From: a virus
Lineage: Duplodnaviria > Caudoviricetes
DNA: 55,631 bases
Reading direction: 5' to 3' (one strand)
IMG/VR virus record: IMGVR_UViG_3300030099_001934
Location: 1 to 55,631 of that record
Shown: positions 1 to 55,631 of the stretch, piece by piece
Position numbering within the stretch: the first letter of the stretch is position 1
Layout: each line of letters begins with the position of its first letter
Translations under genes and position numbers: made by a program
The notes under the pieces: generated by a model
Told to the model about the DNA's origin: nothing
Database searches by the model: none
Seen by the model: the letters and a program-made list of their open reading frames with translations, nothing else

Positions 1-3000
1 GCTACCCTGCCTTCTATTACGACCAAGTTGAGCCGTTACTGAAGTGACTATCCCTTTTACTGGGTCTAATAACTCGCTTGAGATATTGTTAGCCAAATGG
101 TGAGCATAAGCACTCTCCATAAAGTTAGATTGTTGATTTGCCCGAATATACTTATTTTGTGAGGGGAAACCGTTTGCTACATCTATTTGAGTAATAAATG
201 GATTTTGAGCAGCGCCGTTGTATTTGATACCATAGTTACCCAAATCAATTTCATCAGTTCCATCGGCCTGATTTTGTGATGTAGATAATCTTTCAAAACC
301 TATTTCAGCGGCTTTTGGAGAAGTCTGAACCTGCATGTGTATATCTTGAAATGCGATAAACTCACGGTCATGTGCGACATCATACAAAAGGACACGAGCG
401 TGTCCTTCTTTAGCGAGCATAGGGTCAAGGAAAGCAACCTTTGGAGGATTAGACAAACCAAGACTTGTGTAATTAAGTTCAATTGTTTTATTGACATGTT
501 GAACAAAATTACGAGCAGTCTCAACACAAGAATTACCAATCAAGAAGTTTTCAAGGGGTATAGATTCACGAGGATTCTCACTTAATATTCCTGTTCCACC
601 GTTAAACTTGTGATAGACTAATGCTTCATTCAATACTCCTCTACTCTTAGCGAACATACCTTGAACAGCGTGTGGGTTGTTGTATGTCATGTTCATCCAT
701 ATTGTGTCTCCTCTTCGTAGTCCACCTTGAGCAAAAGGATAGCCCCATGTTCTGTTTAATAACGCATCGTCATCGTTTTTCATAACTTCATTTACACCCA
801 CTCTTAGGAATATAGATTTACCAGCCGCTATTTGTGTATCTAAGATAATCTCGTTAGCGGCTGGTATTGGGCTTTCAAAGTGAATAAAGGATTCTTGCAT
901 GGTTGCTTGGCTGGGAGTAAAGTGAACTACGGACTCTTCTATTCTTGCTACTTTTCCTAAAAGAGTAGACTTTAGCGCCTTTCCAGCGCCATCGGCTTGG
1001 GCGTTTTCTTCAACATAAATATAGTCTCCAACCTTGACATTAACATTGAAAGTATTTGATGATAAAGGTTCTATTCTCGTGTGATTTGTGCAACCAATAA
1101 TTAAGTTGGAAACTTTTGATGTTATTTTCCACGGCGCTGAATAGTGAATTGGTCTTGCTGAGTTTGACAAGTTTACATTATTATCTAAGTTAGTGTTGTA
1201 TTTATCAGAACTAAAGTGGGTATCAAATCCTTTTGAAACTAACAAAGCCTGTTGCCCTTTCAGTATATCATTTTTGAGATAAGAAGGAACAGTTGTTTTT
1301 TCTTTAGTAAAAACAATAATGCTTGATAAAGAATCATCAATAGTCAAACTCGCTGCAACATATTGCCGATTACCCTCTCCAAAATATACAAAGGTATTAC
1401 CTGCTACTTCTAAGGTATAATGTGCAAGACCCATATCCCATTCGTATGTGCTACTAACTGAGAAATTGGGAGTCTTTTCTACATTCGGAAACTTCTCTAT
1501 ATCCTCTTTACTCATAATTAAATGAGCATAACCTGTATAAACAGAACCGTTCATGATAGGTTCAACACTAAGAACAGTTCCACTTGCTCTACCTGATTCT
1601 ACTTTAGCGGCATGTGGATTAGAAAGTGGCCCTGCTTTGAACTCTACAGCGCTCACATATTGTCGTAATCCATAGTCAATGTTACCGCCTTGTGTCTTTA
1701 CACTACCAGCGTCATAATAGTATTCGCTTCTATCCTCAAAATCAGCAGCAGCGTTGAGAGCGTCACCTTTGAGTGGCACTAATACCTCTGAATCGTATAT
1801 ATTCCCTACGAGTAAAGGCAAACCAACACCACTGTCTGTTATTTCCTTAACGAAGTCCTCTGAAACATAGGAATCGTTATCTCTTGGGACATTAATAAAA
1901 CCATCAAAAGAAGGGTCATTGTCATAAATACACCACTCACCTGAAGGCAAAAATGCTCTTCGGTGTATAGTTACATTAACTACATTGAAGTAATCGCTCC
2001 CTGTAGTTACACTTGCTGGAAAAATATTTAGATTACCAACATATATTTTGTATTGAGCAGTCTCCGTTTCAAAGTTAGTTATGTGAGTTTGGTTAGTCTT
2101 CTCATCTGTGAGGACACTCTTAGCGTAAGCGCCAAATGCTGTTCTATCAGACGGAGGCATATCTTGGTATCTACGACCAACTGGAGAAGGATTCCATGTA
2201 TGTGCGGTCATAGTTGGGTCAATATGCAACTTTAGAGAATTATCAGGGCCGGGGTGAGTTTGCTCAAACTTGTTAGCAAAGAATTGGCTTCTAAAGAGAG
2301 GTATCTCAACTAAGGCACGAGTAGAAGCGAACTGTGTTCCAAGTTGATAATCATGTGAAATATTATCCATTGACTGGAACATTCTATCGTTTACAGTGCT
2401 ACCGTCAGACTGTAAGTTTTCAACAAAGAAATGACCATCTCCCATAATCACCTCGCCAAGAGGGAAATCTTGTTTTTGTGTTCCAGTAAGAGCGTTTGCG
2501 TTTGCGGCCAAACCACTACCAACAACCCAATCTTGGAATGTAGCGACTGGCGAACCATTGGGTAAAATGAATCTTCTTGAAGACAAGTTAGAATCAGTAA
2601 ATAAAAAGCAAGCCCCTTTTTTAGATGTATACTCAGCATTTGCTCCATTCTTCAAATATATCCTACCAACTTTAGGGAATGGGTATGTTCCCCAACTTTT
2701 CAAGTCAGGTGACTCATTGTTAAGTGGTGAGACTTCAATAAACTGAGTATTTTGTGTAGCGTCTAAATCCACTCTTACTTTTGTGGCAAGGCATGAAAAT
2801 CCTCTACGACTACTGTATGGTAAATGAGCCAGTGTGCTTCTGTCAAAAGATGGTTTGGTATCAAACGCCCCTTGACCTACACCACCGAGAGTTACACTGA
2901 CCACTGGTGCATTAGGGTCTATCTCTTTCACTACATGTGAGTCAGGGCTGCCCGATGCTAATTCATTGATGCTACGAGTCGCCGCTACATCTGAAAGCCC

Positions 3001-5685
3001 TACACAGTTTACTGCTGTAAAGCGCCCATCATCACCTTCAACCTCTTCTACACCACGCAGTTTTGTGCGCCCCATGAGGAACATAATACAAGCAAGATTA
3101 TGGTCATCAGGTCTGTCTTTAATAGAATTGACATATTGCAGTTGATTTGTCCTTTTTCTATCTGATGGTTGAACAAAGAAACGATGACTTGTTCCTACAA
3201 GATGATTAATTTCAACATTGTCAATAATGTCAAAGAACTCGTGTATAGCGGAGGCTGAAGAGGTGATACCCTCGTCAAATTGCCCTGCGCTGGGGCTGTC
3301 GTGAACTTTATGTGGAACTCTACGAGCAAACTCTTGCGTTATATCGTTACCTGATTTTATTTGCACTCTCTCCATAAAGAGGCGATGAAATACTGAATCA
3401 TGGTCAGCCTTTGATGTATGAGAAGCATTGACATTCTGTGGTGTGTTGTTACCAATAGTAGCAGTGGCTGTGAAGTTTTGAGGTGTTAATCTCTCATCTA
3501 ATTCAACATCAGCCTCAAATCCTTCGCTATTATCACCAACAAGAGAATGACTGAAATTAACTGAGCCTAAGTTACCTTCTTTAGACTTACCAACATCTAT
3601 GTAACCCCCAGCAGCAAAAAGAGTAGCATTACCAGCGGCGACATCAGTTGCTATGTCATCATAGATGTAACCACCAGCGCCGTTAGAAACATTACTCGCT
3701 GGAACTGTTTTTTCCACCATAAGCATAGGTGAAGTCTTATTCATCGAAACCCCTGTAAAATCTATGGCGTTATAGTGAATCTCAACATAAGGTGCAAACC
3801 CACGAGTAGCAAGAGTAGGAGAGTGTAATAGTGCTATTCTACTCTTACTTGAGGGGTGCAAGTGAAACTTACGAAGGTTAGAATCAATAGCGTCTAAACT
3901 TAGAGGCGCTGGGCCTTTGAGAAGGAATGGATATGGATTAAAGTCAGGGGCGTTTGCTTTTACACCCCCAATCGCTATGAGTTTTCTATTTGCTCCGCTG
4001 AGTCCGTTATTCACAACCTCATGAACTATGCTTGAGTTCACTACATCGGTAATCTCAAACTGAGCCACATCACGGTAGTAATCTACTCTTGAGTTGATTG
4101 GGAATAAATCTTTGATTCCTCTTGTTCTTTCATCATACATCAGGGTGAGAATATCCGAATTACCAGCCTGTTGGTCAAGCGCCTCATCATTAGCACGAGG
4201 CATATTTCTCAAGTAATGATGACCCTCAACATGATTCAGTATGTGCCGACCTGAGTGACCTACTTGAAACGACTCATCTAAATTAGTAGGCCATGTCACT
4301 GCGAATGGATTGAGGGGGTCAGAAGTTGTAGTCGCCATACGACTTGAATATACCAAAGCATGTTGCTCAAACTTACCTTCGTCAATCAACATTTGACCTG
4401 CTCTATCTACGAGTTGAGTAGCAAGATGAGGAGGTTGGTAAGGGCGACCTGTGCCGTTTTCAATCAAGGAGTCAGCCGAGATAACAACAAATGAGTTTGC
4501 GCCATTTGCTGGTATATGGGTTGAGTGTAAAATAGGTCGAAGCCCGTTTGTATTGGTGCTTGTTTTGAAATCTAAGTGGACACTTGACACCAGTAATTTA
4601 CCATTTGCGATGTCTATACTGTGAAGCCTTACACGCTCAGGGGGTTTTTGATTAGGCTTCTTAGTAGTTTGATTGATTGAGCCGGGGTTGATAAGTAGAT
4701 TGTAAGGAACATGCGGCACGAGATGAGTTCGTGTAGCGCCGGGTATTGTGATTCGGTCAATGACTGAATACATACCAGTAGAGTAAGGCGCTACTGTAAA
4801 ATCAACAGAAGTGTTAGTAATTGTTTTACCAGTCAAAGCATTAGCCAAAGCCTGTGCGTTAGTAGAACCGATAACAAGTGCAGTAAGATTACTCTCGGCT
4901 GCTATGCTATCAATTGTATAGACATCTTTGAACGGGGATATTGGCTCTTCAAATCTAAACATAGAGATTGTGCTATCTCCGACCAGTGCTGGGTTACGAG
5001 ATGTCATTTCCTGATTAAAAGCAGCATTAACATGTATACATTCAATGACACCTTTGAACTCTCCACCTTTACCACCAATGAATACATGTGAATTATTTTT
5101 AACCAAAAATGCATCAGAAGGAATCATCTGTTGTGCAACCAAATCTCCGTTTACATAGATTTGTGCAGCACCGTTTGCTAATGCCGCCACAACATGATAT
5201 AGTGGTCTTTGATTAAGCGATAACGATGTTGCTTTATCTTTACTACCTAAGTCAAAGCGGTTATACGAATCATCTAAACCACCGAATGTATTTACTGGAT
5301 AAACATGACCATCGTAGTTGTTTGTTTCAGGTAGCGCAGTTCGTATCAATACCTTCATTTTTCCAGTAGAAGGAGAATCAATATTAGCCTCAAACTCAAT
5401 TGGGCCGGGTGTATCAACTGTTCCCATGCTTAGTCTAAATTGACCCTCTTTCATGAGAATCACACCACCACAGTCAGGCACTACCCACGCTTCTATAGCG
5501 ATACTATTACTCAAACCATCAGCGATTATTCCTTTACCATGATTTGTAGATAAAATATCAGAAGAACTTTTGTGAGTGTCGTTGTATTCTTGTCCAAGTT
5601 TACTAAAATCACCTTGAGGAATAATCACGCCATCACTTACGCCATCAAATAGCAAAGCGTGGTTGGATTGTAACATGATAGGCAT
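1..5685 (-). CDS. Giant virion/tail protein with N-terminal LamG (ConA-like) domain, 3' end beyond the window (>1895 aa)
   Basis: Absent from the ORF track because no stop lies in the window. ATG at 5685 follows SD GAGGTGA (5693-5699). Manual translation gives MPIMLQSNHALLFDGVSDGVII...IAIEAWVVP...LYHVVA...AQIYVNGDLV...VFIGG...FKGVIE, a LamG pattern. The frame was checked open at about 2400-2460 and at 1-60. Confidence 0.8.
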   Translation of the reverse strand, partial: MPIMLQSNHALLFDGVSDGVIIPQGDFSKLGQEYNDTHKSSSDILSTNHGKGIIADGLSNSIAIEAWVVPDCGGVILMKEGQFRLSMGTVDTPGPIEFEANIDSPSTGKMKVLIRTALPETNNYDGHVYPVNTFGGLDDSYNRFDLGSKDKATSLSLNQRPLYHVVAALANGAAQIYVNGDLVAQQMIPSDAFLVKNNSHVFIGGKGGEFKGVIECIHVNAAFNQEMTSRNPALVGDSTISMFRFEEPISPFKDVYTIDSIAAESNLTALVIGSTNAQALANALTGKTITNTSVDFTVAPYSTGMYSVIDRITIPGATRTHLVPHVPYNLLINPGSINQTTKKPNQKPPERVRLHSIDIANGKLLVSSVHLDFKTSTNTNGLRPILHSTHIPANGANSFVVISADSLIENGTGRPYQPPHLATQLVDRAGQMLIDEGKFEQHALVYSSRMATTTSDPLNPFAVTWPTNLDESFQVGHSGRHILNHVEGHHYLRNMPRANDEALDQQAGNSDILTLMYDERTRGIKDLFPINSRVDYYRDVAQFEITDVVNSSIVHEVVNNGLSGANRKLIAIGGVKANAPDFNPYPFLLKGPAPLSLDAIDSNLRKFHLHPSSKSRIALLHSPTLATRGFAPYVEIHYNAIDFTGVSMNKTSPMLMVEKTVPASNVSNGAGGYIYDDIATDVAAGNATLFAAGGYIDVGKSKEGNLGSVNFSHSLVGDNSEGFEADVELDERLTPQNFTATATIGNNTPQNVNASHTSKADHDSVFHRLFMERVQIKSGNDITQEFARRVPHKVHDSPSAGQFDEGITSSASAIHEFFDIIDNVEINHLVGTSHRFFVQPSDRKRTNQLQYVNSIKDRPDDHNLACIMFLMGRTKLRGVEEVEGDDGRFTAVNCVGLSDVAATRSINELASGSPDSHVVKEIDPNAPVVSVTLGGVGQGAFDTKPSFDRSTLAHLPYSSRRGFSCLATKVRVDLDATQNTQFIEVSPLNNESPDLKSWGTYPFPKVGRIYLKNGANAEYTSKKGACFLFTDSNLSSRRFILPNGSPVATFQDWVVGSGLAANANALTGTQKQDFPLGEVIMGDGHFFVENLQSDGSTVNDRMFQSMDNISHDYQLGTQFASTRALVEIPLFRSQFFANKFEQTHPGPDNSLKLHIDPTMTAHTWNPSPVGRRYQDMPPSDRTAFGAYAKSVLTDEKTNQTHITNFETETAQYKIYVGNLNIFPASVTTGSDYFNVVNVTIHRRAFLPSGEWCIYDNDPSFDGFINVPRDNDSYVSEDFVKEITDSGVGLPLLVGNIYDSEVLVPLKGDALNAAADFEDRSEYYYDAGSVKTQGGNIDYGLRQYVSAVEFKAGPLSNPHAAKVESGRASGTVLSVEPIMNGSVYTGYAHLIMSKEDIEKFPNVEKTPNFSVSSTYEWDMGLAHYTLEVAGNTFVYFGEGNRQYVAASLTIDDSLSSIIVFTKEKTTVPSYLKNDILKGQQALLVSKGFDTHFSSDKYNTNLDNNVNLSNSARPIHYSAPWKITSKVSNLIIGCTNHTRIEPLSSNTFNVNVKVGDYIYVEENAQADGAGKALKSTLLGKVARIEESVVHFTPSQATMQESFIHFESPIPAANEIILDTQIAAGKSIFLRVGVNEVMKNDDDALLNRTWGYPFAQGGLRRGDTIWMNMTYNNPHAVQGMFAKSRGVLNEALVYHKFNGGTGILSENPRESIPLENFLIGNSCVETARNFVQHVNKTIELNYTSLGLSNPPKVAFLDPMLAKEGHARVLLYDVAHDREFIAFQDIHMQVQTSPKAAEIGFERLSTSQNQADGTDEIDLGNYGIKYNGAAQNPFITQIDVANGFPSQNKYIRANQQSNFMESAYAHHLANNISSELLDPVKGIVTSVTAQLGRNRRQGS

Positions 5686-5697
5686 TCTTCTTTCACC

Positions 5698-6951
5698 TCA
5701 AATAATCATGTCAATTGGTGCGAACACCATTTGGTAAGTGTAGTGTTGCTCTCCGGCGTTATATCCCACATCAAACTTCTGAATAGTGCCTTGAATACCA
5801 GTCATTTCATCAGATGTGCTAAAATCTACATTTGCTGACTTTGTATTTCCTTCAGAGATTTTTTCATTTGTAGACCTAAACAAACCTGTAGGAACTAAAA
5901 AGTTACGAACATCATATTTTCTACCATCCTCAGCAGTAATCATTGAGTTGTAGGGAATCTGTAGACCAATTGGGTAGTCTCCACTAAACAATCCATCAAG
6001 GCTGCTTACCACACCACCACCAGCAACAGCCCCAGCCGCTAATGCTGCTCCCCCTGTAAGTGCAAACGCAGCAGCACCCGCTATTCCCGCTATAATCAAA
6101 GCAGCAGTTCCTCTGTCTGTGTTGTGTAAAATACCATACAAGTCTTGCACCTTATCCCCAGCCGACTTAGGTTTGCTTGTAGAAGCACTTGAGCCTCCGG
6201 TGAATGGTAGATGATATGGAGCAAAGGGTCTATTTGTAGTAAAGGAAACACTACCAGTTCCAGTCATTTTACCAGTAGTTGATTGTGAGAGTGTAATCTT
6301 TGAAGAGCCAGCGGCTGGAACAAACTCCGATGTGCTGATAGCAGTTGTTATTGTTGAATTAAGGAATGACGGCCCTAAAGCGGTAGCAAGTGATGCAGCC
6401 ATTTCAGCGGGAGTAATACCGTTAGTAGAATGAACAAATATTGTAGCAAAATCTTGAGCACTGAAGTTTCCTACATTTGTAGTTCCTGTGCTTGTAAACT
6501 TAGCAGCGTCATTACTTTTTGAAAAGAAGATTCTCAAATCTTTATCTAATCCTTTGTCACGAATAGTTACCTTTGAATCGCTACCTTCGCATAATTCTAT
6601 GAACTTAGTATCAGCAACTTGAGTAAAGTTACCAACCGAGTTTAAGTCAGCATGATTAACAGCGAAATCAATTTGTGCAGTTGCACCAGTCGCTGCTGTG
6701 TTTCTTCGGTTTACATCATCATCAGTAAATATACCTTCAATAACAATAGTAGAATTAACCATGTTCAAATCAATTCCAAGTCTTTTACCACCCATAAGAG
6801 GTAAAGGCATACCGCCTACTTTACGCTCTACGCTGAGGGCAATAGAAAGAGCCTGAAGTTCCATAGGAGGAAAAGGGTCACCCCCGAATAAATCACCAAG
6901 AATACCAGCATCGAAATGAAGGCGAATAGGTGTTCCGTAACCGTCACTCAT
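5698..6951 (-). CDS. Putative distal tail / tail-tip protein
   Basis: 417 aa, directly downstream of the tape measure gene with an ATGA overlap; G/S/T-rich beta-type composition. Assignment rests on synteny. Confidence 0.5.
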   Translation of the reverse strand: MSDGYGTPIRLHFDAGILGDLFGGDPFPPMELQALSIALSVERKVGGMPLPLMGGKRLGIDLNMVNSTIVIEGIFTDDDVNRRNTAATGATAQIDFAVNHADLNSVGNFTQVADTKFIELCEGSDSKVTIRDKGLDKDLRIFFSKSNDAAKFTSTGTTNVGNFSAQDFATIFVHSTNGITPAEMAASLATALGPSFLNSTITTAISTSEFVPAAGSSKITLSQSTTGKMTGTGSVSFTTNRPFAPYHLPFTGGSSASTSKPKSAGDKVQDLYGILHNTDRGTAALIIAGIAGAAAFALTGGAALAAGAVAGGGVVSSLDGLFSGDYPIGLQIPYNSMITAEDGRKYDVRNFLVPTGLFRSTNEKISEGNTKSANVDFSTSDEMTGIQGTIQKFDVGYNAGEQHYTYQMVFAPIDMII

Positions 6952-8267
6952 CTTCCAGCCCTCATTGTTGAACCACCGCTTGCACGAGCAATCTCTTGCT
7001 GAATGGCGTTACTCATCTTTCTTGCGAACTCACGCTTGTCAGTTCTATCTGTCATACCCGAAGGATTGATTGTAATATTGTAGGTGTTACCACCGCCTCC
7101 TGTTCCAGCACCACCGTTAATTTCAACTGGAATAGAACGGTTGCCCGAAAGCGGGACTACAGCCTCAGTGCCGTGTAGCATTACCGGGTAACCCGACTCA
7201 GGCCCAGTCGCTATACCACCTTCAGCAAATCCAAGCATGTCTAATCCAGCACCAATAAGTTCACCACCAGCGTCTACCAAGTCCATGATAGCATCAACTA
7301 TTGGCTCTAAGACATCCCATATCATGTCAAGGATATACTCAAAAGCATCAAAGATTGGCTCAAGTATGTTAGTCCAAACCCAATCAAAACTGTCACCAAG
7401 TTCATCCCACACGGTTTGAATTGCGCCTATTCCTTCTTCTATGCCCGGCCCTACCTTGTCCCATAAAGCACCTAATGTGTTATCCCAAACCCATTCCATG
7501 CCCTCTACAAGAGTGTCCCATGCTGTTTCTATAGCACCGATACCAGTTTCAATTGGTGGCCCAACTAAGTCCCAAAGCGGAACTACAACATTGTTCCAAA
7601 TTAGTTCCATTCCATACATGAGGCCATCCCATGCGGTTTCTATGAGTCCTATACCAGCCTCTATTGGTGGGCCAACCAAGTCCCATAGAGGGACAACGAT
7701 GTTATTCCACGCTAACTCCATAGCGCCCATTAACAAGTCCCATGCTGTTTGAATAGCGGTTATTCCGAGGTCAATAGGAATACCAACTAAGTCCCATAAA
7801 GGAACTATGATATTGTTCCATGCTAATTCCATACCATCCATTAGTAAGTCCCAAGCAGCCCCAATTGCGTCTATACCTAACTCAATGACTGGCCCTACCA
7901 AGTCCCATAAAGGAACTATAATTTCATCCCAAGCCAATTCTAAGCCCGTCATCAATAAGTCCCATGCGGCTTGTATTCCTTCAAATGCTAAACCTAAAGC
8001 ACTCTCAAAAAAGTCAGCAATTTCTTGTATGACTGGCTCAGCAACCTCCCATAGTTTGTCAAAAATCGGCATGATATTTTCATCAAACCAATCTTTTACT
8101 ACCTGAAACTTCTCTTTGATGAAGTCTATGGCTGAACTAAAAGCACCTGTAACTACTGATATTGCACTACCAAAAATACCTCCAATGGCACTAAAAATAC
8201 CTGAGACTGCGCTTGCACCACTTGATAACCCGCTAAGGGCTACGGTCAAGCCAGCCAGTGCTACCAT
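6948..8267 (-). CDS. Tail tape measure protein
   Basis: Amphipathic Trp-periodic repeats, C-terminal GFAEGGIATGP...HGTEAVVPL motif typical of tape measures, and position after the tail chaperones. Confidence 0.85.
   Translation of the reverse strand: MVALAGLTVALSGLSSGASAVSGIFSAIGGIFGSAISVVTGAFSSAIDFIKEKFQVVKDWFDENIMPIFDKLWEVAEPVIQEIADFFESALGLAFEGIQAAWDLLMTGLELAWDEIIVPLWDLVGPVIELGIDAIGAAWDLLMDGMELAWNNIIVPLWDLVGIPIDLGITAIQTAWDLLMGAMELAWNNIVVPLWDLVGPPIEAGIGLIETAWDGLMYGMELIWNNVVVPLWDLVGPPIETGIGAIETAWDTLVEGMEWVWDNTLGALWDKVGPGIEEGIGAIQTVWDELGDSFDWVWTNILEPIFDAFEYILDMIWDVLEPIVDAIMDLVDAGGELIGAGLDMLGFAEGGIATGPESGYPVMLHGTEAVVPLSGNRSIPVEINGGAGTGGGGNTYNITINPSGMTDRTDKREFARKMSNAIQQEIARASGGSTMRAGR
7410..7964 (-). 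repeat. Five tandem 111-bp (37-aa) coding repeats in the tape measure gene, plus a partial sixth
   Basis: Unit WDLLMxGMELA-WNNIxVPL-WDLVGPPIExGIxAIxTA. The first Trp codon starts at 7964 and the sixth at 7409, a distance of 5 x 111. Confidence 0.9.
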
Positions 8268-8545
8268 CAGAAGTCCTCCGTGTCAAGGAAACTATAGTCA
8301 AGGGAAACGGTTTCTCGGCTACCGCTTTTTGAGGACTGTTTCTTTCTCTTATACGCTTTTTCTTCTTCGTTACGACCCACAATCGCCCAAGTATAGGATT
8401 GAAAAAATTGTTGTGGAGTCATCTCATGCACCTCTTTTATTGATATTCCATAGTGTTTTGCTACAATGTATGCTTTCATTTCAAGAGATAATTCCAAATC
8501 GGCGGGGGATTGGATTACTTTGCGACTGAGAAAACTCTCAATCAC
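8267..8545 (-). CDS. Putative tail assembly chaperone, gpT-like
   Basis: 92 aa with the pattern IVAKHYGISIKEVHEMTPQQF, immediately before the tape measure gene and in the -1 frame relative to the upstream chaperone. Confidence 0.6.
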   Translation of the reverse strand: MIESFLSRKVIQSPADLELSLEMKAYIVAKHYGISIKEVHEMTPQQFFQSYTWAIVGRNEEEKAYKRKKQSSKSGSRETVSLDYSFLDTEDF

Positions 8546-8919
8546 TTTTTCCCGCCTTTGGTAAACCCCCCTGACATCATTTCCCCAAGTTCATTTGGAC
8601 TCGGCAATAATGCAGAGATTTGTTCACCCACATATCCTTTGAGTTTCATTAACTCATCAGTAGAAAGATTAGGGTTAGTTCGCACTACCCAGTTTGTAAA
8701 TGCATATTTGTAATAACCTTCAAGGTTCAAAGACATTTGACCATCTTTGGTAATATCAAACATTTCTTGAGCCGCTTTTTGAATATCAAAAAATGAAACA
8801 TCACGAACCCATACCTCCATTACGAGGTTAGGGTCATCGGGGTCTATACCAATCTCGTGCTTCTGTTCATCATTCCGTCTCATCAATAAGTTCTTGTTCG
8901 CTACTACTGTTTTCGTCAT
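8542..8919 (-). CDS. Putative tail assembly chaperone, gpG-like
   Basis: Start moved to ATG 8919, which follows GGTGA-GACAA. Lies between the tail tube and tape measure genes. Confidence 0.6.
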   Translation of the reverse strand: MTKTVVANKNLLMRRNDEQKHEIGIDPDDPNLVMEVWVRDVSFFDIQKAAQEMFDITKDGQMSLNLEGYYKYAFTNWVVRTNPNLSTDELMKLKGYVGEQISALLPSPNELGEMMSGGFTKGGKK

Positions 8920-9415
8920 TTGTCTCACCTGTGGTCACAGCCGCTTCTTCAGCGGGGGTGTCCGACTCTACTTCAGCAGCCGATTCTTCGGGGGCTTCAG
9001 TCTCAGTCGTGGACTCGGATATACCTTCATCGTCACGCTTTAAGCGTAGAGCGATTTCAGCCTTAGTGCCGTAAACTGGTAGCCCACGGTCTTTGCATAA
9101 TGCTTGTAACTCTTTGACAGTCATAGCATCATAGGTAAGTTCTGTAGGGAAATCTTCGCTATCACCAATGTCTTCAGGTGTAGCCAATTCCGATGTTGCT
9201 TCAAATACCTCTTCAGGTAGAGGCTCAACTACTTCTTCTTCTATCACTGGCTCTAAAAGTGCTTTGACTGCCTCTTCAATGAGATGTAGTGAACGCTTTT
9301 CACCAGCAGCAACAAGGTCACCGGAGGTTACGCCTATTTGCTGACCATACCAACTGGCATATTCAGCGTGAGATAATTTTGAATATTGTTTTGCTCGGAT
9401 AGATGGTGTAAGCAT
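8870..9415 (-). CDS. Acidic SAP-domain protein
   Basis: YDAMTVKELQALCKDRGLPVYGTKAEIALRLK matches the SAP consensus. Likely start is ATG 9415 after GAGGGA. Confidence 0.8.
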   Translation of the reverse strand: MLTPSIRAKQYSKLSHAEYASWYGQQIGVTSGDLVAAGEKRSLHLIEEAVKALLEPVIEEEVVEPLPEEVFEATSELATPEDIGDSEDFPTELTYDAMTVKELQALCKDRGLPVYGTKAEIALRLKRDDEGISESTTETEAPEESAAEVESDTPAEEAAVTTGETNDENSSSEQELIDETE

Positions 9416-9425
9416 GATAGTTCCC

Positions 9426-11630
9426 TCAAGAGTGTAATAGCGTGTCTGTTGCGACCACACGCATGGCCTTTGGTAGAATCTTCAACGGTGCTTTGATAAC
9501 ACCTTTGTCTTCAGGAACTGGTAATGGTGCTTCTGTGATAAAGAAGTCATCTAACAAGATGTCAATGCTTTCACGACCAGCCGCTGTTCCCGGCTTGGTA
9601 AAAGACAAACGAATCTGATTTGCAGTAGAAGCCTCGTGGTCTACGGCTCTACGAACTTTATGATAGAACACTGGGTCTTCAACAATAATTTCACAGTCCA
9701 TTGAATACTCTGTTTTACCCTCAATAGCGAGAGATGCATTACGAGCACCACCAAATGGGATTTGGTCTGTTTCGCTGTCTGTGATAGCAGCACCGTTGAT
9801 AGTGTAGAACTGCTGAACACCAGTGTTACCTGTGATAGTGAATGAAACAACTTGTCCCAGCGTAATACCTGCGATAGTTACAGTTCCATTATAGAACATG
9901 TATGGCTTCTGTGTGCCTTTCTCAATACCAGTTGCTTTTCTCTCAGCGTCTGTATTATTTTCTTCAAACATACGGTGAGCCTTGTATCTGTCACCTTTTG
10001 TTCCGTTTGAATAATCAGACACAGCAGTGGTTTCAAGACGACCAGTATCTGTATAGCATAGTGCTGAATCAAAGTTTACGCTCAAACGAAGAGCAGCATC
10101 CGTATCGGCTGTTATAGAGAAGTCCTTAACTTTGCATCCCTTGTAGACACGAGTTAATTGCTTAGGGTCTGTAGCGCCACCATCAGTGACATCAGCAACA
10201 GAACCTTCAACATCTCGGCGGCGAATGCTTACCTCCATAGCGAAAGAAGGAACGCTACTACGAGAATATAACAATCGTGTAACACCACGAGTAAGTGCTC
10301 CTGTTGCAGCACGATGAGGGCTACCAGTGTTACCATTTCCGTCAGCATCAAAGCGAATAAACCTCACTGGTGTATTGGCTGGGTGAGGGAAACAAAGTCC
10401 ATCATCAAGCCATACTTTTGTCCCACTGATAGCGGCAATACGGCGTATCTCTTGTGCTTGAGTTTGGTCAAAGAAATCGTCAGCACCAATATTGGCAGCA
10501 CCAAACTCTTTACCGACACCTAAGTTACCTGCACCTTTGTAAGTGATGATGTCTTGCTTGTTGTCTGTAACTGTTACTAAAGTAAAGGTAGCATCACCTC
10601 CACCGCCTGAGATAGTAATAATATCACCAACTGAATAACCATAACCACCGTCTGTGATTGTAACGGAATCAACAGCGCCGAGGCTGTCTGTAGTAGTCAC
10701 AACTAATCCACTACCTGTTCCGCCTGTAGTAGCAACACCAGCAGCACCAGTATATCCGCTACCACCAACTAATGTGTTAAATGTAAGGGCTGCATTTCCA
10801 CCTGTAAATAAAATGTAATCACCAGCGGCTACCGCTGAACTGCCTTGTGTAAAGACTGGAGAGCCGTTTAGAGTGATAAAGGATTCACCAATCTCAGTAG
10901 CGGTGCTAAGTTTTCTATCAGTAGCAATAAGACCATCAAATTGTGTTCCAACCGCAACTGACTCCATACCTAAACAGTAATACAACCAACGAGGATTATG
11001 CATGTTTACTTCAAATGTTCCTCCTTCGTTTAGGAAACGACCCGGCACTTGAATTGCAGTATCACGCCCAAGTCCTACGATGTGGTATCGCTTGAGGTCT
11101 ACCTTTGTTTCAGGTAGAGTAAGAGTAGCAGCAAGACCGAGGAATTGGTCAGTAAGCACACGCTCACTACTGTCGGCTGCTGTAATGTCCCATCCACCCA
11201 TATTTACATCAAAGGTAGGAGTCCCAAATGATTCAATAACAAGACTATCGTTAGTGCTTGAATCAACGCCCGTATCAGTTTTCAAAGCAGGTGTAACAGT
11301 AAGTTGAGTTTTACTTGTAGAATGATTCTTATGTTCCATAATTGTATATGTCCGACCACTATTATGAGAATCATCAGCGGTAAAGTTAGTTCCACCTAAA
11401 ATTGAGATTCTACATCCTACTAACATACCGACTGGATATTGTAAAAGACCACCATTACATGGAGTAGCAGCAGCGCCTCCTGTGAAGTTAATTATACTTG
11501 TATTTGCGTCACTGTCTCTACTTTCGTGAGTGAACTTAAACAACCCTGCGTAGTTGTGTGCTAATTTTAGTGCTGTTTCGTGACCGAATGCAACTTCGGT
11601 TAAATCTCCTTTGTATACTGTAGATGGCAT
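9426..11630 (-). CDS. Major tail tube protein with large inserted domains
   Basis: 734 aa. Tube-like C-terminus (LGQVVSFTITGN...YSMDCEIIV...ITEAPLPVP), position between tail terminator and chaperones, and an internal GGSGY/GGYGY beta module. Confidence 0.65.
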   Translation of the reverse strand: MPSTVYKGDLTEVAFGHETALKLAHNYAGLFKFTHESRDSDANTSIINFTGGAAATPCNGGLLQYPVGMLVGCRISILGGTNFTADDSHNSGRTYTIMEHKNHSTSKTQLTVTPALKTDTGVDSSTNDSLVIESFGTPTFDVNMGGWDITAADSSERVLTDQFLGLAATLTLPETKVDLKRYHIVGLGRDTAIQVPGRFLNEGGTFEVNMHNPRWLYYCLGMESVAVGTQFDGLIATDRKLSTATEIGESFITLNGSPVFTQGSSAVAAGDYILFTGGNAALTFNTLVGGSGYTGAAGVATTGGTGSGLVVTTTDSLGAVDSVTITDGGYGYSVGDIITISGGGGDATFTLVTVTDNKQDIITYKGAGNLGVGKEFGAANIGADDFFDQTQAQEIRRIAAISGTKVWLDDGLCFPHPANTPVRFIRFDADGNGNTGSPHRAATGALTRGVTRLLYSRSSVPSFAMEVSIRRRDVEGSVADVTDGGATDPKQLTRVYKGCKVKDFSITADTDAALRLSVNFDSALCYTDTGRLETTAVSDYSNGTKGDRYKAHRMFEENNTDAERKATGIEKGTQKPYMFYNGTVTIAGITLGQVVSFTITGNTGVQQFYTINGAAITDSETDQIPFGGARNASLAIEGKTEYSMDCEIIVEDPVFYHKVRRAVDHEASTANQIRLSFTKPGTAAGRESIDILLDDFFITEAPLPVPEDKGVIKAPLKILPKAMRVVATDTLLHS

Positions 11631-11641
11631 GTCGGCTCAAC

Positions 11642-12088
11642 TCAAGGCACTAACTCCGCAAAGATAACTACTTCTATCTGAAAGGTCATACGAAATAAAA
11701 CCTTTGACCTATCAGAAAGGTCAGTGCGAGTCTTGTATACCATGCGGTCAAAGTTCACACCATCTCCTTTTCTTACAGTGTGTATGAGGCGGCGTATCTC
11801 GTTTTCCATAGCCTGAAGATGCTTTCTCCCTTTGGATGTGCGAGCGTCTACCGTGATGTTAAGACGGGTTGTAACGAAGTCGTAAAACAACTCAGGTGCT
11901 TCTTCGTTATGTGCAGTCTCGTAACATAAAACATAGTCGTGGCGAGAGAGGTCAATCCTTTTTCCTCGCTCACCAACAGTAGTAGCGATGTCGTCAATAA
12001 TTGGTTTGATATTACCAGTGTTACCACGATTCCAGTCATTGAGGGTGTTGATAACCATGTCAAGAGACTCAGTAAATGTAGCAACCAT
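11642..12088 (-). CDS. Putative tail terminator / tail completion protein
   Basis: 148 aa; size, alpha/beta pattern (RLNITVDART...FRMTFQIEVV) and position just before the tube gene. Confidence 0.55.
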   Translation of the reverse strand: MVATFTESLDMVINTLNDWNRGNTGNIKPIIDDIATTVGERGKRIDLSRHDYVLCYETAHNEEAPELFYDFVTTRLNITVDARTSKGRKHLQAMENEIRRLIHTVRKGDGVNFDRMVYKTRTDLSDRSKVLFRMTFQIEVVIFAELVP

Positions 12089-12092
12089 AGTA

Positions 12093-12434
12093 TCATTCCG
12101 CCTTCATTTTCTTGTATTTTGCTTCGTCAGGAACTAAAAGGCCACCTTGAAACTTCAATTTTCTCTCTTGTAGTAAAGGAGATTCACGCAACATACGCTC
12201 ATCAGCCCTTCTTAATGCAGCAGCAACTGCACCTTGAGGAGCAGGTTTGTTGTTTTGTCGGTAGCCATCTTCAGTTTTCATGATGTTTTCCATCCCTAAT
12301 TCCTGTGCTTCTACCTTTTTACGGTAATTCTCAGGTCTTTGAGTGATAACCATTCGTAGTTCCTCTTGGTATTTTGGGTCTGAAAGTTCAGCCTTTAGCA
12401 TTTCTAAAAACTCATCTTGAGGCCCACTAACCAT
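12093..12434 (-). CDS. Hypothetical protein in the neck region
   Basis: 113-aa ORF packed tightly in the operon, with GAGTGA upstream. Confidence 0.6.
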   Translation of the reverse strand: MVSGPQDEFLEMLKAELSDPKYQEELRMVITQRPENYRKKVEAQELGMENIMKTEDGYRQNNKPAPQGAVAAALRRADERMLRESPLLQERKLKFQGGLLVPDEAKYKKMKAE

Positions 12435-12440
12435 AATACA

Positions 12441-14003
12441 TCACTCAAATACAATAATCTCAATATATCGGGCTAAGATAGAATCAACTTCAGCCCTTAG
12501 TAACTGAATCTTAGAAGTCAAATCCACATTCTGTGTCCCTTCGGGAATCAATACGCTACGGTCATCAGACATTAAGACATCAATCGCTACCATCTTAGTA
12601 GCAGCCTCTTCTATAGCCTTCTCAAGATAACGCTCACCGTAGATGTAAGAACACTTAATCGCATTCCATTCAAAGAAAGGATAGGAGTTGTTGAAGTAGA
12701 TAATTCCCATTTCGTGGTCAAGCCACCAGTCACGCAGCCTTGCATTATCTCCCTTGCTGCTACCACCTTGAAGGTCAATCCTCATAGTGTTTTGAGTAAT
12801 AGTTCCGGTGATGTCACCCAAAGGAGAGCCTGTAACAATAACACACCCTGTAAAAGAAGTGCCAGTTTTACCTGTGTAACTGAACACTGTATCTCCTTTT
12901 ACACAAACTCCAGCACTAACAAATGCATTAGTGCTGTTTACATTAACTGTATCTCCAACAACACTTGTCACAGTTGCTTCGTGAGTTCCTACTTGAGCAA
13001 ACTCAATAGCGCTGTCTGTTGCTACGATAGAACAAGATTCACCACCTTTACCGCCACGCATAGATGTAATCTTCACTTGACCAGTCCCATAATCAGAATT
13101 AGCAGTAGCAAGAAACTCATTGTTCAGCGCTACATTAGCAGTAGAGCCTTCTAATGTGAATGCTGGTGAGAACTCTAATGCTGCTTTATTTACTCTATCT
13201 TCTTTGTTAATGAGGTCAGCAAGATTCTGTGCTGTGGTGGCTGCATCAAAGTCAGCCCTCCACTGGTTAGAGGCTGTTCCTATTGTTAGAGTGGCAGCAG
13301 TTCCGTTTCCGGGTGACACTACAATAGAGCCTGACAAAGCCCTAACATCGCTGGGTAATTTGATACGAGCCTCAGCGCTACAAATCTCACGATAGTCGTC
13401 TCCTTGCCATAGTTCAAGACGAAGGATTTGTTGAATATTCCTAAAAAGCAGGGGTGCAGTTCCCACATAATCAGTATAGTATCGTCTCCTGTATGGCTTG
13501 TAAGTGTCAAAATTAATGTATTCAGCACTTACAAGGTAAGGTCGCCAAGCATTGTGTGTGAGGTTGTCAATCTTATCTTGTGCTTCTTTGATACGAGCCT
13601 CAACAACTGAGCGCTTCATACCACGAGTTTTACCATTGGTAAACGATGCTGTGTTTTGAACATAGGCATTATCGGCTACTTGATAATCAGCAGCAGTAAT
13701 TGTATCAGCAAAATTGAGTTGAACTCCACTGGCACTACTACTTATTGTTGTGATAACACGCTCTATTCCCAAAGGGTCAGCATCGGAGTAAATGAGAATG
13801 GTGTCGCCTGATTCAAAACCTACAGTTCTGTAATCAGCACCTGTAACGAAAACGGCAGTAGTAGTGCTGTCAGCACTAACTAAAACGGCTTCCTGTGGGC
13901 CAATTGAGAGGAAATCAGCAACTTTCTGTGCAGTAGTATAGACAATAGCCGAAGGGTCAAGTGGTCGTGTTTCAGCCTCACCGGGATTGAATACTATCGG
14001 CAT
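12441..14003 (-). CDS. Putative head-tail adaptor with large insertions
   Basis: Adaptor-like segments YTTAQKVADFL, RIKEAQDKIDNLT and IKCSYIYGE...AIEEAATKMVAID. Likely start is ATG 14003 after GGGGGTCA. Confidence 0.65.
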   Translation of the reverse strand: MPIVFNPGEAETRPLDPSAIVYTTAQKVADFLSIGPQEAVLVSADSTTTAVFVTGADYRTVGFESGDTILIYSDADPLGIERVITTISSSASGVQLNFADTITAADYQVADNAYVQNTASFTNGKTRGMKRSVVEARIKEAQDKIDNLTHNAWRPYLVSAEYINFDTYKPYRRRYYTDYVGTAPLLFRNIQQILRLELWQGDDYREICSAEARIKLPSDVRALSGSIVVSPGNGTAATLTIGTASNQWRADFDAATTAQNLADLINKEDRVNKAALEFSPAFTLEGSTANVALNNEFLATANSDYGTGQVKITSMRGGKGGESCSIVATDSAIEFAQVGTHEATVTSVVGDTVNVNSTNAFVSAGVCVKGDTVFSYTGKTGTSFTGCVIVTGSPLGDITGTITQNTMRIDLQGGSSKGDNARLRDWWLDHEMGIIYFNNSYPFFEWNAIKCSYIYGERYLEKAIEEAATKMVAIDVLMSDDRSVLIPEGTQNVDLTSKIQLLRAEVDSILARYIEIIVFE

Positions 14004-14110
14004 TTCTTTTTGACCCCCGTTACAAAACACTTCTTGGTCTTAGCCTCGGCTTCATCAACCTGCTTTGATTTAACATCAAACCATTCATCAAGGAGTTTAC
14101 AACGGGTCAT
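13994..14110 (-). CDS. Small hypothetical protein, 38 aa (not in ORF track)
   Basis: ATGA overlap with the upstream stop. MTRCKLLDEWFDVKSKQVDEAEAKTKKCFVTGVKKKCR fills the gap exactly. Confidence 0.55.
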   Translation of the reverse strand: MTRCKLLDEWFDVKSKQVDEAEAKTKKCFVTGVKKKCR

Positions 14111-14406
14111 GCTCTTGCCTCCTCATCTATAGAAGCAAGATTGTATTCCATTGGCTTACCACAACTACCGCAGTTTTCTCGCCATAGGAAATGAAGCATA
14201 CCACAGTGCTGACAGCGAGTGCCTGAGCCAATATTTAGAACATCACTGGCCTCAAGATTACGCTTACGCTGTTGTGAAGTTATACCCTTGAGTGGGTTTT
14301 CTTCGTCAATTACTTTACCGAGTAGAGTCTGTGCGTCAGAACGGATGCCTTGCTTTTGAAAACGCTCAATGTCCGTTAAATCAATTGCTTGTTCTTTTAG
14401 TGACAT
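14107..14406 (-). CDS. Zinc-ribbon protein
   Basis: CQHC...CGSC motif; SD GAGGAG. Confidence 0.7.
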   Translation of the reverse strand: MSLKEQAIDLTDIERFQKQGIRSDAQTLLGKVIDEENPLKGITSQQRKRNLEASDVLNIGSGTRCQHCGMLHFLWRENCGSCGKPMEYNLASIDEEARA

Positions 14407-14421
14407 ACATACTCCTCACGC

Positions 14422-14595
14422 TCAACTGGTAGTGATAAATATGTAAATGTTACCAAGAATATGATGCGGGTCACAAGATACACAAGTGTGACCTGCAATA
14501 GCGTTGCTAATTGCTGTTTCTATCAATCCTCTCGCTGTATCATCATTGAAATCCTTTGGAGGGAAAGGGCCAAGAATAGATACCGTTTGTCCCAT
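14422..14595 (-). CDS. Small hypothetical protein, 57 aa (not in ORF track)
   Basis: GGTGA-TTAA-ATG start; MGQTVSILGPFPPKDFNDDTARGLIETAISNAIAGHTCVSCDPHHILGNIYIFITTS. Confidence 0.65.
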   Translation of the reverse strand: MGQTVSILGPFPPKDFNDDTARGLIETAISNAIAGHTCVSCDPHHILGNIYIFITTS

Positions 14596-14608
14596 TTAAT
14601 CACCGCCC

Positions 14609-14836
14609 TCAAGAACGGCGACCAATTGCGACAAAGGTGCAAGCAGCACCAACTTCTAAATTAGTGCCGCTAATACCGTGAGTTACAGTAGCAGCACTAC
14701 CAATAGCGTTTACCATAGCACCATCAATTGATGCTAACAAACTACTAAGGTCTACGGTTTCGCCACCTGATGTGCTACCTGTTACAATCATTCTGTCTCC
14801 AAAGTAAGTCGGTCTTGGGTCTATAGTTACTGCCAT
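14609..14836 (-). CDS. Small virion protein, possibly head decoration
   Basis: 75 aa, beta-rich; shares the GGAGATGAAnnnATATGGCA initiation region with the major capsid gene. Confidence 0.55.
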   Translation of the reverse strand: MAVTIDPRPTYFGDRMIVTGSTSGGETVDLSSLLASIDGAMVNAIGSAATVTHGISGTNLEVGAACTFVAIGRRS

Positions 14837-14838
14837 AT

Positions 14839-15219
14839 TTATTCATCTCCTGTTTGAGTTTCTTCTTCAAGACTCTCTTTAACAAGAGCCTCAGTTTCTT
14901 CTACACCTTCGGGACTCATTACAGTCTCCACAAGTGAAAGAAGAGTAGTTTTAGTTGCATAGCCTTTAGGCTTGATGTCATACTTAGCGAGCCACTTTGC
15001 GATGTCAGCACGACTCCAGCCCGAATCAGGGACTCCATCGTTACCTACATCTACAGTTTTTTCGTAGCCTTCAATTTTGTAATCATCACCAAGTCTACTT
15101 GCATATCGGTCTAACCAAGCAGTAGTGACCTCACGAGACTGACCTCTAATGAAATCAGGGTGTGTAGGGTCAATATTTCTTGTAGACCAAGAGCGACCAG
15201 TGTATGTTACTGTAGGCAC
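14839..15219 (-). CDS. HeH/LEM-like domain protein
   Basis: WSRADIAKWLAKYDIKPKGYATKTTLLSLV helix-extension-helix pattern; GTG start after GAGGTG. Confidence 0.6.
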   Translation of the reverse strand: MPTVTYTGRSWSTRNIDPTHPDFIRGQSREVTTAWLDRYASRLGDDYKIEGYEKTVDVGNDGVPDSGWSRADIAKWLAKYDIKPKGYATKTTLLSLVETVMSPEGVEETEALVKESLEEETQTGDE

Positions 15220-15229
15220 TCAAAGCACC

Positions 15230-15616
15230 TCAGTTATACATTACAAGTAGGCTGTGTGCTTCGGCTGCTCCAGTGATGGTAATAGTCTTACTAACTACTG
15301 CAATTTTCAAAGCCGCTTGTGAGCCGCCTGTTTGGTTTCCTGTAGCCAGTAGAATGCTTGTTACTCCTCCAGCAAGAACTACAGTCCCTGCTCCAGCAGT
15401 AGTGATTAGAGCCATCTTAGGTGCTGGTGCGTAACCGTTTGTTGCATCTCCTGAAGTGCTGTCGTCACCATTCAAAGGCTTAAATGATTCAAGGTTACCG
15501 GGGTATGTGCTACCACGATTTAAGTAATCAGTTGTGTCATGTGACCCTGCTCTCAATTCCCAAGCGCCTACCAAAGTAGGGGTTGCTGTTCCGCTTACTG
15601 TTAATTCTGTTGCCAT
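15230..15616 (-). CDS. Putative capsid decoration / minor capsid protein
   Basis: 128 aa, A/G/T-rich, directly after the major capsid gene and with the same initiation region. Confidence 0.55.
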   Translation of the reverse strand: MATELTVSGTATPTLVGAWELRAGSHDTTDYLNRGSTYPGNLESFKPLNGDDSTSGDATNGYAPAPKMALITTAGAGTVVLAGGVTSILLATGNQTGGSQAALKIAVVSKTITITGAAEAHSLLVMYN

Positions 15617-15653
15617 ATCAATTCATCTCCATATTTTTTTTATTTTTTTGTCC

Positions 15654-16826
15654 TCACTTCAAGTCACGAATACTTGCTTGTGCTCCAAAGAAAGTTGTCC
15701 ATACTTCACCCATTGTTCGGTAAAGTCCCTCTTGACCGAGGCGGTTGATTGCGAATGGGTCACCAGTCTCAATTCCACTCTCAAAGTATTGTGTAGGAAT
15801 CGCTGTGCTGAAATACATGTAGTCAGTGTCCAATAGATACATACGGCTTAGACCATCTTTTACCATGTCTTTGGTAGGGATGATTGGAACACCGTTGTAG
15901 GTTGCTACAATGAAACCTGCTTCAATACCCGGAACACCCTTAACACCGTTGTAGGTAGGGGTGACTCTCTTCTCCTCCATGAAACGCTGTTGCGCTTGTA
16001 GAAGTTGTTGTAGTCTCATTAGAGTGTCATATCCAGTTAGGATAACCTTTGGATTACCACCACGCTCCCAAACTTGCTGGAAGATTGTATCAAGGTGGTC
16101 AAGTGACAATACACGGCGGCTTGCATCGGCTGCGTCAGCAGCACAGTTTACTTCAGCATGTGACCAAGCGTTTTCACTTCGGTCAATACTGTAGATGTCC
16201 AAGTCAGAAGCCAAATCAGCGTGGTCGTTAGAGTTTTGTTCAGTTCTTAGACCAGTAGAAGAACCGCTACCACCATCAGCAGCAGTAATTCTGTCAAGTG
16301 ATTCAAAGTTGTTACCTGCGGTTGCGTCAGTGTCTTGTAGTAGCATCTTGTTTACCATTTCAGCGTGGTGCTTACCCATTTCTTCTTTGAGAACTGAGCG
16401 CATGTCACCAAGTCCGTCATCTTTGTCAGCAAGGAATACTGCAACTTCGCTTACATCGAAGGAGTGAGCGATAGTTTTTGGTTTTGCAGCAACATGCTGG
16501 AAAGTTGGCTTAACAGTTTCAGGCAGTGTGCCGTTCTCTGCAATACCACCATGAACTACACCAGCGTTTGGCTTGTCGGTAATGACTCTCCATCCACTGC
16601 GCTCCCACGGCTTCTTAGGTAGAATTGAAAATGCGTTGAACTCTTGGTTCAACTGTGACCAAACTTTGCGCCCGTAGATTGCTTGGTATGTTCCAGCAGT
16701 AGTGCTTAGCATTGGTGCATCCGATTTTAGAAGTTCACTACCAGTGTATGTGTAACCCATTGAGTTACCTGCTCCGTAGTAGTATCGCTCCATGTCGCTG
16801 ACTGTTCTTACATAATTTCGTGCCAT
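15654..16826 (-). CDS. Major capsid protein, HK97 fold
   Basis: 390 aa after the prohead protease. HK97-like segments GGIAENGTLPET, LKEEMGKHHAEMVNKMLL and VATYNGVPIIPT. Confidence 0.9.
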   Translation of the reverse strand: MARNYVRTVSDMERYYYGAGNSMGYTYTGSELLKSDAPMLSTTAGTYQAIYGRKVWSQLNQEFNAFSILPKKPWERSGWRVITDKPNAGVVHGGIAENGTLPETVKPTFQHVAAKPKTIAHSFDVSEVAVFLADKDDGLGDMRSVLKEEMGKHHAEMVNKMLLQDTDATAGNNFESLDRITAADGGSGSSTGLRTEQNSNDHADLASDLDIYSIDRSENAWSHAEVNCAADAADASRRVLSLDHLDTIFQQVWERGGNPKVILTGYDTLMRLQQLLQAQQRFMEEKRVTPTYNGVKGVPGIEAGFIVATYNGVPIIPTKDMVKDGLSRMYLLDTDYMYFSTAIPTQYFESGIETGDPFAINRLGQEGLYRTMGEVWTTFFGAQASIRDLK

Positions 16827-16849
16827 ATTTTTTCATCTCCATATTTTTT
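16821..16849 (-). promoter_or_regulatory. Conserved translation-initiation region of major head genes (also 15611-15639 and 14831-14850)
   Basis: AAAAAATATGGAGATGAAnnnATATGGCA precedes the capsid and 128-aa genes; GGAGATGAATAAATATGGCA precedes the 75-aa gene. Confidence 0.75.
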
Positions 16850-16864
16850 GTTATTTTGTGAGCC

Positions 16865-17725
16865 TCATTCGCCTCGGTATAGCCCTCCAGCCAGTTGGTG
16901 AACTTCCTCCCAAGACATGTTAGCCAAGTCTTGTGTGCTCGGAACTTCAACTGTAGGTGTAGCGGATTTTGCGATTGTCTCGCCAGCACCGCTGGATAAG
17001 TTGTCAATTCTTTCGTTAAGTGCTCCAAGAGCCTTCATAACTTCATCAAGAGGAGCACGAGCGTCAAAGTTTTGTGCTTGTGCTTTTGCGATTTCTTCAG
17101 CAGTTTCTTGTGCGAATCGGCTTTCAAAGTTTGATTCAAGAGACTTACGGAACTCTTCTTCTTGTTTTGCAGCCTTGAAGACACCGTATGCTTCTTCTAT
17201 TCTGTGTGCGTCAATTCCATGTCCTGTAATAAAGTCAGACTTTGTAACTTCTTTGTTACCGCCACTCATTAGGCCAGCACGATTAAGAGCGTTAGTAGAT
17301 GGGTTGCCTCCTTCTTGAGCACGACCCTTTACTTGTCCAGCAAAGTAATCAGCACCGTCTCCGATTGCTTCAGGAGTAGAGCCAAGATTTGCTTTTGCTA
17401 CAGTATCAAAGTGAGCACGAGCAGCAACAGTGTCTACTCCAGCGGATTTGAGAGTGCTTTCCATCCAGTCAAGATATTCGGATGTAATAACATCAGAGAA
17501 CTCGTCAGACTTCATCTTGTCGTCTTTCTTGTCCTTCTCTTTGTCTTTGTCTTTGTCTTCTTCCATGTAGTTGCCTTTCATCTTGTCGTCTTTCTCAGAC
17601 TCTTCTTTCTTCTTTTTCTGAGCCTCTTTCAATGCTGGAGGTAATTCTCCTTTCTCCATTGAGTCCAGTCGGCCTTCAAGTCGGCTTAATACATCGTTCA
17701 TTTGTTCCATTACTTCATCGGTCAT
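16865..17725 (-). CDS. Putative nested in-frame scaffold protein, 286 aa
   Basis: In-frame ATG at 17725 (MTDEVMEQ) preceded by GGTGA-ACAAA, exactly at the end of the protease domain. Confidence 0.6.
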   Translation of the reverse strand: MTDEVMEQMNDVLSRLEGRLDSMEKGELPPALKEAQKKKKEESEKDDKMKGNYMEEDKDKDKEKDKKDDKMKSDEFSDVITSEYLDWMESTLKSAGVDTVAARAHFDTVAKANLGSTPEAIGDGADYFAGQVKGRAQEGGNPSTNALNRAGLMSGGNKEVTKSDFITGHGIDAHRIEEAYGVFKAAKQEEEFRKSLESNFESRFAQETAEEIAKAQAQNFDARAPLDEVMKALGALNERIDNLSSGAGETIAKSATPTVEVPSTQDLANMSWEEVHQLAGGLYRGE

Positions 17726-18247
17726 TTTGTTCACCTTGTTTTTGTCTTCTTTTAGTATATTGAATGTGGCTTCGGGGTTAATTCCTTTTTCGCATATTGT
17801 TATTTCGTGTAATTCTAATTTTGATATTTCTTGATATGAGCCGTGGGATTTATCGCTTTTGTTTACTCGTTTGAATGCTTGTCCTCCGATGCTGAATCCC
17901 GTTAGGTTTCCTTTTCGGATTTCACTTGCTACTTCTCGTGCCTTCTCAATGTCGTTTCTTAATTTTACTACAACAAACATTCCAGCATCGTCTACTTCGC
18001 TTTTCCACAACCTCCCTTGATTATCTGTATAATTTGAAATTACTTCTCCTACTTGTATATTTGAATGTGCTAATTGGACATTTCTGTATTTTGGGTCTGA
18101 CATGAACTTTTTGAAAGCGTCTTTCAATGCTGACCTTGTAATTAAATCTCCTTGTTTGTCTACTAACTCTACTGAAGCATAACCTGCCACGATGAGGTCA
18201 CTCCCTGCTTTGAGGAGTTCAATGTTTCTACGCTGAGTTCGCAACAC
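16865..18247 (-). CDS. Prohead protease fused to scaffold domain
   Basis: N-terminal HK97/XkdF-type protease motifs VAGYASVELVDKQGD, QLAH, TGFSIGG and EITICEKGINPEA; charged coiled-coil C-terminal two-thirds. Confidence 0.9.
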   Translation of the reverse strand: MLRTQRRNIELLKAGSDLIVAGYASVELVDKQGDLITRSALKDAFKKFMSDPKYRNVQLAHSNIQVGEVISNYTDNQGRLWKSEVDDAGMFVVVKLRNDIEKAREVASEIRKGNLTGFSIGGQAFKRVNKSDKSHGSYQEISKLELHEITICEKGINPEATFNILKEDKNKVNKMTDEVMEQMNDVLSRLEGRLDSMEKGELPPALKEAQKKKKEESEKDDKMKGNYMEEDKDKDKEKDKKDDKMKSDEFSDVITSEYLDWMESTLKSAGVDTVAARAHFDTVAKANLGSTPEAIGDGADYFAGQVKGRAQEGGNPSTNALNRAGLMSGGNKEVTKSDFITGHGIDAHRIEEAYGVFKAAKQEEEFRKSLESNFESRFAQETAEEIAKAQAQNFDARAPLDEVMKALGALNERIDNLSSGAGETIAKSATPTVEVPSTQDLANMSWEEVHQLAGGLYRGE

Positions 18248-18288
18248 ACTAATTCACTCTCTGTTTGTTTACCTATATGAATAAACCG

Positions 18289-21200
18289 CTAAGCCTCATA
18301 ATCCGATTCTGCTTCATAAGCGGAGGACTGCTCGCCTCTTTTCTGTTTTAATCGCCTTTGCGTAACTGAGTCATATTCTTCTTCGGGGTCTTCGGTTGGG
18401 CGCTCAATCATATCCCAATCAGGGACACTTTCCTCACTGGTGAGTCTTGTTGGCCCTCTTGGGGATTCTATTGCACTACCAACATCTATACCAAGTCCAC
18501 CTCTACCAGCACCACCAGTCATTTTCTCTTTTGCTACCCTATCAAGGCGCTCTGTTAAATTAGCAATACGAGTAATTGTCTTGAGCATTGTTTTCATACC
18601 GGGCTTCATAATGTTCATTTCGTCATTAGCGTCAATGACACCAGCCGATTGTTTTTCGCTTTGCCTTCTATCTTTTTTAGAATGCATGGTGTGATATTTC
18701 TTGTCAGGGATAATCTCTTCAACTATACTATCGTCTTTCTTATCAACTCCCTTCATCATTAAAGAAACTGCTTGATTCCATAGCGGTCTAACACTTTCAG
18801 CCAGTTGTAAAGTGTAATCAGACTGGCTTAATTCACCCATTACAGACTTAGGTGAGTGCGCCCAATTTCCAGTATGACTGGATTCTGACTTGTAAATTAC
18901 TTCGTCTAACCCCTCAAAAACAATGGATATTTGGTCTTCTTTGAGGGTTATATCATAAGGAACATGGATAATAGGGTGAGATTTAGCCAAAAGAGATAAT
19001 GTTTCAAGACTCGCTGGACTTTCTGAATCAGCCTCTCCTACAATCTTTGAAGAGGTTACATCGTAGATTGTTTTACCTTGACGATTCCGCTTTTTAACTC
19101 CTGAAACTGAAATTGAAACGGTGTCTCCTTCTTTGAATGGCTTTGGACTTTTTACTGTTCCAACATCAAGATACTGTTTACCTTCGTAGTCTACACCACG
19201 ATTACCAAAGCCTTCTGAGTCAAGTGGCCCAGCGCCTAATCTGTATGTGTATGGCCCTTTACCTCTAACATCTAAGATAATGAAACTTACATTTTTGTTC
19301 TTGCGGAGTAAGAACCACTTAGGATGTCGGCGTTCCCCACGCATGTATGTAGACTTAGCATCACGGAGTAACAACTGTTTATGGGTTTCCTGTAAACTGC
19401 TGACTGTGGCTTCTAATCCTCCGTCTTCTGTCATACGAGTATCGTATGGGCCGGGAACTAAAACATGCTCATGACTATCAAATTGACCTCTCAATACTTT
19501 GAGTCTTTCACGAACAGTCATATCGGAAATATTAGTATCGTCATAATCAATTATGTCTATGATGTGTATATTGTCCTTCATTCTCACAGCATCAATGATG
19601 TAGTTTTTCTCAGTAACGGCTTTCAATTGCTTCTTGTCATCTTCGCTCAAAGGAATAGCATCGTTGTTTTCATCGTATGCCGTAAGGGTATTACCTTTAC
19701 GAATAATCATCATGCGCTTACCATCGTAGAAAGCCGACACTATCCAATCACCACTAAAACCTCGTAGTGCCTCAAAATCCTTCAAAGAGAAAATACGATG
19801 CATAGGTAGAATAGGTGGAGGTCTACCCTTATCTTCTTTCAATAAAGCATCAGGGTTCATCAACACCATTAGAGTTTCAGTAGGGTCACTTGTTGAAATT
19901 GCATTTGGGTCAAGGTTAGCAGGTAATCCGGTAACATCAACTCTGTTCATGTTAGTCACCGCTGACGGGACTTGATAGTTTGAAGAAAGAACTTGACTAA
20001 CTGCTTCTTCTCCGTGAAGCGCTTTCATAATCTCTTCAGGGATAGAGTGTAAAAATTGAGATTCTGTATTTGTTCCAGCCATAGCAGTCTTGTTACCGGG
20101 GAACTCCATTCCAACGCTTGGTGTCATTTCATAACCACTATCCATTCCTCCTGAAATGAACATGTCTTGAACAGAAGCCCCGTTACTATTAGCGGGGTGA
20201 ATAGGTTGTTGAGTCCACTGTGCAGTCCTTACACTTGTTGAAGGAGTAACGACTTTTTCCATTGTTGTAGCCTTAGTGGGGTCAAATATCAAAAGGTCAT
20301 GAACTCTACTTTTAGCCTGATTCAAACTACCAGCAAAACCTTTCAAACTCCCAGTAGCCATGTTTCCTTTCTTACCTCTCTTGTATCTTTTATCAGAGAA
20401 ATCAGTTAATGGTATACGAGACAAACCATGAGATTCATACGAGTTTTGTTGTCTTGGACTAAACAGTTGTTCCATTAGTTCAAGATGACCTCCGTATTTT
20501 TTTCTAAAATTATCAGCAAATTGACCATTCTCAATATTATGTTTGGTTGGGTCTACTTTCGCTGGTGTTCGTGTTCTCTTATGCTCATCAAAGATAGAAT
20601 CAATGACACCGTGGTGGTCATCAGAAGTAAAAATAGTATTTGGCTCTTCACCAGCAAAACTTATTCCAGTGCCTAATAAATTACCATGAGTGAGAACTTT
20701 GACCGGAGCATCCATTCCTTCAAGTAATCTATCAATCATTTCGTTATGCACTGCATCATCGGGTAAATTAAGAAGAGAGCGAACCTTTGCTTGGGAGTGT
20801 GTTGGTAATATTTCACTACCAGCAGCACCTAAGACACTGGCTATAGTATGATGAGGAGAGACAATGTTTTCATCATCGGATAGTAATTCACTGGCACTTC
20901 TCACTTCTTGTTTTACCTCTCCATAACCATGAGTATGTAACCCATGAGACGAGTGAGGTAGTCTTAACAAAGCCATGTTAGCATCACGCATCAAACGAGA
21001 AGTATTGGCTAAGAACTTGTCAGGGAACTCAGGATTGAAAGCATCAGGGTCAGCCTTTTCAAACTCAGGTTTCAATTTTTGAGCCATACTCATTATAGCA
21101 CGAAGGTCACTTTCGTCTTTGATTTCAGCATTATCAGTAATTTGGTTAAATGTAGTCTTATCATCAAGTTGAGCCTCGGCTTCAATAGCCATCTCTTCTT

Positions 21201-23769
21201 GTTCTATGGCGTGTAAGCGAGCATTGAGTTCGGAATATTCATCGCTGCCTTCTTCAAAATCCATTATTTGATTACTGATAGTATCATATTCGTGCATTAA
21301 TTCCTCAAGTTTGTCTTCGGCTTCAGCGGATAGAGGAACATCTTTTGCCTTCTTTTTCTTATGACCTTGAAAGATTCTGAAAAGTTCTCTATTTTCATTA
21401 CTATGGCTTAGTATGTTACTCGCACCAATGGATTTTTTGTTAAGCCACATGTTTTTCTTCATAGGGTCATGTGGTGGATGAAGTCTACCACCAGCAGTAA
21501 CCAAGCGATGAGAATGTTTTGCATTGTTAAGCGACTGAGTTGCCTTGAGTCCGATACCACCGAGAGCATTGATTGCGTTAGCATTGAAATAATTGTCAGC
21601 ACTAAGAGCACTTCTGTTGGCTGGGCCGTTGAAATACGCTTTACGCTCATCATCAGACATATATCTAACTTGATTTGAATATCCACCAACCAATGATGTT
21701 TTTTGACGGAAAGGCATATTTTTTGTATTCCTAACCTTTGTCATGTGTCGGTGGTTTGCTGAATCCCAAAAAGAAGTAATACCGTGATGACCAGCATGTT
21801 GTCTTGTTTCTTTTGAATACAAAGAAGGAATATAGCGCCCCCAAAGACCTACAGTTTTTGGGTTAGGAACAAATCTATCACGCTCTACTCTACCCATTAT
21901 TGAATAACCATCATCGTCTTTAGGTAGGCTATCGTGCATCATTTCTAAGTAATGTAATACATTTCTACCCATTCCCCCTTGATGGTGAAAGTCTTCAGCA
22001 AACGGAGCAGCAAGACCTATGACATTGTTTTCTTCATCAGTTAGCCAATGCTCTCTTTCGTCTTCAGGAATATCCGCAAGGTCAGGGCCATTTTTCCCTA
22101 CATGATGAAAAGAGTCATGATTACGAATTGGTTTTTGTTGCCTTTCAATTTCTGACATCTCTTTTGCTCGTTTAATGACTTCTCTTATCTTTTCCATACT
22201 CACAAGTGGGCCGTCAAATCCATCAAGTAACGGGTGTGAATCCATTTCAGTCATATCTGCATTATAACCCATTAATGCTAACATTGTTTCTAAATCAACA
22301 TGTTCGTATGGATTTTCGTCAAGTATTTTCAATTCTTTTAATTTTGATTCAGCGTCTTCTAATCTACCTATTTTACGCCCTTGTCTCATTCCTTTTACCG
22401 GGAGGTGCAATAGCCCTTCTTGTTCTTGCTCTTCTTCGTATGTTCCAACATCCATAGAGTCACGGTGCTCGTGTAGAAGTTCGTTATATTCGTCAAGAAG
22501 ATTTTGGTAAACAGAAGTTTTGGACTCATTCTCGCTATCAAAAGGAACTTCTTGCATAGCCTTCATCAATGATGCTTTGATGTATCTTTCTTCTCCATCA
22601 GGAATATCATCTACTGTTTCATAGTGCTTTTTGACATTAGCACCATGCATGTGTTGAGGTCGCATGTAACGGTCAAACTCACCAGTAAATCGCTGAGCGA
22701 GATTTCTCTTGATACGACCAGCACTTATGACACCATTATTACCCAACTCTATGTTTTGAGCATTAGCATGGTCACTGCCTTTTTCATGTAGATGTTGAAT
22801 GACTCTATACCTATCAACGGGATTCAAAAACTCCAAACCATACAAGTAACCCTCATGTCCTAAACTCTCTTTTAGTAATATAGGGTCAAGTTCGCTTTCA
22901 GGCTTACCTGAATAAAGATGGTCTTGAATCTCTTGCTCACTCATCTTAGCCTTCGGGTCAAACGCTTCACCATGATATTGGTCACCCTCCCAACCATCGG
23001 CTGCATCTTCAAAGTGCATTAACCTCAGAGCATGCTCATGTTCTACTGGCTTTGGATATTTTTCAATCATCTTTTTTTCTAAATCACGGTTATTCTCTAA
23101 CCATCTTTGATAGTTGTTCTCATAGATGTCATGTAGATAATGGTCATTTAGAGGGCCAAGAAAATTATGATGTCTCTCCTCTTTACCTGATTCAACATTG
23201 TAACGAAGTTTACCAATTACCGCTGGGTTTTCTTTCTTTTCTTCAAGTCTTTCCTTTCCTATCTCAGCCATCTTATGCCGAAAAGACATACTTTCCCCAC
23301 CGGGTTTTGAAGGTAAGTAGAAACGCCTCAACTTTTCAGTCATAGCCGACCTACCAGTTATGGTATTTTTTTGACGCAAAGGGTGGTGTTTTTTGTGGTG
23401 CGGGTGTGATTCAGGATAGTGCTGTCCTTGTGCAAACTCAGCATGAGGGTATGAAGATGCAACTTCATGTAGAGGTCTTTCTCTCATTCTACCTTGCCAA
23501 ACATGCTCACCGAGTTTCATCTCAGCGCCTCTTACAAAAGTAGTGCCTTTTGTCTTTTTATCAAAACGATGTCTTTTTTGCTTCTGTTTAAGAATAGAAT
23601 AACAGACATCATCTAATGGAGTCTGTGGTATTGTTTCATTATGATTCTCTAAGTTCATCTTGGCGAAATAAAAGTCACCAATAGCATTATGTAAATCTAC
23701 ACCATCAAAAATTGATTTAAGAAGTTCATCACGACTTCTGTAATACCAACCTGTCGGCGTTTCTCTCAT
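18289..23769 (-). CDS. 1826-aa head-module protein with a C-terminal degenerate ATP-dependent DNA ligase-like fold
   Basis: About 18990-19830 encodes WIVSAFYDGKR (motif I lacking Lys), IIDIIDYDDTNISDMTVRERL, LLLRDAKSTYMRGERRHPKW and an OB-like YLDVGTV. The N-terminal ~1300 aa are unrecognised. Confidence 0.75.
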   Translation of the reverse strand: MRETPTGWYYRSRDELLKSIFDGVDLHNAIGDFYFAKMNLENHNETIPQTPLDDVCYSILKQKQKRHRFDKKTKGTTFVRGAEMKLGEHVWQGRMRERPLHEVASSYPHAEFAQGQHYPESHPHHKKHHPLRQKNTITGRSAMTEKLRRFYLPSKPGGESMSFRHKMAEIGKERLEEKKENPAVIGKLRYNVESGKEERHHNFLGPLNDHYLHDIYENNYQRWLENNRDLEKKMIEKYPKPVEHEHALRLMHFEDAADGWEGDQYHGEAFDPKAKMSEQEIQDHLYSGKPESELDPILLKESLGHEGYLYGLEFLNPVDRYRVIQHLHEKGSDHANAQNIELGNNGVISAGRIKRNLAQRFTGEFDRYMRPQHMHGANVKKHYETVDDIPDGEERYIKASLMKAMQEVPFDSENESKTSVYQNLLDEYNELLHEHRDSMDVGTYEEEQEQEGLLHLPVKGMRQGRKIGRLEDAESKLKELKILDENPYEHVDLETMLALMGYNADMTEMDSHPLLDGFDGPLVSMEKIREVIKRAKEMSEIERQQKPIRNHDSFHHVGKNGPDLADIPEDEREHWLTDEENNVIGLAAPFAEDFHHQGGMGRNVLHYLEMMHDSLPKDDDGYSIMGRVERDRFVPNPKTVGLWGRYIPSLYSKETRQHAGHHGITSFWDSANHRHMTKVRNTKNMPFRQKTSLVGGYSNQVRYMSDDERKAYFNGPANRSALSADNYFNANAINALGGIGLKATQSLNNAKHSHRLVTAGGRLHPPHDPMKKNMWLNKKSIGASNILSHSNENRELFRIFQGHKKKKAKDVPLSAEAEDKLEELMHEYDTISNQIMDFEEGSDEYSELNARLHAIEQEEMAIEAEAQLDDKTTFNQITDNAEIKDESDLRAIMSMAQKLKPEFEKADPDAFNPEFPDKFLANTSRLMRDANMALLRLPHSSHGLHTHGYGEVKQEVRSASELLSDDENIVSPHHTIASVLGAAGSEILPTHSQAKVRSLLNLPDDAVHNEMIDRLLEGMDAPVKVLTHGNLLGTGISFAGEEPNTIFTSDDHHGVIDSIFDEHKRTRTPAKVDPTKHNIENGQFADNFRKKYGGHLELMEQLFSPRQQNSYESHGLSRIPLTDFSDKRYKRGKKGNMATGSLKGFAGSLNQAKSRVHDLLIFDPTKATTMEKVVTPSTSVRTAQWTQQPIHPANSNGASVQDMFISGGMDSGYEMTPSVGMEFPGNKTAMAGTNTESQFLHSIPEEIMKALHGEEAVSQVLSSNYQVPSAVTNMNRVDVTGLPANLDPNAISTSDPTETLMVLMNPDALLKEDKGRPPPILPMHRIFSLKDFEALRGFSGDWIVSAFYDGKRMMIIRKGNTLTAYDENNDAIPLSEDDKKQLKAVTEKNYIIDAVRMKDNIHIIDIIDYDDTNISDMTVRERLKVLRGQFDSHEHVLVPGPYDTRMTEDGGLEATVSSLQETHKQLLLRDAKSTYMRGERRHPKWFLLRKNKNVSFIILDVRGKGPYTYRLGAGPLDSEGFGNRGVDYEGKQYLDVGTVKSPKPFKEGDTVSISVSGVKKRNRQGKTIYDVTSSKIVGEADSESPASLETLSLLAKSHPIIHVPYDITLKEDQISIVFEGLDEVIYKSESSHTGNWAHSPKSVMGELSQSDYTLQLAESVRPLWNQAVSLMMKGVDKKDDSIVEEIIPDKKYHTMHSKKDRRQSEKQSAGVIDANDEMNIMKPGMKTMLKTITRIANLTERLDRVAKEKMTGGAGRGGLGIDVGSAIESPRGPTRLTSEESVPDWDMIERPTEDPEEEYDSVTQRRLKQKRGEQSSAYEAESDYEA

Positions 23770-23780
23770 TCAAACACCCC

Positions 23781-24821
23781 TCAATAGGGGTCGTTACTCA
23801 AAACCCCGTTGTTATCAAGACGACTTACTCCGCCACCTTCGTGTGGGTTTAACATAGCGGCTAACTTGTCAAGACTAACTTGCACCGATGTAGCACCTTT
23901 GTTAGTAACATCTTCAGCATTGTATGGATATTGATTAGTGGTGTAGTAAGCGTTTCTTGTTTGGCCGCCTGTTTCAGACAAAAACATAACACCCATTGGT
24001 GAAGAATCAAATGATGTTGTAAATCCGGGTTGAGAGCCTTCAGCAACTGCTTTTTTCATACGAGCATTTTCTATCCTTTCGGGCTTTCCTGATGCTGATT
24101 TGTCGGTTAAAGGCATAGGTGGCCCACGGAAACCGGGTCGCTTAACTTTAACACCACGACCTGCTTGACCACGCTTTTGCTCACGAGGCTTACCTTCACT
24201 TAGAGGCAAAGTTCTCGTTGCGCCAGTATCTTCACGCATTGGGGGTGGACTCGCTTGCTCATCAGTTGCCTCTTCATAATCATACATAGTTGGGTCGCCT
24301 TCTTCATCTGAGTAGTCCATTTCTTGACGAGGCTCAGGTGGAAAACCAGCATTCCTTCGCTGTGCGTCACCAATGGTAAATACACCATCACCTTTCATTT
24401 TGTCATCTTTGTCAGGTTTACCATGTGCTTTATCGCACTGTGCTTTTTGCTTATCAGAACACTCAGAGTATTTTTTACCAAAGTTCTTCATGCAGTATGC
24501 GTCTTTGATAGCCATGTCAGCCTTAGCCTTCATGTCTTTTGCACCCTTACCATCAGCAGCAAACTTAGGAACTTTCTTACCTTCGTGCTCTACCATTTCA
24601 AGCCCTTTTTTCATACAAGTAGGACAATCATTGTTTTTACAATCAGGGCATTTTGCCTTTTCCATTTTGCCACCACAGCCCATTTTAGCGCAGCCCATTT
24701 TTGTGTTCCCACATTCAGGACATTTTGCTTTTTCAAGTGTGTCAATACGCTGACTCAATTCTTGTGCTTTATTCATCAAATCTAATGCGTGTCGGCTCAT
24801 CGGGGAGGGTATAGGCTTCAT
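23781..24821 (-). CDS. Low-complexity K/M/C-rich putative internal head protein
   Basis: 346 aa; repeated EKAKCPxC, a MVEHEGKKVPKFAADGKG motif and many (L/M)xK(A/G/S) sites. Confidence 0.55.
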   Translation of the reverse strand: MKPIPSPMSRHALDLMNKAQELSQRIDTLEKAKCPECGNTKMGCAKMGCGGKMEKAKCPDCKNNDCPTCMKKGLEMVEHEGKKVPKFAADGKGAKDMKAKADMAIKDAYCMKNFGKKYSECSDKQKAQCDKAHGKPDKDDKMKGDGVFTIGDAQRRNAGFPPEPRQEMDYSDEEGDPTMYDYEEATDEQASPPPMREDTGATRTLPLSEGKPREQKRGQAGRGVKVKRPGFRGPPMPLTDKSASGKPERIENARMKKAVAEGSQPGFTTSFDSSPMGVMFLSETGGQTRNAYYTTNQYPYNAEDVTNKGATSVQVSLDKLAAMLNPHEGGGVSRLDNNGVLSNDPY

Positions 24822-25165
24822 TGTATCACTTCTGTTCCTTTGGCTTGCTCGGCCATTTCATGAATCTCCTCCCAAGACATTAGGTGGATTTCATTATTTG
24901 AATATTCATTTTGACTCTTTAGTAGTCCTGAGTCCATTTGGTTTTCAACTCCGACATCTCCTCTAAATGCATCTGTGGAAACATCTTGACTTAGAGGAGT
25001 AGCAGCGGGAACAAAACCTGCTTTGCGTAGCATACTGATTGGGTCGCTTACAGCGTCACGAAGTTTTTGATTTTCGGCTTTCAAAACCTGTAAGTCGCCA
25101 TCCATTGTTTCCATTTTTGAAATTAGAGCATTCATTAAACGCTCAGCAACAGACTCTTGACTCAT
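24818..25165 (-). CDS. Coiled-coil protein with a scaffold-like C-terminal motif
   Basis: 115 aa ending in MSWEEIHEMA, against MSWEEVHQLA in the scaffold; SD GGTGA. Confidence 0.65.
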   Translation of the reverse strand: MSQESVAERLMNALISKMETMDGDLQVLKAENQKLRDAVSDPISMLRKAGFVPAATPLSQDVSTDAFRGDVGVENQMDSGLLKSQNEYSNNEIHLMSWEEIHEMAEQAKGTEVIQ

Positions 25166-25175
25166 TTAATCACCT

Positions 25176-25529
25176 TCACTTAGGAGAGTAACGACCAAAA
25201 GTGCCGTAGTGTTTACGCAGTCCATTCCCAGTTCTTGCTGATAGGATTGTTCCGGGTAGAACATCGCTTCTTTGCGAGACATCAAACTTCTGTCCAGTAG
25301 TGCTCATTTTGAGAATAGTAGACTCACCGGGCTGGACAGCATCAACAAGTTCTTTTTCAGCCTTAACAATAGCCGAGTGAATATCCTCATTCAAATATCC
25401 AGCAAACTTCAAGATTTCATTTAGATGTTGCTGGGCCGCAAATGGGTCACTGCTCTCCAATGCTTTATTGAATGCATCTGTGTGAACAGTTAATTTTCTT
25501 GCCATAGGATTCATTTTTAGTAAGTCCAT
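25176..25529 (-). CDS. Hypothetical head-module protein
   Basis: 117-aa ORF directly after the portal gene. Confidence 0.6.
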   Translation of the reverse strand: MDLLKMNPMARKLTVHTDAFNKALESSDPFAAQQHLNEILKFAGYLNEDIHSAIVKAEKELVDAVQPGESTILKMSTTGQKFDVSQRSDVLPGTILSARTGNGLRKHYGTFGRYSPK

Positions 25530-25574
25530 AGTCTCGCCTCTATTGCACTCGTAGTGATACCACCCTAAATAGCC

Positions 25575-27350
25575 TTACGCCCCACGCAATCTTCTACTGT
25601 CTTGTAATCTTGATGCGTTTTGTTGAGAGATAGATGGTGCTAACCCTCTTTGTTGAACACTACTTACTGGCGCTCCCGCACCCGGACTACCTCTTTGTTG
25701 AGGTCTTGCTGGAGAGCGAGGAGTGCGTATTCCCATTCCCTCTCCTCCGGGCTGTGATGGAGGCATCATTTGTGGAGGTAATCTACCGCCTTGCATCATC
25801 TGTGGAGGCATACCGCCTTGCATCGGAGGCATGGCTTGTCTTGGTGGCATTCCTCCGCCCATTTGAGGAGGCGGCATAGCACCCGGCTTTTGCTGCTGAG
25901 GCTGACCTTCAGGTTGGCCTTCAGGTTGAGGAGTTTTCTTACGATAACTGAAACGAACATCTCTATCTCCTTCTTCAAGCAATTCAGGCTCATAACCAAG
26001 CATAGCCATTCTCTGTGCAAGATTGACCTCCATCTCATCACGGCGTAATCTTGTAATTTCATCTTCTTCTTCATTTGGATAAAGAGTCAGTTTCCAATCA
26101 GTGATGTCAAGTTCACGAAGCATACGAGGGAATAGAACATCCGTATACACTTTTTGACCATATTCAACTGCACGATTTGTAACAAGAATCTGTAGACCTT
26201 CATTGTTCAATCCACCCGATTTACCATTGTCAATCATGAAGATTGAAGAAACACCATAAAAAGCAGCAATACGATTTCGTATTTCATCTCTCACAGCGAT
26301 ATACTGCATCTCTTCAAGCGTGTCCATGAACTTAACCCAGTTTACACCACCACGACCCGAAGATGATTCAATACCAACTTTAGGAATGTAATGTGGGTCA
26401 CGCTCCATCTTTTCATCAACGCCTTTCCAAAAGGATTTCATTGACTCAAGATTATCTGTTGTTACACTCACAATACCTTTTGGGATTCTACGCTTTTGAT
26501 ACGCTGTGTAAATGTAATTATCCATAGCGGTTAGAGTCATGGCCTGTCGCCATAGAGTATTTACTGGAGAGCGACCATACAATTTACCGGGGTTGTATTT
26601 TGAAAGATGTATAACTTCTCCTTTCATGAAGTATTGATTCTTACCTGACCCTGCCATATTGACATAGTGAGCATCAACCAAGCGTGAACCACAAACCTGA
26701 CACTTTGGCTCTTGACCCGGATATGCAACTTGGTCACGATGAATACGACAAATCTTGTATCGCCCACCACGGACTCCACGCTTGTCAGCAATAATTCGCA
26801 TAAAAATAGGGTCGCCACGGATGAGTTCTTTTATTCTGTAAAATTGAACCTCTCCTGTTTTTTCATCAACATAGTATTCTTTAATCATCAGGAGGAATGC
26901 ATCATCAACAATATTCAAGTCACGCTCAACTTCATGAAGCACCTGCATGAAAGTCTGTTCCATTGAGTTTTCTTGTTCAAGCAACCATTTGGCATACAAG
27001 GCTTGGTCAGGGTCAGGGGTGCGAACCTCTCCACCGCAAGTAGGGCATGAATCAACTTCATGTTGAAACTCATCTTCACATTCAATACATTTCATGCGAA
27101 ACTTCTTTTCCCAATAGTAACCTCTACGGAATATTTCTTGTCCAAGTTTTGTAATGACAGTTCTAAGAATAAGATTTTCATTTGATACCGCATAAAGTGC
27201 TGGTAGAGTAATACCTTGTGCTAATACTGGCTCTTGTATACCAGTAGTATACAACGGCATTTGAGGCTGAGGAGTAGTTCTTCGTCTAAACGGACTTGCT
27301 AAAGCCGACAAAAATCTACTAACAATACCTTGATTTTCCTCAGCCATCAT
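25575..27350 (-). CDS. Portal protein
   Basis: Portal motifs EVIHLSKYNPGKLYGRSPV, RRIPKGIV and EMQYIAVRDEIRNRIAAFYGVS; CxxC inserts; P/Q/M-rich tail; position between terminase and protease. Confidence 0.9.
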   Translation of the reverse strand: MMAEENQGIVSRFLSALASPFRRRTTPQPQMPLYTTGIQEPVLAQGITLPALYAVSNENLILRTVITKLGQEIFRRGYYWEKKFRMKCIECEDEFQHEVDSCPTCGGEVRTPDPDQALYAKWLLEQENSMEQTFMQVLHEVERDLNIVDDAFLLMIKEYYVDEKTGEVQFYRIKELIRGDPIFMRIIADKRGVRGGRYKICRIHRDQVAYPGQEPKCQVCGSRLVDAHYVNMAGSGKNQYFMKGEVIHLSKYNPGKLYGRSPVNTLWRQAMTLTAMDNYIYTAYQKRRIPKGIVSVTTDNLESMKSFWKGVDEKMERDPHYIPKVGIESSSGRGGVNWVKFMDTLEEMQYIAVRDEIRNRIAAFYGVSSIFMIDNGKSGGLNNEGLQILVTNRAVEYGQKVYTDVLFPRMLRELDITDWKLTLYPNEEEDEITRLRRDEMEVNLAQRMAMLGYEPELLEEGDRDVRFSYRKKTPQPEGQPEGQPQQQKPGAMPPPQMGGGMPPRQAMPPMQGGMPPQMMQGGRLPPQMMPPSQPGGEGMGIRTPRSPARPQQRGSPGAGAPVSSVQQRGLAPSISQQNASRLQDSRRLRGA

Positions 27351-28579
27351 AGACCCTCCCTGTATTTACCTATGGTGTCCATATCAATTCCCCAATTATC
27401 TAATAACTCACGAGATTTTCTTTCATCATCTTTCCAATTCTCATATCTAACTAAACGCTTTAATTCCTGTTTGCGAGTTTTGTCTTTTTCATCAAGGTAA
27501 GCCAAGACAGCCTTTGCTTGAACAGACTTCATTTTCAGGTGGGGAGACACCCCACCAAGTAACTTTCGCAAATCAGCCTTAGAATAGAATTGTAAACGAT
27601 GCTGACTTCTTTGTGTATCTTTGTATACCTTGTTGTCAATAGACAAAACTCCACAATCTAATGTTTTGAATAAATCTTCACAGTGGACTTTACCTCTGTC
27701 ACCTGTGGCTATCATTCCAGCACGAGGCTCACCACGCTCAGTTATGGTGATATAACCGTCAGCATCAATAAAACCAGCACTGTAAGACCACACATCTTTT
27801 AGCACTAATCCATCACTTGAAACACGAACATAAGTGCCTCTCACTGCTCCTTTCACAATATCCATATCTTCTCCATACATGTTCATGAGAGTAGCAAGTT
27901 TTCTATCTGTTTGAGATTTTTTAAGCATTCCAGCATCAGAAAAATTACTACGAATCGTGGTTACTTTCATCGGCCCTTTTTTCAGTAATTCTTCAGCAGC
28001 GAACTCCAAGAAGTCTTTTTCAGCCTTGTTGAGTTTATCAATTGGATGTAAAGCATTAGACCACATTTTACGAGCAGCACTACGGTCATTCATAGCCATA
28101 GCCCACGCTTGTTGCTCTTCTTCTCCCCAAACATCTTCATGCTCATCAAGCATTTTCAAAGTCTGTTCAGCCTTATCCCACATCATACATGCTCTTTCAA
28201 GACTAACACAACGAGACTCTCCGAACTTTCTCAAACTCTTGAGTTTACGGTCATCAAGCCCAAGTTGTTTTATTGTATTTTCATAGGGTTCACCCCAAGA
28301 TAACATCTTGATTGTCATATCTGTTTCAAGGGATTTAATCGCTCTAACATCTTTTATGAAACTATCAATCTCATCACGATTGTCTTTATTGTTCCTTCGT
28401 GCCTTTCTTAGACGCTTTACCAGCGTCTCAGCATTACAACCAAGAGAAGACTCAAACCAACCATCACCATTAGGTGCAAAGTGATGTTGCTTTTTAATTG
28501 GTTTATCTTTTCCATCGGAAATAGGGGTAAAGGAATGCACTTCACCAAAGTCGTCTTCAATCAATGCTGACCCCCACAT
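27347..28579 (-). CDS. LAGLIDADG-domain protein with long N-terminal extension
   Basis: Single motif YSAGFIDADGYITI followed by LLGGVSPHLKMKSVQAKAVL; about 260-aa helical N-terminus. Confidence 0.8.
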   Translation of the reverse strand: MWGSALIEDDFGEVHSFTPISDGKDKPIKKQHHFAPNGDGWFESSLGCNAETLVKRLRKARRNNKDNRDEIDSFIKDVRAIKSLETDMTIKMLSWGEPYENTIKQLGLDDRKLKSLRKFGESRCVSLERACMMWDKAEQTLKMLDEHEDVWGEEEQQAWAMAMNDRSAARKMWSNALHPIDKLNKAEKDFLEFAAEELLKKGPMKVTTIRSNFSDAGMLKKSQTDRKLATLMNMYGEDMDIVKGAVRGTYVRVSSDGLVLKDVWSYSAGFIDADGYITITERGEPRAGMIATGDRGKVHCEDLFKTLDCGVLSIDNKVYKDTQRSQHRLQFYSKADLRKLLGGVSPHLKMKSVQAKAVLAYLDEKDKTRKQELKRLVRYENWKDDERKSRELLDNWGIDMDTIGKYREGL

Positions 28580-28603
28580 AGTTTGACCTCCCTATTGACC
28601 TAT

Positions 28604-29518
28604 TTACCATTTGCTACCTACAGGAGTTTTACTAAAGATTTCCTCCAGTTTATTTCTAACTCTCAAACGAATAGGAGTATAAGGAACAGTTTGCTCAGTA
28701 GCATATAGATTGGCGATAGAATCTAATTCCCAAATATCAAGCCCAGTCTCGTAATTATTTTTATGCAAATATCTCACCATATCATTGGTTGAAAGATTAC
28801 TACCGCTACCGGGAACAAAAGGACAACCACCCAATCCACCAATACTGGCATCAAACTGAGTGATACCCCAGTCTAATGCGGATTGTATGTTTGGGAACAT
28901 GTTGTCTTTTTTGTTTTTCATGTGGTGTAGATGAAGCGCTATGTCAGAGTCAATATGTCTTGATAACTCAAGAGTTCTGTATATTGAAGATGGATGAGCA
29001 GTTCCTATCGTGTCGCATAATACTACAGTGTCAGCCATGTGTTGTGCTGCTTGCATAGCCTCTAACAATTTCTTCTCATTAGTTTTTTCATTAGGTGCTC
29101 CAAAAGCACAAGAGATGTAAGCCCTAACATTTTTTGGGTCTGTATCTTTTAGCATAGAATCTAATTCAGCAACTATATCATACATGTTCTTACCTAAATT
29201 GGCTTGGTTAAACATCTCCGATGCTGAAAAGAATACATTGAGTTTCTCAGCACCTACAGCCTTTGCTCTATCAAATCCTCTTTGATTAGGAACTAAAACA
29301 CCAAAACTACCAATGTCTTTTGTTGCAGTAAATACTTCTTCAGCGTCAGCCATGTTAGGAACAAGTTTAGGGTGGACAAATGATGTAATCTCAATATCTT
29401 GTAGTCCAGCGTGATACAGTCTATTGATTAAATCAATCTTATCAGTCGTAGGTGTTTCCTCTTGGATATTTTGTAATCCATCACGAGGCCCGACTTCATA
29501 GATTGAAACATCTACCAT
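28604..29518 (-). CDS. hmgL: Hydroxymethylglutaryl-CoA lyase (DRE-TIM metallolyase)
   Basis: IYEVGPRDGLQN, SFVHPKLVPNMAD, LCDTIG, LHLH and GLGGCPF motifs. ATG at 29518 in a TGATG overlap. Confidence 0.9.
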   Translation of the reverse strand: MVDVSIYEVGPRDGLQNIQEETPTTDKIDLINRLYHAGLQDIEITSFVHPKLVPNMADAEEVFTATKDIGSFGVLVPNQRGFDRAKAVGAEKLNVFFSASEMFNQANLGKNMYDIVAELDSMLKDTDPKNVRAYISCAFGAPNEKTNEKKLLEAMQAAQHMADTVVLCDTIGTAHPSSIYRTLELSRHIDSDIALHLHHMKNKKDNMFPNIQSALDWGITQFDASIGGLGGCPFVPGSGSNLSTNDMVRYLHKNNYETGLDIWELDSIANLYATEQTVPYTPIRLRVRNKLEEIFSKTPVGSKW

Positions 29519-29643
29519 CAATATTCACCTTTTTTCTTTGTATCGGGGTCAGCAACACGAGTAGGGTCTTTATCTCCTTTCTTACCTATTGATATAACCA
29601 AAACCATTCCGTGTTTTTTTCCGCCTAATTTACTTTCTTTCAT
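29518..29643 (-). CDS. Small basic protein, 41 aa (not in ORF track)
   Basis: SD GGAGG; MKESKLGGKKHGMVLVISIGKKGDKDPTRVADPDTKKKGEY; its stop overlaps the lyase ATG. Confidence 0.6.
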   Translation of the reverse strand: MKESKLGGKKHGMVLVISIGKKGDKDPTRVADPDTKKKGEY

Positions 29644-29647
29644 GGTA

Positions 29648-29809
29648 TCAAAACCTCCTTTGTGGTGAGCCACAATAAGGGCATCCTCCACTGTTAGCGG
29701 GAATATCAGCGTTACAAAAACTGTTCATACATTTTTTAGTCCCTTCAGGGTATGGGTTATACACCATTAATTTTTCAATTTTTGATTTTTTAACTCCAAC
29801 TTTTGTCAT
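29648..29809 (-). CDS. Small zinc-ribbon protein, 53 aa (not in ORF track)
   Basis: ATGA overlap with the terminase stop; MTKVGVKKSKIEKLMVYNPYPEGTKKCMNSFCNADIPANSGGCPYCGSPQRRF. Confidence 0.65.
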   Translation of the reverse strand: MTKVGVKKSKIEKLMVYNPYPEGTKKCMNSFCNADIPANSGGCPYCGSPQRRF

Positions 29810-31290
29810 GGTATCATCCACCCTCCATTTCCTTTGCCTGTTATGATATTGTCAAGTCCGGGGAGAATGTCGTCAAGCATGACGATAGAACCTCTGAACT
29901 CTTTTGTAGCCCAGTTAGCCAAAGCGAGAGACATAGCCAAGTCATCATGCACACCCACGCTCTCCAGTCTCCCGTTCTTTTGCATACCAAATCTATTCAA
30001 CTCTTCTTCTAACTTGTGAGTAAATATTCTACTCTTTTCATCTCCGTAAGGTGTCTTAATCTGTCCTTGTTCAAAGGCCATGAGTAAAGACATGAAGAGA
30101 CTTTCCTTTCTTGTCCGAGTTGTCATGAATGTTCTGATAGGAATGTCCTCTCTCATTTCATTCAACTCCATAGCAAACATACGCTGGAAATTGTTACCTT
30201 CAAGTTCTATTAAGTCAGGTTGAAATCTTTGATTCAAGAGAATGATTTGCCGTTTCTGTGCAACAGAACTCAGTCCACGCTCATGCACTATACCAACGAT
30301 TTGTTTTACATTATCATCAGGTGGTTGTCGTAGAACAGTCATAGCAGTAAAGTCAGCATTCTTATCGGATGCAATCGCAGTGTCCCACCCGATGAAGTGA
30401 TGACCAAATATACCTGTAGCATCACCGTTAGCATCGTATTCATTTTCAGCATGGTCAAGAAGAACCAACTCAGGGTCACGAGCCTTCTCAAGAATAGACA
30501 TTGGGAACATACTGGCAACATCATGGATTGGTTCGCAAAGATATTCACGAGTAAATTGAATCGCTGGCATAGATAATCGTCTTTGTGCCAGCGCATCAAG
30601 ACTCCAACGCTCAGGCCAAAGCGGTTCACCTTCTTTGTTGATAGCGGGATAAGTCTCTACTCGGAATGTCTCTTTCTTCTCAAGTTCAGCATACAAGTCA
30701 TTGTAACTAAACGGAGTTCCTACCATCATCATTTTACCTGTGTGGTGGAGAACTGGTAGAAGAACACCATAGAACCAGTCGGCTGCTCGCTGCAACTCAC
30801 TACCTGTTGTTCCCCACAAAATGTCATCGCATACAACAACATCAGGGTGGAAACCTCTTGTTCCTCCACCAACCGACTTAGCCATAATACGACTACCATT
30901 AGTGAACTCAAAGTAGGTCTTTCGCCACGGTATACCACCGGGCTTGAGATGTTGTAGACAAGCAGCACCGTCTATATTGTTACGAATAAAACGCATGTGC
31001 TCCAGTGTCTGTTCAAGAGAATGTGAAAAAATCATGATGTGTTTGTTAGGATTGAATGCTGCTAACCAAAGAGCATACGACATAAAGAATACAGACTTGC
31101 CGTGGTCACGACTTGCTTTGACACAGTAGTATCTGTTTTCTCCAAGACCTTTATCCCAACATTTGTGATGCTCCGCATAATCAAATCCTAAAACAGTTTC
31201 AAAAAAATATTTGAAAGAGCGCTTAGACATCTTCATGTCCATATCAATAATGAGTTGCTTCATCTGTTCTTCTTGCTCACGCTTACTCAT
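29806..31290 (-). CDS. terL: Terminase large subunit
   Basis: Walker A ASRDHGKS, Walker B VVVCDD, coupling motif VGTP, RNase H-like IGWDTA and HDDLAMSLALA. Confidence 0.95.
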   Translation of the reverse strand: MSKREQEEQMKQLIIDMDMKMSKRSFKYFFETVLGFDYAEHHKCWDKGLGENRYYCVKASRDHGKSVFFMSYALWLAAFNPNKHIMIFSHSLEQTLEHMRFIRNNIDGAACLQHLKPGGIPWRKTYFEFTNGSRIMAKSVGGGTRGFHPDVVVCDDILWGTTGSELQRAADWFYGVLLPVLHHTGKMMMVGTPFSYNDLYAELEKKETFRVETYPAINKEGEPLWPERWSLDALAQRRLSMPAIQFTREYLCEPIHDVASMFPMSILEKARDPELVLLDHAENEYDANGDATGIFGHHFIGWDTAIASDKNADFTAMTVLRQPPDDNVKQIVGIVHERGLSSVAQKRQIILLNQRFQPDLIELEGNNFQRMFAMELNEMREDIPIRTFMTTRTRKESLFMSLLMAFEQGQIKTPYGDEKSRIFTHKLEEELNRFGMQKNGRLESVGVHDDLAMSLALANWATKEFRGSIVMLDDILPGLDNIITGKGNGGWMIP

Positions 31291-32486
31291 CAGACCACCC
31301 CGATGAATCGCATAGGATTTAAAGATGCTAATTTTGTCATTTTTTGTTCTTCACCACTCATCTTTTTAGCAGCGGGATTTTCAGGGTCACTACCCTCCGG
31401 TGTTTGAGTAGCATTTTTGATTTCATTTGCTGTATTCTCTACCCCAACCAACTTTGATTGTCCAGTTGTTGCATTAGCAATTTCATTAGCAGTTTGGTCT
31501 ACTGTTTGTTCCGGTTGAGTATTGGTAGTTGCTGGAGCAACTTTGATATTTCTTGCTTGTTGGGCGGCTGCTTCTTCTCGTGGGTTTACTCCAATATCAA
31601 GACCGGGTGGCCCTCCATCTATAGCAACCATTCCATCTTTTCTCTCTATCTGTATAGGCATTCCCATTTCGTCTACTTCTGCTGCTACAGTATTAGCGCT
31701 CGTGTCACGACCCATTTGTTGATTTAATCTATGCTCAGCGCCTCTTTGCGCTATTTCCCTTTCGTAACGATTACCGCTACCATATCTGACAGGCTGACCA
31801 TGTTTACCAGTAGTCATTACCGGAACTTTACCTCTCATGCTTATTATTTCCTTTTCAGAATGGGTAGGAGTAGGGTCAGCAACTTGAGGAGTAGGCTCAG
31901 CAACTTCAGGTTTTACAACACCAACACTTCTACCAGCCATTCGTGCCGCTGTTCCTCCAAGTGCTTCTGATAATGGCTTCTTACCTTGTTGGTAGGTCAC
32001 ACTACCCATTTGAGCAGCACCTAACCCACCAGTGAGAGCATCTTGACCCGAAGCACCAGCGTTTGCGAGGCTTACAGCCCCTGCTAACAGACCGAGGCCA
32101 CCAGCAAGCCCCCTCCCAAAATCAGCACCAAATTGACCATACCTTGCACCACGGTCAAATGCTGTTTGACCAGCACCAAGCGCACGAGTTTCTCCCTCTC
32201 TCAGTTTTTTTCTGTTCATTTGATTAAGAGCCATAGCGCCGTATTTATCACCCTCGTAGACTCCGATTTCGTTGCCTTTGTTATCCATTTGAGGTGTCGC
32301 TTCAAATTGTTGAGTCATAGGGTTTGTTTGAAGACCAGCAAAACCTTGCGGATTAACACCCGGAACTAATTGAGGGCCGCTATTCTCCATACCCGGTTGA
32401 TACATAATTTGCATACCCGGCACACCCGATGGAACTGCTACTGCTGGTGCAACAGCCTCTTTACGGATAACATAGACTTGACCCAT
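31290..32486 (-). CDS. Gly/Ala/Gln-rich putative internal virion (ejection) protein
   Basis: 398 aa with a glycine-zipper-like hydrophobic stretch GLAGGLGLLAGAVSLANAGASG. Function is inferred. Confidence 0.5.
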   Translation of the reverse strand: MGQVYVIRKEAVAPAVAVPSGVPGMQIMYQPGMENSGPQLVPGVNPQGFAGLQTNPMTQQFEATPQMDNKGNEIGVYEGDKYGAMALNQMNRKKLREGETRALGAGQTAFDRGARYGQFGADFGRGLAGGLGLLAGAVSLANAGASGQDALTGGLGAAQMGSVTYQQGKKPLSEALGGTAARMAGRSVGVVKPEVAEPTPQVADPTPTHSEKEIISMRGKVPVMTTGKHGQPVRYGSGNRYEREIAQRGAEHRLNQQMGRDTSANTVAAEVDEMGMPIQIERKDGMVAIDGGPPGLDIGVNPREEAAAQQARNIKVAPATTNTQPEQTVDQTANEIANATTGQSKLVGVENTANEIKNATQTPEGSDPENPAAKKMSGEEQKMTKLASLNPMRFIGVV

Positions 32487-34804
32487 TAGACACCACCTAC
32501 GCTTACTTTGACGACCTTGACAACATCTGTAGATACATTGAGTTTCTTAGCGATGCGTTCCCAGTCTCCATGTGAATATGCAATTGAACGAACATCTACT
32601 GGAGTGAGGTCAATACTCTTTGCGAGATGATTGATACCGTGAAGGTCAGCAATATTGATTTGACGAGGAGGTGCATGTTTCATAATTTTTGAATCCATAC
32701 GAGCATCATCCATTTGCATTTGCTCCATCGCTTTCATGACTCTATCCATTGGGGACAAGTCTTGGTCTTGTCCCTTCATATATTGAGTAAGGAGTTGTTG
32801 TCGTGGGTCACCCATCATCTGTTGATACCTTTGCTCTTGAGGAGAGAGTTCCATACCCTGCCCTTGAGGAACTCTTGCGCCAGCAGCCTCCATAATTTGT
32901 CGCAAAGTAACAGGGTCAGCACGACCAACATGTTGTCTTGCTGCTACTAACTCAGGGCTTTGTGGTCTGAAAGTGGGTGCTCCCCTTTGAGGAATTGGCG
33001 GAGGTAACGCCTCAGTTGCTGGGGGAGCAGCAGCAACTGTTTGTTGTGGTTGTGGAGGAGGTCTTGGTGTAGCGGAGGTAACTGGTGGTTTAGTAGCAGC
33101 AGCAACCCCAGCCCTTTCAACTGGCGCTAATCCTACATCGGTAAAGAATGGGATATGGTCAGGTAGTCTCTCAATAATTTGCTCAGGGTAACCTACAACA
33201 TTACGAGATGCTAATGAAGTAGAGGGTATTTCGTCAGGTAACTGACGGCGGGTTTGATGATTAAACGCTTCACTGAGTAAATCAGCCAAAGCCTGAGTGC
33301 CTTGTCTTCGCTGTTCTACTGTATCGTAACTTTGTAGATTTAGCCCAAGTCCTTGAATCACACCAGCGTCAATATTACCATCAGCGTCTCTCGGCATGTA
33401 TGCTCGTAGAGCACTATCGTGTTCATCGTGAGCGCCACTCAACATAGCCTTAGCATAGAACTTGGCTGCATTTTTGTGAGTTCCTAACTTTTGAGTTGGT
33501 CTAAGTCCGTCTTCAGTTTCTAAGTGGTCGCCTCCAATAGTATGACTGTTCATGTTTTCAAAAGTCATGCCGTCATCATCACCACCAAACGCTTGAAGGA
33601 TATGCTCAAACGCTCTTTTTCCAACACCGGGTCTTGCCGCTGTGCCGCTGATAATACGACCAAATAACATGTTGAATGCGGGGGTTCGTGATAACTCACC
33701 AATCATGTTATCAGTCATTTGAGGACTACGAAGAACTGTTCTGAGGTTCATCATGGTATACTGAGGACTACCAGTTGTGCCGGGTGTTGTGTTAATTGGA
33801 ACTTCAACATCGGGTATCTTGTCAGGGTCAATAACTTTCATCGCTTCAGCGATATGAGCCTTAGCGCTGTCAATAGAGTTCTTTGGGCCAGTTTGTTGCC
33901 GACCAGCCATCATGTGCATAAAGTCAGGAGTGTGATTCATAATCTCCCAAGACTGGATTCCGGTATGTGCTGCATCGTGAACTATACCTTTTGGAGCACC
34001 ACGAATATGACTGTCAGGTAGAGTATACTCTCCTCGTGCATTCATACCGATGACATCTCCACCTCTACCTCTGATACGGCGACCACGAGGGTGAAGGTCA
34101 GCGATGTCTATGTGTGGATTGTCAAGGAACTCAGCACCTACCATATCACTAATACCAAGAGTTTCAAGTAGAATCTTCTGTAGATTATGATTGTAAGGAA
34201 CAGCATAAGATTCAATCATAGCACCGATTTTCTCTTTACGGTTAGGTCGGTTTGTGTATGCTGTAATGTATTCTCCATCTTGAGAACGGTGAGCACGAGA
34301 AGCAGGTTTACGACCACCGTAACCTGCAACACGAATCTTACGATGCTCCATTGAATCTACATTAGGAATATGGTGAAACCCACTCTTGTCCTGATGTTCG
34401 TCATTTGTCATATTAATGGCTTGCTGAACAATATTTTGTGGTGTAAGAACTCCTAACTGTGCATGGCTTTGTCCAAGCATTCCGTTTCTCTCAAGCGCTT
34501 CACCAACTGCATGAAGAACTCCGTCAATTCCATGATGATGTGCCTCTCCATTGTGGTCAATGTAGACATGTTCTCCGTGTTTACCTTTTGAGAACTCACC
34601 GGGAATTAACTCTCCCATACCGGGGTGACCCGAAGGGTGAGGTTTTGCAGCACCATAGTGTGCATATACTGGGACATCAGGAACATTAGGGTCAGGATGG
34701 AATGCTTCAGGTGGAGGAGATGTCATCAAATGCGGTATTCCACCGTGGTAGGAATAAACACCGTCACCCTTGAGGATGATTGATTTACGAACTAAGATTT
34801 TCAA
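32486..34804 (-). CDS. Large hypothetical protein, possibly internal virion protein, with HTH-like C-terminus
   Basis: 772 aa; His/Pro-rich N-terminus, Pro-rich linker, C-terminal DWERIAKKLNVSTDVVK. Confidence 0.55.
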   Translation of the reverse strand: MKILVRKSIILKGDGVYSYHGGIPHLMTSPPPEAFHPDPNVPDVPVYAHYGAAKPHPSGHPGMGELIPGEFSKGKHGEHVYIDHNGEAHHHGIDGVLHAVGEALERNGMLGQSHAQLGVLTPQNIVQQAINMTNDEHQDKSGFHHIPNVDSMEHRKIRVAGYGGRKPASRAHRSQDGEYITAYTNRPNRKEKIGAMIESYAVPYNHNLQKILLETLGISDMVGAEFLDNPHIDIADLHPRGRRIRGRGGDVIGMNARGEYTLPDSHIRGAPKGIVHDAAHTGIQSWEIMNHTPDFMHMMAGRQQTGPKNSIDSAKAHIAEAMKVIDPDKIPDVEVPINTTPGTTGSPQYTMMNLRTVLRSPQMTDNMIGELSRTPAFNMLFGRIISGTAARPGVGKRAFEHILQAFGGDDDGMTFENMNSHTIGGDHLETEDGLRPTQKLGTHKNAAKFYAKAMLSGAHDEHDSALRAYMPRDADGNIDAGVIQGLGLNLQSYDTVEQRRQGTQALADLLSEAFNHQTRRQLPDEIPSTSLASRNVVGYPEQIIERLPDHIPFFTDVGLAPVERAGVAAATKPPVTSATPRPPPQPQQTVAAAPPATEALPPPIPQRGAPTFRPQSPELVAARQHVGRADPVTLRQIMEAAGARVPQGQGMELSPQEQRYQQMMGDPRQQLLTQYMKGQDQDLSPMDRVMKAMEQMQMDDARMDSKIMKHAPPRQINIADLHGINHLAKSIDLTPVDVRSIAYSHGDWERIAKKLNVSTDVVKVVKVSVGGV

Positions 34805-36048
34805 ACCCGACCACTCCCTCGGCCAGCCAAGTCACCGGGGGATAATCCCCAAAGGCGAGAGTCGTTTTCATCTTCAGTGCCACCTTCGGGGCGAGTTGCT
34901 GTTTTAGGATTATTTGCTTCGTAATTTGGTAGGTTACTCGCTGCCCCAGCCGTATCGGGATTCCCCTTTCCCTTTGTTTTCTTATCTTTATCTTTCTTTT
35001 CACGCATCAATTCACGAATCTCTTTGAGAGCAATTCGCATCAATGCTGCTTGATATGCATTCGCTTTGAGAATATCACTGTGCTGAGGAGTGTCCTCACT
35101 CATTGTTACCATACTCGGCATCTTAGGTCTTGCTAAGCGAGGCATCTTCATCTTAGGTGGTTGAATACTTGGAGCACGAACCGCATGTAGTCTTGGTCTT
35201 GGGACACGAGGATATTGTAGCGTGTTAGTCAAACGACCACCACCTGTGTCACCGGAAATAAAAGAGCGTTGGCTATGTCTCATGTGTGGAGTGATTGTGC
35301 TTCTTACACCACCCTGAAGTTTACGAGCCTCTTGAGATGCAAGATATGCACGATACTGCTGCGGGTCTTTACTCATCGGTTGCTTACTCGCAAGACCTCG
35401 GTGTGAAAACTCAACAGAAAGATGCGGCCTCATTAGCCCCGTTTTTCTACCTAAAGGTAGATTACGACTGATATTTTTTGCTCGCCTTGATGTAGCGTTG
35501 CGAGGGTCACCTCCTCCTTTTGGGCGTTCAAACTGCCCTGTAGATGGTCGCCACTTTGCATATTTTTCTTTCTTTCTTCTTCGTGCTATTGAGCGTTTTG
35601 ATTCTGATTTTAATAATCTCCAAGCGATGTCCATAGGTTCAGACATCTGAATCATCTCTCCACCCGCAGCACCCGGCCCTTTCGCACCCATAGCAAGACT
35701 TGTGAGGAATCCACCAGCGCCACCCGGCATGGTTTGAGTGGCTGGATTATCAGTAGAGCCACGAGGTTTGAACTTCTCTTCTTTTTCGTCTACATCTTCT
35801 GTAGGTTTTTCACCGTCAAGACCAAGATGATGCGAGCGAACTTTGATGTGACGGATTTTCTTATCCTCTTTTTCCTCGGCTTCTTTTTTGGCCTGACGCT
35901 TATCTTGACGCTTTTCTTTATCTCGGCCATCTTCTATACCGCTTGGTGGCCTTTCATCTTCATGATTAGCCCTGAACATTTCAGAAGACTCGGAACGAGG
36001 ATTGTATATCCTTGTATCAGAGGTTCGCCCCATCATGCCCTCCGTCAT
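34801..36048 (-). CDS. Basic low-complexity protein carrying the EPMDIAWRLLK tag
   Basis: 415 aa, R/K-rich. Internal IQMSEPMDIAWRLLKS matches the linkers of the 938-aa protein. Confidence 0.6.
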   Translation of the reverse strand: MTEGMMGRTSDTRIYNPRSESSEMFRANHEDERPPSGIEDGRDKEKRQDKRQAKKEAEEKEDKKIRHIKVRSHHLGLDGEKPTEDVDEKEEKFKPRGSTDNPATQTMPGGAGGFLTSLAMGAKGPGAAGGEMIQMSEPMDIAWRLLKSESKRSIARRRKKEKYAKWRPSTGQFERPKGGGDPRNATSRRAKNISRNLPLGRKTGLMRPHLSVEFSHRGLASKQPMSKDPQQYRAYLASQEARKLQGGVRSTITPHMRHSQRSFISGDTGGGRLTNTLQYPRVPRPRLHAVRAPSIQPPKMKMPRLARPKMPSMVTMSEDTPQHSDILKANAYQAALMRIALKEIRELMREKKDKDKKTKGKGNPDTAGAASNLPNYEANNPKTATRPEGGTEDENDSRLWGLSPGDLAGRGSGRV

Positions 36049-36446
36049 GTGTTATCCCCCCGTATATGATATTGAAAACACTGTCGCAGTTTTTCCGCTA
36101 TTTTTCTATAGAACAGCATAATCCTCGGACTTTCTTGAAATGCCGAAGTCATATTTTCAATGGTGTATTCAAACTCTTCAAGTAAACGAGGTATAAGATG
36201 GTATGCTGGGAAAAATGTTAGCGGGTTATCATCTTCAAACACTGTTTCAAATGACTTTGCCAGTAACTTAAACAAATCAGGGGGAATAATTTTTAATTCT
36301 CCATAGTGCTCAAATCTTTCTGTAACACAACGACAGAAATCAAGATACATTGGTAAATGATTTTCAGAGATAACCAATTCACTTTCTACCATTGAATAAC
36401 CCGGATGAGTCATTTGTAGTAAATCAGGAACTGGGACTGGCATCAA
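36045..36446 (-). CDS. Hypothetical helical protein
   Basis: 133-aa ORF with overlaps on both sides. Confidence 0.6.
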   Translation of the reverse strand: MMPVPVPDLLQMTHPGYSMVESELVISENHLPMYLDFCRCVTERFEHYGELKIIPPDLFKLLAKSFETVFEDDNPLTFFPAYHLIPRLLEEFEYTIENMTSAFQESPRIMLFYRKIAEKLRQCFQYHIRGDNT

Positions 36447-37126
36447 TTTATATCACCTGCATGTTCTATCAATTTATCTCGCATTCTCGCCCATGAATCA
36501 GGGCTTTCTTTACTTAACTCAACCTTTAGAATATTGATTGTGTTATTGATTTGATTATTCTCTGTGGTAGGACTCCACTGCTCATTCATCTTGAGCAAGT
36601 CCTTTATTGATTCTCTGACTTCTTTGTGCAAGGACACTGCATCTCTAACAAACCCGTCTTCGTGAACACTACCCTCATGGAGCAATTCTGACAACTTAAC
36701 ATTGAGGAGTTCAACATTTGACCTGAGCGCATTTATTTCTTCTCCTACAACTAATGTTATCTCAGCGGCTGCGCTTCTTTGAACTAACGGTTGAAAATGA
36801 TGTTTCATGTGATGATACACAGAAGACTCAGCGATACCAATTTCTTCAGCGATAGCCTCTGATTCAGACCCATCTTCAAAATATCTTCTTTCAAAGTCAG
36901 CCCTTTCAGGGTGGGCGCAAACCTTGCACTGCGGATTAGAAGCCATGTGAAATTGACCCATGTGATTACGAAAGTGGCGGTCAGTTGTGTTCAATCTCCA
37001 GCCCATGTCTTGGTCTAATTGTTTAGAAGAGATTTCACCGTCAAGGAGTCCCTTCTCTAAGTCTTCACGACTTGGGTGCTGACACAAAGGACAAGAGCGT
37101 TTTGATACAGGTTTGCCCTCCGCCAT
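36443..37126 (-). CDS. Tandem Zn-finger/HTH protein, probable terminase small subunit
   Basis: Two CxxCxHP...HxxxH units (CPLCQHP...RHFRNH and CKVCAHP...HHMKHH) followed by coiled-coil helices; first gene of the run leading to terL. Confidence 0.55.
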   Translation of the reverse strand: MAEGKPVSKRSCPLCQHPSREDLEKGLLDGEISSKQLDQDMGWRLNTTDRHFRNHMGQFHMASNPQCKVCAHPERADFERRYFEDGSESEAIAEEIGIAESSVYHHMKHHFQPLVQRSAAAEITLVVGEEINALRSNVELLNVKLSELLHEGSVHEDGFVRDAVSLHKEVRESIKDLLKMNEQWSPTTENNQINNTINILKVELSKESPDSWARMRDKLIEHAGDIN

Positions 37127-37185
37127 GACACGCTTAAAGCAGCATTACCCATAATGCTTTTTCTCTTTGACCTTGTGGGCGTTAC

Positions 37186-37461
37186 ATGCTGCCACCCTAT
37201 GAGAGAGTTCCTAAGCAACCTCTCAAAGAGCGTGGTAAAGATTTAATCAAAGCATCAAAAGATGCACTGAAAGGTAATAGGGTATCAAAAGAAGAATACA
37301 TGGCGAGACTTGATGAATGTTATCAGTGTCCTTACATGCAAAAAAGAATGGGAACATGCCGACTGTGTAATTGTGTCATGAAAATTAAAGCGCTTGCGCC
37401 TTCAATTTCATGTCCGATAAAGAAATGGTCAGCGAGTGATTCGGGAGTAAAGAGTGGTTAA
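37186..37461 (+). CDS. Small Cys-rich protein (DUF6171-like)
   Basis: RLDECYQCP...CRLCNCVMKIK...CPIKKW; the only convincing plus-strand gene inside the late block. Confidence 0.75.
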   Translation: MLPPYERVPKQPLKERGKDLIKASKDALKGNRVSKEEYMARLDECYQCPYMQKRMGTCRLCNCVMKIKALAPSISCPIKKWSASDSGVKSG

Positions 37462-37677
37462 GAAGACTAATCCTCCAAAGATACCTACTACGAATACGCT
37501 AACATCTCCGCTGCTCATTGAATCTCCTTTGAAAACTAAGATAGATGCACAAGCGATAATGATTGAGATAAACTGAACCATTATCATTTCTACGATGATA
37601 TTTCTACTGGGAGCAAATATAGTGCTACTTGCTTGACTAATTCTCATACTGTAATCAGACATACTACCGGGTTGCAT
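37429..37677 (-). CDS. Small two-TM membrane protein, holin-like
   Basis: Hydrophobic segments IIVEMIMVQFISIIIACASILVF and VSVFVVGIFGGLVFLTTLY; SD GGTGA. Confidence 0.65.
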   Translation of the reverse strand: MQPGSMSDYSMRISQASSTIFAPSRNIIVEMIMVQFISIIIACASILVFKGDSMSSGDVSVFVVGIFGGLVFLTTLYSRITR

Positions 37678-37686
37678 TTTATCACC

Positions 37687-38349
37687 TTAGTTTCTTGGTA
37701 GTCCTATGAGTCCACGAGCGACACTACCAATTCCGCCACCGACTTTGTTCATCATTCCTTCATCTTGTAAAGCAGCACCAAGAGCATTACCCATTAGAGA
37801 CTGTTGAGACATATTGAAAATCTGTTGCCTTTGCATTTCAGCATCTTGGAACTTTTGATTACTTGCGGCTACCATGTTGTTAAGAATCATACTAACATTT
37901 TCTACGCTAAGTGTTTGTAAATCCGAAGGTAAAGTAGCGGGGTCAAGTTTCATACCGCCCTCATCTTCGTCAATAACAAATGTAGCATTTTTTAGAATGT
38001 TAAGTAAACTTAGACTTGTAGTTGCAGCAATTAAATCTACTAAAGTGCCAAGTCCTCCGTCTTTGATAAAACGATGAATTGGATTTTGAGATTGAAGTAG
38101 AGCACCCATCAACTCCATTTCGCTTGGAGGGGTGTATTGCTGTTGTTGAAACATTTGTTGCTGTTGTTGATTCATACCGACACCATTCATCATTCCAGCA
38201 ATAAATCCTTGATTTTGCTGTTGTTGCATGGGCTGTGCGCTAAGAGAATAACTGCTTTGTGGTTGCTGCATTCCGTAGTTCATTCCTCCACCAGTTGCTG
38301 ATAGATTCAAACCACCAGTTTGCTGTTGTTGATTACCGAGTCCTAACAT
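37687..38349 (-). CDS. Gln/Gly/Met-rich protein
   Basis: 220 aa with a prion-like Q-rich N-terminus and amphipathic C-terminus GGGIGSVARGLIG. Confidence 0.65.
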   Translation of the reverse strand: MLGLGNQQQQTGGLNLSATGGGMNYGMQQPQSSYSLSAQPMQQQQNQGFIAGMMNGVGMNQQQQQMFQQQQYTPPSEMELMGALLQSQNPIHRFIKDGGLGTLVDLIAATTSLSLLNILKNATFVIDEDEGGMKLDPATLPSDLQTLSVENVSMILNNMVAASNQKFQDAEMQRQQIFNMSQQSLMGNALGAALQDEGMMNKVGGGIGSVARGLIGLPRN

Positions 38350-38353
38350 CGTA

Positions 38354-39289
38354 TCATGCCTCCCCAGCGACTACTCCACCATCAAGGTTCTGTTGTAATT
38401 TTGCATTCTCGGTGTTAAGTAATTCTTGGAATGCTTGAGTAGGCATATTCATTTGTTGTAATTCCATTTGGAATATACGCAAGTCAAACACAACCATTGT
38501 AACATCGTTTTGACCAGTAACTGGATTAGCATAATGTAGAACATTGATACCTTTTGTTTTACCAGCATCTCTTTCAAGTTCAGCGAAGAACGGTTCGTAT
38601 TTTTGTAGCATAGCAGGTGTCGGGTCATTTTTCTTTACAGAAGATATAGGAACTGTTACGATAGATACACCCCTTTTGACTTTATCACGAAGTCGGCTTG
38701 GGTTCATCTCATTCTGTTTGTCCTCCTCAGCCTCCCATTTACATAGCAAATGATAGAGGTGCATGTGTTCAGGACAGTATGTTCCTTTGAGTTTACGCCC
38801 ACTGGTAACTTTATCTTGTGCAATAAACGCTTCAGGTTGCCCAGTAACCGGATTTTGCCAATACATTTCCCAAAGAGAGCGCCCTGTTTCTTCATCGCAA
38901 ATACGCATGTAAAGATTATCATGCTGGATTAGATTTGCACAGTTACAACCATCTACAACACATGTTCCTGTATCTTTAGCATATCTGTATTTACGACCAA
39001 ATAAAAATCTCATTGGGTTGAAAATAGAACGCTTTGCCGGTTGAAGTAATTTGTAGGCTTGTTTGATGTCTTTACGGCGAGCCTTTCTTGGGTCAGGATG
39101 ACGACTTGGATAAAAATTAACTTTGGGAACTTCTATATTTCCTGATGCTGCTGCCGCTTGCATACCTTGTTGAGCCACCAACATTTCTTGTAGAGCAGCC
39201 TGAGTAAGTTGTTCATTACCTTGCATAGCCAAAGTTGCTAATTGCGCTTCGTTAAGATTCTGTTGTTGATTTCTACTAAAGTTCATCAT
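38354..39289 (-). CDS. Hypothetical protein with putative Zn site
   Basis: 311 aa; CVVDGC...YCPEH; Q-rich termini. Confidence 0.65.
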   Translation of the reverse strand: MMNFSRNQQQNLNEAQLATLAMQGNEQLTQAALQEMLVAQQGMQAAAASGNIEVPKVNFYPSRHPDPRKARRKDIKQAYKLLQPAKRSIFNPMRFLFGRKYRYAKDTGTCVVDGCNCANLIQHDNLYMRICDEETGRSLWEMYWQNPVTGQPEAFIAQDKVTSGRKLKGTYCPEHMHLYHLLCKWEAEEDKQNEMNPSRLRDKVKRGVSIVTVPISSVKKNDPTPAMLQKYEPFFAELERDAGKTKGINVLHYANPVTGQNDVTMVVFDLRIFQMELQQMNMPTQAFQELLNTENAKLQQNLDGGVVAGEA

Positions 39290-39483
39290 TCTACCACGAC
39301 CTGCTTAGCCGTAGGTGTCATGACTACAACAATTTGTCCCTCTTGAACGGTAAATCTCCAATTAACATCATCACCAGCACTAAGTCCAAAATGCTCTACG
39401 ATAAACATAGGAACAGTTGTCCTTAGACTGCGACTACCGCCACCAGTAGATACCAAAGTAGTAGACGATTTTTTACCTGTCAT
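39286..39483 (-). CDS. AbrB/MazE/SpoVT-family DNA-binding protein
   Basis: GGGSRSLRTTVPMFIVEHFGLSAGDDVNW swapped-hairpin pattern. Confidence 0.85.
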   Translation of the reverse strand: MTGKKSSTTLVSTGGGSRSLRTTVPMFIVEHFGLSAGDDVNWRFTVQEGQIVVVMTPTAKQVVVE

Positions 39484-39538
39484 ATTTACACCGAAAGAGT
39501 TGTTATTGAAAAGGCTACCTATGGGGTCATTTTTTTGG

Positions 39539-40261
39539 TCAAGATGTCAAAAGACTCACCATAGTCTTCTCTACATTCCATCCTATTCTTGTAGCCATGA
39601 AAGACCTGCGAGTAGGAATACCTGCTTTTTGTAACCTGATTAAGTCGTCTCTGAACGGGTCAAATATCTTATGTTCCCCTATGCGGCCATCGTGCCATAG
39701 TTTAGATGCAGTCTCATCAAAGAAACGGTCAGCCTTGTTAGCAACTAACATGATGACTCTTGGGTGATATTTTTTACCTCTAAACCTTGACCATAAAGAA
39801 CGGTAACGATATTCTCGTTTTATTAGACAATCTACAAGATAACGAAAGCCAGCAATTTGTTGCACAGCATCGTCTCCTCCTTTGAATGCTCTATCATCAA
39901 ACATGTAGACAATTGCCTCTACACCACGAGTTACCATATCCTCAATCCACAGATTCCAAAAACGCTCTTGGCCTCCTATGTCGGATGAATAGACTACTCT
40001 TTTTTCACCTTGCCAAGATACTCTTTTTCTTGTTGGTTTTGGCATTTTATATTTACCAATTTTTAGTATACGAGAGTGAGTAGTTCTTTCATCTTCAGGT
40101 ATTTCCTCCATTTCACCGGGAGTTGTAAGGTAACGGTCAAGTGTAGTTTTACCAACCATAGGTGCTCCGTATACACCGACCTTTCTTGGTTTGTAAGAAT
40201 TGTAGAGATTCTGACCCCACATCGCTGCGCCTACAAGCGCAGTTCCTCCGGGGTCTACCAT
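39539..40261 (-). CDS. Ras-superfamily small GTPase, Arf-like
   Basis: G1 GAPMVGKTT, G2 Thr (ERTT), G3 DIGGQERFWNLW, AIVYMFD strand, G4 ANKAD. Confidence 0.85.
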   Translation of the reverse strand: MVDPGGTALVGAAMWGQNLYNSYKPRKVGVYGAPMVGKTTLDRYLTTPGEMEEIPEDERTTHSRILKIGKYKMPKPTRKRVSWQGEKRVVYSSDIGGQERFWNLWIEDMVTRGVEAIVYMFDDRAFKGGDDAVQQIAGFRYLVDCLIKREYRYRSLWSRFRGKKYHPRVIMLVANKADRFFDETASKLWHDGRIGEHKIFDPFRDDLIRLQKAGIPTRRSFMATRIGWNVEKTMVSLLTS

Positions 40262-40264
40262 TGA

Positions 40265-40522
40265 TTAATCCCACCACTTTAACCAGTTAGCAAAGTCTTC
40301 AAGTTTTTTAATACTCCAATCTACAGTGTTTTCATATATACTGTATTCAGGATTGTGAAACTCAAAGCCACTAACAATAAGACATGTAATACCCGATGCG
40401 ATAATTGTCTTTATCCAGCCCCAAGTTCTTTCGTATGCGTTATCTACTGTATTTGCTATGTGAATAGCACGAAGAGTGCTTTCAGTAGCATCGTCAGAAG
40501 GAGTGCGAAAGATTCGACCCAT
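40265..40522 (-). CDS. Small single-TM membrane protein
   Basis: Hydrophobic WIKTIIASGITCLIVSGF and a Trp-rich amphipathic C-terminus. Confidence 0.65.
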   Translation of the reverse strand: MGRIFRTPSDDATESTLRAIHIANTVDNAYERTWGWIKTIIASGITCLIVSGFEFHNPEYSIYENTVDWSIKKLEDFANWLKWWD

Positions 40523-40535
40523 GTTTAAGCCTCAC

Positions 40536-41156
40536 TCAAGATTTCTTTTCATATCTCTTATCAGGTGTGCCGTCTTTCTTTAACTTCACAGGCTCTTCAT
40601 CTATACCAAGAGTAAGCGGTTGTTGTATTTTCGCCTCATGAGTTGGAATACGACTACTATCAAATACAGTAGAGCCGCCACCTCTATTGTCAAATGAGCC
40701 AATCATAGAAGGAGAACCACCCGCTACGCCCCAACTTGGTGGCATTTTTCCGGGGTTTTCCTCCATCCAGCGAAGTTCACGCTCAAGTTGTGCTTCTTGC
40801 ATTCTCATTTCCATTTCAGCCCTACGATTATCAAACTGCTGTTGCATCATACGGTATTGGTGGTTTCTTTGTTTCTCAATATTACCATGTCTTACTTTCT
40901 CCTGTAAGTTCTGTTCAAAGAACATCTTGAAGAAGTAATATGCAATACCCTGCATAAAGAATGCACCCATAGCATAAGTAAATCCATTTATCCAAACACT
41001 GTCCTGTTTAAGCCAAACCTCAGCATCAAAGATACCAATTGCTACTCCGACCAGTGTGCTTTGGGCTAAGATAAGCCCCATTAACCTAATTTCCGCTTCG
41101 TGATGGTCTTGTGATTCCATAATGTCCACTGGACTGTCCACTCCGGGGGTCACCAT
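40536..41156 (-). CDS. Two-TM membrane protein with cytoplasmic coiled coil
   Basis: TM segments LMGLILAQSTLVGVAIGIF and INGFTYAMGAFFMQGIAYYFF, a Q/E/M coiled coil and C-terminal KKDGTPDKRY. The start may be the second Met (MESQ). Confidence 0.7.
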   Translation of the reverse strand: MVTPGVDSPVDIMESQDHHEAEIRLMGLILAQSTLVGVAIGIFDAEVWLKQDSVWINGFTYAMGAFFMQGIAYYFFKMFFEQNLQEKVRHGNIEKQRNHQYRMMQQQFDNRRAEMEMRMQEAQLERELRWMEENPGKMPPSWGVAGGSPSMIGSFDNRGGGSTVFDSSRIPTHEAKIQQPLTLGIDEEPVKLKKDGTPDKRYEKKS

Positions 41157-41170
41157 AAAGGTTGCTGGGG

Positions 41171-41264
41171 GTGTTGTCCGAGTTGTCAGTTGTATTATCT
41201 ATACTTTGAAAGAATAATTACAAAACAATATTTGTGTAAACAATACATTAGACAACTTAGACAA
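41171..41264. repeat. Inverted-repeat element with AT-rich spacer, copy 1
   Basis: TTGTCCGAGTTGTC (41174-41187) and GACAACTTAGACAA (41251-41264) flank a 63-bp AT-rich spacer. The left 28 bp match 51445-51472 at 26/28. Confidence 0.85.
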
Positions 41265-41265
41265 A

Positions 41266-41697
41266 TCAAAATGGATAAGGATGCATTAATTCTTTTCTAT
41301 TTTCAACATCTTCTTCTTTATGATAATCGTCTAAAGATGTCAATAAAGCCTGTGCTATCAATTTATCTTGTTCATCCATAGGGCCACCCATCAAGTTCCT
41401 CAACAACTCAAGGTCTTCTTTGATTCCCTTTGTAATGGGGCGCAGTGTCCCTTTATCTTTGAAGTGCCTTGCCCTGTTTTTATGTTCATCTTCTACTGTC
41501 AATTTACCACCTTCTGTATGAGAAATGTCACGGTGAGAGTGGTCACCATACATACCACGCCTCTGTCTTTCTCTATTCAAGTCCTCTCTATACTTGACTC
41601 TTTCAGGAGATGACTCGTATTTAGTGTCATACTCTTTTTTACGGCGTAATGCTTCAGGAGACTTACGCTCTTTACGGACTACACCAATGTCTGTCAT
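41266..41697 (-). CDS. HNH-like basic protein
   Basis: KKEYDTKYESSPE...LNRER...RDISH...KNRARH resembles the degenerate HNH family of marine phages. Confidence 0.55.
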   Translation of the reverse strand: MTDIGVVRKERKSPEALRRKKEYDTKYESSPERVKYREDLNRERQRRGMYGDHSHRDISHTEGGKLTVEDEHKNRARHFKDKGTLRPITKGIKEDLELLRNLMGGPMDEQDKLIAQALLTSLDDYHKEEDVENRKELMHPYPF

Positions 41698-41698
41698 A

Positions 41699-42013
41699 CT
41701 AACAATTCCATCTCTTCAACGCTGCTCCTTTCGGAGTCAGTTTTCCATCTTTACTGGTTGGGCCTTTACTACCGCCCATTCTTGCACAAAATGATTTACG
41801 CCTCTTAGCAGCCTTGCTACCCGGTTTGAGTTTGCTTGGTTTTTTAGTTACTGGTCTTTTCAAATTAGCACCAGTTTCTCTTTTGAACTTAGCACGACCC
41901 TTAGCGTTCAACCCACCACTCTTAGAGTGTCTTTTTGGATTATAACCGTGAAACGGTTTAGATTTCTTTTTTGCTTTTTCAATTACAGACCATGCTTCTT
42001 CAAATGCACTCAT
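41699..42013 (-). CDS. Small basic protein (DUF6321-like) with AWxxxxK tag
   Basis: MSAFEEAWSVIEKA followed by GGLNAKGR...RRKSFCARM...LKRWNC. Confidence 0.7.
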   Translation of the reverse strand: MSAFEEAWSVIEKAKKKSKPFHGYNPKRHSKSGGLNAKGRAKFKRETGANLKRPVTKKPSKLKPGSKAAKRRKSFCARMGGSKGPTSKDGKLTPKGAALKRWNC

Positions 42014-42612
42014 TGTATCACACCAACCATTTTTTTCATACTTTCAGTTTTCTTTTTCTGTTGCTCAATAAAATTACGATAAACACCAGCCTCTTGTTTC
42101 TTACCCATTTCTCGTGCTCTTTGTTCCATAGCAATTGCTGCTTGTGTTTTGTGAGCATGACTGCGGCTGCTGTTTTTAATTTTAGATACGGATTGACGAG
42201 CCTTTGCTGGATTTTTGAACCCTAAACCATGTATAGTGCCTTTTGGATTTTCGTCAGTATACAAATCAGAGTGTTTCTTTGAACCAGCAGGTTGTCCTTT
42301 TTTACGAGGTATACGAGGTGCTTTTACCAAGACACTTTTGACAATCGTAGGTTTACCACCTACTCCTTGTTTTTTACTACGCTTTCTTTTAGTAGCGGCT
42401 CGCTTTTGTCCTTCGGACATTGAGCCGGAAGTCTTTGGAGTTTTACTTGATACTTTTACACTTGGTCTACACTTTGGATAACCCTTGCTTGAAGTCTTGG
42501 CTTTTGACCTACCACAAGGAGGGTGAGAACCATCTTTATTCTTACGACTAACATCAACCCATTTTTCTTTGAACCATCGGTTCAAGTTTTTACGGATTAA
42601 CACTTTAGTCAT
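42010..42612 (-). CDS. Two-domain basic protein of marine-phage type
   Basis: LNRWFKEKWVD...PCGR...YPKCRP domain, SVLVKA linker, then HSDLYTDENPKGTIHGLGFK...MEQRA domain. Confidence 0.7.
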   Translation of the reverse strand: MTKVLIRKNLNRWFKEKWVDVSRKNKDGSHPPCGRSKAKTSSKGYPKCRPSVKVSSKTPKTSGSMSEGQKRAATKRKRSKKQGVGGKPTIVKSVLVKAPRIPRKKGQPAGSKKHSDLYTDENPKGTIHGLGFKNPAKARQSVSKIKNSSRSHAHKTQAAIAMEQRAREMGKKQEAGVYRNFIEQQKKKTESMKKMVGVIQ

Positions 42613-42616
42613 CCAC

Positions 42617-42793
42617 TCACCTTACTGCTACCATCTTTGAAATCTTACTTGCTTTTTTCTTTTGTTTGTCAAGTAAAGCATAACAAGGACACTTAGGGGC
42701 TTCTGCCGAACACTGCATAACTCCTTTGAGCATACACACGCATGGGGTCTTTTCAGTGCCACCACAACAACATGATTTACGCTTTAGTTTCAT
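42617..42793 (-). CDS. Small Cys-rich basic protein, 58 aa
   Basis: Start revised to ATG 42793 (ATGA overlap): MKLKRKSCCCGGTEKTPCVCMLKGVMQCSAEAPKCPC... Confidence 0.65.
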   Translation of the reverse strand: MKLKRKSCCCGGTEKTPCVCMLKGVMQCSAEAPKCPCYALLDKQKKKASKISKMVAVR

Positions 42794-42954
42794 TTCTTTT
42801 TCCCCTTTTTCTTGAACTTTCCACGACAGTATTGCACAGCCCACCCATTAGCATACGCCGATGGATAAACTTTGAACTTTCTTTTAGCAGCAGCCTTACC
42901 TGCTGGACATAATTTTTTCTCAAGCGAATCCCATGCAATATCAAACGGTGTCAT
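42790..42954 (-). CDS. Small basic protein with AW tag, 54 aa (not in ORF track)
   Basis: MTPFDIAWDSLEKKLCPAGKAAAKRKFKVYPSAYANGWAVQYCRGKFKKKGKKK, with ATGA overlaps at both ends. Confidence 0.8.
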   Translation of the reverse strand: MTPFDIAWDSLEKKLCPAGKAAAKRKFKVYPSAYANGWAVQYCRGKFKKKGKKK

Positions 42955-45767
42955 TGTGTAGCCTCCTGTTGAAAGTTATAATCTTGTAAGAAAAAAGGTT
43001 TGTTCTCATTATGAGCCGATAGTGATTGTTGTAAAAAATCTTGTGTCCAATCCGCCCCTTCTTTCATTGGAGTTCCATGTATTTGTTTTTCATGCTCTAC
43101 TCCGCCAATATCTCTCATGTATCTACCGTTATCAGATTCCGAAATTGGTTTATTCACTAATTCTCTAATATGGTCGTAATCAGTTACACTCGGCATACCT
43201 TCTTTGTCTAACACAGAAGCCCAAGCCCCGCTTGTCTCGGCGTAGTGTCCGGGTATTTTCAGATTTTCAAACATGTGATTTTTAAGAGCATTCTTACCTT
43301 CTCTACTTCCATCATGCGCTGTTACCGATGACTTGAACCCCTGCTCTCTTTGAGAATAAATGTGTGCGGCATCAACAAAAGGGTCTTCGTCATTGTCAAT
43401 CATATCATAACGATGGTGTTTTTGCTCTTCTTGTAGGTCATCAGCGTTTTTGTATTTAGCGTGACCTCCCGCAGCCTCGTATGAAATATTCATAGCATCG
43501 GCTACTTCTCCGTAGAGTTCAGGTTTGGCATCCATCCCCTCCTTTGGTAAACTTACCCACGAATCTTTAGTTCCAAAATATTCATTGAAGTTTGCTTTTA
43601 GTAATTGATAAGCGATTTCTATTGGCTCTCCACGATTAAGGCCGAATCCTCCAGCCATTCTTGAAGCAAACCCGGCACTCTGATTGTATTTTCTATGAAA
43701 ATTACCATGAGGGTCTTCAACATTCCAATGGTCATATTCTTCGGCCATTTTATCTAACGCTACTTTTGATGGATGAAGCGGGTTTTCAAAGTCACTTTGT
43801 AATTTCATTTGCTCTTCATGTGGCATAGCACTTACCTTTGCTGATGCATCATGGTAGTGTTGAATGTAACGAAGGTATTCATCAAATGCTTCTTCAGGGT
43901 AAAGGTGGTGTTTATCCGGGTGAAACATGCCACTGTAGTTTTCTGTTTCTAATTCACCACTTACAGGGTCATTCCAATATGAAGGAGGGGAGTCGGCAAT
44001 AGTATCAACAATTGCTCTTTGTTTATCGTGCAATTCATCATAAGACAATAATGGGTAGCCTAAGTCAAATGCATCTTCAATGTAATTATTTTTCCTATCA
44101 TCATTTTTAAGGAGTTGATAAGGGATGTCCATTGGTTCGCTTGCTACTTTACGAGCGCCCCCTCTTCTGCGAAGCCTTTTTTTGTCACGGAGGTGTTCAT
44201 CCATACCTATGTCAAGTTCTTCAGCCCTTCTTGTAATAGCATCCATAGCATAAGACGGAGATATTCTTTCATCGTAAGGAACAAACCCTTCTTCAGTTGG
44301 TGAAGTAAATTGCCCTGTTATTGCTCTAAATCCAGCATCTCCTACTGTGGTATTCCAATCACGGTTGTATTCTTGAGGTGTCATTGGTAATCCTATTTCA
44401 TCCATTAATTTTCTTTGATTCATCAAAGCCATAGTCTCCCAATCAACTGCTCTAAGCATTTCACGAGGAGTTCTTATTCCAACTTTACCAAGTCTACGAC
44501 CCTCTCCCCATTTGTGGTTTAGGTCTTCAAGTCCTTGAGCATGACCGAGTTCGTGTAATTTTCTCCAGTTATCAGTAAATTGAGCATCACCAAATGATGC
44601 AGCCTCTGTATGAGGGTCAAAGATAGCAAGATGCCCAGTGGTATAATTTCTATTCTTTAAGTCAGAATAGTTACCATACTGCCCACCAAAGTAATACGGT
44701 TCATATCCATAATGTGCAAGTAACTCATCTACTTGAGCAGTCATATCGGCTAATTCTCTACTGTATGGTAGAAAAGGCTCACCAACTTTACTTGTATCTT
44801 GTGTCCCGTAATGCTGCATTATTTCCCAAAAACGAGGGTCATTCTTGGCTGCGTGTTGTCCTGATACATCAACCTTAGAATCTTTTAACAACTGATAAGC
44901 AATCTCCATTGGATTACCTGCTAATTTTATATCATAGTCTGACGGAGATAACGCTGCTGGGTGTATCATATCGTGAACATCATATTGCTCAGCACAATTA
45001 TAACAAAGGTGATGAGTGTAATCTTTTGTAAAAGTTGGATTTGTATAACGAAGAGATATGAGGGCATTGGGGTTAGGGCAAAGAGTGCAAGCCTCATTTA
45101 TGTAAGGTGAAGACCCAACACTCCTCAGTTCTACTGGATGGTCAGCATCGTGAGCAGCCATTTCTTTGAGTAGTTGAAAAGCAATCTCCATTGGTTCACC
45201 AGTTTGCACTGATGCACCACGGCGAGCCATATCCATAGCCCGTTGTTCTTGTGCTTGTTTTTTCTGAGCAGCATTTGCTTGCGATTGCTGCGCTAACTGC
45301 ATACCGATTTTTTTGTAATCGGTTTTCTTACCAGCGCTTCCACTTGGCTCTTCAGGTTCAGGCATTTCAGCCGCTGGTTCAGCAGCAGGTGGTTCAGGAG
45401 TAGTAACCTCGGCACTCGGCATCTTTTCTCCCAGTTTAGGTTTAGGAGCAACAGACTCTACTGCCTCAGATGCGCCTTTAGCGGCAGTCTTAGCAGCACT
45501 GGTAGCACCTTCAGCAGCACCTGCTGCCTCTGTTACTGCACCGCCACCTTTGACACCGACTTTTGCTTTGAGATTTTTTAGTCCAGTGCCTACTTTAGCC
45601 CTGAGATTTTTAGCACCAGTTTTCAAAGCACCTTTAACACCCTGCGAGGCTACTGCTTGACCTACTTTTGAAGCGCCAAGTTTTGCTGCTAATGGTGCTA
45701 ATTGTAAAAACTTCTCAATATCATCCTCGGAATCCCACGGAACAAAGTCGTAGTTTTCACTCGGCAT
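42951..45767 (-). CDS. 938-aa multidomain polyprotein with four EPMEIAYQLLK-type linkers and an HExxH domain
   Basis: Linkers at about 45165-45197, 44881-44915, 44101-44138 and 43591-43628; CxxC...CxxC module; WRKLHELGHAQG. Confidence 0.75.
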   Translation of the reverse strand: MPSENYDFVPWDSEDDIEKFLQLAPLAAKLGASKVGQAVASQGVKGALKTGAKNLRAKVGTGLKNLKAKVGVKGGGAVTEAAGAAEGATSAAKTAAKGASEAVESVAPKPKLGEKMPSAEVTTPEPPAAEPAAEMPEPEEPSGSAGKKTDYKKIGMQLAQQSQANAAQKKQAQEQRAMDMARRGASVQTGEPMEIAFQLLKEMAAHDADHPVELRSVGSSPYINEACTLCPNPNALISLRYTNPTFTKDYTHHLCYNCAEQYDVHDMIHPAALSPSDYDIKLAGNPMEIAYQLLKDSKVDVSGQHAAKNDPRFWEIMQHYGTQDTSKVGEPFLPYSRELADMTAQVDELLAHYGYEPYYFGGQYGNYSDLKNRNYTTGHLAIFDPHTEAASFGDAQFTDNWRKLHELGHAQGLEDLNHKWGEGRRLGKVGIRTPREMLRAVDWETMALMNQRKLMDEIGLPMTPQEYNRDWNTTVGDAGFRAITGQFTSPTEEGFVPYDERISPSYAMDAITRRAEELDIGMDEHLRDKKRLRRRGGARKVASEPMDIPYQLLKNDDRKNNYIEDAFDLGYPLLSYDELHDKQRAIVDTIADSPPSYWNDPVSGELETENYSGMFHPDKHHLYPEEAFDEYLRYIQHYHDASAKVSAMPHEEQMKLQSDFENPLHPSKVALDKMAEEYDHWNVEDPHGNFHRKYNQSAGFASRMAGGFGLNRGEPIEIAYQLLKANFNEYFGTKDSWVSLPKEGMDAKPELYGEVADAMNISYEAAGGHAKYKNADDLQEEQKHHRYDMIDNDEDPFVDAAHIYSQREQGFKSSVTAHDGSREGKNALKNHMFENLKIPGHYAETSGAWASVLDKEGMPSVTDYDHIRELVNKPISESDNGRYMRDIGGVEHEKQIHGTPMKEGADWTQDFLQQSLSAHNENKPFFLQDYNFQQEATQ

Positions 45768-45819
45768 TAACTAACGCCAAGTCGTGCATGAACAAAAGCA
45801 TATCGCTTATGAAGCGACA

Positions 45820-46170
45820 TCAATAGTTTGACCTAAAGAAATCCCAAGCCTTCATCATTGGGTGTTGAGGTGGTTGTGGTGGCTGGGACATATTTCCCAT
45901 AGTAGCACCTTCACCAACTGGGCCTTGAGGTGGTTGCATTGGAGGAGTGCGTGACTGAGCACTCATAATTTGAGTTAGTTTCTGATACATGTCTTCAGCC
46001 GCTTGTCGCATGGCTGGGTCGGGTGAGTTTTCATTGTCAAGAACAAATTGCCTCATTTGCCTGAGTCGGATAGCCTCCTCCGCTTTTCCTTTTTGTAACA
46101 AACTATCGTGCGCTATATCAAACAAATGTTCGTTTTTAAGAATGTAAAATGCGTCAGCGAAAGCGGTCAT
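45820..46170 (-). CDS. Tagged hypothetical protein
   Basis: Begins MTAFADAFYILKN and ends HPMMKAWDFFRS. Confidence 0.7.
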   Translation of the reverse strand: MTAFADAFYILKNEHLFDIAHDSLLQKGKAEEAIRLRQMRQFVLDNENSPDPAMRQAAEDMYQKLTQIMSAQSRTPPMQPPQGPVGEGATMGNMSQPPQPPQHPMMKAWDFFRSNY

Positions 46171-46208
46171 CGTTTATCCCACGATGTTGCTTGATAAAAG
46201 AGTAGCGG

Positions 46209-47822
46209 TTAGTAATTCAAAGAATATAACATGTTACGGTATCTTTGTGAATGGGGGTTGTCACCAAACTCATACAAGCGTTTTTGCTCAGGAGGGGTAT
46301 TCATCCAATTCAAAGCAGCGCCTATGTCTTTGTAGCGTTGGTTGTCATTATCAATAGTCTCTCTAAGTTGTCTATATTGTGTTATGTTAGGAGTATATTC
46401 ACCGAAAGATTGAGGGTCAAGGAATAATTTTTCCTCCATCTCATTCCACGGTTTGAACTGCTCCTTATCATGATAGAGTTGAGTAAAAGAATCAAATTGC
46501 ATTGGTGGTATTTGTTTGAACCGCTGCGCTAATTTGTGATTTGTAGCCTCTTGCATACTTTCAGCGGATGGTCTTAGAAAACTTGGAGTTCTTCTTTTTT
46601 GGTAAATTGTATTTTTTGATGTAACCGGGCCAGCCATTTGACCTAAAGTGCGACCAAAACGCCGTAATTCATGTTCATGACCTACATAGGGGTCAATTGC
46701 TACAAGATTTCCGTCTTCATCATAACCTACATTTTCTTCGTTATCAATTATGTCTCCTATATCTAACGCTCGCCCAAGCGGTGATTCAGTAGAAATTACA
46801 TGATGAAGGTCAAGTAAGTCTCGGTCAAACTTACCCCTCATTCTGTTAAACTCATCCATGTCATCAGGTTCAACAAGATTATTTGGTATTACATTATCAC
46901 TCCTGTCTACTTTTTTTTGCTCGGTTGGAAAAAAGCGAGGGTTGTTTGAACTAATCGGTGTCTCAGGAACAATAGGATAACCGAGTGACGCAAGAGCATT
47001 TAATATAGCCAAAGATGATTTACTTTCGGCTCTACCATAATTAGAAGGAATCTTCTCTACTGTGTTGTCACCAATGAGAGCATATCGGTTAGCACCATAA
47101 CTTATTTTGCCTTCTCTATTATCTCGCCAATCATTAAAAAATGGGTGACCTCCTTCAATTCCTTCAGCATCTACAAACTGGTAAGGTTTACCGTGACTTG
47201 GATTAAGAATCCATTCATTTGGCCCTATCTTTAGTGCTCTTTTCCAAAAGTCAAGTGTCCTATCATCTTTAGCAATCAGTTGAGGTTTGTATGGTTTTTT
47301 CGACTCATTGTTGTAAGGGTGAGTATAGTGTTCATCACCGTCAGGAGTTTTTCGCACCCATGATGTTTCATGTGCTCCATCAATCACGCCTCTATCTACC
47401 ATCTTTTCCCAAAAACCAATTGCTGGTGGGTCTACATGTGTGACATGCACATCGTATGGGTTTTCGTGAATGTCTGTTTCTTCATCATCTCTAAGAGTAT
47501 CAATAAGTTCACTAAGATATTGAGTGCCTCTACCTTGTCCTTGTGCAAACTCGTTATCTCTAATTTCGTAGTGAGAGATAAGCCAATTACCCTCACTGTG
47601 GTCAGGTTTGACTATGGCACGAGCCAATCCATCTTCGGACTCCCACGCTTGCTGAAATGAGTTAGGGTCTAAAGCCCACGACATGTGTTCAAGCATGTCA
47701 TAACGAGGATTCATGGGAGGGTCTTTTACTATACCCTGTTCGTCTCTTTCAAAATCCCCAGTCCCGTCACCATACCACATAGGTGCTTTAATTAAAGACC
47801 ATGCGGTATCAAAAGGTGACAC
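46209..47822 (-). CDS. Tagged protein with GNAT-like and protein-kinase-like domains
   Basis: MSPFDTAWSLIKA; GNAT-like AQGQGRGTQYLSELI...AIGFWEKM; kinase-like ISYGANRYAL...VEKIP...DIIDNEENVG...LVAIDP. Confidence 0.6.
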   Translation of the reverse strand: MSPFDTAWSLIKAPMWYGDGTGDFERDEQGIVKDPPMNPRYDMLEHMSWALDPNSFQQAWESEDGLARAIVKPDHSEGNWLISHYEIRDNEFAQGQGRGTQYLSELIDTLRDDEETDIHENPYDVHVTHVDPPAIGFWEKMVDRGVIDGAHETSWVRKTPDGDEHYTHPYNNESKKPYKPQLIAKDDRTLDFWKRALKIGPNEWILNPSHGKPYQFVDAEGIEGGHPFFNDWRDNREGKISYGANRYALIGDNTVEKIPSNYGRAESKSSLAILNALASLGYPIVPETPISSNNPRFFPTEQKKVDRSDNVIPNNLVEPDDMDEFNRMRGKFDRDLLDLHHVISTESPLGRALDIGDIIDNEENVGYDEDGNLVAIDPYVGHEHELRRFGRTLGQMAGPVTSKNTIYQKRRTPSFLRPSAESMQEATNHKLAQRFKQIPPMQFDSFTQLYHDKEQFKPWNEMEEKLFLDPQSFGEYTPNITQYRQLRETIDNDNQRYKDIGAALNWMNTPPEQKRLYEFGDNPHSQRYRNMLYSLNY

Positions 47823-47828
47823 ATTAAA

Positions 47829-48437
47829 TCAGCCTCTCATTTCTTCTCTTGTAGGATGTGTGATTTTGTGACTTGGTTGAAGACCATATCCTGACATGTT
47901 TCTTCTGTATGCTTCAGGATATTGATTGATAAAACGGCTTGAGTCAAATGGCCCTCCTCGTGCAGCCCTGTCAGGGTTGTGAGAGACTTTATCAGAATCT
48001 TGGTAGCCGGTTCGGACACTACCTACCGGAAAGAAACGCTGGTTATACATGGCTCGGTTAAACTCCGGGCCTTGAGCGATACTCATTCCAGCCTCATGAT
48101 ATTCTTCGGCTGGCATGGGCGGGCTACCAAATATCTCAGCGTGTTCTTTTCTATTTTGGTCTATCTGCATATCAATATCTCTACCCATATCCAAGTTCAA
48201 GTTTGGTGAGATACCTTTGTGTCCGTGGTAATCATCAGTCCTTCGCTGTAACATACCAAGAATAGCAGGGTGAACAGTTCCCAGTGAGCGAGCACCGTAG
48301 CGGTCAATCTCAGGCCTGTTTTCATAATTTAACTCGTAGTCATCAACGACATTTTCACGAGGAGTGCGCTCTACGAACATCTGTTGCTCAGGTAGTGCTT
48401 TTAGCAAGTTCCATGCTTGTGTAAATGCGTCTGTCAT
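47829..48437 (-). CDS. Tagged hypothetical protein
   Basis: Start revised to ATG 48437, giving MTDAFTQAWNLLKAL. Confidence 0.7.
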   Translation of the reverse strand: MTDAFTQAWNLLKALPEQQMFVERTPRENVVDDYELNYENRPEIDRYGARSLGTVHPAILGMLQRRTDDYHGHKGISPNLNLDMGRDIDMQIDQNRKEHAEIFGSPPMPAEEYHEAGMSIAQGPEFNRAMYNQRFFPVGSVRTGYQDSDKVSHNPDRAARGGPFDSSRFINQYPEAYRRNMSGYGLQPSHKITHPTREEMRG

Positions 48438-48442
48438 ATTAA

Positions 48443-49570
48443 TCAATCCCTAAACTCACTCATAAAGTCAGGCTGCATGTTTTCGGGTAGCCTTCGTAAT
48501 TGAGGAGCAATTTCATACATTTGAGCCATAGGTGAGCCGGGTTGAACATTAACTGGATAATTCCCGCTGCGCCCTCCGTATGGGAACTCAAGACTATTAG
48601 ACAATGCAGTTTTCTGTCTCCTTCGCCCTGTATCTGTTGCTGTTCCACCCGATGGTCTTGCTACATAGTCTCCTGAAAAATTATCGCCCGGAACAACACC
48701 TTGCGCTTCATGAGCATCTTTACTGTGCTCTATTTGTTCACGGTAACTTCGGGTCGGGGACATACTTACCTTACCTTGAGGCCCGTAATGTGAATAGGGT
48801 CTATTATCACCACTTTCCGGTAGGTAGTAGTCTTGTTCAAGTTTATGTGGTTCATCCGGCTGCTGTCGCATAAAATCAGGTGCTCCTCGTTGTTCGTTCC
48901 TTTCACGAATCAAGCGAGCAATAATTGGGTTCATTGTGGTCATTTGTCCCGGCATACTCTCACGCCTATTCATAGGATAGGCTGAACTATAATTCGCCAT
49001 TTCACGAATGTTCAGTTCAGGGTCGGCTTTCAACATAGTCCAAGCCTTTGTGAATGGTATACCGTAGTCGTCAGCGAGTCGTTGTAGTTCTGATTCTCTA
49101 ATCCTACCGTATGGGTTATCTTCGCTAAGTGGTCTTGGTGCTACTGTTGGGTGCATCGGCATACCAATTTCTCTTGGGCTTCTTTGAGTCCTCGCTCCAC
49201 GAGTTACCGGAGGCATTAGAGGTGGATTAGGAGGTAGAGTTCGTGGGCCTCCAGCAGTTCTTGCGTATGGCTCGGCATTCATAGGTCGCTGAGATTGAGG
49301 GTTAAGTGGTGGTAGACCCAAATGCTCCCTGTTGGCTTCAGCCATAAACGGATTCAAAGCCGCAAACTCTTCAGTAAAGATAGGTATGTTAGGGTCAGGG
49401 TGGTTAGGGTTGAATGGTATTGGTGCGTTTGGTCTACCATAGCGCTGTTTCATTTGCTGCATGTTTGCGAAGTGGCGCATTTGGTCTTCAGGCATACCAG
49501 CATCCATGTGATGAGGCGAAGGCTGCAAAGCCTTCAAGAAGGAGAAAGCATCTGAAAAAGCATCGGCCAT
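48443..49570 (-). CDS. Tagged two-part Pro-rich hypothetical protein
   Basis: MADAFSDAFSFLKAL at the N-terminus and IPFTKAWTMLKAD internally. Confidence 0.7.
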   Translation of the reverse strand: MADAFSDAFSFLKALQPSPHHMDAGMPEDQMRHFANMQQMKQRYGRPNAPIPFNPNHPDPNIPIFTEEFAALNPFMAEANREHLGLPPLNPQSQRPMNAEPYARTAGGPRTLPPNPPLMPPVTRGARTQRSPREIGMPMHPTVAPRPLSEDNPYGRIRESELQRLADDYGIPFTKAWTMLKADPELNIREMANYSSAYPMNRRESMPGQMTTMNPIIARLIRERNEQRGAPDFMRQQPDEPHKLEQDYYLPESGDNRPYSHYGPQGKVSMSPTRSYREQIEHSKDAHEAQGVVPGDNFSGDYVARPSGGTATDTGRRRQKTALSNSLEFPYGGRSGNYPVNVQPGSPMAQMYEIAPQLRRLPENMQPDFMSEFRD

Positions 49571-49582
49571 AGTCAGTCTGAT

Positions 49583-50102
49583 GCGTAACTACTCTATCAA
49601 ATATACGGAAAACCAAAGGACTACGCAGGGGTCAATTTTTTTTTGTAATTTTTTTTTGCTGGAGCGCTGTGCGTGATGATAAGAAGCGTAACTAAGCAGC
49701 GTAACTACATGCCTCCGGCTAAGCAGGGCGTAACTAAGCGGCGTAACAAGGCACTGCGGCGCTGCTTGGTGCTGGCCTCGTGCAGCGTGGCGCTCGGCTG
49801 AGTTGCCTTGCCGTAACTAAAGGAGCAGCACAACGCTGCGTAGCAGCGTGGCGCTGCGACCACGGCTTGCATCATGCTATCATGAGGGCAGCGTGTAGCA
49901 GGTGGCTTTCTATAGACCGTGACACTGCTCAGCATCATGCTGCTCGGTGCAGCGTTTAGGTTACGCCGCCTCCCGGTTCGGCATTCAGCGCCATGCTCCT
50001 CCAAGCAGTGCAGCGTTATGCCGCAAGCCACGCCCCTTGACCCCCACCCGTATGGGTGGCAACTTAGCCACCCTCCTTATGCCGTAGCCTACGCAGCGTA
50101 AC
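49583..50102. repeat. Cluster of GCGTAAC short repeats in the GC-rich non-coding late/early junction
   Basis: GCGTAAC at 49583, 49686, 49699, 49728, 49741 and 50096; variant CCGTAAC at 49811; inverted copy at 49960; T-runs at about 49637-49657. Confidence 0.75.
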
Positions 50103-50130
50103 AAGAGCACTACGAGCCTGTAAGAGCCTT

Positions 50131-50150
50131 GTTGATATATAAAGCGGCAT
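50131..50150 (+). promoter_or_regulatory. Early promoter, TATA-type, copy 1
   Basis: GTTGATATATAAAGCGGCAT, one of four near-identical copies upstream of plus-strand genes. Confidence 0.8.
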
Positions 50151-50178
50151 TATATCTCAACGCAAGGAGGAACAAGTT

Positions 50179-50985
50179 ATGTCAAACACTAACCCGATTG
50201 AAGCCATACCTGCGAATACCAACCCATCATGGGTCAGCCTTGCTGAGCCTATGTTTAGCGAGGTGAGCACCTTCTTGCGGTCACGCAAGCAGTCACTCAC
50301 TCTCTCCTTCAACCTTGATGTTGAAGCGGGTATACCCACCACTGATGAGCCAGTTACCTACACTCGTGCTCAAGTGCTTTCCTTTGCTCAAGAGTTGCTT
50401 AGCCACTGTGCTCACCGCACAGATATGTCTCAGTTGCCCGAAGACTGCACCGAGTTGGGTGCTAAAGCAGTTGCCAAGTTCTTGTGTGCCAAGTCCACTT
50501 ACAGCGGCAAGTCTGTCCGAATCGTCATCCGTGTATGCAAGGCTATCCGAAGCCAAGTTCGCCAAGACCGCAACGCTGCTCGTCTTGCTGCTGCTCACGC
50601 TGCTGGCACTCACTGGTTCGCTGATGGAGTCGTAGACAAAGAAGGCAACCCACGAACCTTCGTGTCTCGCCGCAAAGCCCGCAGCGCTTACCTACAGATG
50701 ACTGTTGGCAAGGACTGGAGCAAGCAAGCAAACGCTGCTCAGTTGAAGGTTGATGCACTTGCCTTTGTCCGTCAAGGCGCAGTTGATGCACAGACCGCCG
50801 CTGAGACTCGTGCTGCTGCTAACCCAGCACCTGCTCCAGTAGCCACTCAGTCCAGCGTTTCCGCTAAGGTCACCAAAGCCGACCTCGTGAAGAGAGCACA
50901 AGCACTGGGCATGACCGCAGCAGCAGCCAACAAGATGAAGAAAGCGAAACTCGCAGCGCTCGTAACTGCTATGGAGTCCGTTTGA
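50179..50985 (+). CDS. Early Ala-rich protein with C-terminal Rho_N/HeH-like motif
   Basis: SD GGAGG; own promoter and terminator; C-terminal VTKADLVKRAQALGM...KMKKAKLAALV. Confidence 0.75.
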   Translation: MSNTNPIEAIPANTNPSWVSLAEPMFSEVSTFLRSRKQSLTLSFNLDVEAGIPTTDEPVTYTRAQVLSFAQELLSHCAHRTDMSQLPEDCTELGAKAVAKFLCAKSTYSGKSVRIVIRVCKAIRSQVRQDRNAARLAAAHAAGTHWFADGVVDKEGNPRTFVSRRKARSAYLQMTVGKDWSKQANAAQLKVDALAFVRQGAVDAQTAAETRAAANPAPAPVATQSSVSAKVTKADLVKRAQALGMTAAAANKMKKAKLAALVTAMESV

Positions 50986-51065
50986 GTAGGCTCGCAGTGA
51001 CCGTTTTCCAGCCCTAAGAATGACCGAACAAGACCTCAGCCCCACGAGGGGGGCTGGGGCGAACT

Positions 51066-51101
51066 GCCCCTCACGCCATGCGGCGTGGGGGGCTTTTTTT
51101 T
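51066..51101 (+). terminator. Hairpin plus T8 intrinsic terminator
   Basis: GCCCCTCACGCC-ATGC-GGCGTGGGGGGC (12-bp stem, one G:U) followed by TTTTTTTT, 80 bp after the stop at 50985. Confidence 0.75.
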
Positions 51102-51127
51102 ATTTCAAAATCGCTTGTTACGCACGA

Positions 51128-51195
51128 GGGCGAAGCGGCTCGCTTCGCTCGGAGACGGCTAAGCGCCGTCTTTCCCGCAGCCATTCGGCTGCGGG
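51128..51195. other. Three back-to-back GC-rich hairpins
   Basis: GGGCGAAGCG-GCT-CGCTTCGCTC, GGAGACGGC-TAAGC-GCCGTCTTT and CCCGCAGCC-ATTC-GGCTGCGGG, with no spacers between them. Confidence 0.75.
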
Positions 51196-51444
51196 GGATG
51201 CGTTTCCCCTTTCGTTCCATCTACCTATCCATACGGATGGTAACCCCAGTAGTGACCTCGCTGCTGAAAATATCTTACTCAACTGCGAGAGACGCACAGC
51301 CCCAGTGCTGCTTGATATATACCCCTCGCATGATAATTGGCTGCCCTGATTCAACCATGCTTTTTTCCTCGCCCCTATAGTATACGCATAGTATGCGTTT
51401 ATGATTAGATGCTTAACGCATAGACACGGTAGGGAAAGAGTAGT

Positions 51445-51547
51445 GTGTTGTCTAAGTTGTCAGTTGTATTATTCAGATATTATACAATACAATATGAGAA
51501 TATATCATAGTCCAAACAAGACATCGGATTAGTTAGACAACTCGGAC
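51445..51547. repeat. Inverted-repeat element with AT-rich spacer, copy 2
   Basis: TTGTCTAAGTTGTC (51448-51461) and GACAACTCGGAC (51536-51547) flank a 74-bp AT-rich spacer. Confidence 0.85.
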
Positions 51548-51613
51548 TGTTTCACGAGTGCTTGAGTTGAGAAATACTCAGCATGTTTATCTCCTATACA
51601 CTGATGCGTAACC

Positions 51614-51955
51614 ATGTCCGATGACAGAGACGATGCTGAATGGATTACTCCCGACTGGGAGAAGATGTTGAAGGATAAATACGAGAGCGACCTTGACTTC
51701 TTGGAGGAGTTACTCAAGAGCGATGACATAGACCAACATGCAGGTAATGGTATCGTTGCGATGATTGGTTACTTGATGCGTGATGATGTAAAGGACATGC
51801 TTCTCACCACTGTATGTGCTGGCAGTCCAACGCTTGGTGATTCACTGGTTGATGTTCTCAAGTGGGCGCTGGGTGTTGAGTATCATACAGGTCAGCAACT
51901 AACACCAGTCAAGGTAGTGCCAGTGCAAGAGTGCAGGTTCTGTGGGCATGAGTAA
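51614..51955 (+). CDS. Acidic hypothetical early protein
   Basis: 113-aa ORF with C-terminal CRFC; codon style matches its neighbours. Confidence 0.65.
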   Translation: MSDDRDDAEWITPDWEKMLKDKYESDLDFLEELLKSDDIDQHAGNGIVAMIGYLMRDDVKDMLLTTVCAGSPTLGDSLVDVLKWALGVEYHTGQQLTPVKVVPVQECRFCGHE

Positions 51956-51984
51956 GTAACTCCTCACTAAACAAACTGCTCTTT

Positions 51985-52004
51985 GTTAATATATAAAGCA
52001 GCAT
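51985..52004 (+). promoter_or_regulatory. Early promoter, copy 2
   Basis: GTTAATATATAAAGCAGCAT. The ATG at 52019 lies 29 nt from the start of the TATA box, consistent with a leaderless mRNA. Confidence 0.8.
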
Positions 52005-52018
52005 TTGTTAGCCTCATC

Positions 52019-52378
52019 ATGGAAACCGATACCATGATGATAGATGAAACGATGTGCTGCTTAGGATGTGGAGAGACTTACCCTTCTCCTACTGGTTGGG
52101 TGGATGTGATTGATACTGAGACTATGACTGCTGGTGTAGTATGTCATGAGTCTTGTGTGTTTGAAGATGAAGGGTTGATACAGATACCTGCTCATGCCTT
52201 TGCATTAGTAGAGCCTGACATTCCTGAGTGGGCTTACACTGATACAGAAACAACTGAGCCTCAGCCTGTTGCTATGGTTGATGAGGCTAAGGTCATACAG
52301 ATACTTGCGCCGTGGGATTCACCTACTGACATACTCATGTATGAGTTCAACGATGGAGAAGAAGGAGTTGATTACTGA
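52019..52378 (+). CDS. Acidic hypothetical protein with CxxC...CHxxC
   Basis: Start revised to ATG 52019, because the track's TTG start lies inside the promoter. Confidence 0.65.
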   Translation: METDTMMIDETMCCLGCGETYPSPTGWVDVIDTETMTAGVVCHESCVFEDEGLIQIPAHAFALVEPDIPEWAYTDTETTEPQPVAMVDEAKVIQILAPWDSPTDILMYEFNDGEEGVDY

Positions 52379-52581
52379 TGTGGAGACTTGAAGCAGTCAT
52401 TAACTGGGGCGCACAGTTAGGTGAGCCTACAGTCACATGGGAGTTTGCTACTGAGGAGGAGGTAGATGACATGCTCAACTACCTCACTGTTGCACTTAAC
52501 CCACTGGACATTACATGGTGCTACACAAAACAGCAAGCGCCCTTCTCACCATCATTAAGCGCAACAGTGATTGAGGGTTGA
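52378..52581 (+). CDS. Small hypothetical protein
   Basis: 67 aa; TGATG overlap; GGAG upstream. Confidence 0.6.
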   Translation: MWRLEAVINWGAQLGEPTVTWEFATEEEVDDMLNYLTVALNPLDITWCYTKQQAPFSPSLSATVIEG

Positions 52582-52596
52582 TATATAAAGCAGCAT
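52577..52596 (+). promoter_or_regulatory. Early promoter, copy 3
   Basis: GTTGATATATAAAGCAGCAT upstream of the helicase ATG at 52617. Confidence 0.8.
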
Positions 52597-52616
52597 ATAA
52601 TAGGAGAGTGATTACA

Positions 52617-55220
52617 ATGAAGAGTAAGAAGTTAGTAACCAAAGGAGTAATGAGGCAACTCATTAGTAAGTTCTGTGAAGTTCACATTGATGGTGAGAAG
52701 GATTACATCGGCCCAAATGCTGGTGATGCTCCTTTCTTCAAGTCGTGTATGGTTTACCTAAATCAAGACAACGACATTCCTGAGACTATGTATCAAGAGG
52801 CTGCTGATAGGTTCTACAAGTATAGTCAAACACAGATTCCTACACTGATGAAGTGGTGTGGTATTCCTCCTCATGTTGATGTCCAGTCTTTCCTCAAGGA
52901 CATGACTGAGATTGGAGTCAAGGCGAAAGCCAAAGCAGCATACCAAACCAAGTTGGCTTCTCGTCTACGCAAGTTCTTCAAAGACTCAGGCGAGAAACCA
53001 TCTACTGCTATGGATGCTATGTCATTTGATGAAGAGGTCATGGCTATGTGTATGGAGTATCTAAAAGAACATGCTGGCGATGATACCATCAAGCCACGAG
53101 AGGAACTACAACAGTTGTATGCAGAGACACTTGCTTCTTACATCGTCACTGAAACTGAGAAGCGAATACGAAACACTGTCAAGGCTGAGGTCTACGAAGA
53201 TGTATGGTATGGTAAGAACGATAGTGCTCGCCGCTGGCCTAAGAAGTCTCGCCGTGTCTCACTTAGATTCCCACGACACACTGCTGTCAAAGATGAACTC
53301 AAGTCCACACTTGGTTTCCCTGCTATCAAATGGAACGGAGAGTTTTGGTCGCTTACATACACAGAGGAACTACTGAACAAGGCCGCTGCTATCTTTGAGA
53401 AGCATGGCTTCTACGCTGAACAACTGACTGCTCTTGCAGCCAAAGCACCTAAGCCTGATGCAAGCAAAGCCGAGACTGATAAGAATGTATCAGCAACCAT
53501 TGAGGCTGATGTCCTTGTTCTCAAGTGGCCGTGGATTCAAGACGCTGACCTACGAACCAAAGTAATGAGCATTGTCAAAGGAGTCATGGGTCGTAAGTGG
53601 GATGGCTCTCGTAAGGCATGGAAAGTTCCTGTCTCTCAAGGTGCATTCTTGAAGGGTAGACTTGATGGTATCTATCAGCCACTCGCTGATGCTATTGCTT
53701 CTGTTGATGGTATGGCTACTGTGATTGAGTCTCAGGCTGAGCGTATTGCTTTGTCCGGTGCTGCTTCATTACATGACGAGGAGAAGATTGAGGAGATGCG
53801 TAGTCGTTTGGCTGAGCAGTTCCCCGAAGGTCGAGAGTTATATCCATTCCAGTATGTCGGTGTCCGTTTCTGTGAACTTGCTGGTGGTCGTGCTTTGATT
53901 GGTGATGACATGGGTGTGGGTAAGACTATCCAAGCCCTATCCTATGCAGCACTACATCCTGAGAACCACCCAGTCCTTGTCGTTGCACCAGCCAATGTCA
54001 AGTATAACTGGGTCAAAGAGTTCAGCACTTGGCTACCTAACCTCACGGTTGAAGCAGTGAAGAACGGCAAGTCCGACATACCTGACACTGATGTTGTCGT
54101 CATCAACTATGACTTGATGAAGAAGCAACAACTTGCGCTTGAAGATGCTGGGTTCAACATCGTCATCTTTGATGAGTCACACTACCTCAAGAACAGTAAG
54201 GCTCAGCGAACACAAGCCTCACTTGCGGTAGCCAATGCAAGTAAAGACATCATCTGTTTGTCCGGCACTGCGATTACCAACAGACCGATTGAGTTCTTCA
54301 CTACACTGAACCTGCTTCGCCCTGTTGAGTTCGGTAACTTTTTCACCTACGGAAAGAGATACTGTAATGCTCACCACACTGGTTGGGGTTGGGATTTCAA
54401 AGGCTCATCTAACGAGGCTGAGTTGCATGAGAGAACAAGAGCATTCACTATCCGCCGACTCAAGAAGGAGGTCATGGATGAACTGCCCGATAAGATTCGT
54501 CAAGTGGTTGATGTTATCCCTACACCTGCTGAGAAGAAAGCATACAACAACGCTCAGGCTATGTGGTTGAACCAGTATGCTATGCACAAAGCGAACAACT
54601 CTATCCCTGCTGGGTTTGTCTTGAACATGCTTACTGAACTACGACACCACTGTGGTATACTCAAGGTCACTGCCACTGCTAACTGGGTTCGTGAATATCG
54701 TGAGGTAACTGGTAAGCCTACCATCGTCTTCGCTCATCACAAAGATGTAGTTGAAGCGCTGGTTGATGAACTGAAAGATGATTGCACACTTGGACTCATC
54801 ACTGGTTCTGTCTCCGCTGAACAGAGACAAGAGAGAGTAGATGCATTCCAGCGTGGTGACATTGATGTTATGATTTGTTCTACTGTTGCAGCAAAGGAGG
54901 GCTTGACTCTGACTCGTGCTGACACTGTGGTATTCATTGAGCGTGAGTGGTCACCAGCATGGGAGGAGCAAGCCGAAGATAGAGTAAACCGTATCGGACA
55001 AGATGCTGAGACTGTTCACGCAGTCTACCTATCAGTGGCTGGCACTATTGATGAGAAGTTTAACTCAGTGGTTGAAGAGAAGCGAGCAGTCATACAGTCT
55101 GTGCTTGATGGTGGAGATGCGGTAGACCGTAAGGGAATTGCATCAGCACTACTCAAGTCTATGGTAGACGCTGGAGACATACCTGCTGACATGATACGAA
55201 ACTTAGGGGTGAAGGCTTGA
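52617..55220 (+). CDS. SNF2-family helicase with N-terminal HARP-like domains (SMARCAL1-like)
   Basis: Motifs IGDDMGVGKT, DESH, LSGTA and QAEDRVNRIGQ; two HARP-like units (IKWNGEFWSL and GRKWDGSRKAWKVP). Start revised to ATG 52617. Confidence 0.9.
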   Translation: MKSKKLVTKGVMRQLISKFCEVHIDGEKDYIGPNAGDAPFFKSCMVYLNQDNDIPETMYQEAADRFYKYSQTQIPTLMKWCGIPPHVDVQSFLKDMTEIGVKAKAKAAYQTKLASRLRKFFKDSGEKPSTAMDAMSFDEEVMAMCMEYLKEHAGDDTIKPREELQQLYAETLASYIVTETEKRIRNTVKAEVYEDVWYGKNDSARRWPKKSRRVSLRFPRHTAVKDELKSTLGFPAIKWNGEFWSLTYTEELLNKAAAIFEKHGFYAEQLTALAAKAPKPDASKAETDKNVSATIEADVLVLKWPWIQDADLRTKVMSIVKGVMGRKWDGSRKAWKVPVSQGAFLKGRLDGIYQPLADAIASVDGMATVIESQAERIALSGAASLHDEEKIEEMRSRLAEQFPEGRELYPFQYVGVRFCELAGGRALIGDDMGVGKTIQALSYAALHPENHPVLVVAPANVKYNWVKEFSTWLPNLTVEAVKNGKSDIPDTDVVVINYDLMKKQQLALEDAGFNIVIFDESHYLKNSKAQRTQASLAVANASKDIICLSGTAITNRPIEFFTTLNLLRPVEFGNFFTYGKRYCNAHHTGWGWDFKGSSNEAELHERTRAFTIRRLKKEVMDELPDKIRQVVDVIPTPAEKKAYNNAQAMWLNQYAMHKANNSIPAGFVLNMLTELRHHCGILKVTATANWVREYREVTGKPTIVFAHHKDVVEALVDELKDDCTLGLITGSVSAEQRQERVDAFQRGDIDVMICSTVAAKEGLTLTRADTVVFIEREWSPAWEEQAEDRVNRIGQDAETVHAVYLSVAGTIDEKFNSVVEEKRAVIQSVLDGGDAVDRKGIASALLKSMVDAGDIPADMIRNLGVKA

Positions 55221-55342
55221 GACTATTCGCTAACCTATGCAACCAGCGAGACTGCGACCAGCCTACGCTTGCTGGGTTCAGGTTCTGTCCTGAGTGTATG
55301 AAAGGTAACACTCCACGCAAAAGAAAACAAGAAGAGGAATGA
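55217..55342 (+). CDS. Small zinc-finger protein, 41 aa (not in ORF track)
   Basis: TTG start overlapping the helicase stop, SD GGGGTGA; MRLFANLCNQRDCDQPTLAGFRFCPECMKGNTPRKRKQEEE. Confidence 0.65.
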   Translation: MRLFANLCNQRDCDQPTLAGFRFCPECMKGNTPRKRKQEEE

Positions 55343-55343
55343 T

Positions 55344-55363
55344 GTTGATATATAAAGCAGCAT
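55344..55363 (+). promoter_or_regulatory. Early promoter, copy 4
   Basis: GTTGATATATAAAGCAGCAT upstream of ATG 55384. Confidence 0.8.
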
Positions 55364-55383
55364 TAAATTAGACGGTGAGAAAG

Positions 55384-55631
55384 ATGAACGAAGAACTGAA
55401 CACAACTGAAGAAAGGTGGGCATCATGGGGTGGCTCTTGGGGTAACACTGAGCCAGTCAAGGTGACTATGAAGATAACAGCAGCAGCCAACAGCGAGACT
55501 AATCGTGGTTGGTTTGAGATATATGATGTAGAGACAAGAGGCGATGCCTTTCATTGTGAAGGAGGACTGTGGTTTGATGATGACGGTTTCCTTGATGACT
55601 TCGATGGAGTCTACTCTCTTGACATGGGAGT
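55384..55631 (+). CDS. Acidic hypothetical early protein, truncated by the window edge
   Basis: GGTGA-GAAAG-ATG start; MNEELNTTEERWASWGGSWG...EGGLWFDDDGFLDDFDGVYSLDMG is open to the end of the window. Confidence 0.75.
   Translation, partial: MNEELNTTEERWASWGGSWGNTEPVKVTMKITAAANSETNRGWFEIYDVETRGDAFHCEGGLWFDDDGFLDDFDGVYSLDMG

Follow-up and report, generated by a model that had tools for sequence, protein, structure and literature searches.

What does a complete small GTPase do inside a tightly packed run of membrane-protein genes in a tailed virus of archaea? The window analyzed here, a 55,631-nt stretch amounting to about half of a magrovirus-type genome, derives from a marine tailed virus of that type, linked to Poseidoniales, and the cassette at 37429-41156(-) is a core operon of such viruses. 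No published account of this cassette was found in the literature searched.

A core operon upstream of the structural genes

The seven open reading frames proposed in an initial sequence-only reading are all present at the positions given there, all on the minus strand, and their tight spacing is likewise confirmed, with gaps of 3-13 nt, one gap of 55 nt and one 4-nt overlap. They run in the order A (2-TM/coiled-coil), B (small TM), GTPase, D (AbrB, in part of the loci), E (Cys/His), F (Q-rich) and G (2-TM):

41157..41265 (-): spacer upstream of A, 109 nt, AT-rich
40536..41156 (-): protein A, 206 aa, strong hydrophobic segment at residues 21-49
40265..40522 (-): protein B, 85 aa, moderate hydrophobic segment at residues 33-55 (mean 1.54)
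39539..40261 (-): small GTPase, 240 aa, complete G domain
39286..39483 (-): protein D, 65 aa, overlapping E by 4 nt
38354..39289 (-): protein E, 311 aa, Q-rich N-terminus, Cys/His core at about 53-290
37687..38349 (-): protein F, 220 aa, low-complexity N-terminal part rich in Q, M, G and N
37429..37677 (-): protein G, 82 aa, hydrophobic segments at residues 24-52 and 54-80
37186..37461 (+): convergent Cys-rich gene, 91 aa, DUF6171-like, closing the cassette on its 3' side

Directly downstream of the cassette, in 77-80 of 80 loci, lie h1, which encodes an HTH/Cys-His protein weakly matching small-terminase PHROGs (E 0.02-0.04), then h3, h4 and TerL. The cassette is thus placed upstream of the TerL, portal, protease, capsid and tail genes of a leftward arm of roughly 50 kb, and it stands apart from the plus-strand arm with its SNF2 helicase.

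Every cassette gene is conserved at the protein level in 75-80 of 80 related viral loci with the order unchanged, which argues that the cassette is not a chance arrangement, and its genes are under strong purifying selection. The order A-B-GTPase-E-F was found in 89/89 loci examined and extends to four deep lineages (loci L081-L084, L088 and L089 among them), in which the GTPase is 35-39% identical. The synteny suggested for all seven genes therefore holds for these five and, in most loci, for G, whereas the AbrB gene is lineage-specific. Median identities at the same loci are 75% for the GTPase and 78% for TerL, and judged in this way the conservation of the cassette appears to equal that of TerL. 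The remaining medians are 63% (A), 52% (B), 68% (E), 44% (F) and 46% (G), the membrane proteins (44-63%) being much less conserved than the GTPase.

A deep-branching, virus-specific GTPase

As the sequence-only reading had held, the GTPase is complete, with G1, G3, G4 and G5 all located. Residue counts below refer to 91 distinct family sequences:

40193..40252 (-): N-terminal helix, residues 4-23, predicted by AlphaFold2 (block pLDDT 56-70)
40145..40168 (-): G1/P-loop GAPMVGKT, residues 32-39; G32, G37 and K38 in 91/91
39947..39982 (-): G3/switch II DIGGQERFWNLW, residues 94-105; D94 and G97 in 91/91
39728..39739 (-): G4 NKAD, residues 175-178; N175 and K176 in 91/91, D178 in 90/91

Residue 39 of G1 is Thr in 89 sequences and Ser in 2. 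G3 reads DIGGQ (94-98) followed by ERFWNLW, with G96 and W105 each present in 90/91; the catalytic Gln, Q98, is found in only 70/91 and is substituted by D, E, H or A in the other 21/91. G5 is MAT (222-224). The AlphaFold2 model (pLDDT 89.0, pTM 0.85) matches Ras-superfamily GTPases at E about 1e-8 (Foldseek). By tblastn the gene is present in 80/80 loci at 69-97% identity. The family spans 295 IMG/VR contigs and 473 clusters at 90% identity, and, among the sequences searched, its members occur on viral contigs only.

This protein belongs to the Ras-like GTPases as a deep-branching member specific to viruses. The Arf/Sar membership proposed from its motifs could not be upheld: no Pfam GTPase model reached its cut-off for any family member tested (Roc matched 15/22, MMR_HSR1 11/22 and Arf, PF00025, 8/22, this last count being of matches at E <= 1), a six-frame search gave no PF00025 match at E <= 0.01, the Foldseek matches are generic for the Ras superfamily, and maximum-likelihood trees set the viral family on a separate long branch that is not nested with Arf. 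By approximately unbiased (AU) tests, none of Arf, ArvA and Ras is rejected as its sister. The viral HMM scores 20.7-23.2 bits against Asgard ArfR, 18-21 against ArvA and at most 12.3 against Ras/Rab; for comparison, Arf and Ras score about 60 bits against each other. The best sequence match among solved structures is GerdArfR1 (8oun_A; E 3.2e-6, 30.2 bits), and Arl8A (4ile_A) matches at E 9.8e-5 (25.3 bits); the GerdArfR1 and Arl8 matches are driven by the G3/switch II stretch. Canonical Arf1, Arf6 and Sar1 are absent among the best 60 PDB matches, and in the ESM Atlas the closest clusters outside viruses are Arf-like ones from bacteria. "Arf-like" is no more than the best of several weak resemblances.

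The parallels to the Arf family (ArfR1, PDB 8OUN/8OUM; Arl8A/B) comprise the G3 pattern DxGGQ..F..LW with its Trp at +11 from Asp, a helix ahead of strand 1 with basic residues after it, a similar size and, for ArfR1 and Arl8, a shared lack of lipid-modification motifs. In contrast, the viral P-loop is GAPMVGKT rather than GLDxAGKT, G1 is separated from strand 2 by about 20 extra residues, switch II carries Trp instead of its Arg, the N-terminal helix shows only weak amphipathicity, and no member attains the PF00025 cut-off. The segment first described as amphipathic-looking is a hydrophobic predicted helix, uncharged and rich in Gly/Ala and aromatic residues, with K24, R26 and K27 behind it, and it is positioned as in Arf, ArfR and ArvA; over its C-terminal part it can be aligned with the last portion of the N-terminal GerdArfR1 helix (query 14-55 versus 8oun_A 4-45). 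Its amphipathicity is weak (Eisenberg moment 0.20-0.25, mean hydrophobicity 0.32-0.39), and due to this low moment amphipathic membrane binding is not evident from the sequence. At the thresholds applied, no hydrophobic segment shows up in the GTPase itself.

All of the best 50 BFVD structure matches (top E 1.4e-9) are Nucleocytoviricota Rab, Ras or Ran proteins, which are likewise virus-encoded Ras-superfamily GTPases, and no virus of prokaryotes is among these 50. Their row names point to host-type family members, whereas the window family is a deep orphan branch from a tailed virus of archaea.

Membrane proteins and soluble neighbors

Protein A had been described as a 2-TM coiled-coil protein. 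The strong first segment agrees with this, but the second, aromatic-rich one is marginal in the window copy by Kyte-Doolittle, while the L088 homologue shows it clearly. Beyond it lie a helical stretch rich in Q, R, E and M and a disordered tail. Its sole Pfam match is DUF350 (16.4 bits, cut-off 26). A is present in 78/80 loci (tblastn), both missing loci beginning past A, and analogues that combine 1-2 TM segments with a coiled-coil-like stretch stand at the corresponding position in L081, L084, L088 and L089. Protein B, ending 3 nt before the GTPase start, had been read as a 1-TM protein and has one moderately hydrophobic segment; it is found in 80/80 loci, its N-terminal cytoplasmic stretch is conserved, and a motif ENAYER...GW is discernible in L088 and L089. 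Protein G has the two clear segments expected of a holin-like 2-TM protein, although the likeness goes no further than size and topology; its C-terminus is short and basic. It is present in 80/80 close loci plus L085-L089, with 2-TM homologues in L088 and L089, and none was recognized in L081 or L084.

Protein D is probably a swapped-hairpin DNA binder of the AbrB/MazE/SpoVT type, judging from its similarity to Pfam MazE_antitoxin (E 1.1e-4), the match behind the AbrB assignment, at 22.5 bits against a cut-off of 24.7. It occurs in 75/80 loci by tblastn and in 79/84 of loci L001-L084 by blastp on ORFs, was not found in L081-L084, L088 or L089, and is a lineage-specific insertion into the cassette.

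Protein E adjoins the GTPase downstream in 89/89 loci and constitutes an orphan family of 619 clusters at 90% identity, none of which carries a Pfam domain or any name other than "hypothetical". It had been called Zn/Q-rich: the Q-rich N-terminus and conserved Cys/His are there (across a 19-row alignment C110 and C172 never vary, and at least 90% of rows retain C115, H175 and H180), while zinc is suggested solely by these conserved residues. Its AlphaFold2 model (pLDDT 65.9) has 0 matches in PDB at E <= 0.001. Complex prediction for the GTPase with E(50-295) scored 0.34 against 0.00 for the best control, with at least 49% contact agreement between runs and partner pLDDT of at least 60. The mark applied is passed by 58/80 solved complexes and 2/110 mismatched pairs, and passing scores of 0.60 or less comprise only 7/80 solved complexes plus both of those mismatches; the model thus lends weak support to a possible GTPase-E contact. 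Protein F is Q-rich as described (Q 33, G 27, M 18 and N 17 of 220 residues), with a conserved middle and a Gly-rich C-terminus. F is found in 80/80 loci, and Q/M-rich analogues take the same place in L081, L084, L088 and L089.

Possible functions of the cassette

The reading we tentatively prefer, while judging it to fall somewhat short of an even chance, is a GTP-controlled, late-acting switch on the host membrane serving egress or membrane-bound assembly. The GTPase would alternate between GDP and GTP states and, in one of them, would rest its N-terminal helix and basic residues on the cytoplasmic face of the host membrane, alongside the viral membrane proteins A and B. E would serve as its effector or regulator, F (Q-rich) and G (2-TM) would act downstream, and the output would be a timed host-membrane change late in infection, most likely cell exit and next a membrane-bound assembly site. 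Membrane binding, partners, timing and output are what we infer here, late timing being read solely from gene order. Several observations support this reading: 1) the intact G1/G3/G4 residues, core-gene-like conservation and strict linkage, 2) the hydrophobic segments of A, B and G together with the GTPase helix and its K/R residues, 3) the closest resemblances of the GTPase (GerdArfR1, Arl8A and ArvA), which are membrane-acting GTPases, and 4) the position upstream of structural genes, the weak GTPase-E(50-295) contact prediction, and the egress of head-tailed archaeal viruses, which one review describes as uncharacterized (PMC10791045). It is weakened by the low helix moment, the drifting membrane proteins, the lack of a recognized G in L081/L084, the lack of a recognized S-layer- or wall-degrading enzyme in the window, the substituted Gln (21/91), the absence of a recognizable fold in E, and the weakness of its predicted contact.

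In lambdoid phages, the late operon sets holin, endolysin and spanin ahead of the terminase genes. Similarly, the viral cassette places small membrane proteins just upstream of packaging/head genes on the same strand, and G is holin-like in size with two hydrophobic segments. Unlike the lambdoid set, it includes neither endolysin nor spanin, and it adds a GTPase and two orphan soluble proteins, a combination that no lysis cassette is known to contain. A Pfam scan of 40 window proteins recognized no lysis enzyme, and no S-layer- or wall-degrading enzyme was seen within the window; the host of a magrovirus-type virus has no murein wall. The cassette is a candidate route by which viruses of abundant ocean archaea act on, or exit through, the host membrane.

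An unlikely alternative is that the GTPase is a soluble morphogenesis or packaging factor, for example one timing procapsid or terminase assembly, with E and F as partners and the membrane proteins as unrelated neighbors. The h1-TerL genes directly downstream, the firm conservation of the GTPase and E while the membrane proteins drift, and the absence of a hydrophobic segment from the GTPase itself would all suit such a role. However, A and B stay beside the GTPase even at 35-39% GTPase identity, and in 51/80 loci the convergent gene stands between the cassette and h1-TerL. Furthermore, related haloviruses have the capsid, portal and terminase block in common with the magrovirus (MCP 33% identical), yet no GTPase relative was found among 50,697 phage records and the annotation upstream of the HVTV-1 terminase shows none, suggesting that the common morphogenesis machinery works without it. 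Somewhat less probable is host take-over or envelope reprogramming unconnected with exit, for example through superinfection exclusion, receptor blocking, or interference with polarity or motility. MglA-type GTPases control polarity in bacteria, and exclusion systems typically pair small membrane proteins with a regulator, as the cassette does, including an AbrB-type insertion in one lineage. A search of 200 further host-order genomes yielded no host homologue, which suggests that the virus brings a new activity. On the other hand, the cassette lies in the structural arm and not among replication or early genes, its conservation is at the level of TerL whereas accessory exclusion genes usually vary, and none of 10 proteins scanned matched a PADLOC family.

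Least probable of the three, and quite improbable in our estimation, is an ArvA-like vesiculation system that stands in for ArvA-ArvB-ArvC and sheds host vesicles for decoys, spread or envelope removal. The small GTPase ArvA, which carries an N-terminal helix, is encoded with ArvB and the Zn-ribbon protein ArvC and required for vesicle formation in Haloferax volcanii (PMC10927574). ArvA/OapA, a prokaryote-encoded small GTPase, parallels the viral protein in its N-terminal helix and in a conserved operon that it shares with two partners that are not GTPases, one of them Cys-rich, and it acts on the cell membrane, as the viral one would under the reading preferred above. The two have in common an N-terminal third of the form K-x-h-R/K-hGhYG.P..GKTTL ... 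IP.E.R (hhalign probability 95%, E 2e-8, 72 columns), and ArvB (PF09846) is present in 0/41 host-order genomes versus 74/151 of the host phylum. Nevertheless, the 72-column match covers little beyond the P-loop region, G3 of ArvA is DTPGIATK rather than DxGGQ, and in a larger tree ArvA joins Era/Obg-type GTPases (83/84), apart from the viral family. Its partners, OapB (PF09846) and DUF2072, were not detected in the cassette (no match in E or F at E <= 0.1), and ArvA is a cellular protein with no membrane-protein neighbors, in contrast to a family seen on viral contigs only.

Two minor observations concern the flanks of the cassette. The convergent gene, whose product scores 24.9 bits against Pfam DUF6171 (cut-off 27), is antisense to the cassette in every one of the loci in which its protein is conserved. 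At the opposite end, the spacer contains, by eye, a TATA-like stretch some 50 nt ahead of the A start codon and is possibly an archaeal promoter.

The cassette and the genome that carries it

All seven open reading frames that the sequence-only reading had described within 37429-41156 were found at their coordinates on the - strand, and they are separated by gaps of 3-13 nt, apart from one 55-nt gap and one 4-nt overlap. In order of transcription, the cassette encodes a TM/coiled-coil protein (A), a small TM protein (B), the GTPase (39539-40261, -; 240 aa), an AbrB/MazE-like protein (D), a Cys/His protein (E), a Q-rich protein (F) and a 2-TM protein (G). Almost every long ORF from position 1 to about 50,000 is likewise encoded on the - strand, with a + strand arm starting near 50,180. 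The following landmark genes were recognized with Pfam.

Landmark genes of the window
9426-11630, tail tube protein
15654-16826, HK97-type capsid protein
16865-18247, prohead protease
25575-27350, portal protein (37.9 bits, just below the 39.1 cut-off)
29806-31290, large terminase (TerL)
52578-55220, + arm, SNF2 helicase

The capsid protein shares 32-33% identity with those of the haloarchaeal siphoviruses HVTV-1, HCTV-1 and HCTV-5, and passages of the first magrovirus paper report the same capsid kinship for magroviruses as well as an SNF2 helicase in their group A (PMC5434244). The completeness of the 55,631-base IMG/VR record is estimated at 52%, the contigs of its close relatives span 95-107 kb, and L089, a 106-kb contig of an assembly titled Candidatus Poseidoniales archaeon, carries a related cassette. 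Based upon its gene content, its capsid kinship, the completeness estimate, the longer relatives and L089, the window can be regarded as approximately half of a magrovirus-type genome. Its membership in group A is presumed from a single marker, the SNF2 helicase, and the L089 contig is a possible direct link between virus and host.

Conservation of the cassette

The sequence-only reading had proposed synteny across related viruses as a check, and the outcome was clear. Across the 80 close loci retained, tblastn recovers one gene order, g05-A-B-GTPase-D-E-F-G-h1-(h2)-h3-h4-...-TerL, in which the g and h genes flank the cassette.

Close loci with a match to each gene
A, 78/80 (the two misses begin after A)
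B, 80/80
D, 75/80
E, 80/80
F, 80/80
G, 80/80
h1, 80/80
TerL, 77/80

The better-kept genes have median identities of 78% (TerL), 75% (GTPase), 68% (E), 65% (h1) and 63% (A), and the less-kept genes of 52% (B), 49% (D), 46% (G) and 44% (F). The order is also kept in four deep lineages (L081-83, L084, L088 and L089) with GTPase identities of 35-39%; these retain the TM/coiled-coil protein, the small TM protein, the GTPase, E and a Q/M-rich protein, with G and h1 retained in L088 and L089 and D found in none of the four. Divergent single-protein queries for related loci returned four loci with P0127 and none with P0128. At its 3' end, the cassette is followed by a small Cys-rich ORF of 91 aa (37186-37461, +), which lies antisense between G and h1, resembles DUF6171 (24.9 bits vs a cut-off of 27) and is conserved as a protein in 51/80 loci, always on the strand opposite to the cassette. 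This opposite-strand gene delimits the cassette, as a unit, on its 3' side.

A conserved small GTPase with a partly Arf-like switch II

The GTPase encodes a G1 GAPMVGKT, a G3 DIGGQ followed by ERFWNLW, a G4 NKAD and a G5-like MAT, which agree with the G1 GxxxxGK[ST], G3 DxxG and G4 NKxD of Ras-like small GTPases. The G3 and G4 motifs noted earlier are thus present, and the nucleotide-binding residues are nearly invariant, with G32, G37, K38, D94, G97, N175 and K176 in 91/91 distinct family sequences, T or S at position 39 in 91/91 and D178 in 90/91. The consensus of the Arf switch II is DxGGQxxxRxxW. Among its positions, D94, G96, G97 and W105 are kept in 90-91/91 members and Q98 in 70/91, and the Arg position is occupied by Trp in 86/91. 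Q98 (39968-39970, -) holds the position of the catalytic Gln and gives way to D, E, H or A in 21/91 distinct members, whereas the nucleotide-binding residues are fixed. Judging from these replacements, GTP hydrolysis may be partner-dependent or lineage-specific.

An AlphaFold2 model built from a 22-row alignment (pLDDT 89.0, pTM 0.85) has a small-GTPase fold, with at least 500 Foldseek matches in the PDB at E <= 0.001. The best of these are Rab1, Rab27, Ypt1, RhoC and KRas (E 5e-9 to 5e-8; target-normalized TM-score about 0.55-0.69), and such generic Rab, Ras and Rho matches argue against placing the protein within the Arf family on the basis of fold. A helix is predicted at residues 4-23, with lower pLDDT than the rest of the model, followed by K24, R26 and K27. 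The N-terminal segment had previously been described as amphipathic-looking; the helix itself is borne out by the prediction and is hydrophobic, but it contains no charged residues and its hydrophobic moment is only 0.20-0.25, so the description holds in part. The end of this helix aligns with the N-terminal helix of the Asgard Arf-family protein GerdArfR1. Among 640 candidates, neither a fusion nor a longer version of the GTPase scored, which is weak evidence against such forms.

Placement among the small GTPases

At 90% identity, the viral family falls into 473 clusters; at 50% identity, only 74 representatives of it exist in a set of 1.84 billion proteins, and relatives of the GTPase are carried on 295 IMG/VR contigs. 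The family is therefore narrow but populous. Neither the cassette DNA nor the GTPase protein found a match in a "phages" collection, which may omit the near relatives of the window.

The sequence-only reading had called the protein Arf-like; membership in the Arf/Sar family is not supported. For the 22 members searched, no match above cut-off was reported with Pfam Ras, Arf and Roc or NCBIfam small_GTP; the window GTPase scores 18.8 with Roc (cut-off 27) and 17.9 with TIGR00231 (cut-off 42.5). Below cut-off, Roc matches 15/22 members, MMR_HSR1 11/22 and Arf 8/22, with PF00025 matching 8/22 at E <= 1 and reaching a best E of 0.0048, below the family cut-off. The same PF00025 model gave no match at E <= 0.01 in a six-frame search of the window and rings in 13/14 control genomes. 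A degree of Arf affinity is suggested by other comparisons. When all PDB sequences were searched with a single sequence and with a profile, first place went to the Asgard Arf-family entry 8oun_A (30.2 bits, E 3.2e-6), followed by Arl8A/B (24-25 bits), Rab33B (21 bits) and KRas (<= 19 bits). 8OUN is described, in the portion of the preprint concerned with it, as full-length GerdArfR1-GDP with its N-terminal helix (bioRxiv 10.1101/2024.02.28.582541). A reference set was assembled from 12 homologues of the Haloferax GTPase ArvA and, out of a single Asgard genome, 9 Arf-type, 16 Ras/Rab-type, 8 MMR_HSR1-type and 5 Rag-type proteins. Within it, the viral HMM reaches 20.7-23.2 bits with the three core ArfR proteins, 18-21 bits with ArvA and <= 12.3 bits with Ras/Rab; the Arf and Ras HMMs score about 60 bits on each other. 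In the ESM Atlas, the closest non-viral clusters are bacterial and contain an Arf domain in 17-67% of their members, which offers no more than a lead.

Phylogenetic trees included 11/22 viral rows, with L112 dropped as a duplicate of L114 and with L110 and L111 also removed from the second tree as long branches; the Arf and Ras references came from one Asgard genome, and eukaryotic Arf/Sar, MglA, Roc and SR-beta were not among them. Both trees recover the viral family as one clade (100/99-100), set off by a very long stem. The 47-row tree leaves it outside an Arf+Ras clan (97/93), and the 59-row tree attaches its stem at an unresolved node, with ArvA joining an Era/Obg-type set (83/84). Neither tree yields a resolved sister group. 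Forcing the viral family together with Arf costs 8.76 lnL and is not rejected by the AU test (p-AU 0.144), given references from one Asgard genome; pairings with ArvA (p 0.26) and with Ras (p 0.357) are not rejected either. We conclude that the viral GTPase probably constitutes a separate, deep family of Ras-like GTPases, for which the Arf/Arl8-like features of switch II and the N-terminus would weakly indicate the best affinity. The Asgard reference genome also encodes a 204-aa ArvA-like GTPase (L135), whose place in the tree is among the ArvA homologues (98/95).

Relation to the ArvABC system and to host genes

Three proteins are reported to drive vesicle formation in Haloferax volcanii: the small GTPase ArvA, ArvB, and ArvC, a protein with a Zn ribbon (PMC10927574). 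Membership of the viral GTPase in the ArvA/OapA family is not supported, since both an ArvA-type G3 and full-length similarity are lacking: in ArvA homologues of 11 genomes, on which the viral HMM scores 15.4-20.7 bits, the G3 is DTPGIAT without exception, whereas that of the viral GTPase is DIGGQ, and the likeness between the two is confined to the N-terminal third, with hhalign covering 72 columns. The neighbors of the ArvA family, OapB (PF09846) and DUF2072, were not found at E <= 0.1 among the ten proteins around the GTPase, so E and F do not qualify as ArvB or ArvC. On the host side, ArvB/OapB was found in 0/41 genomes of the host order vs 74/151 of its phylum; both samples consist of incomplete genomes, such that 0/41 signifies "not found" and not "absent". 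From these gene counts, the putative hosts may be without the ArvABC vesiculation system.

A search of 185,579 species genomes yielded five "cellular" matches, all with the viral cassette. For the order to which the L089 assembly belongs, another 200 genomes were searched with the family profile, and none gave a match at E <= 0.01. Three homologues with bacterial or Asgard MAG titles (L085-L087) proved to be on viral contigs with the whole cassette and are not host genes; the MAGs in question are titled Parvibaculum, Maricaulis and Promethearchaeati, and the placement of the contigs in them looks like binning errors.

Partners of the GTPase

Among the membrane proteins, two hydrophobic segments stand out clearly in G, a strong and a marginal one are present in A, and B contains a moderate one. 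G had been called holin-like, and its architecture agrees with that description: it has 82 aa, two hydrophobic segments and the C-terminus YSRITR, in keeping with the small size, at least one TM segment and charged C-terminus of holins. Its kinship to holins is another matter, as no holin family or endolysin was matched, nor any other family in Pfam or PHROG. The earlier statement that the window has no recognizable lysis gene is supported, with no lytic enzyme recognized among the 40 window proteins scanned. A role in defense is not indicated either, as 0/10 proteins scanned with PADLOC matched any family. D matches the AbrB/MazE/SpoVT model PF04014 over residues 16-53 with 22.5 bits (cut-off 24.7, E 1.1e-4), and F is 15% Gln.

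E contains two invariant Cys, plus one more Cys and two His in at least 90% of alignment rows, and none of the 619 clusters in its family is named. Apart from a chance-level match, Pfam returned nothing for it at E <= 0.1, PHROG returned no match, the ESM Atlas no usable match, and its AlphaFold2 fold (pLDDT 65.9) had 0 Foldseek matches in the PDB at E <= 0.001. An ArfGAP-type zinc finger is not supported for E, given that neither an ArfGAP or Zn-finger family nor a PDB fold was matched. A complex prediction of the GTPase with residues 50-295 of E scored 0.34 vs 0.00 for the best control, with contact agreement of at least 49% and partner pLDDT of at least 60. The 0.34 mark is reached by 58/80 solved complexes and 2/110 mismatched pairs; passing scores of <= 0.60 came from only 7/80 solved complexes and from both passing mismatches. 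Together, the model and, for the most part, the invariable adjacency of the genes hint that the GTPase and E may be in contact.

A candidate GTP switch at the host membrane

The cassette is located on the same arm as all morphogenesis genes and ahead of them. Lambdoid late operons place their lysis cassettes ahead of the morphogenesis genes as well, which the arrangement of the viral cassette resembles. Related haloviruses share the capsid, portal and terminase block, yet no such GTPase was found in them, and it therefore stands outside the common assembly machinery. Its location and its absence from these relatives together favor a late GTP switch at the host membrane. Presumably, the GTPase would cooperate as such a switch with A and B, E would either regulate it or serve as its effector, and F and G would take part in steps downstream. 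The most probable outcome of this late action would be exit from the cell, and a membrane-bound assembly site ranks second; every functional step of this GTP-switch model is an inference. Less likely alternatives are a factor for assembly, a take-over of the host and vesiculation of the ArvA type.

In its most far-reaching form, the cassette would be the magrovirus exit machine, a self-contained, virus-encoded and GTP-timed system of membrane remodeling. Its parts would be the GTPase, a pair of membrane anchors, a regulator of the Cys/His type, a Q-rich protein that associates with itself and a small protein that forms pores; jointly, they would open the host membrane or make it bud, in hosts without either ESCRT-type or ArvABC-type vesiculation genes. 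We consider this full version rather unlikely. If true, head-tailed archaeal viruses would gain their first known egress mechanism, and viruses of prokaryotes their first self-encoded membrane system driven by a small GTPase. The exit of head-tailed archaeal viruses from the cell is acknowledged as a gap in the pertinent passages of PMC10791045, and magroviruses have been reported, in a part of PMC5434244, as third most abundant in the surface ocean after SAR11 phages and cyanophages. With its terminase-level conservation, a switch protein at its core and a membrane-protein setting, the cassette offers a concrete, testable candidate for the egress question. Furthermore, the viral family extends the small GTPases by a deep branch confined to viruses, which bears on the spread of membrane-acting GTP switches such as Arf and ArvA among archaea and their viruses.

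Some family members carry the automatic label "GTPase SAR1 family protein". The portions of PMC5434244, PMC10160649, PMC11706807 and PMC8651126 consulted do not describe the GTPase, which their supplements may list as an annotation; the virus-related passages of PMC11914678 contain no description either, and none was found in literature on magroviruses, on archaeal viruses and small GTPases, or on GTPases of Poseidoniales viruses. Among structures in BFVD, the best 50 matches listed were all GTPases of giant viruses of eukaryotes.

Other genes of the window and its relatives

Several further genes merit mention. An 11-residue motif, (E/N)P(M/I)(D/E)I(A/P)(Y/F/W)(Q/R)LLK, occurs four times at 43596-45197(-) in g00 (938 aa, 42951-45767) and once at 35608-35640(-) in h3 (415 aa, 34801-36048), and a signal for targeting, docking or cleavage that both proteins share is one possible role. 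The genes g01-g04 (41699-42954, -) encode small, very basic proteins, two of which match DUF6321 and DUF5872; they are 79-100% identical across loci and differ in position between genomes, at times being downstream of TerL, as if moving as a block. The flanking gene h1 (36443-37126, -; 227 aa) encodes two Cx2C...H...H repeats, an HTH-like stretch and a helical C-terminal part. It has weak PHROG matches to small terminase subunits (E 0.02-0.04) and is conserved in L088 and L089 in addition to all 80 close loci, making its product a candidate small terminase as far as sequence similarity indicates.

Between the terminase and portal genes lies an HMGL-like gene of the pyruvate carboxyltransferase/HMG-CoA lyase type (28604-29521, -; 92.6 bits); the first magrovirus paper, in its passages on the subject, saw no auxiliary metabolic genes (PMC5434244). 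The tail-gene region encodes a 196-aa protein (8870-9460, -) with a SAP domain (38.2 bits), a DNA-binding motif that is unusual there. Lastly, in the 110-kb contig L084, a thermosome-type chaperonin, recognized by eye from the translation, is encoded at 6820-8481 just upstream of the cassette, which fits the chaperonins reported for magroviruses in part of PMC5434244.
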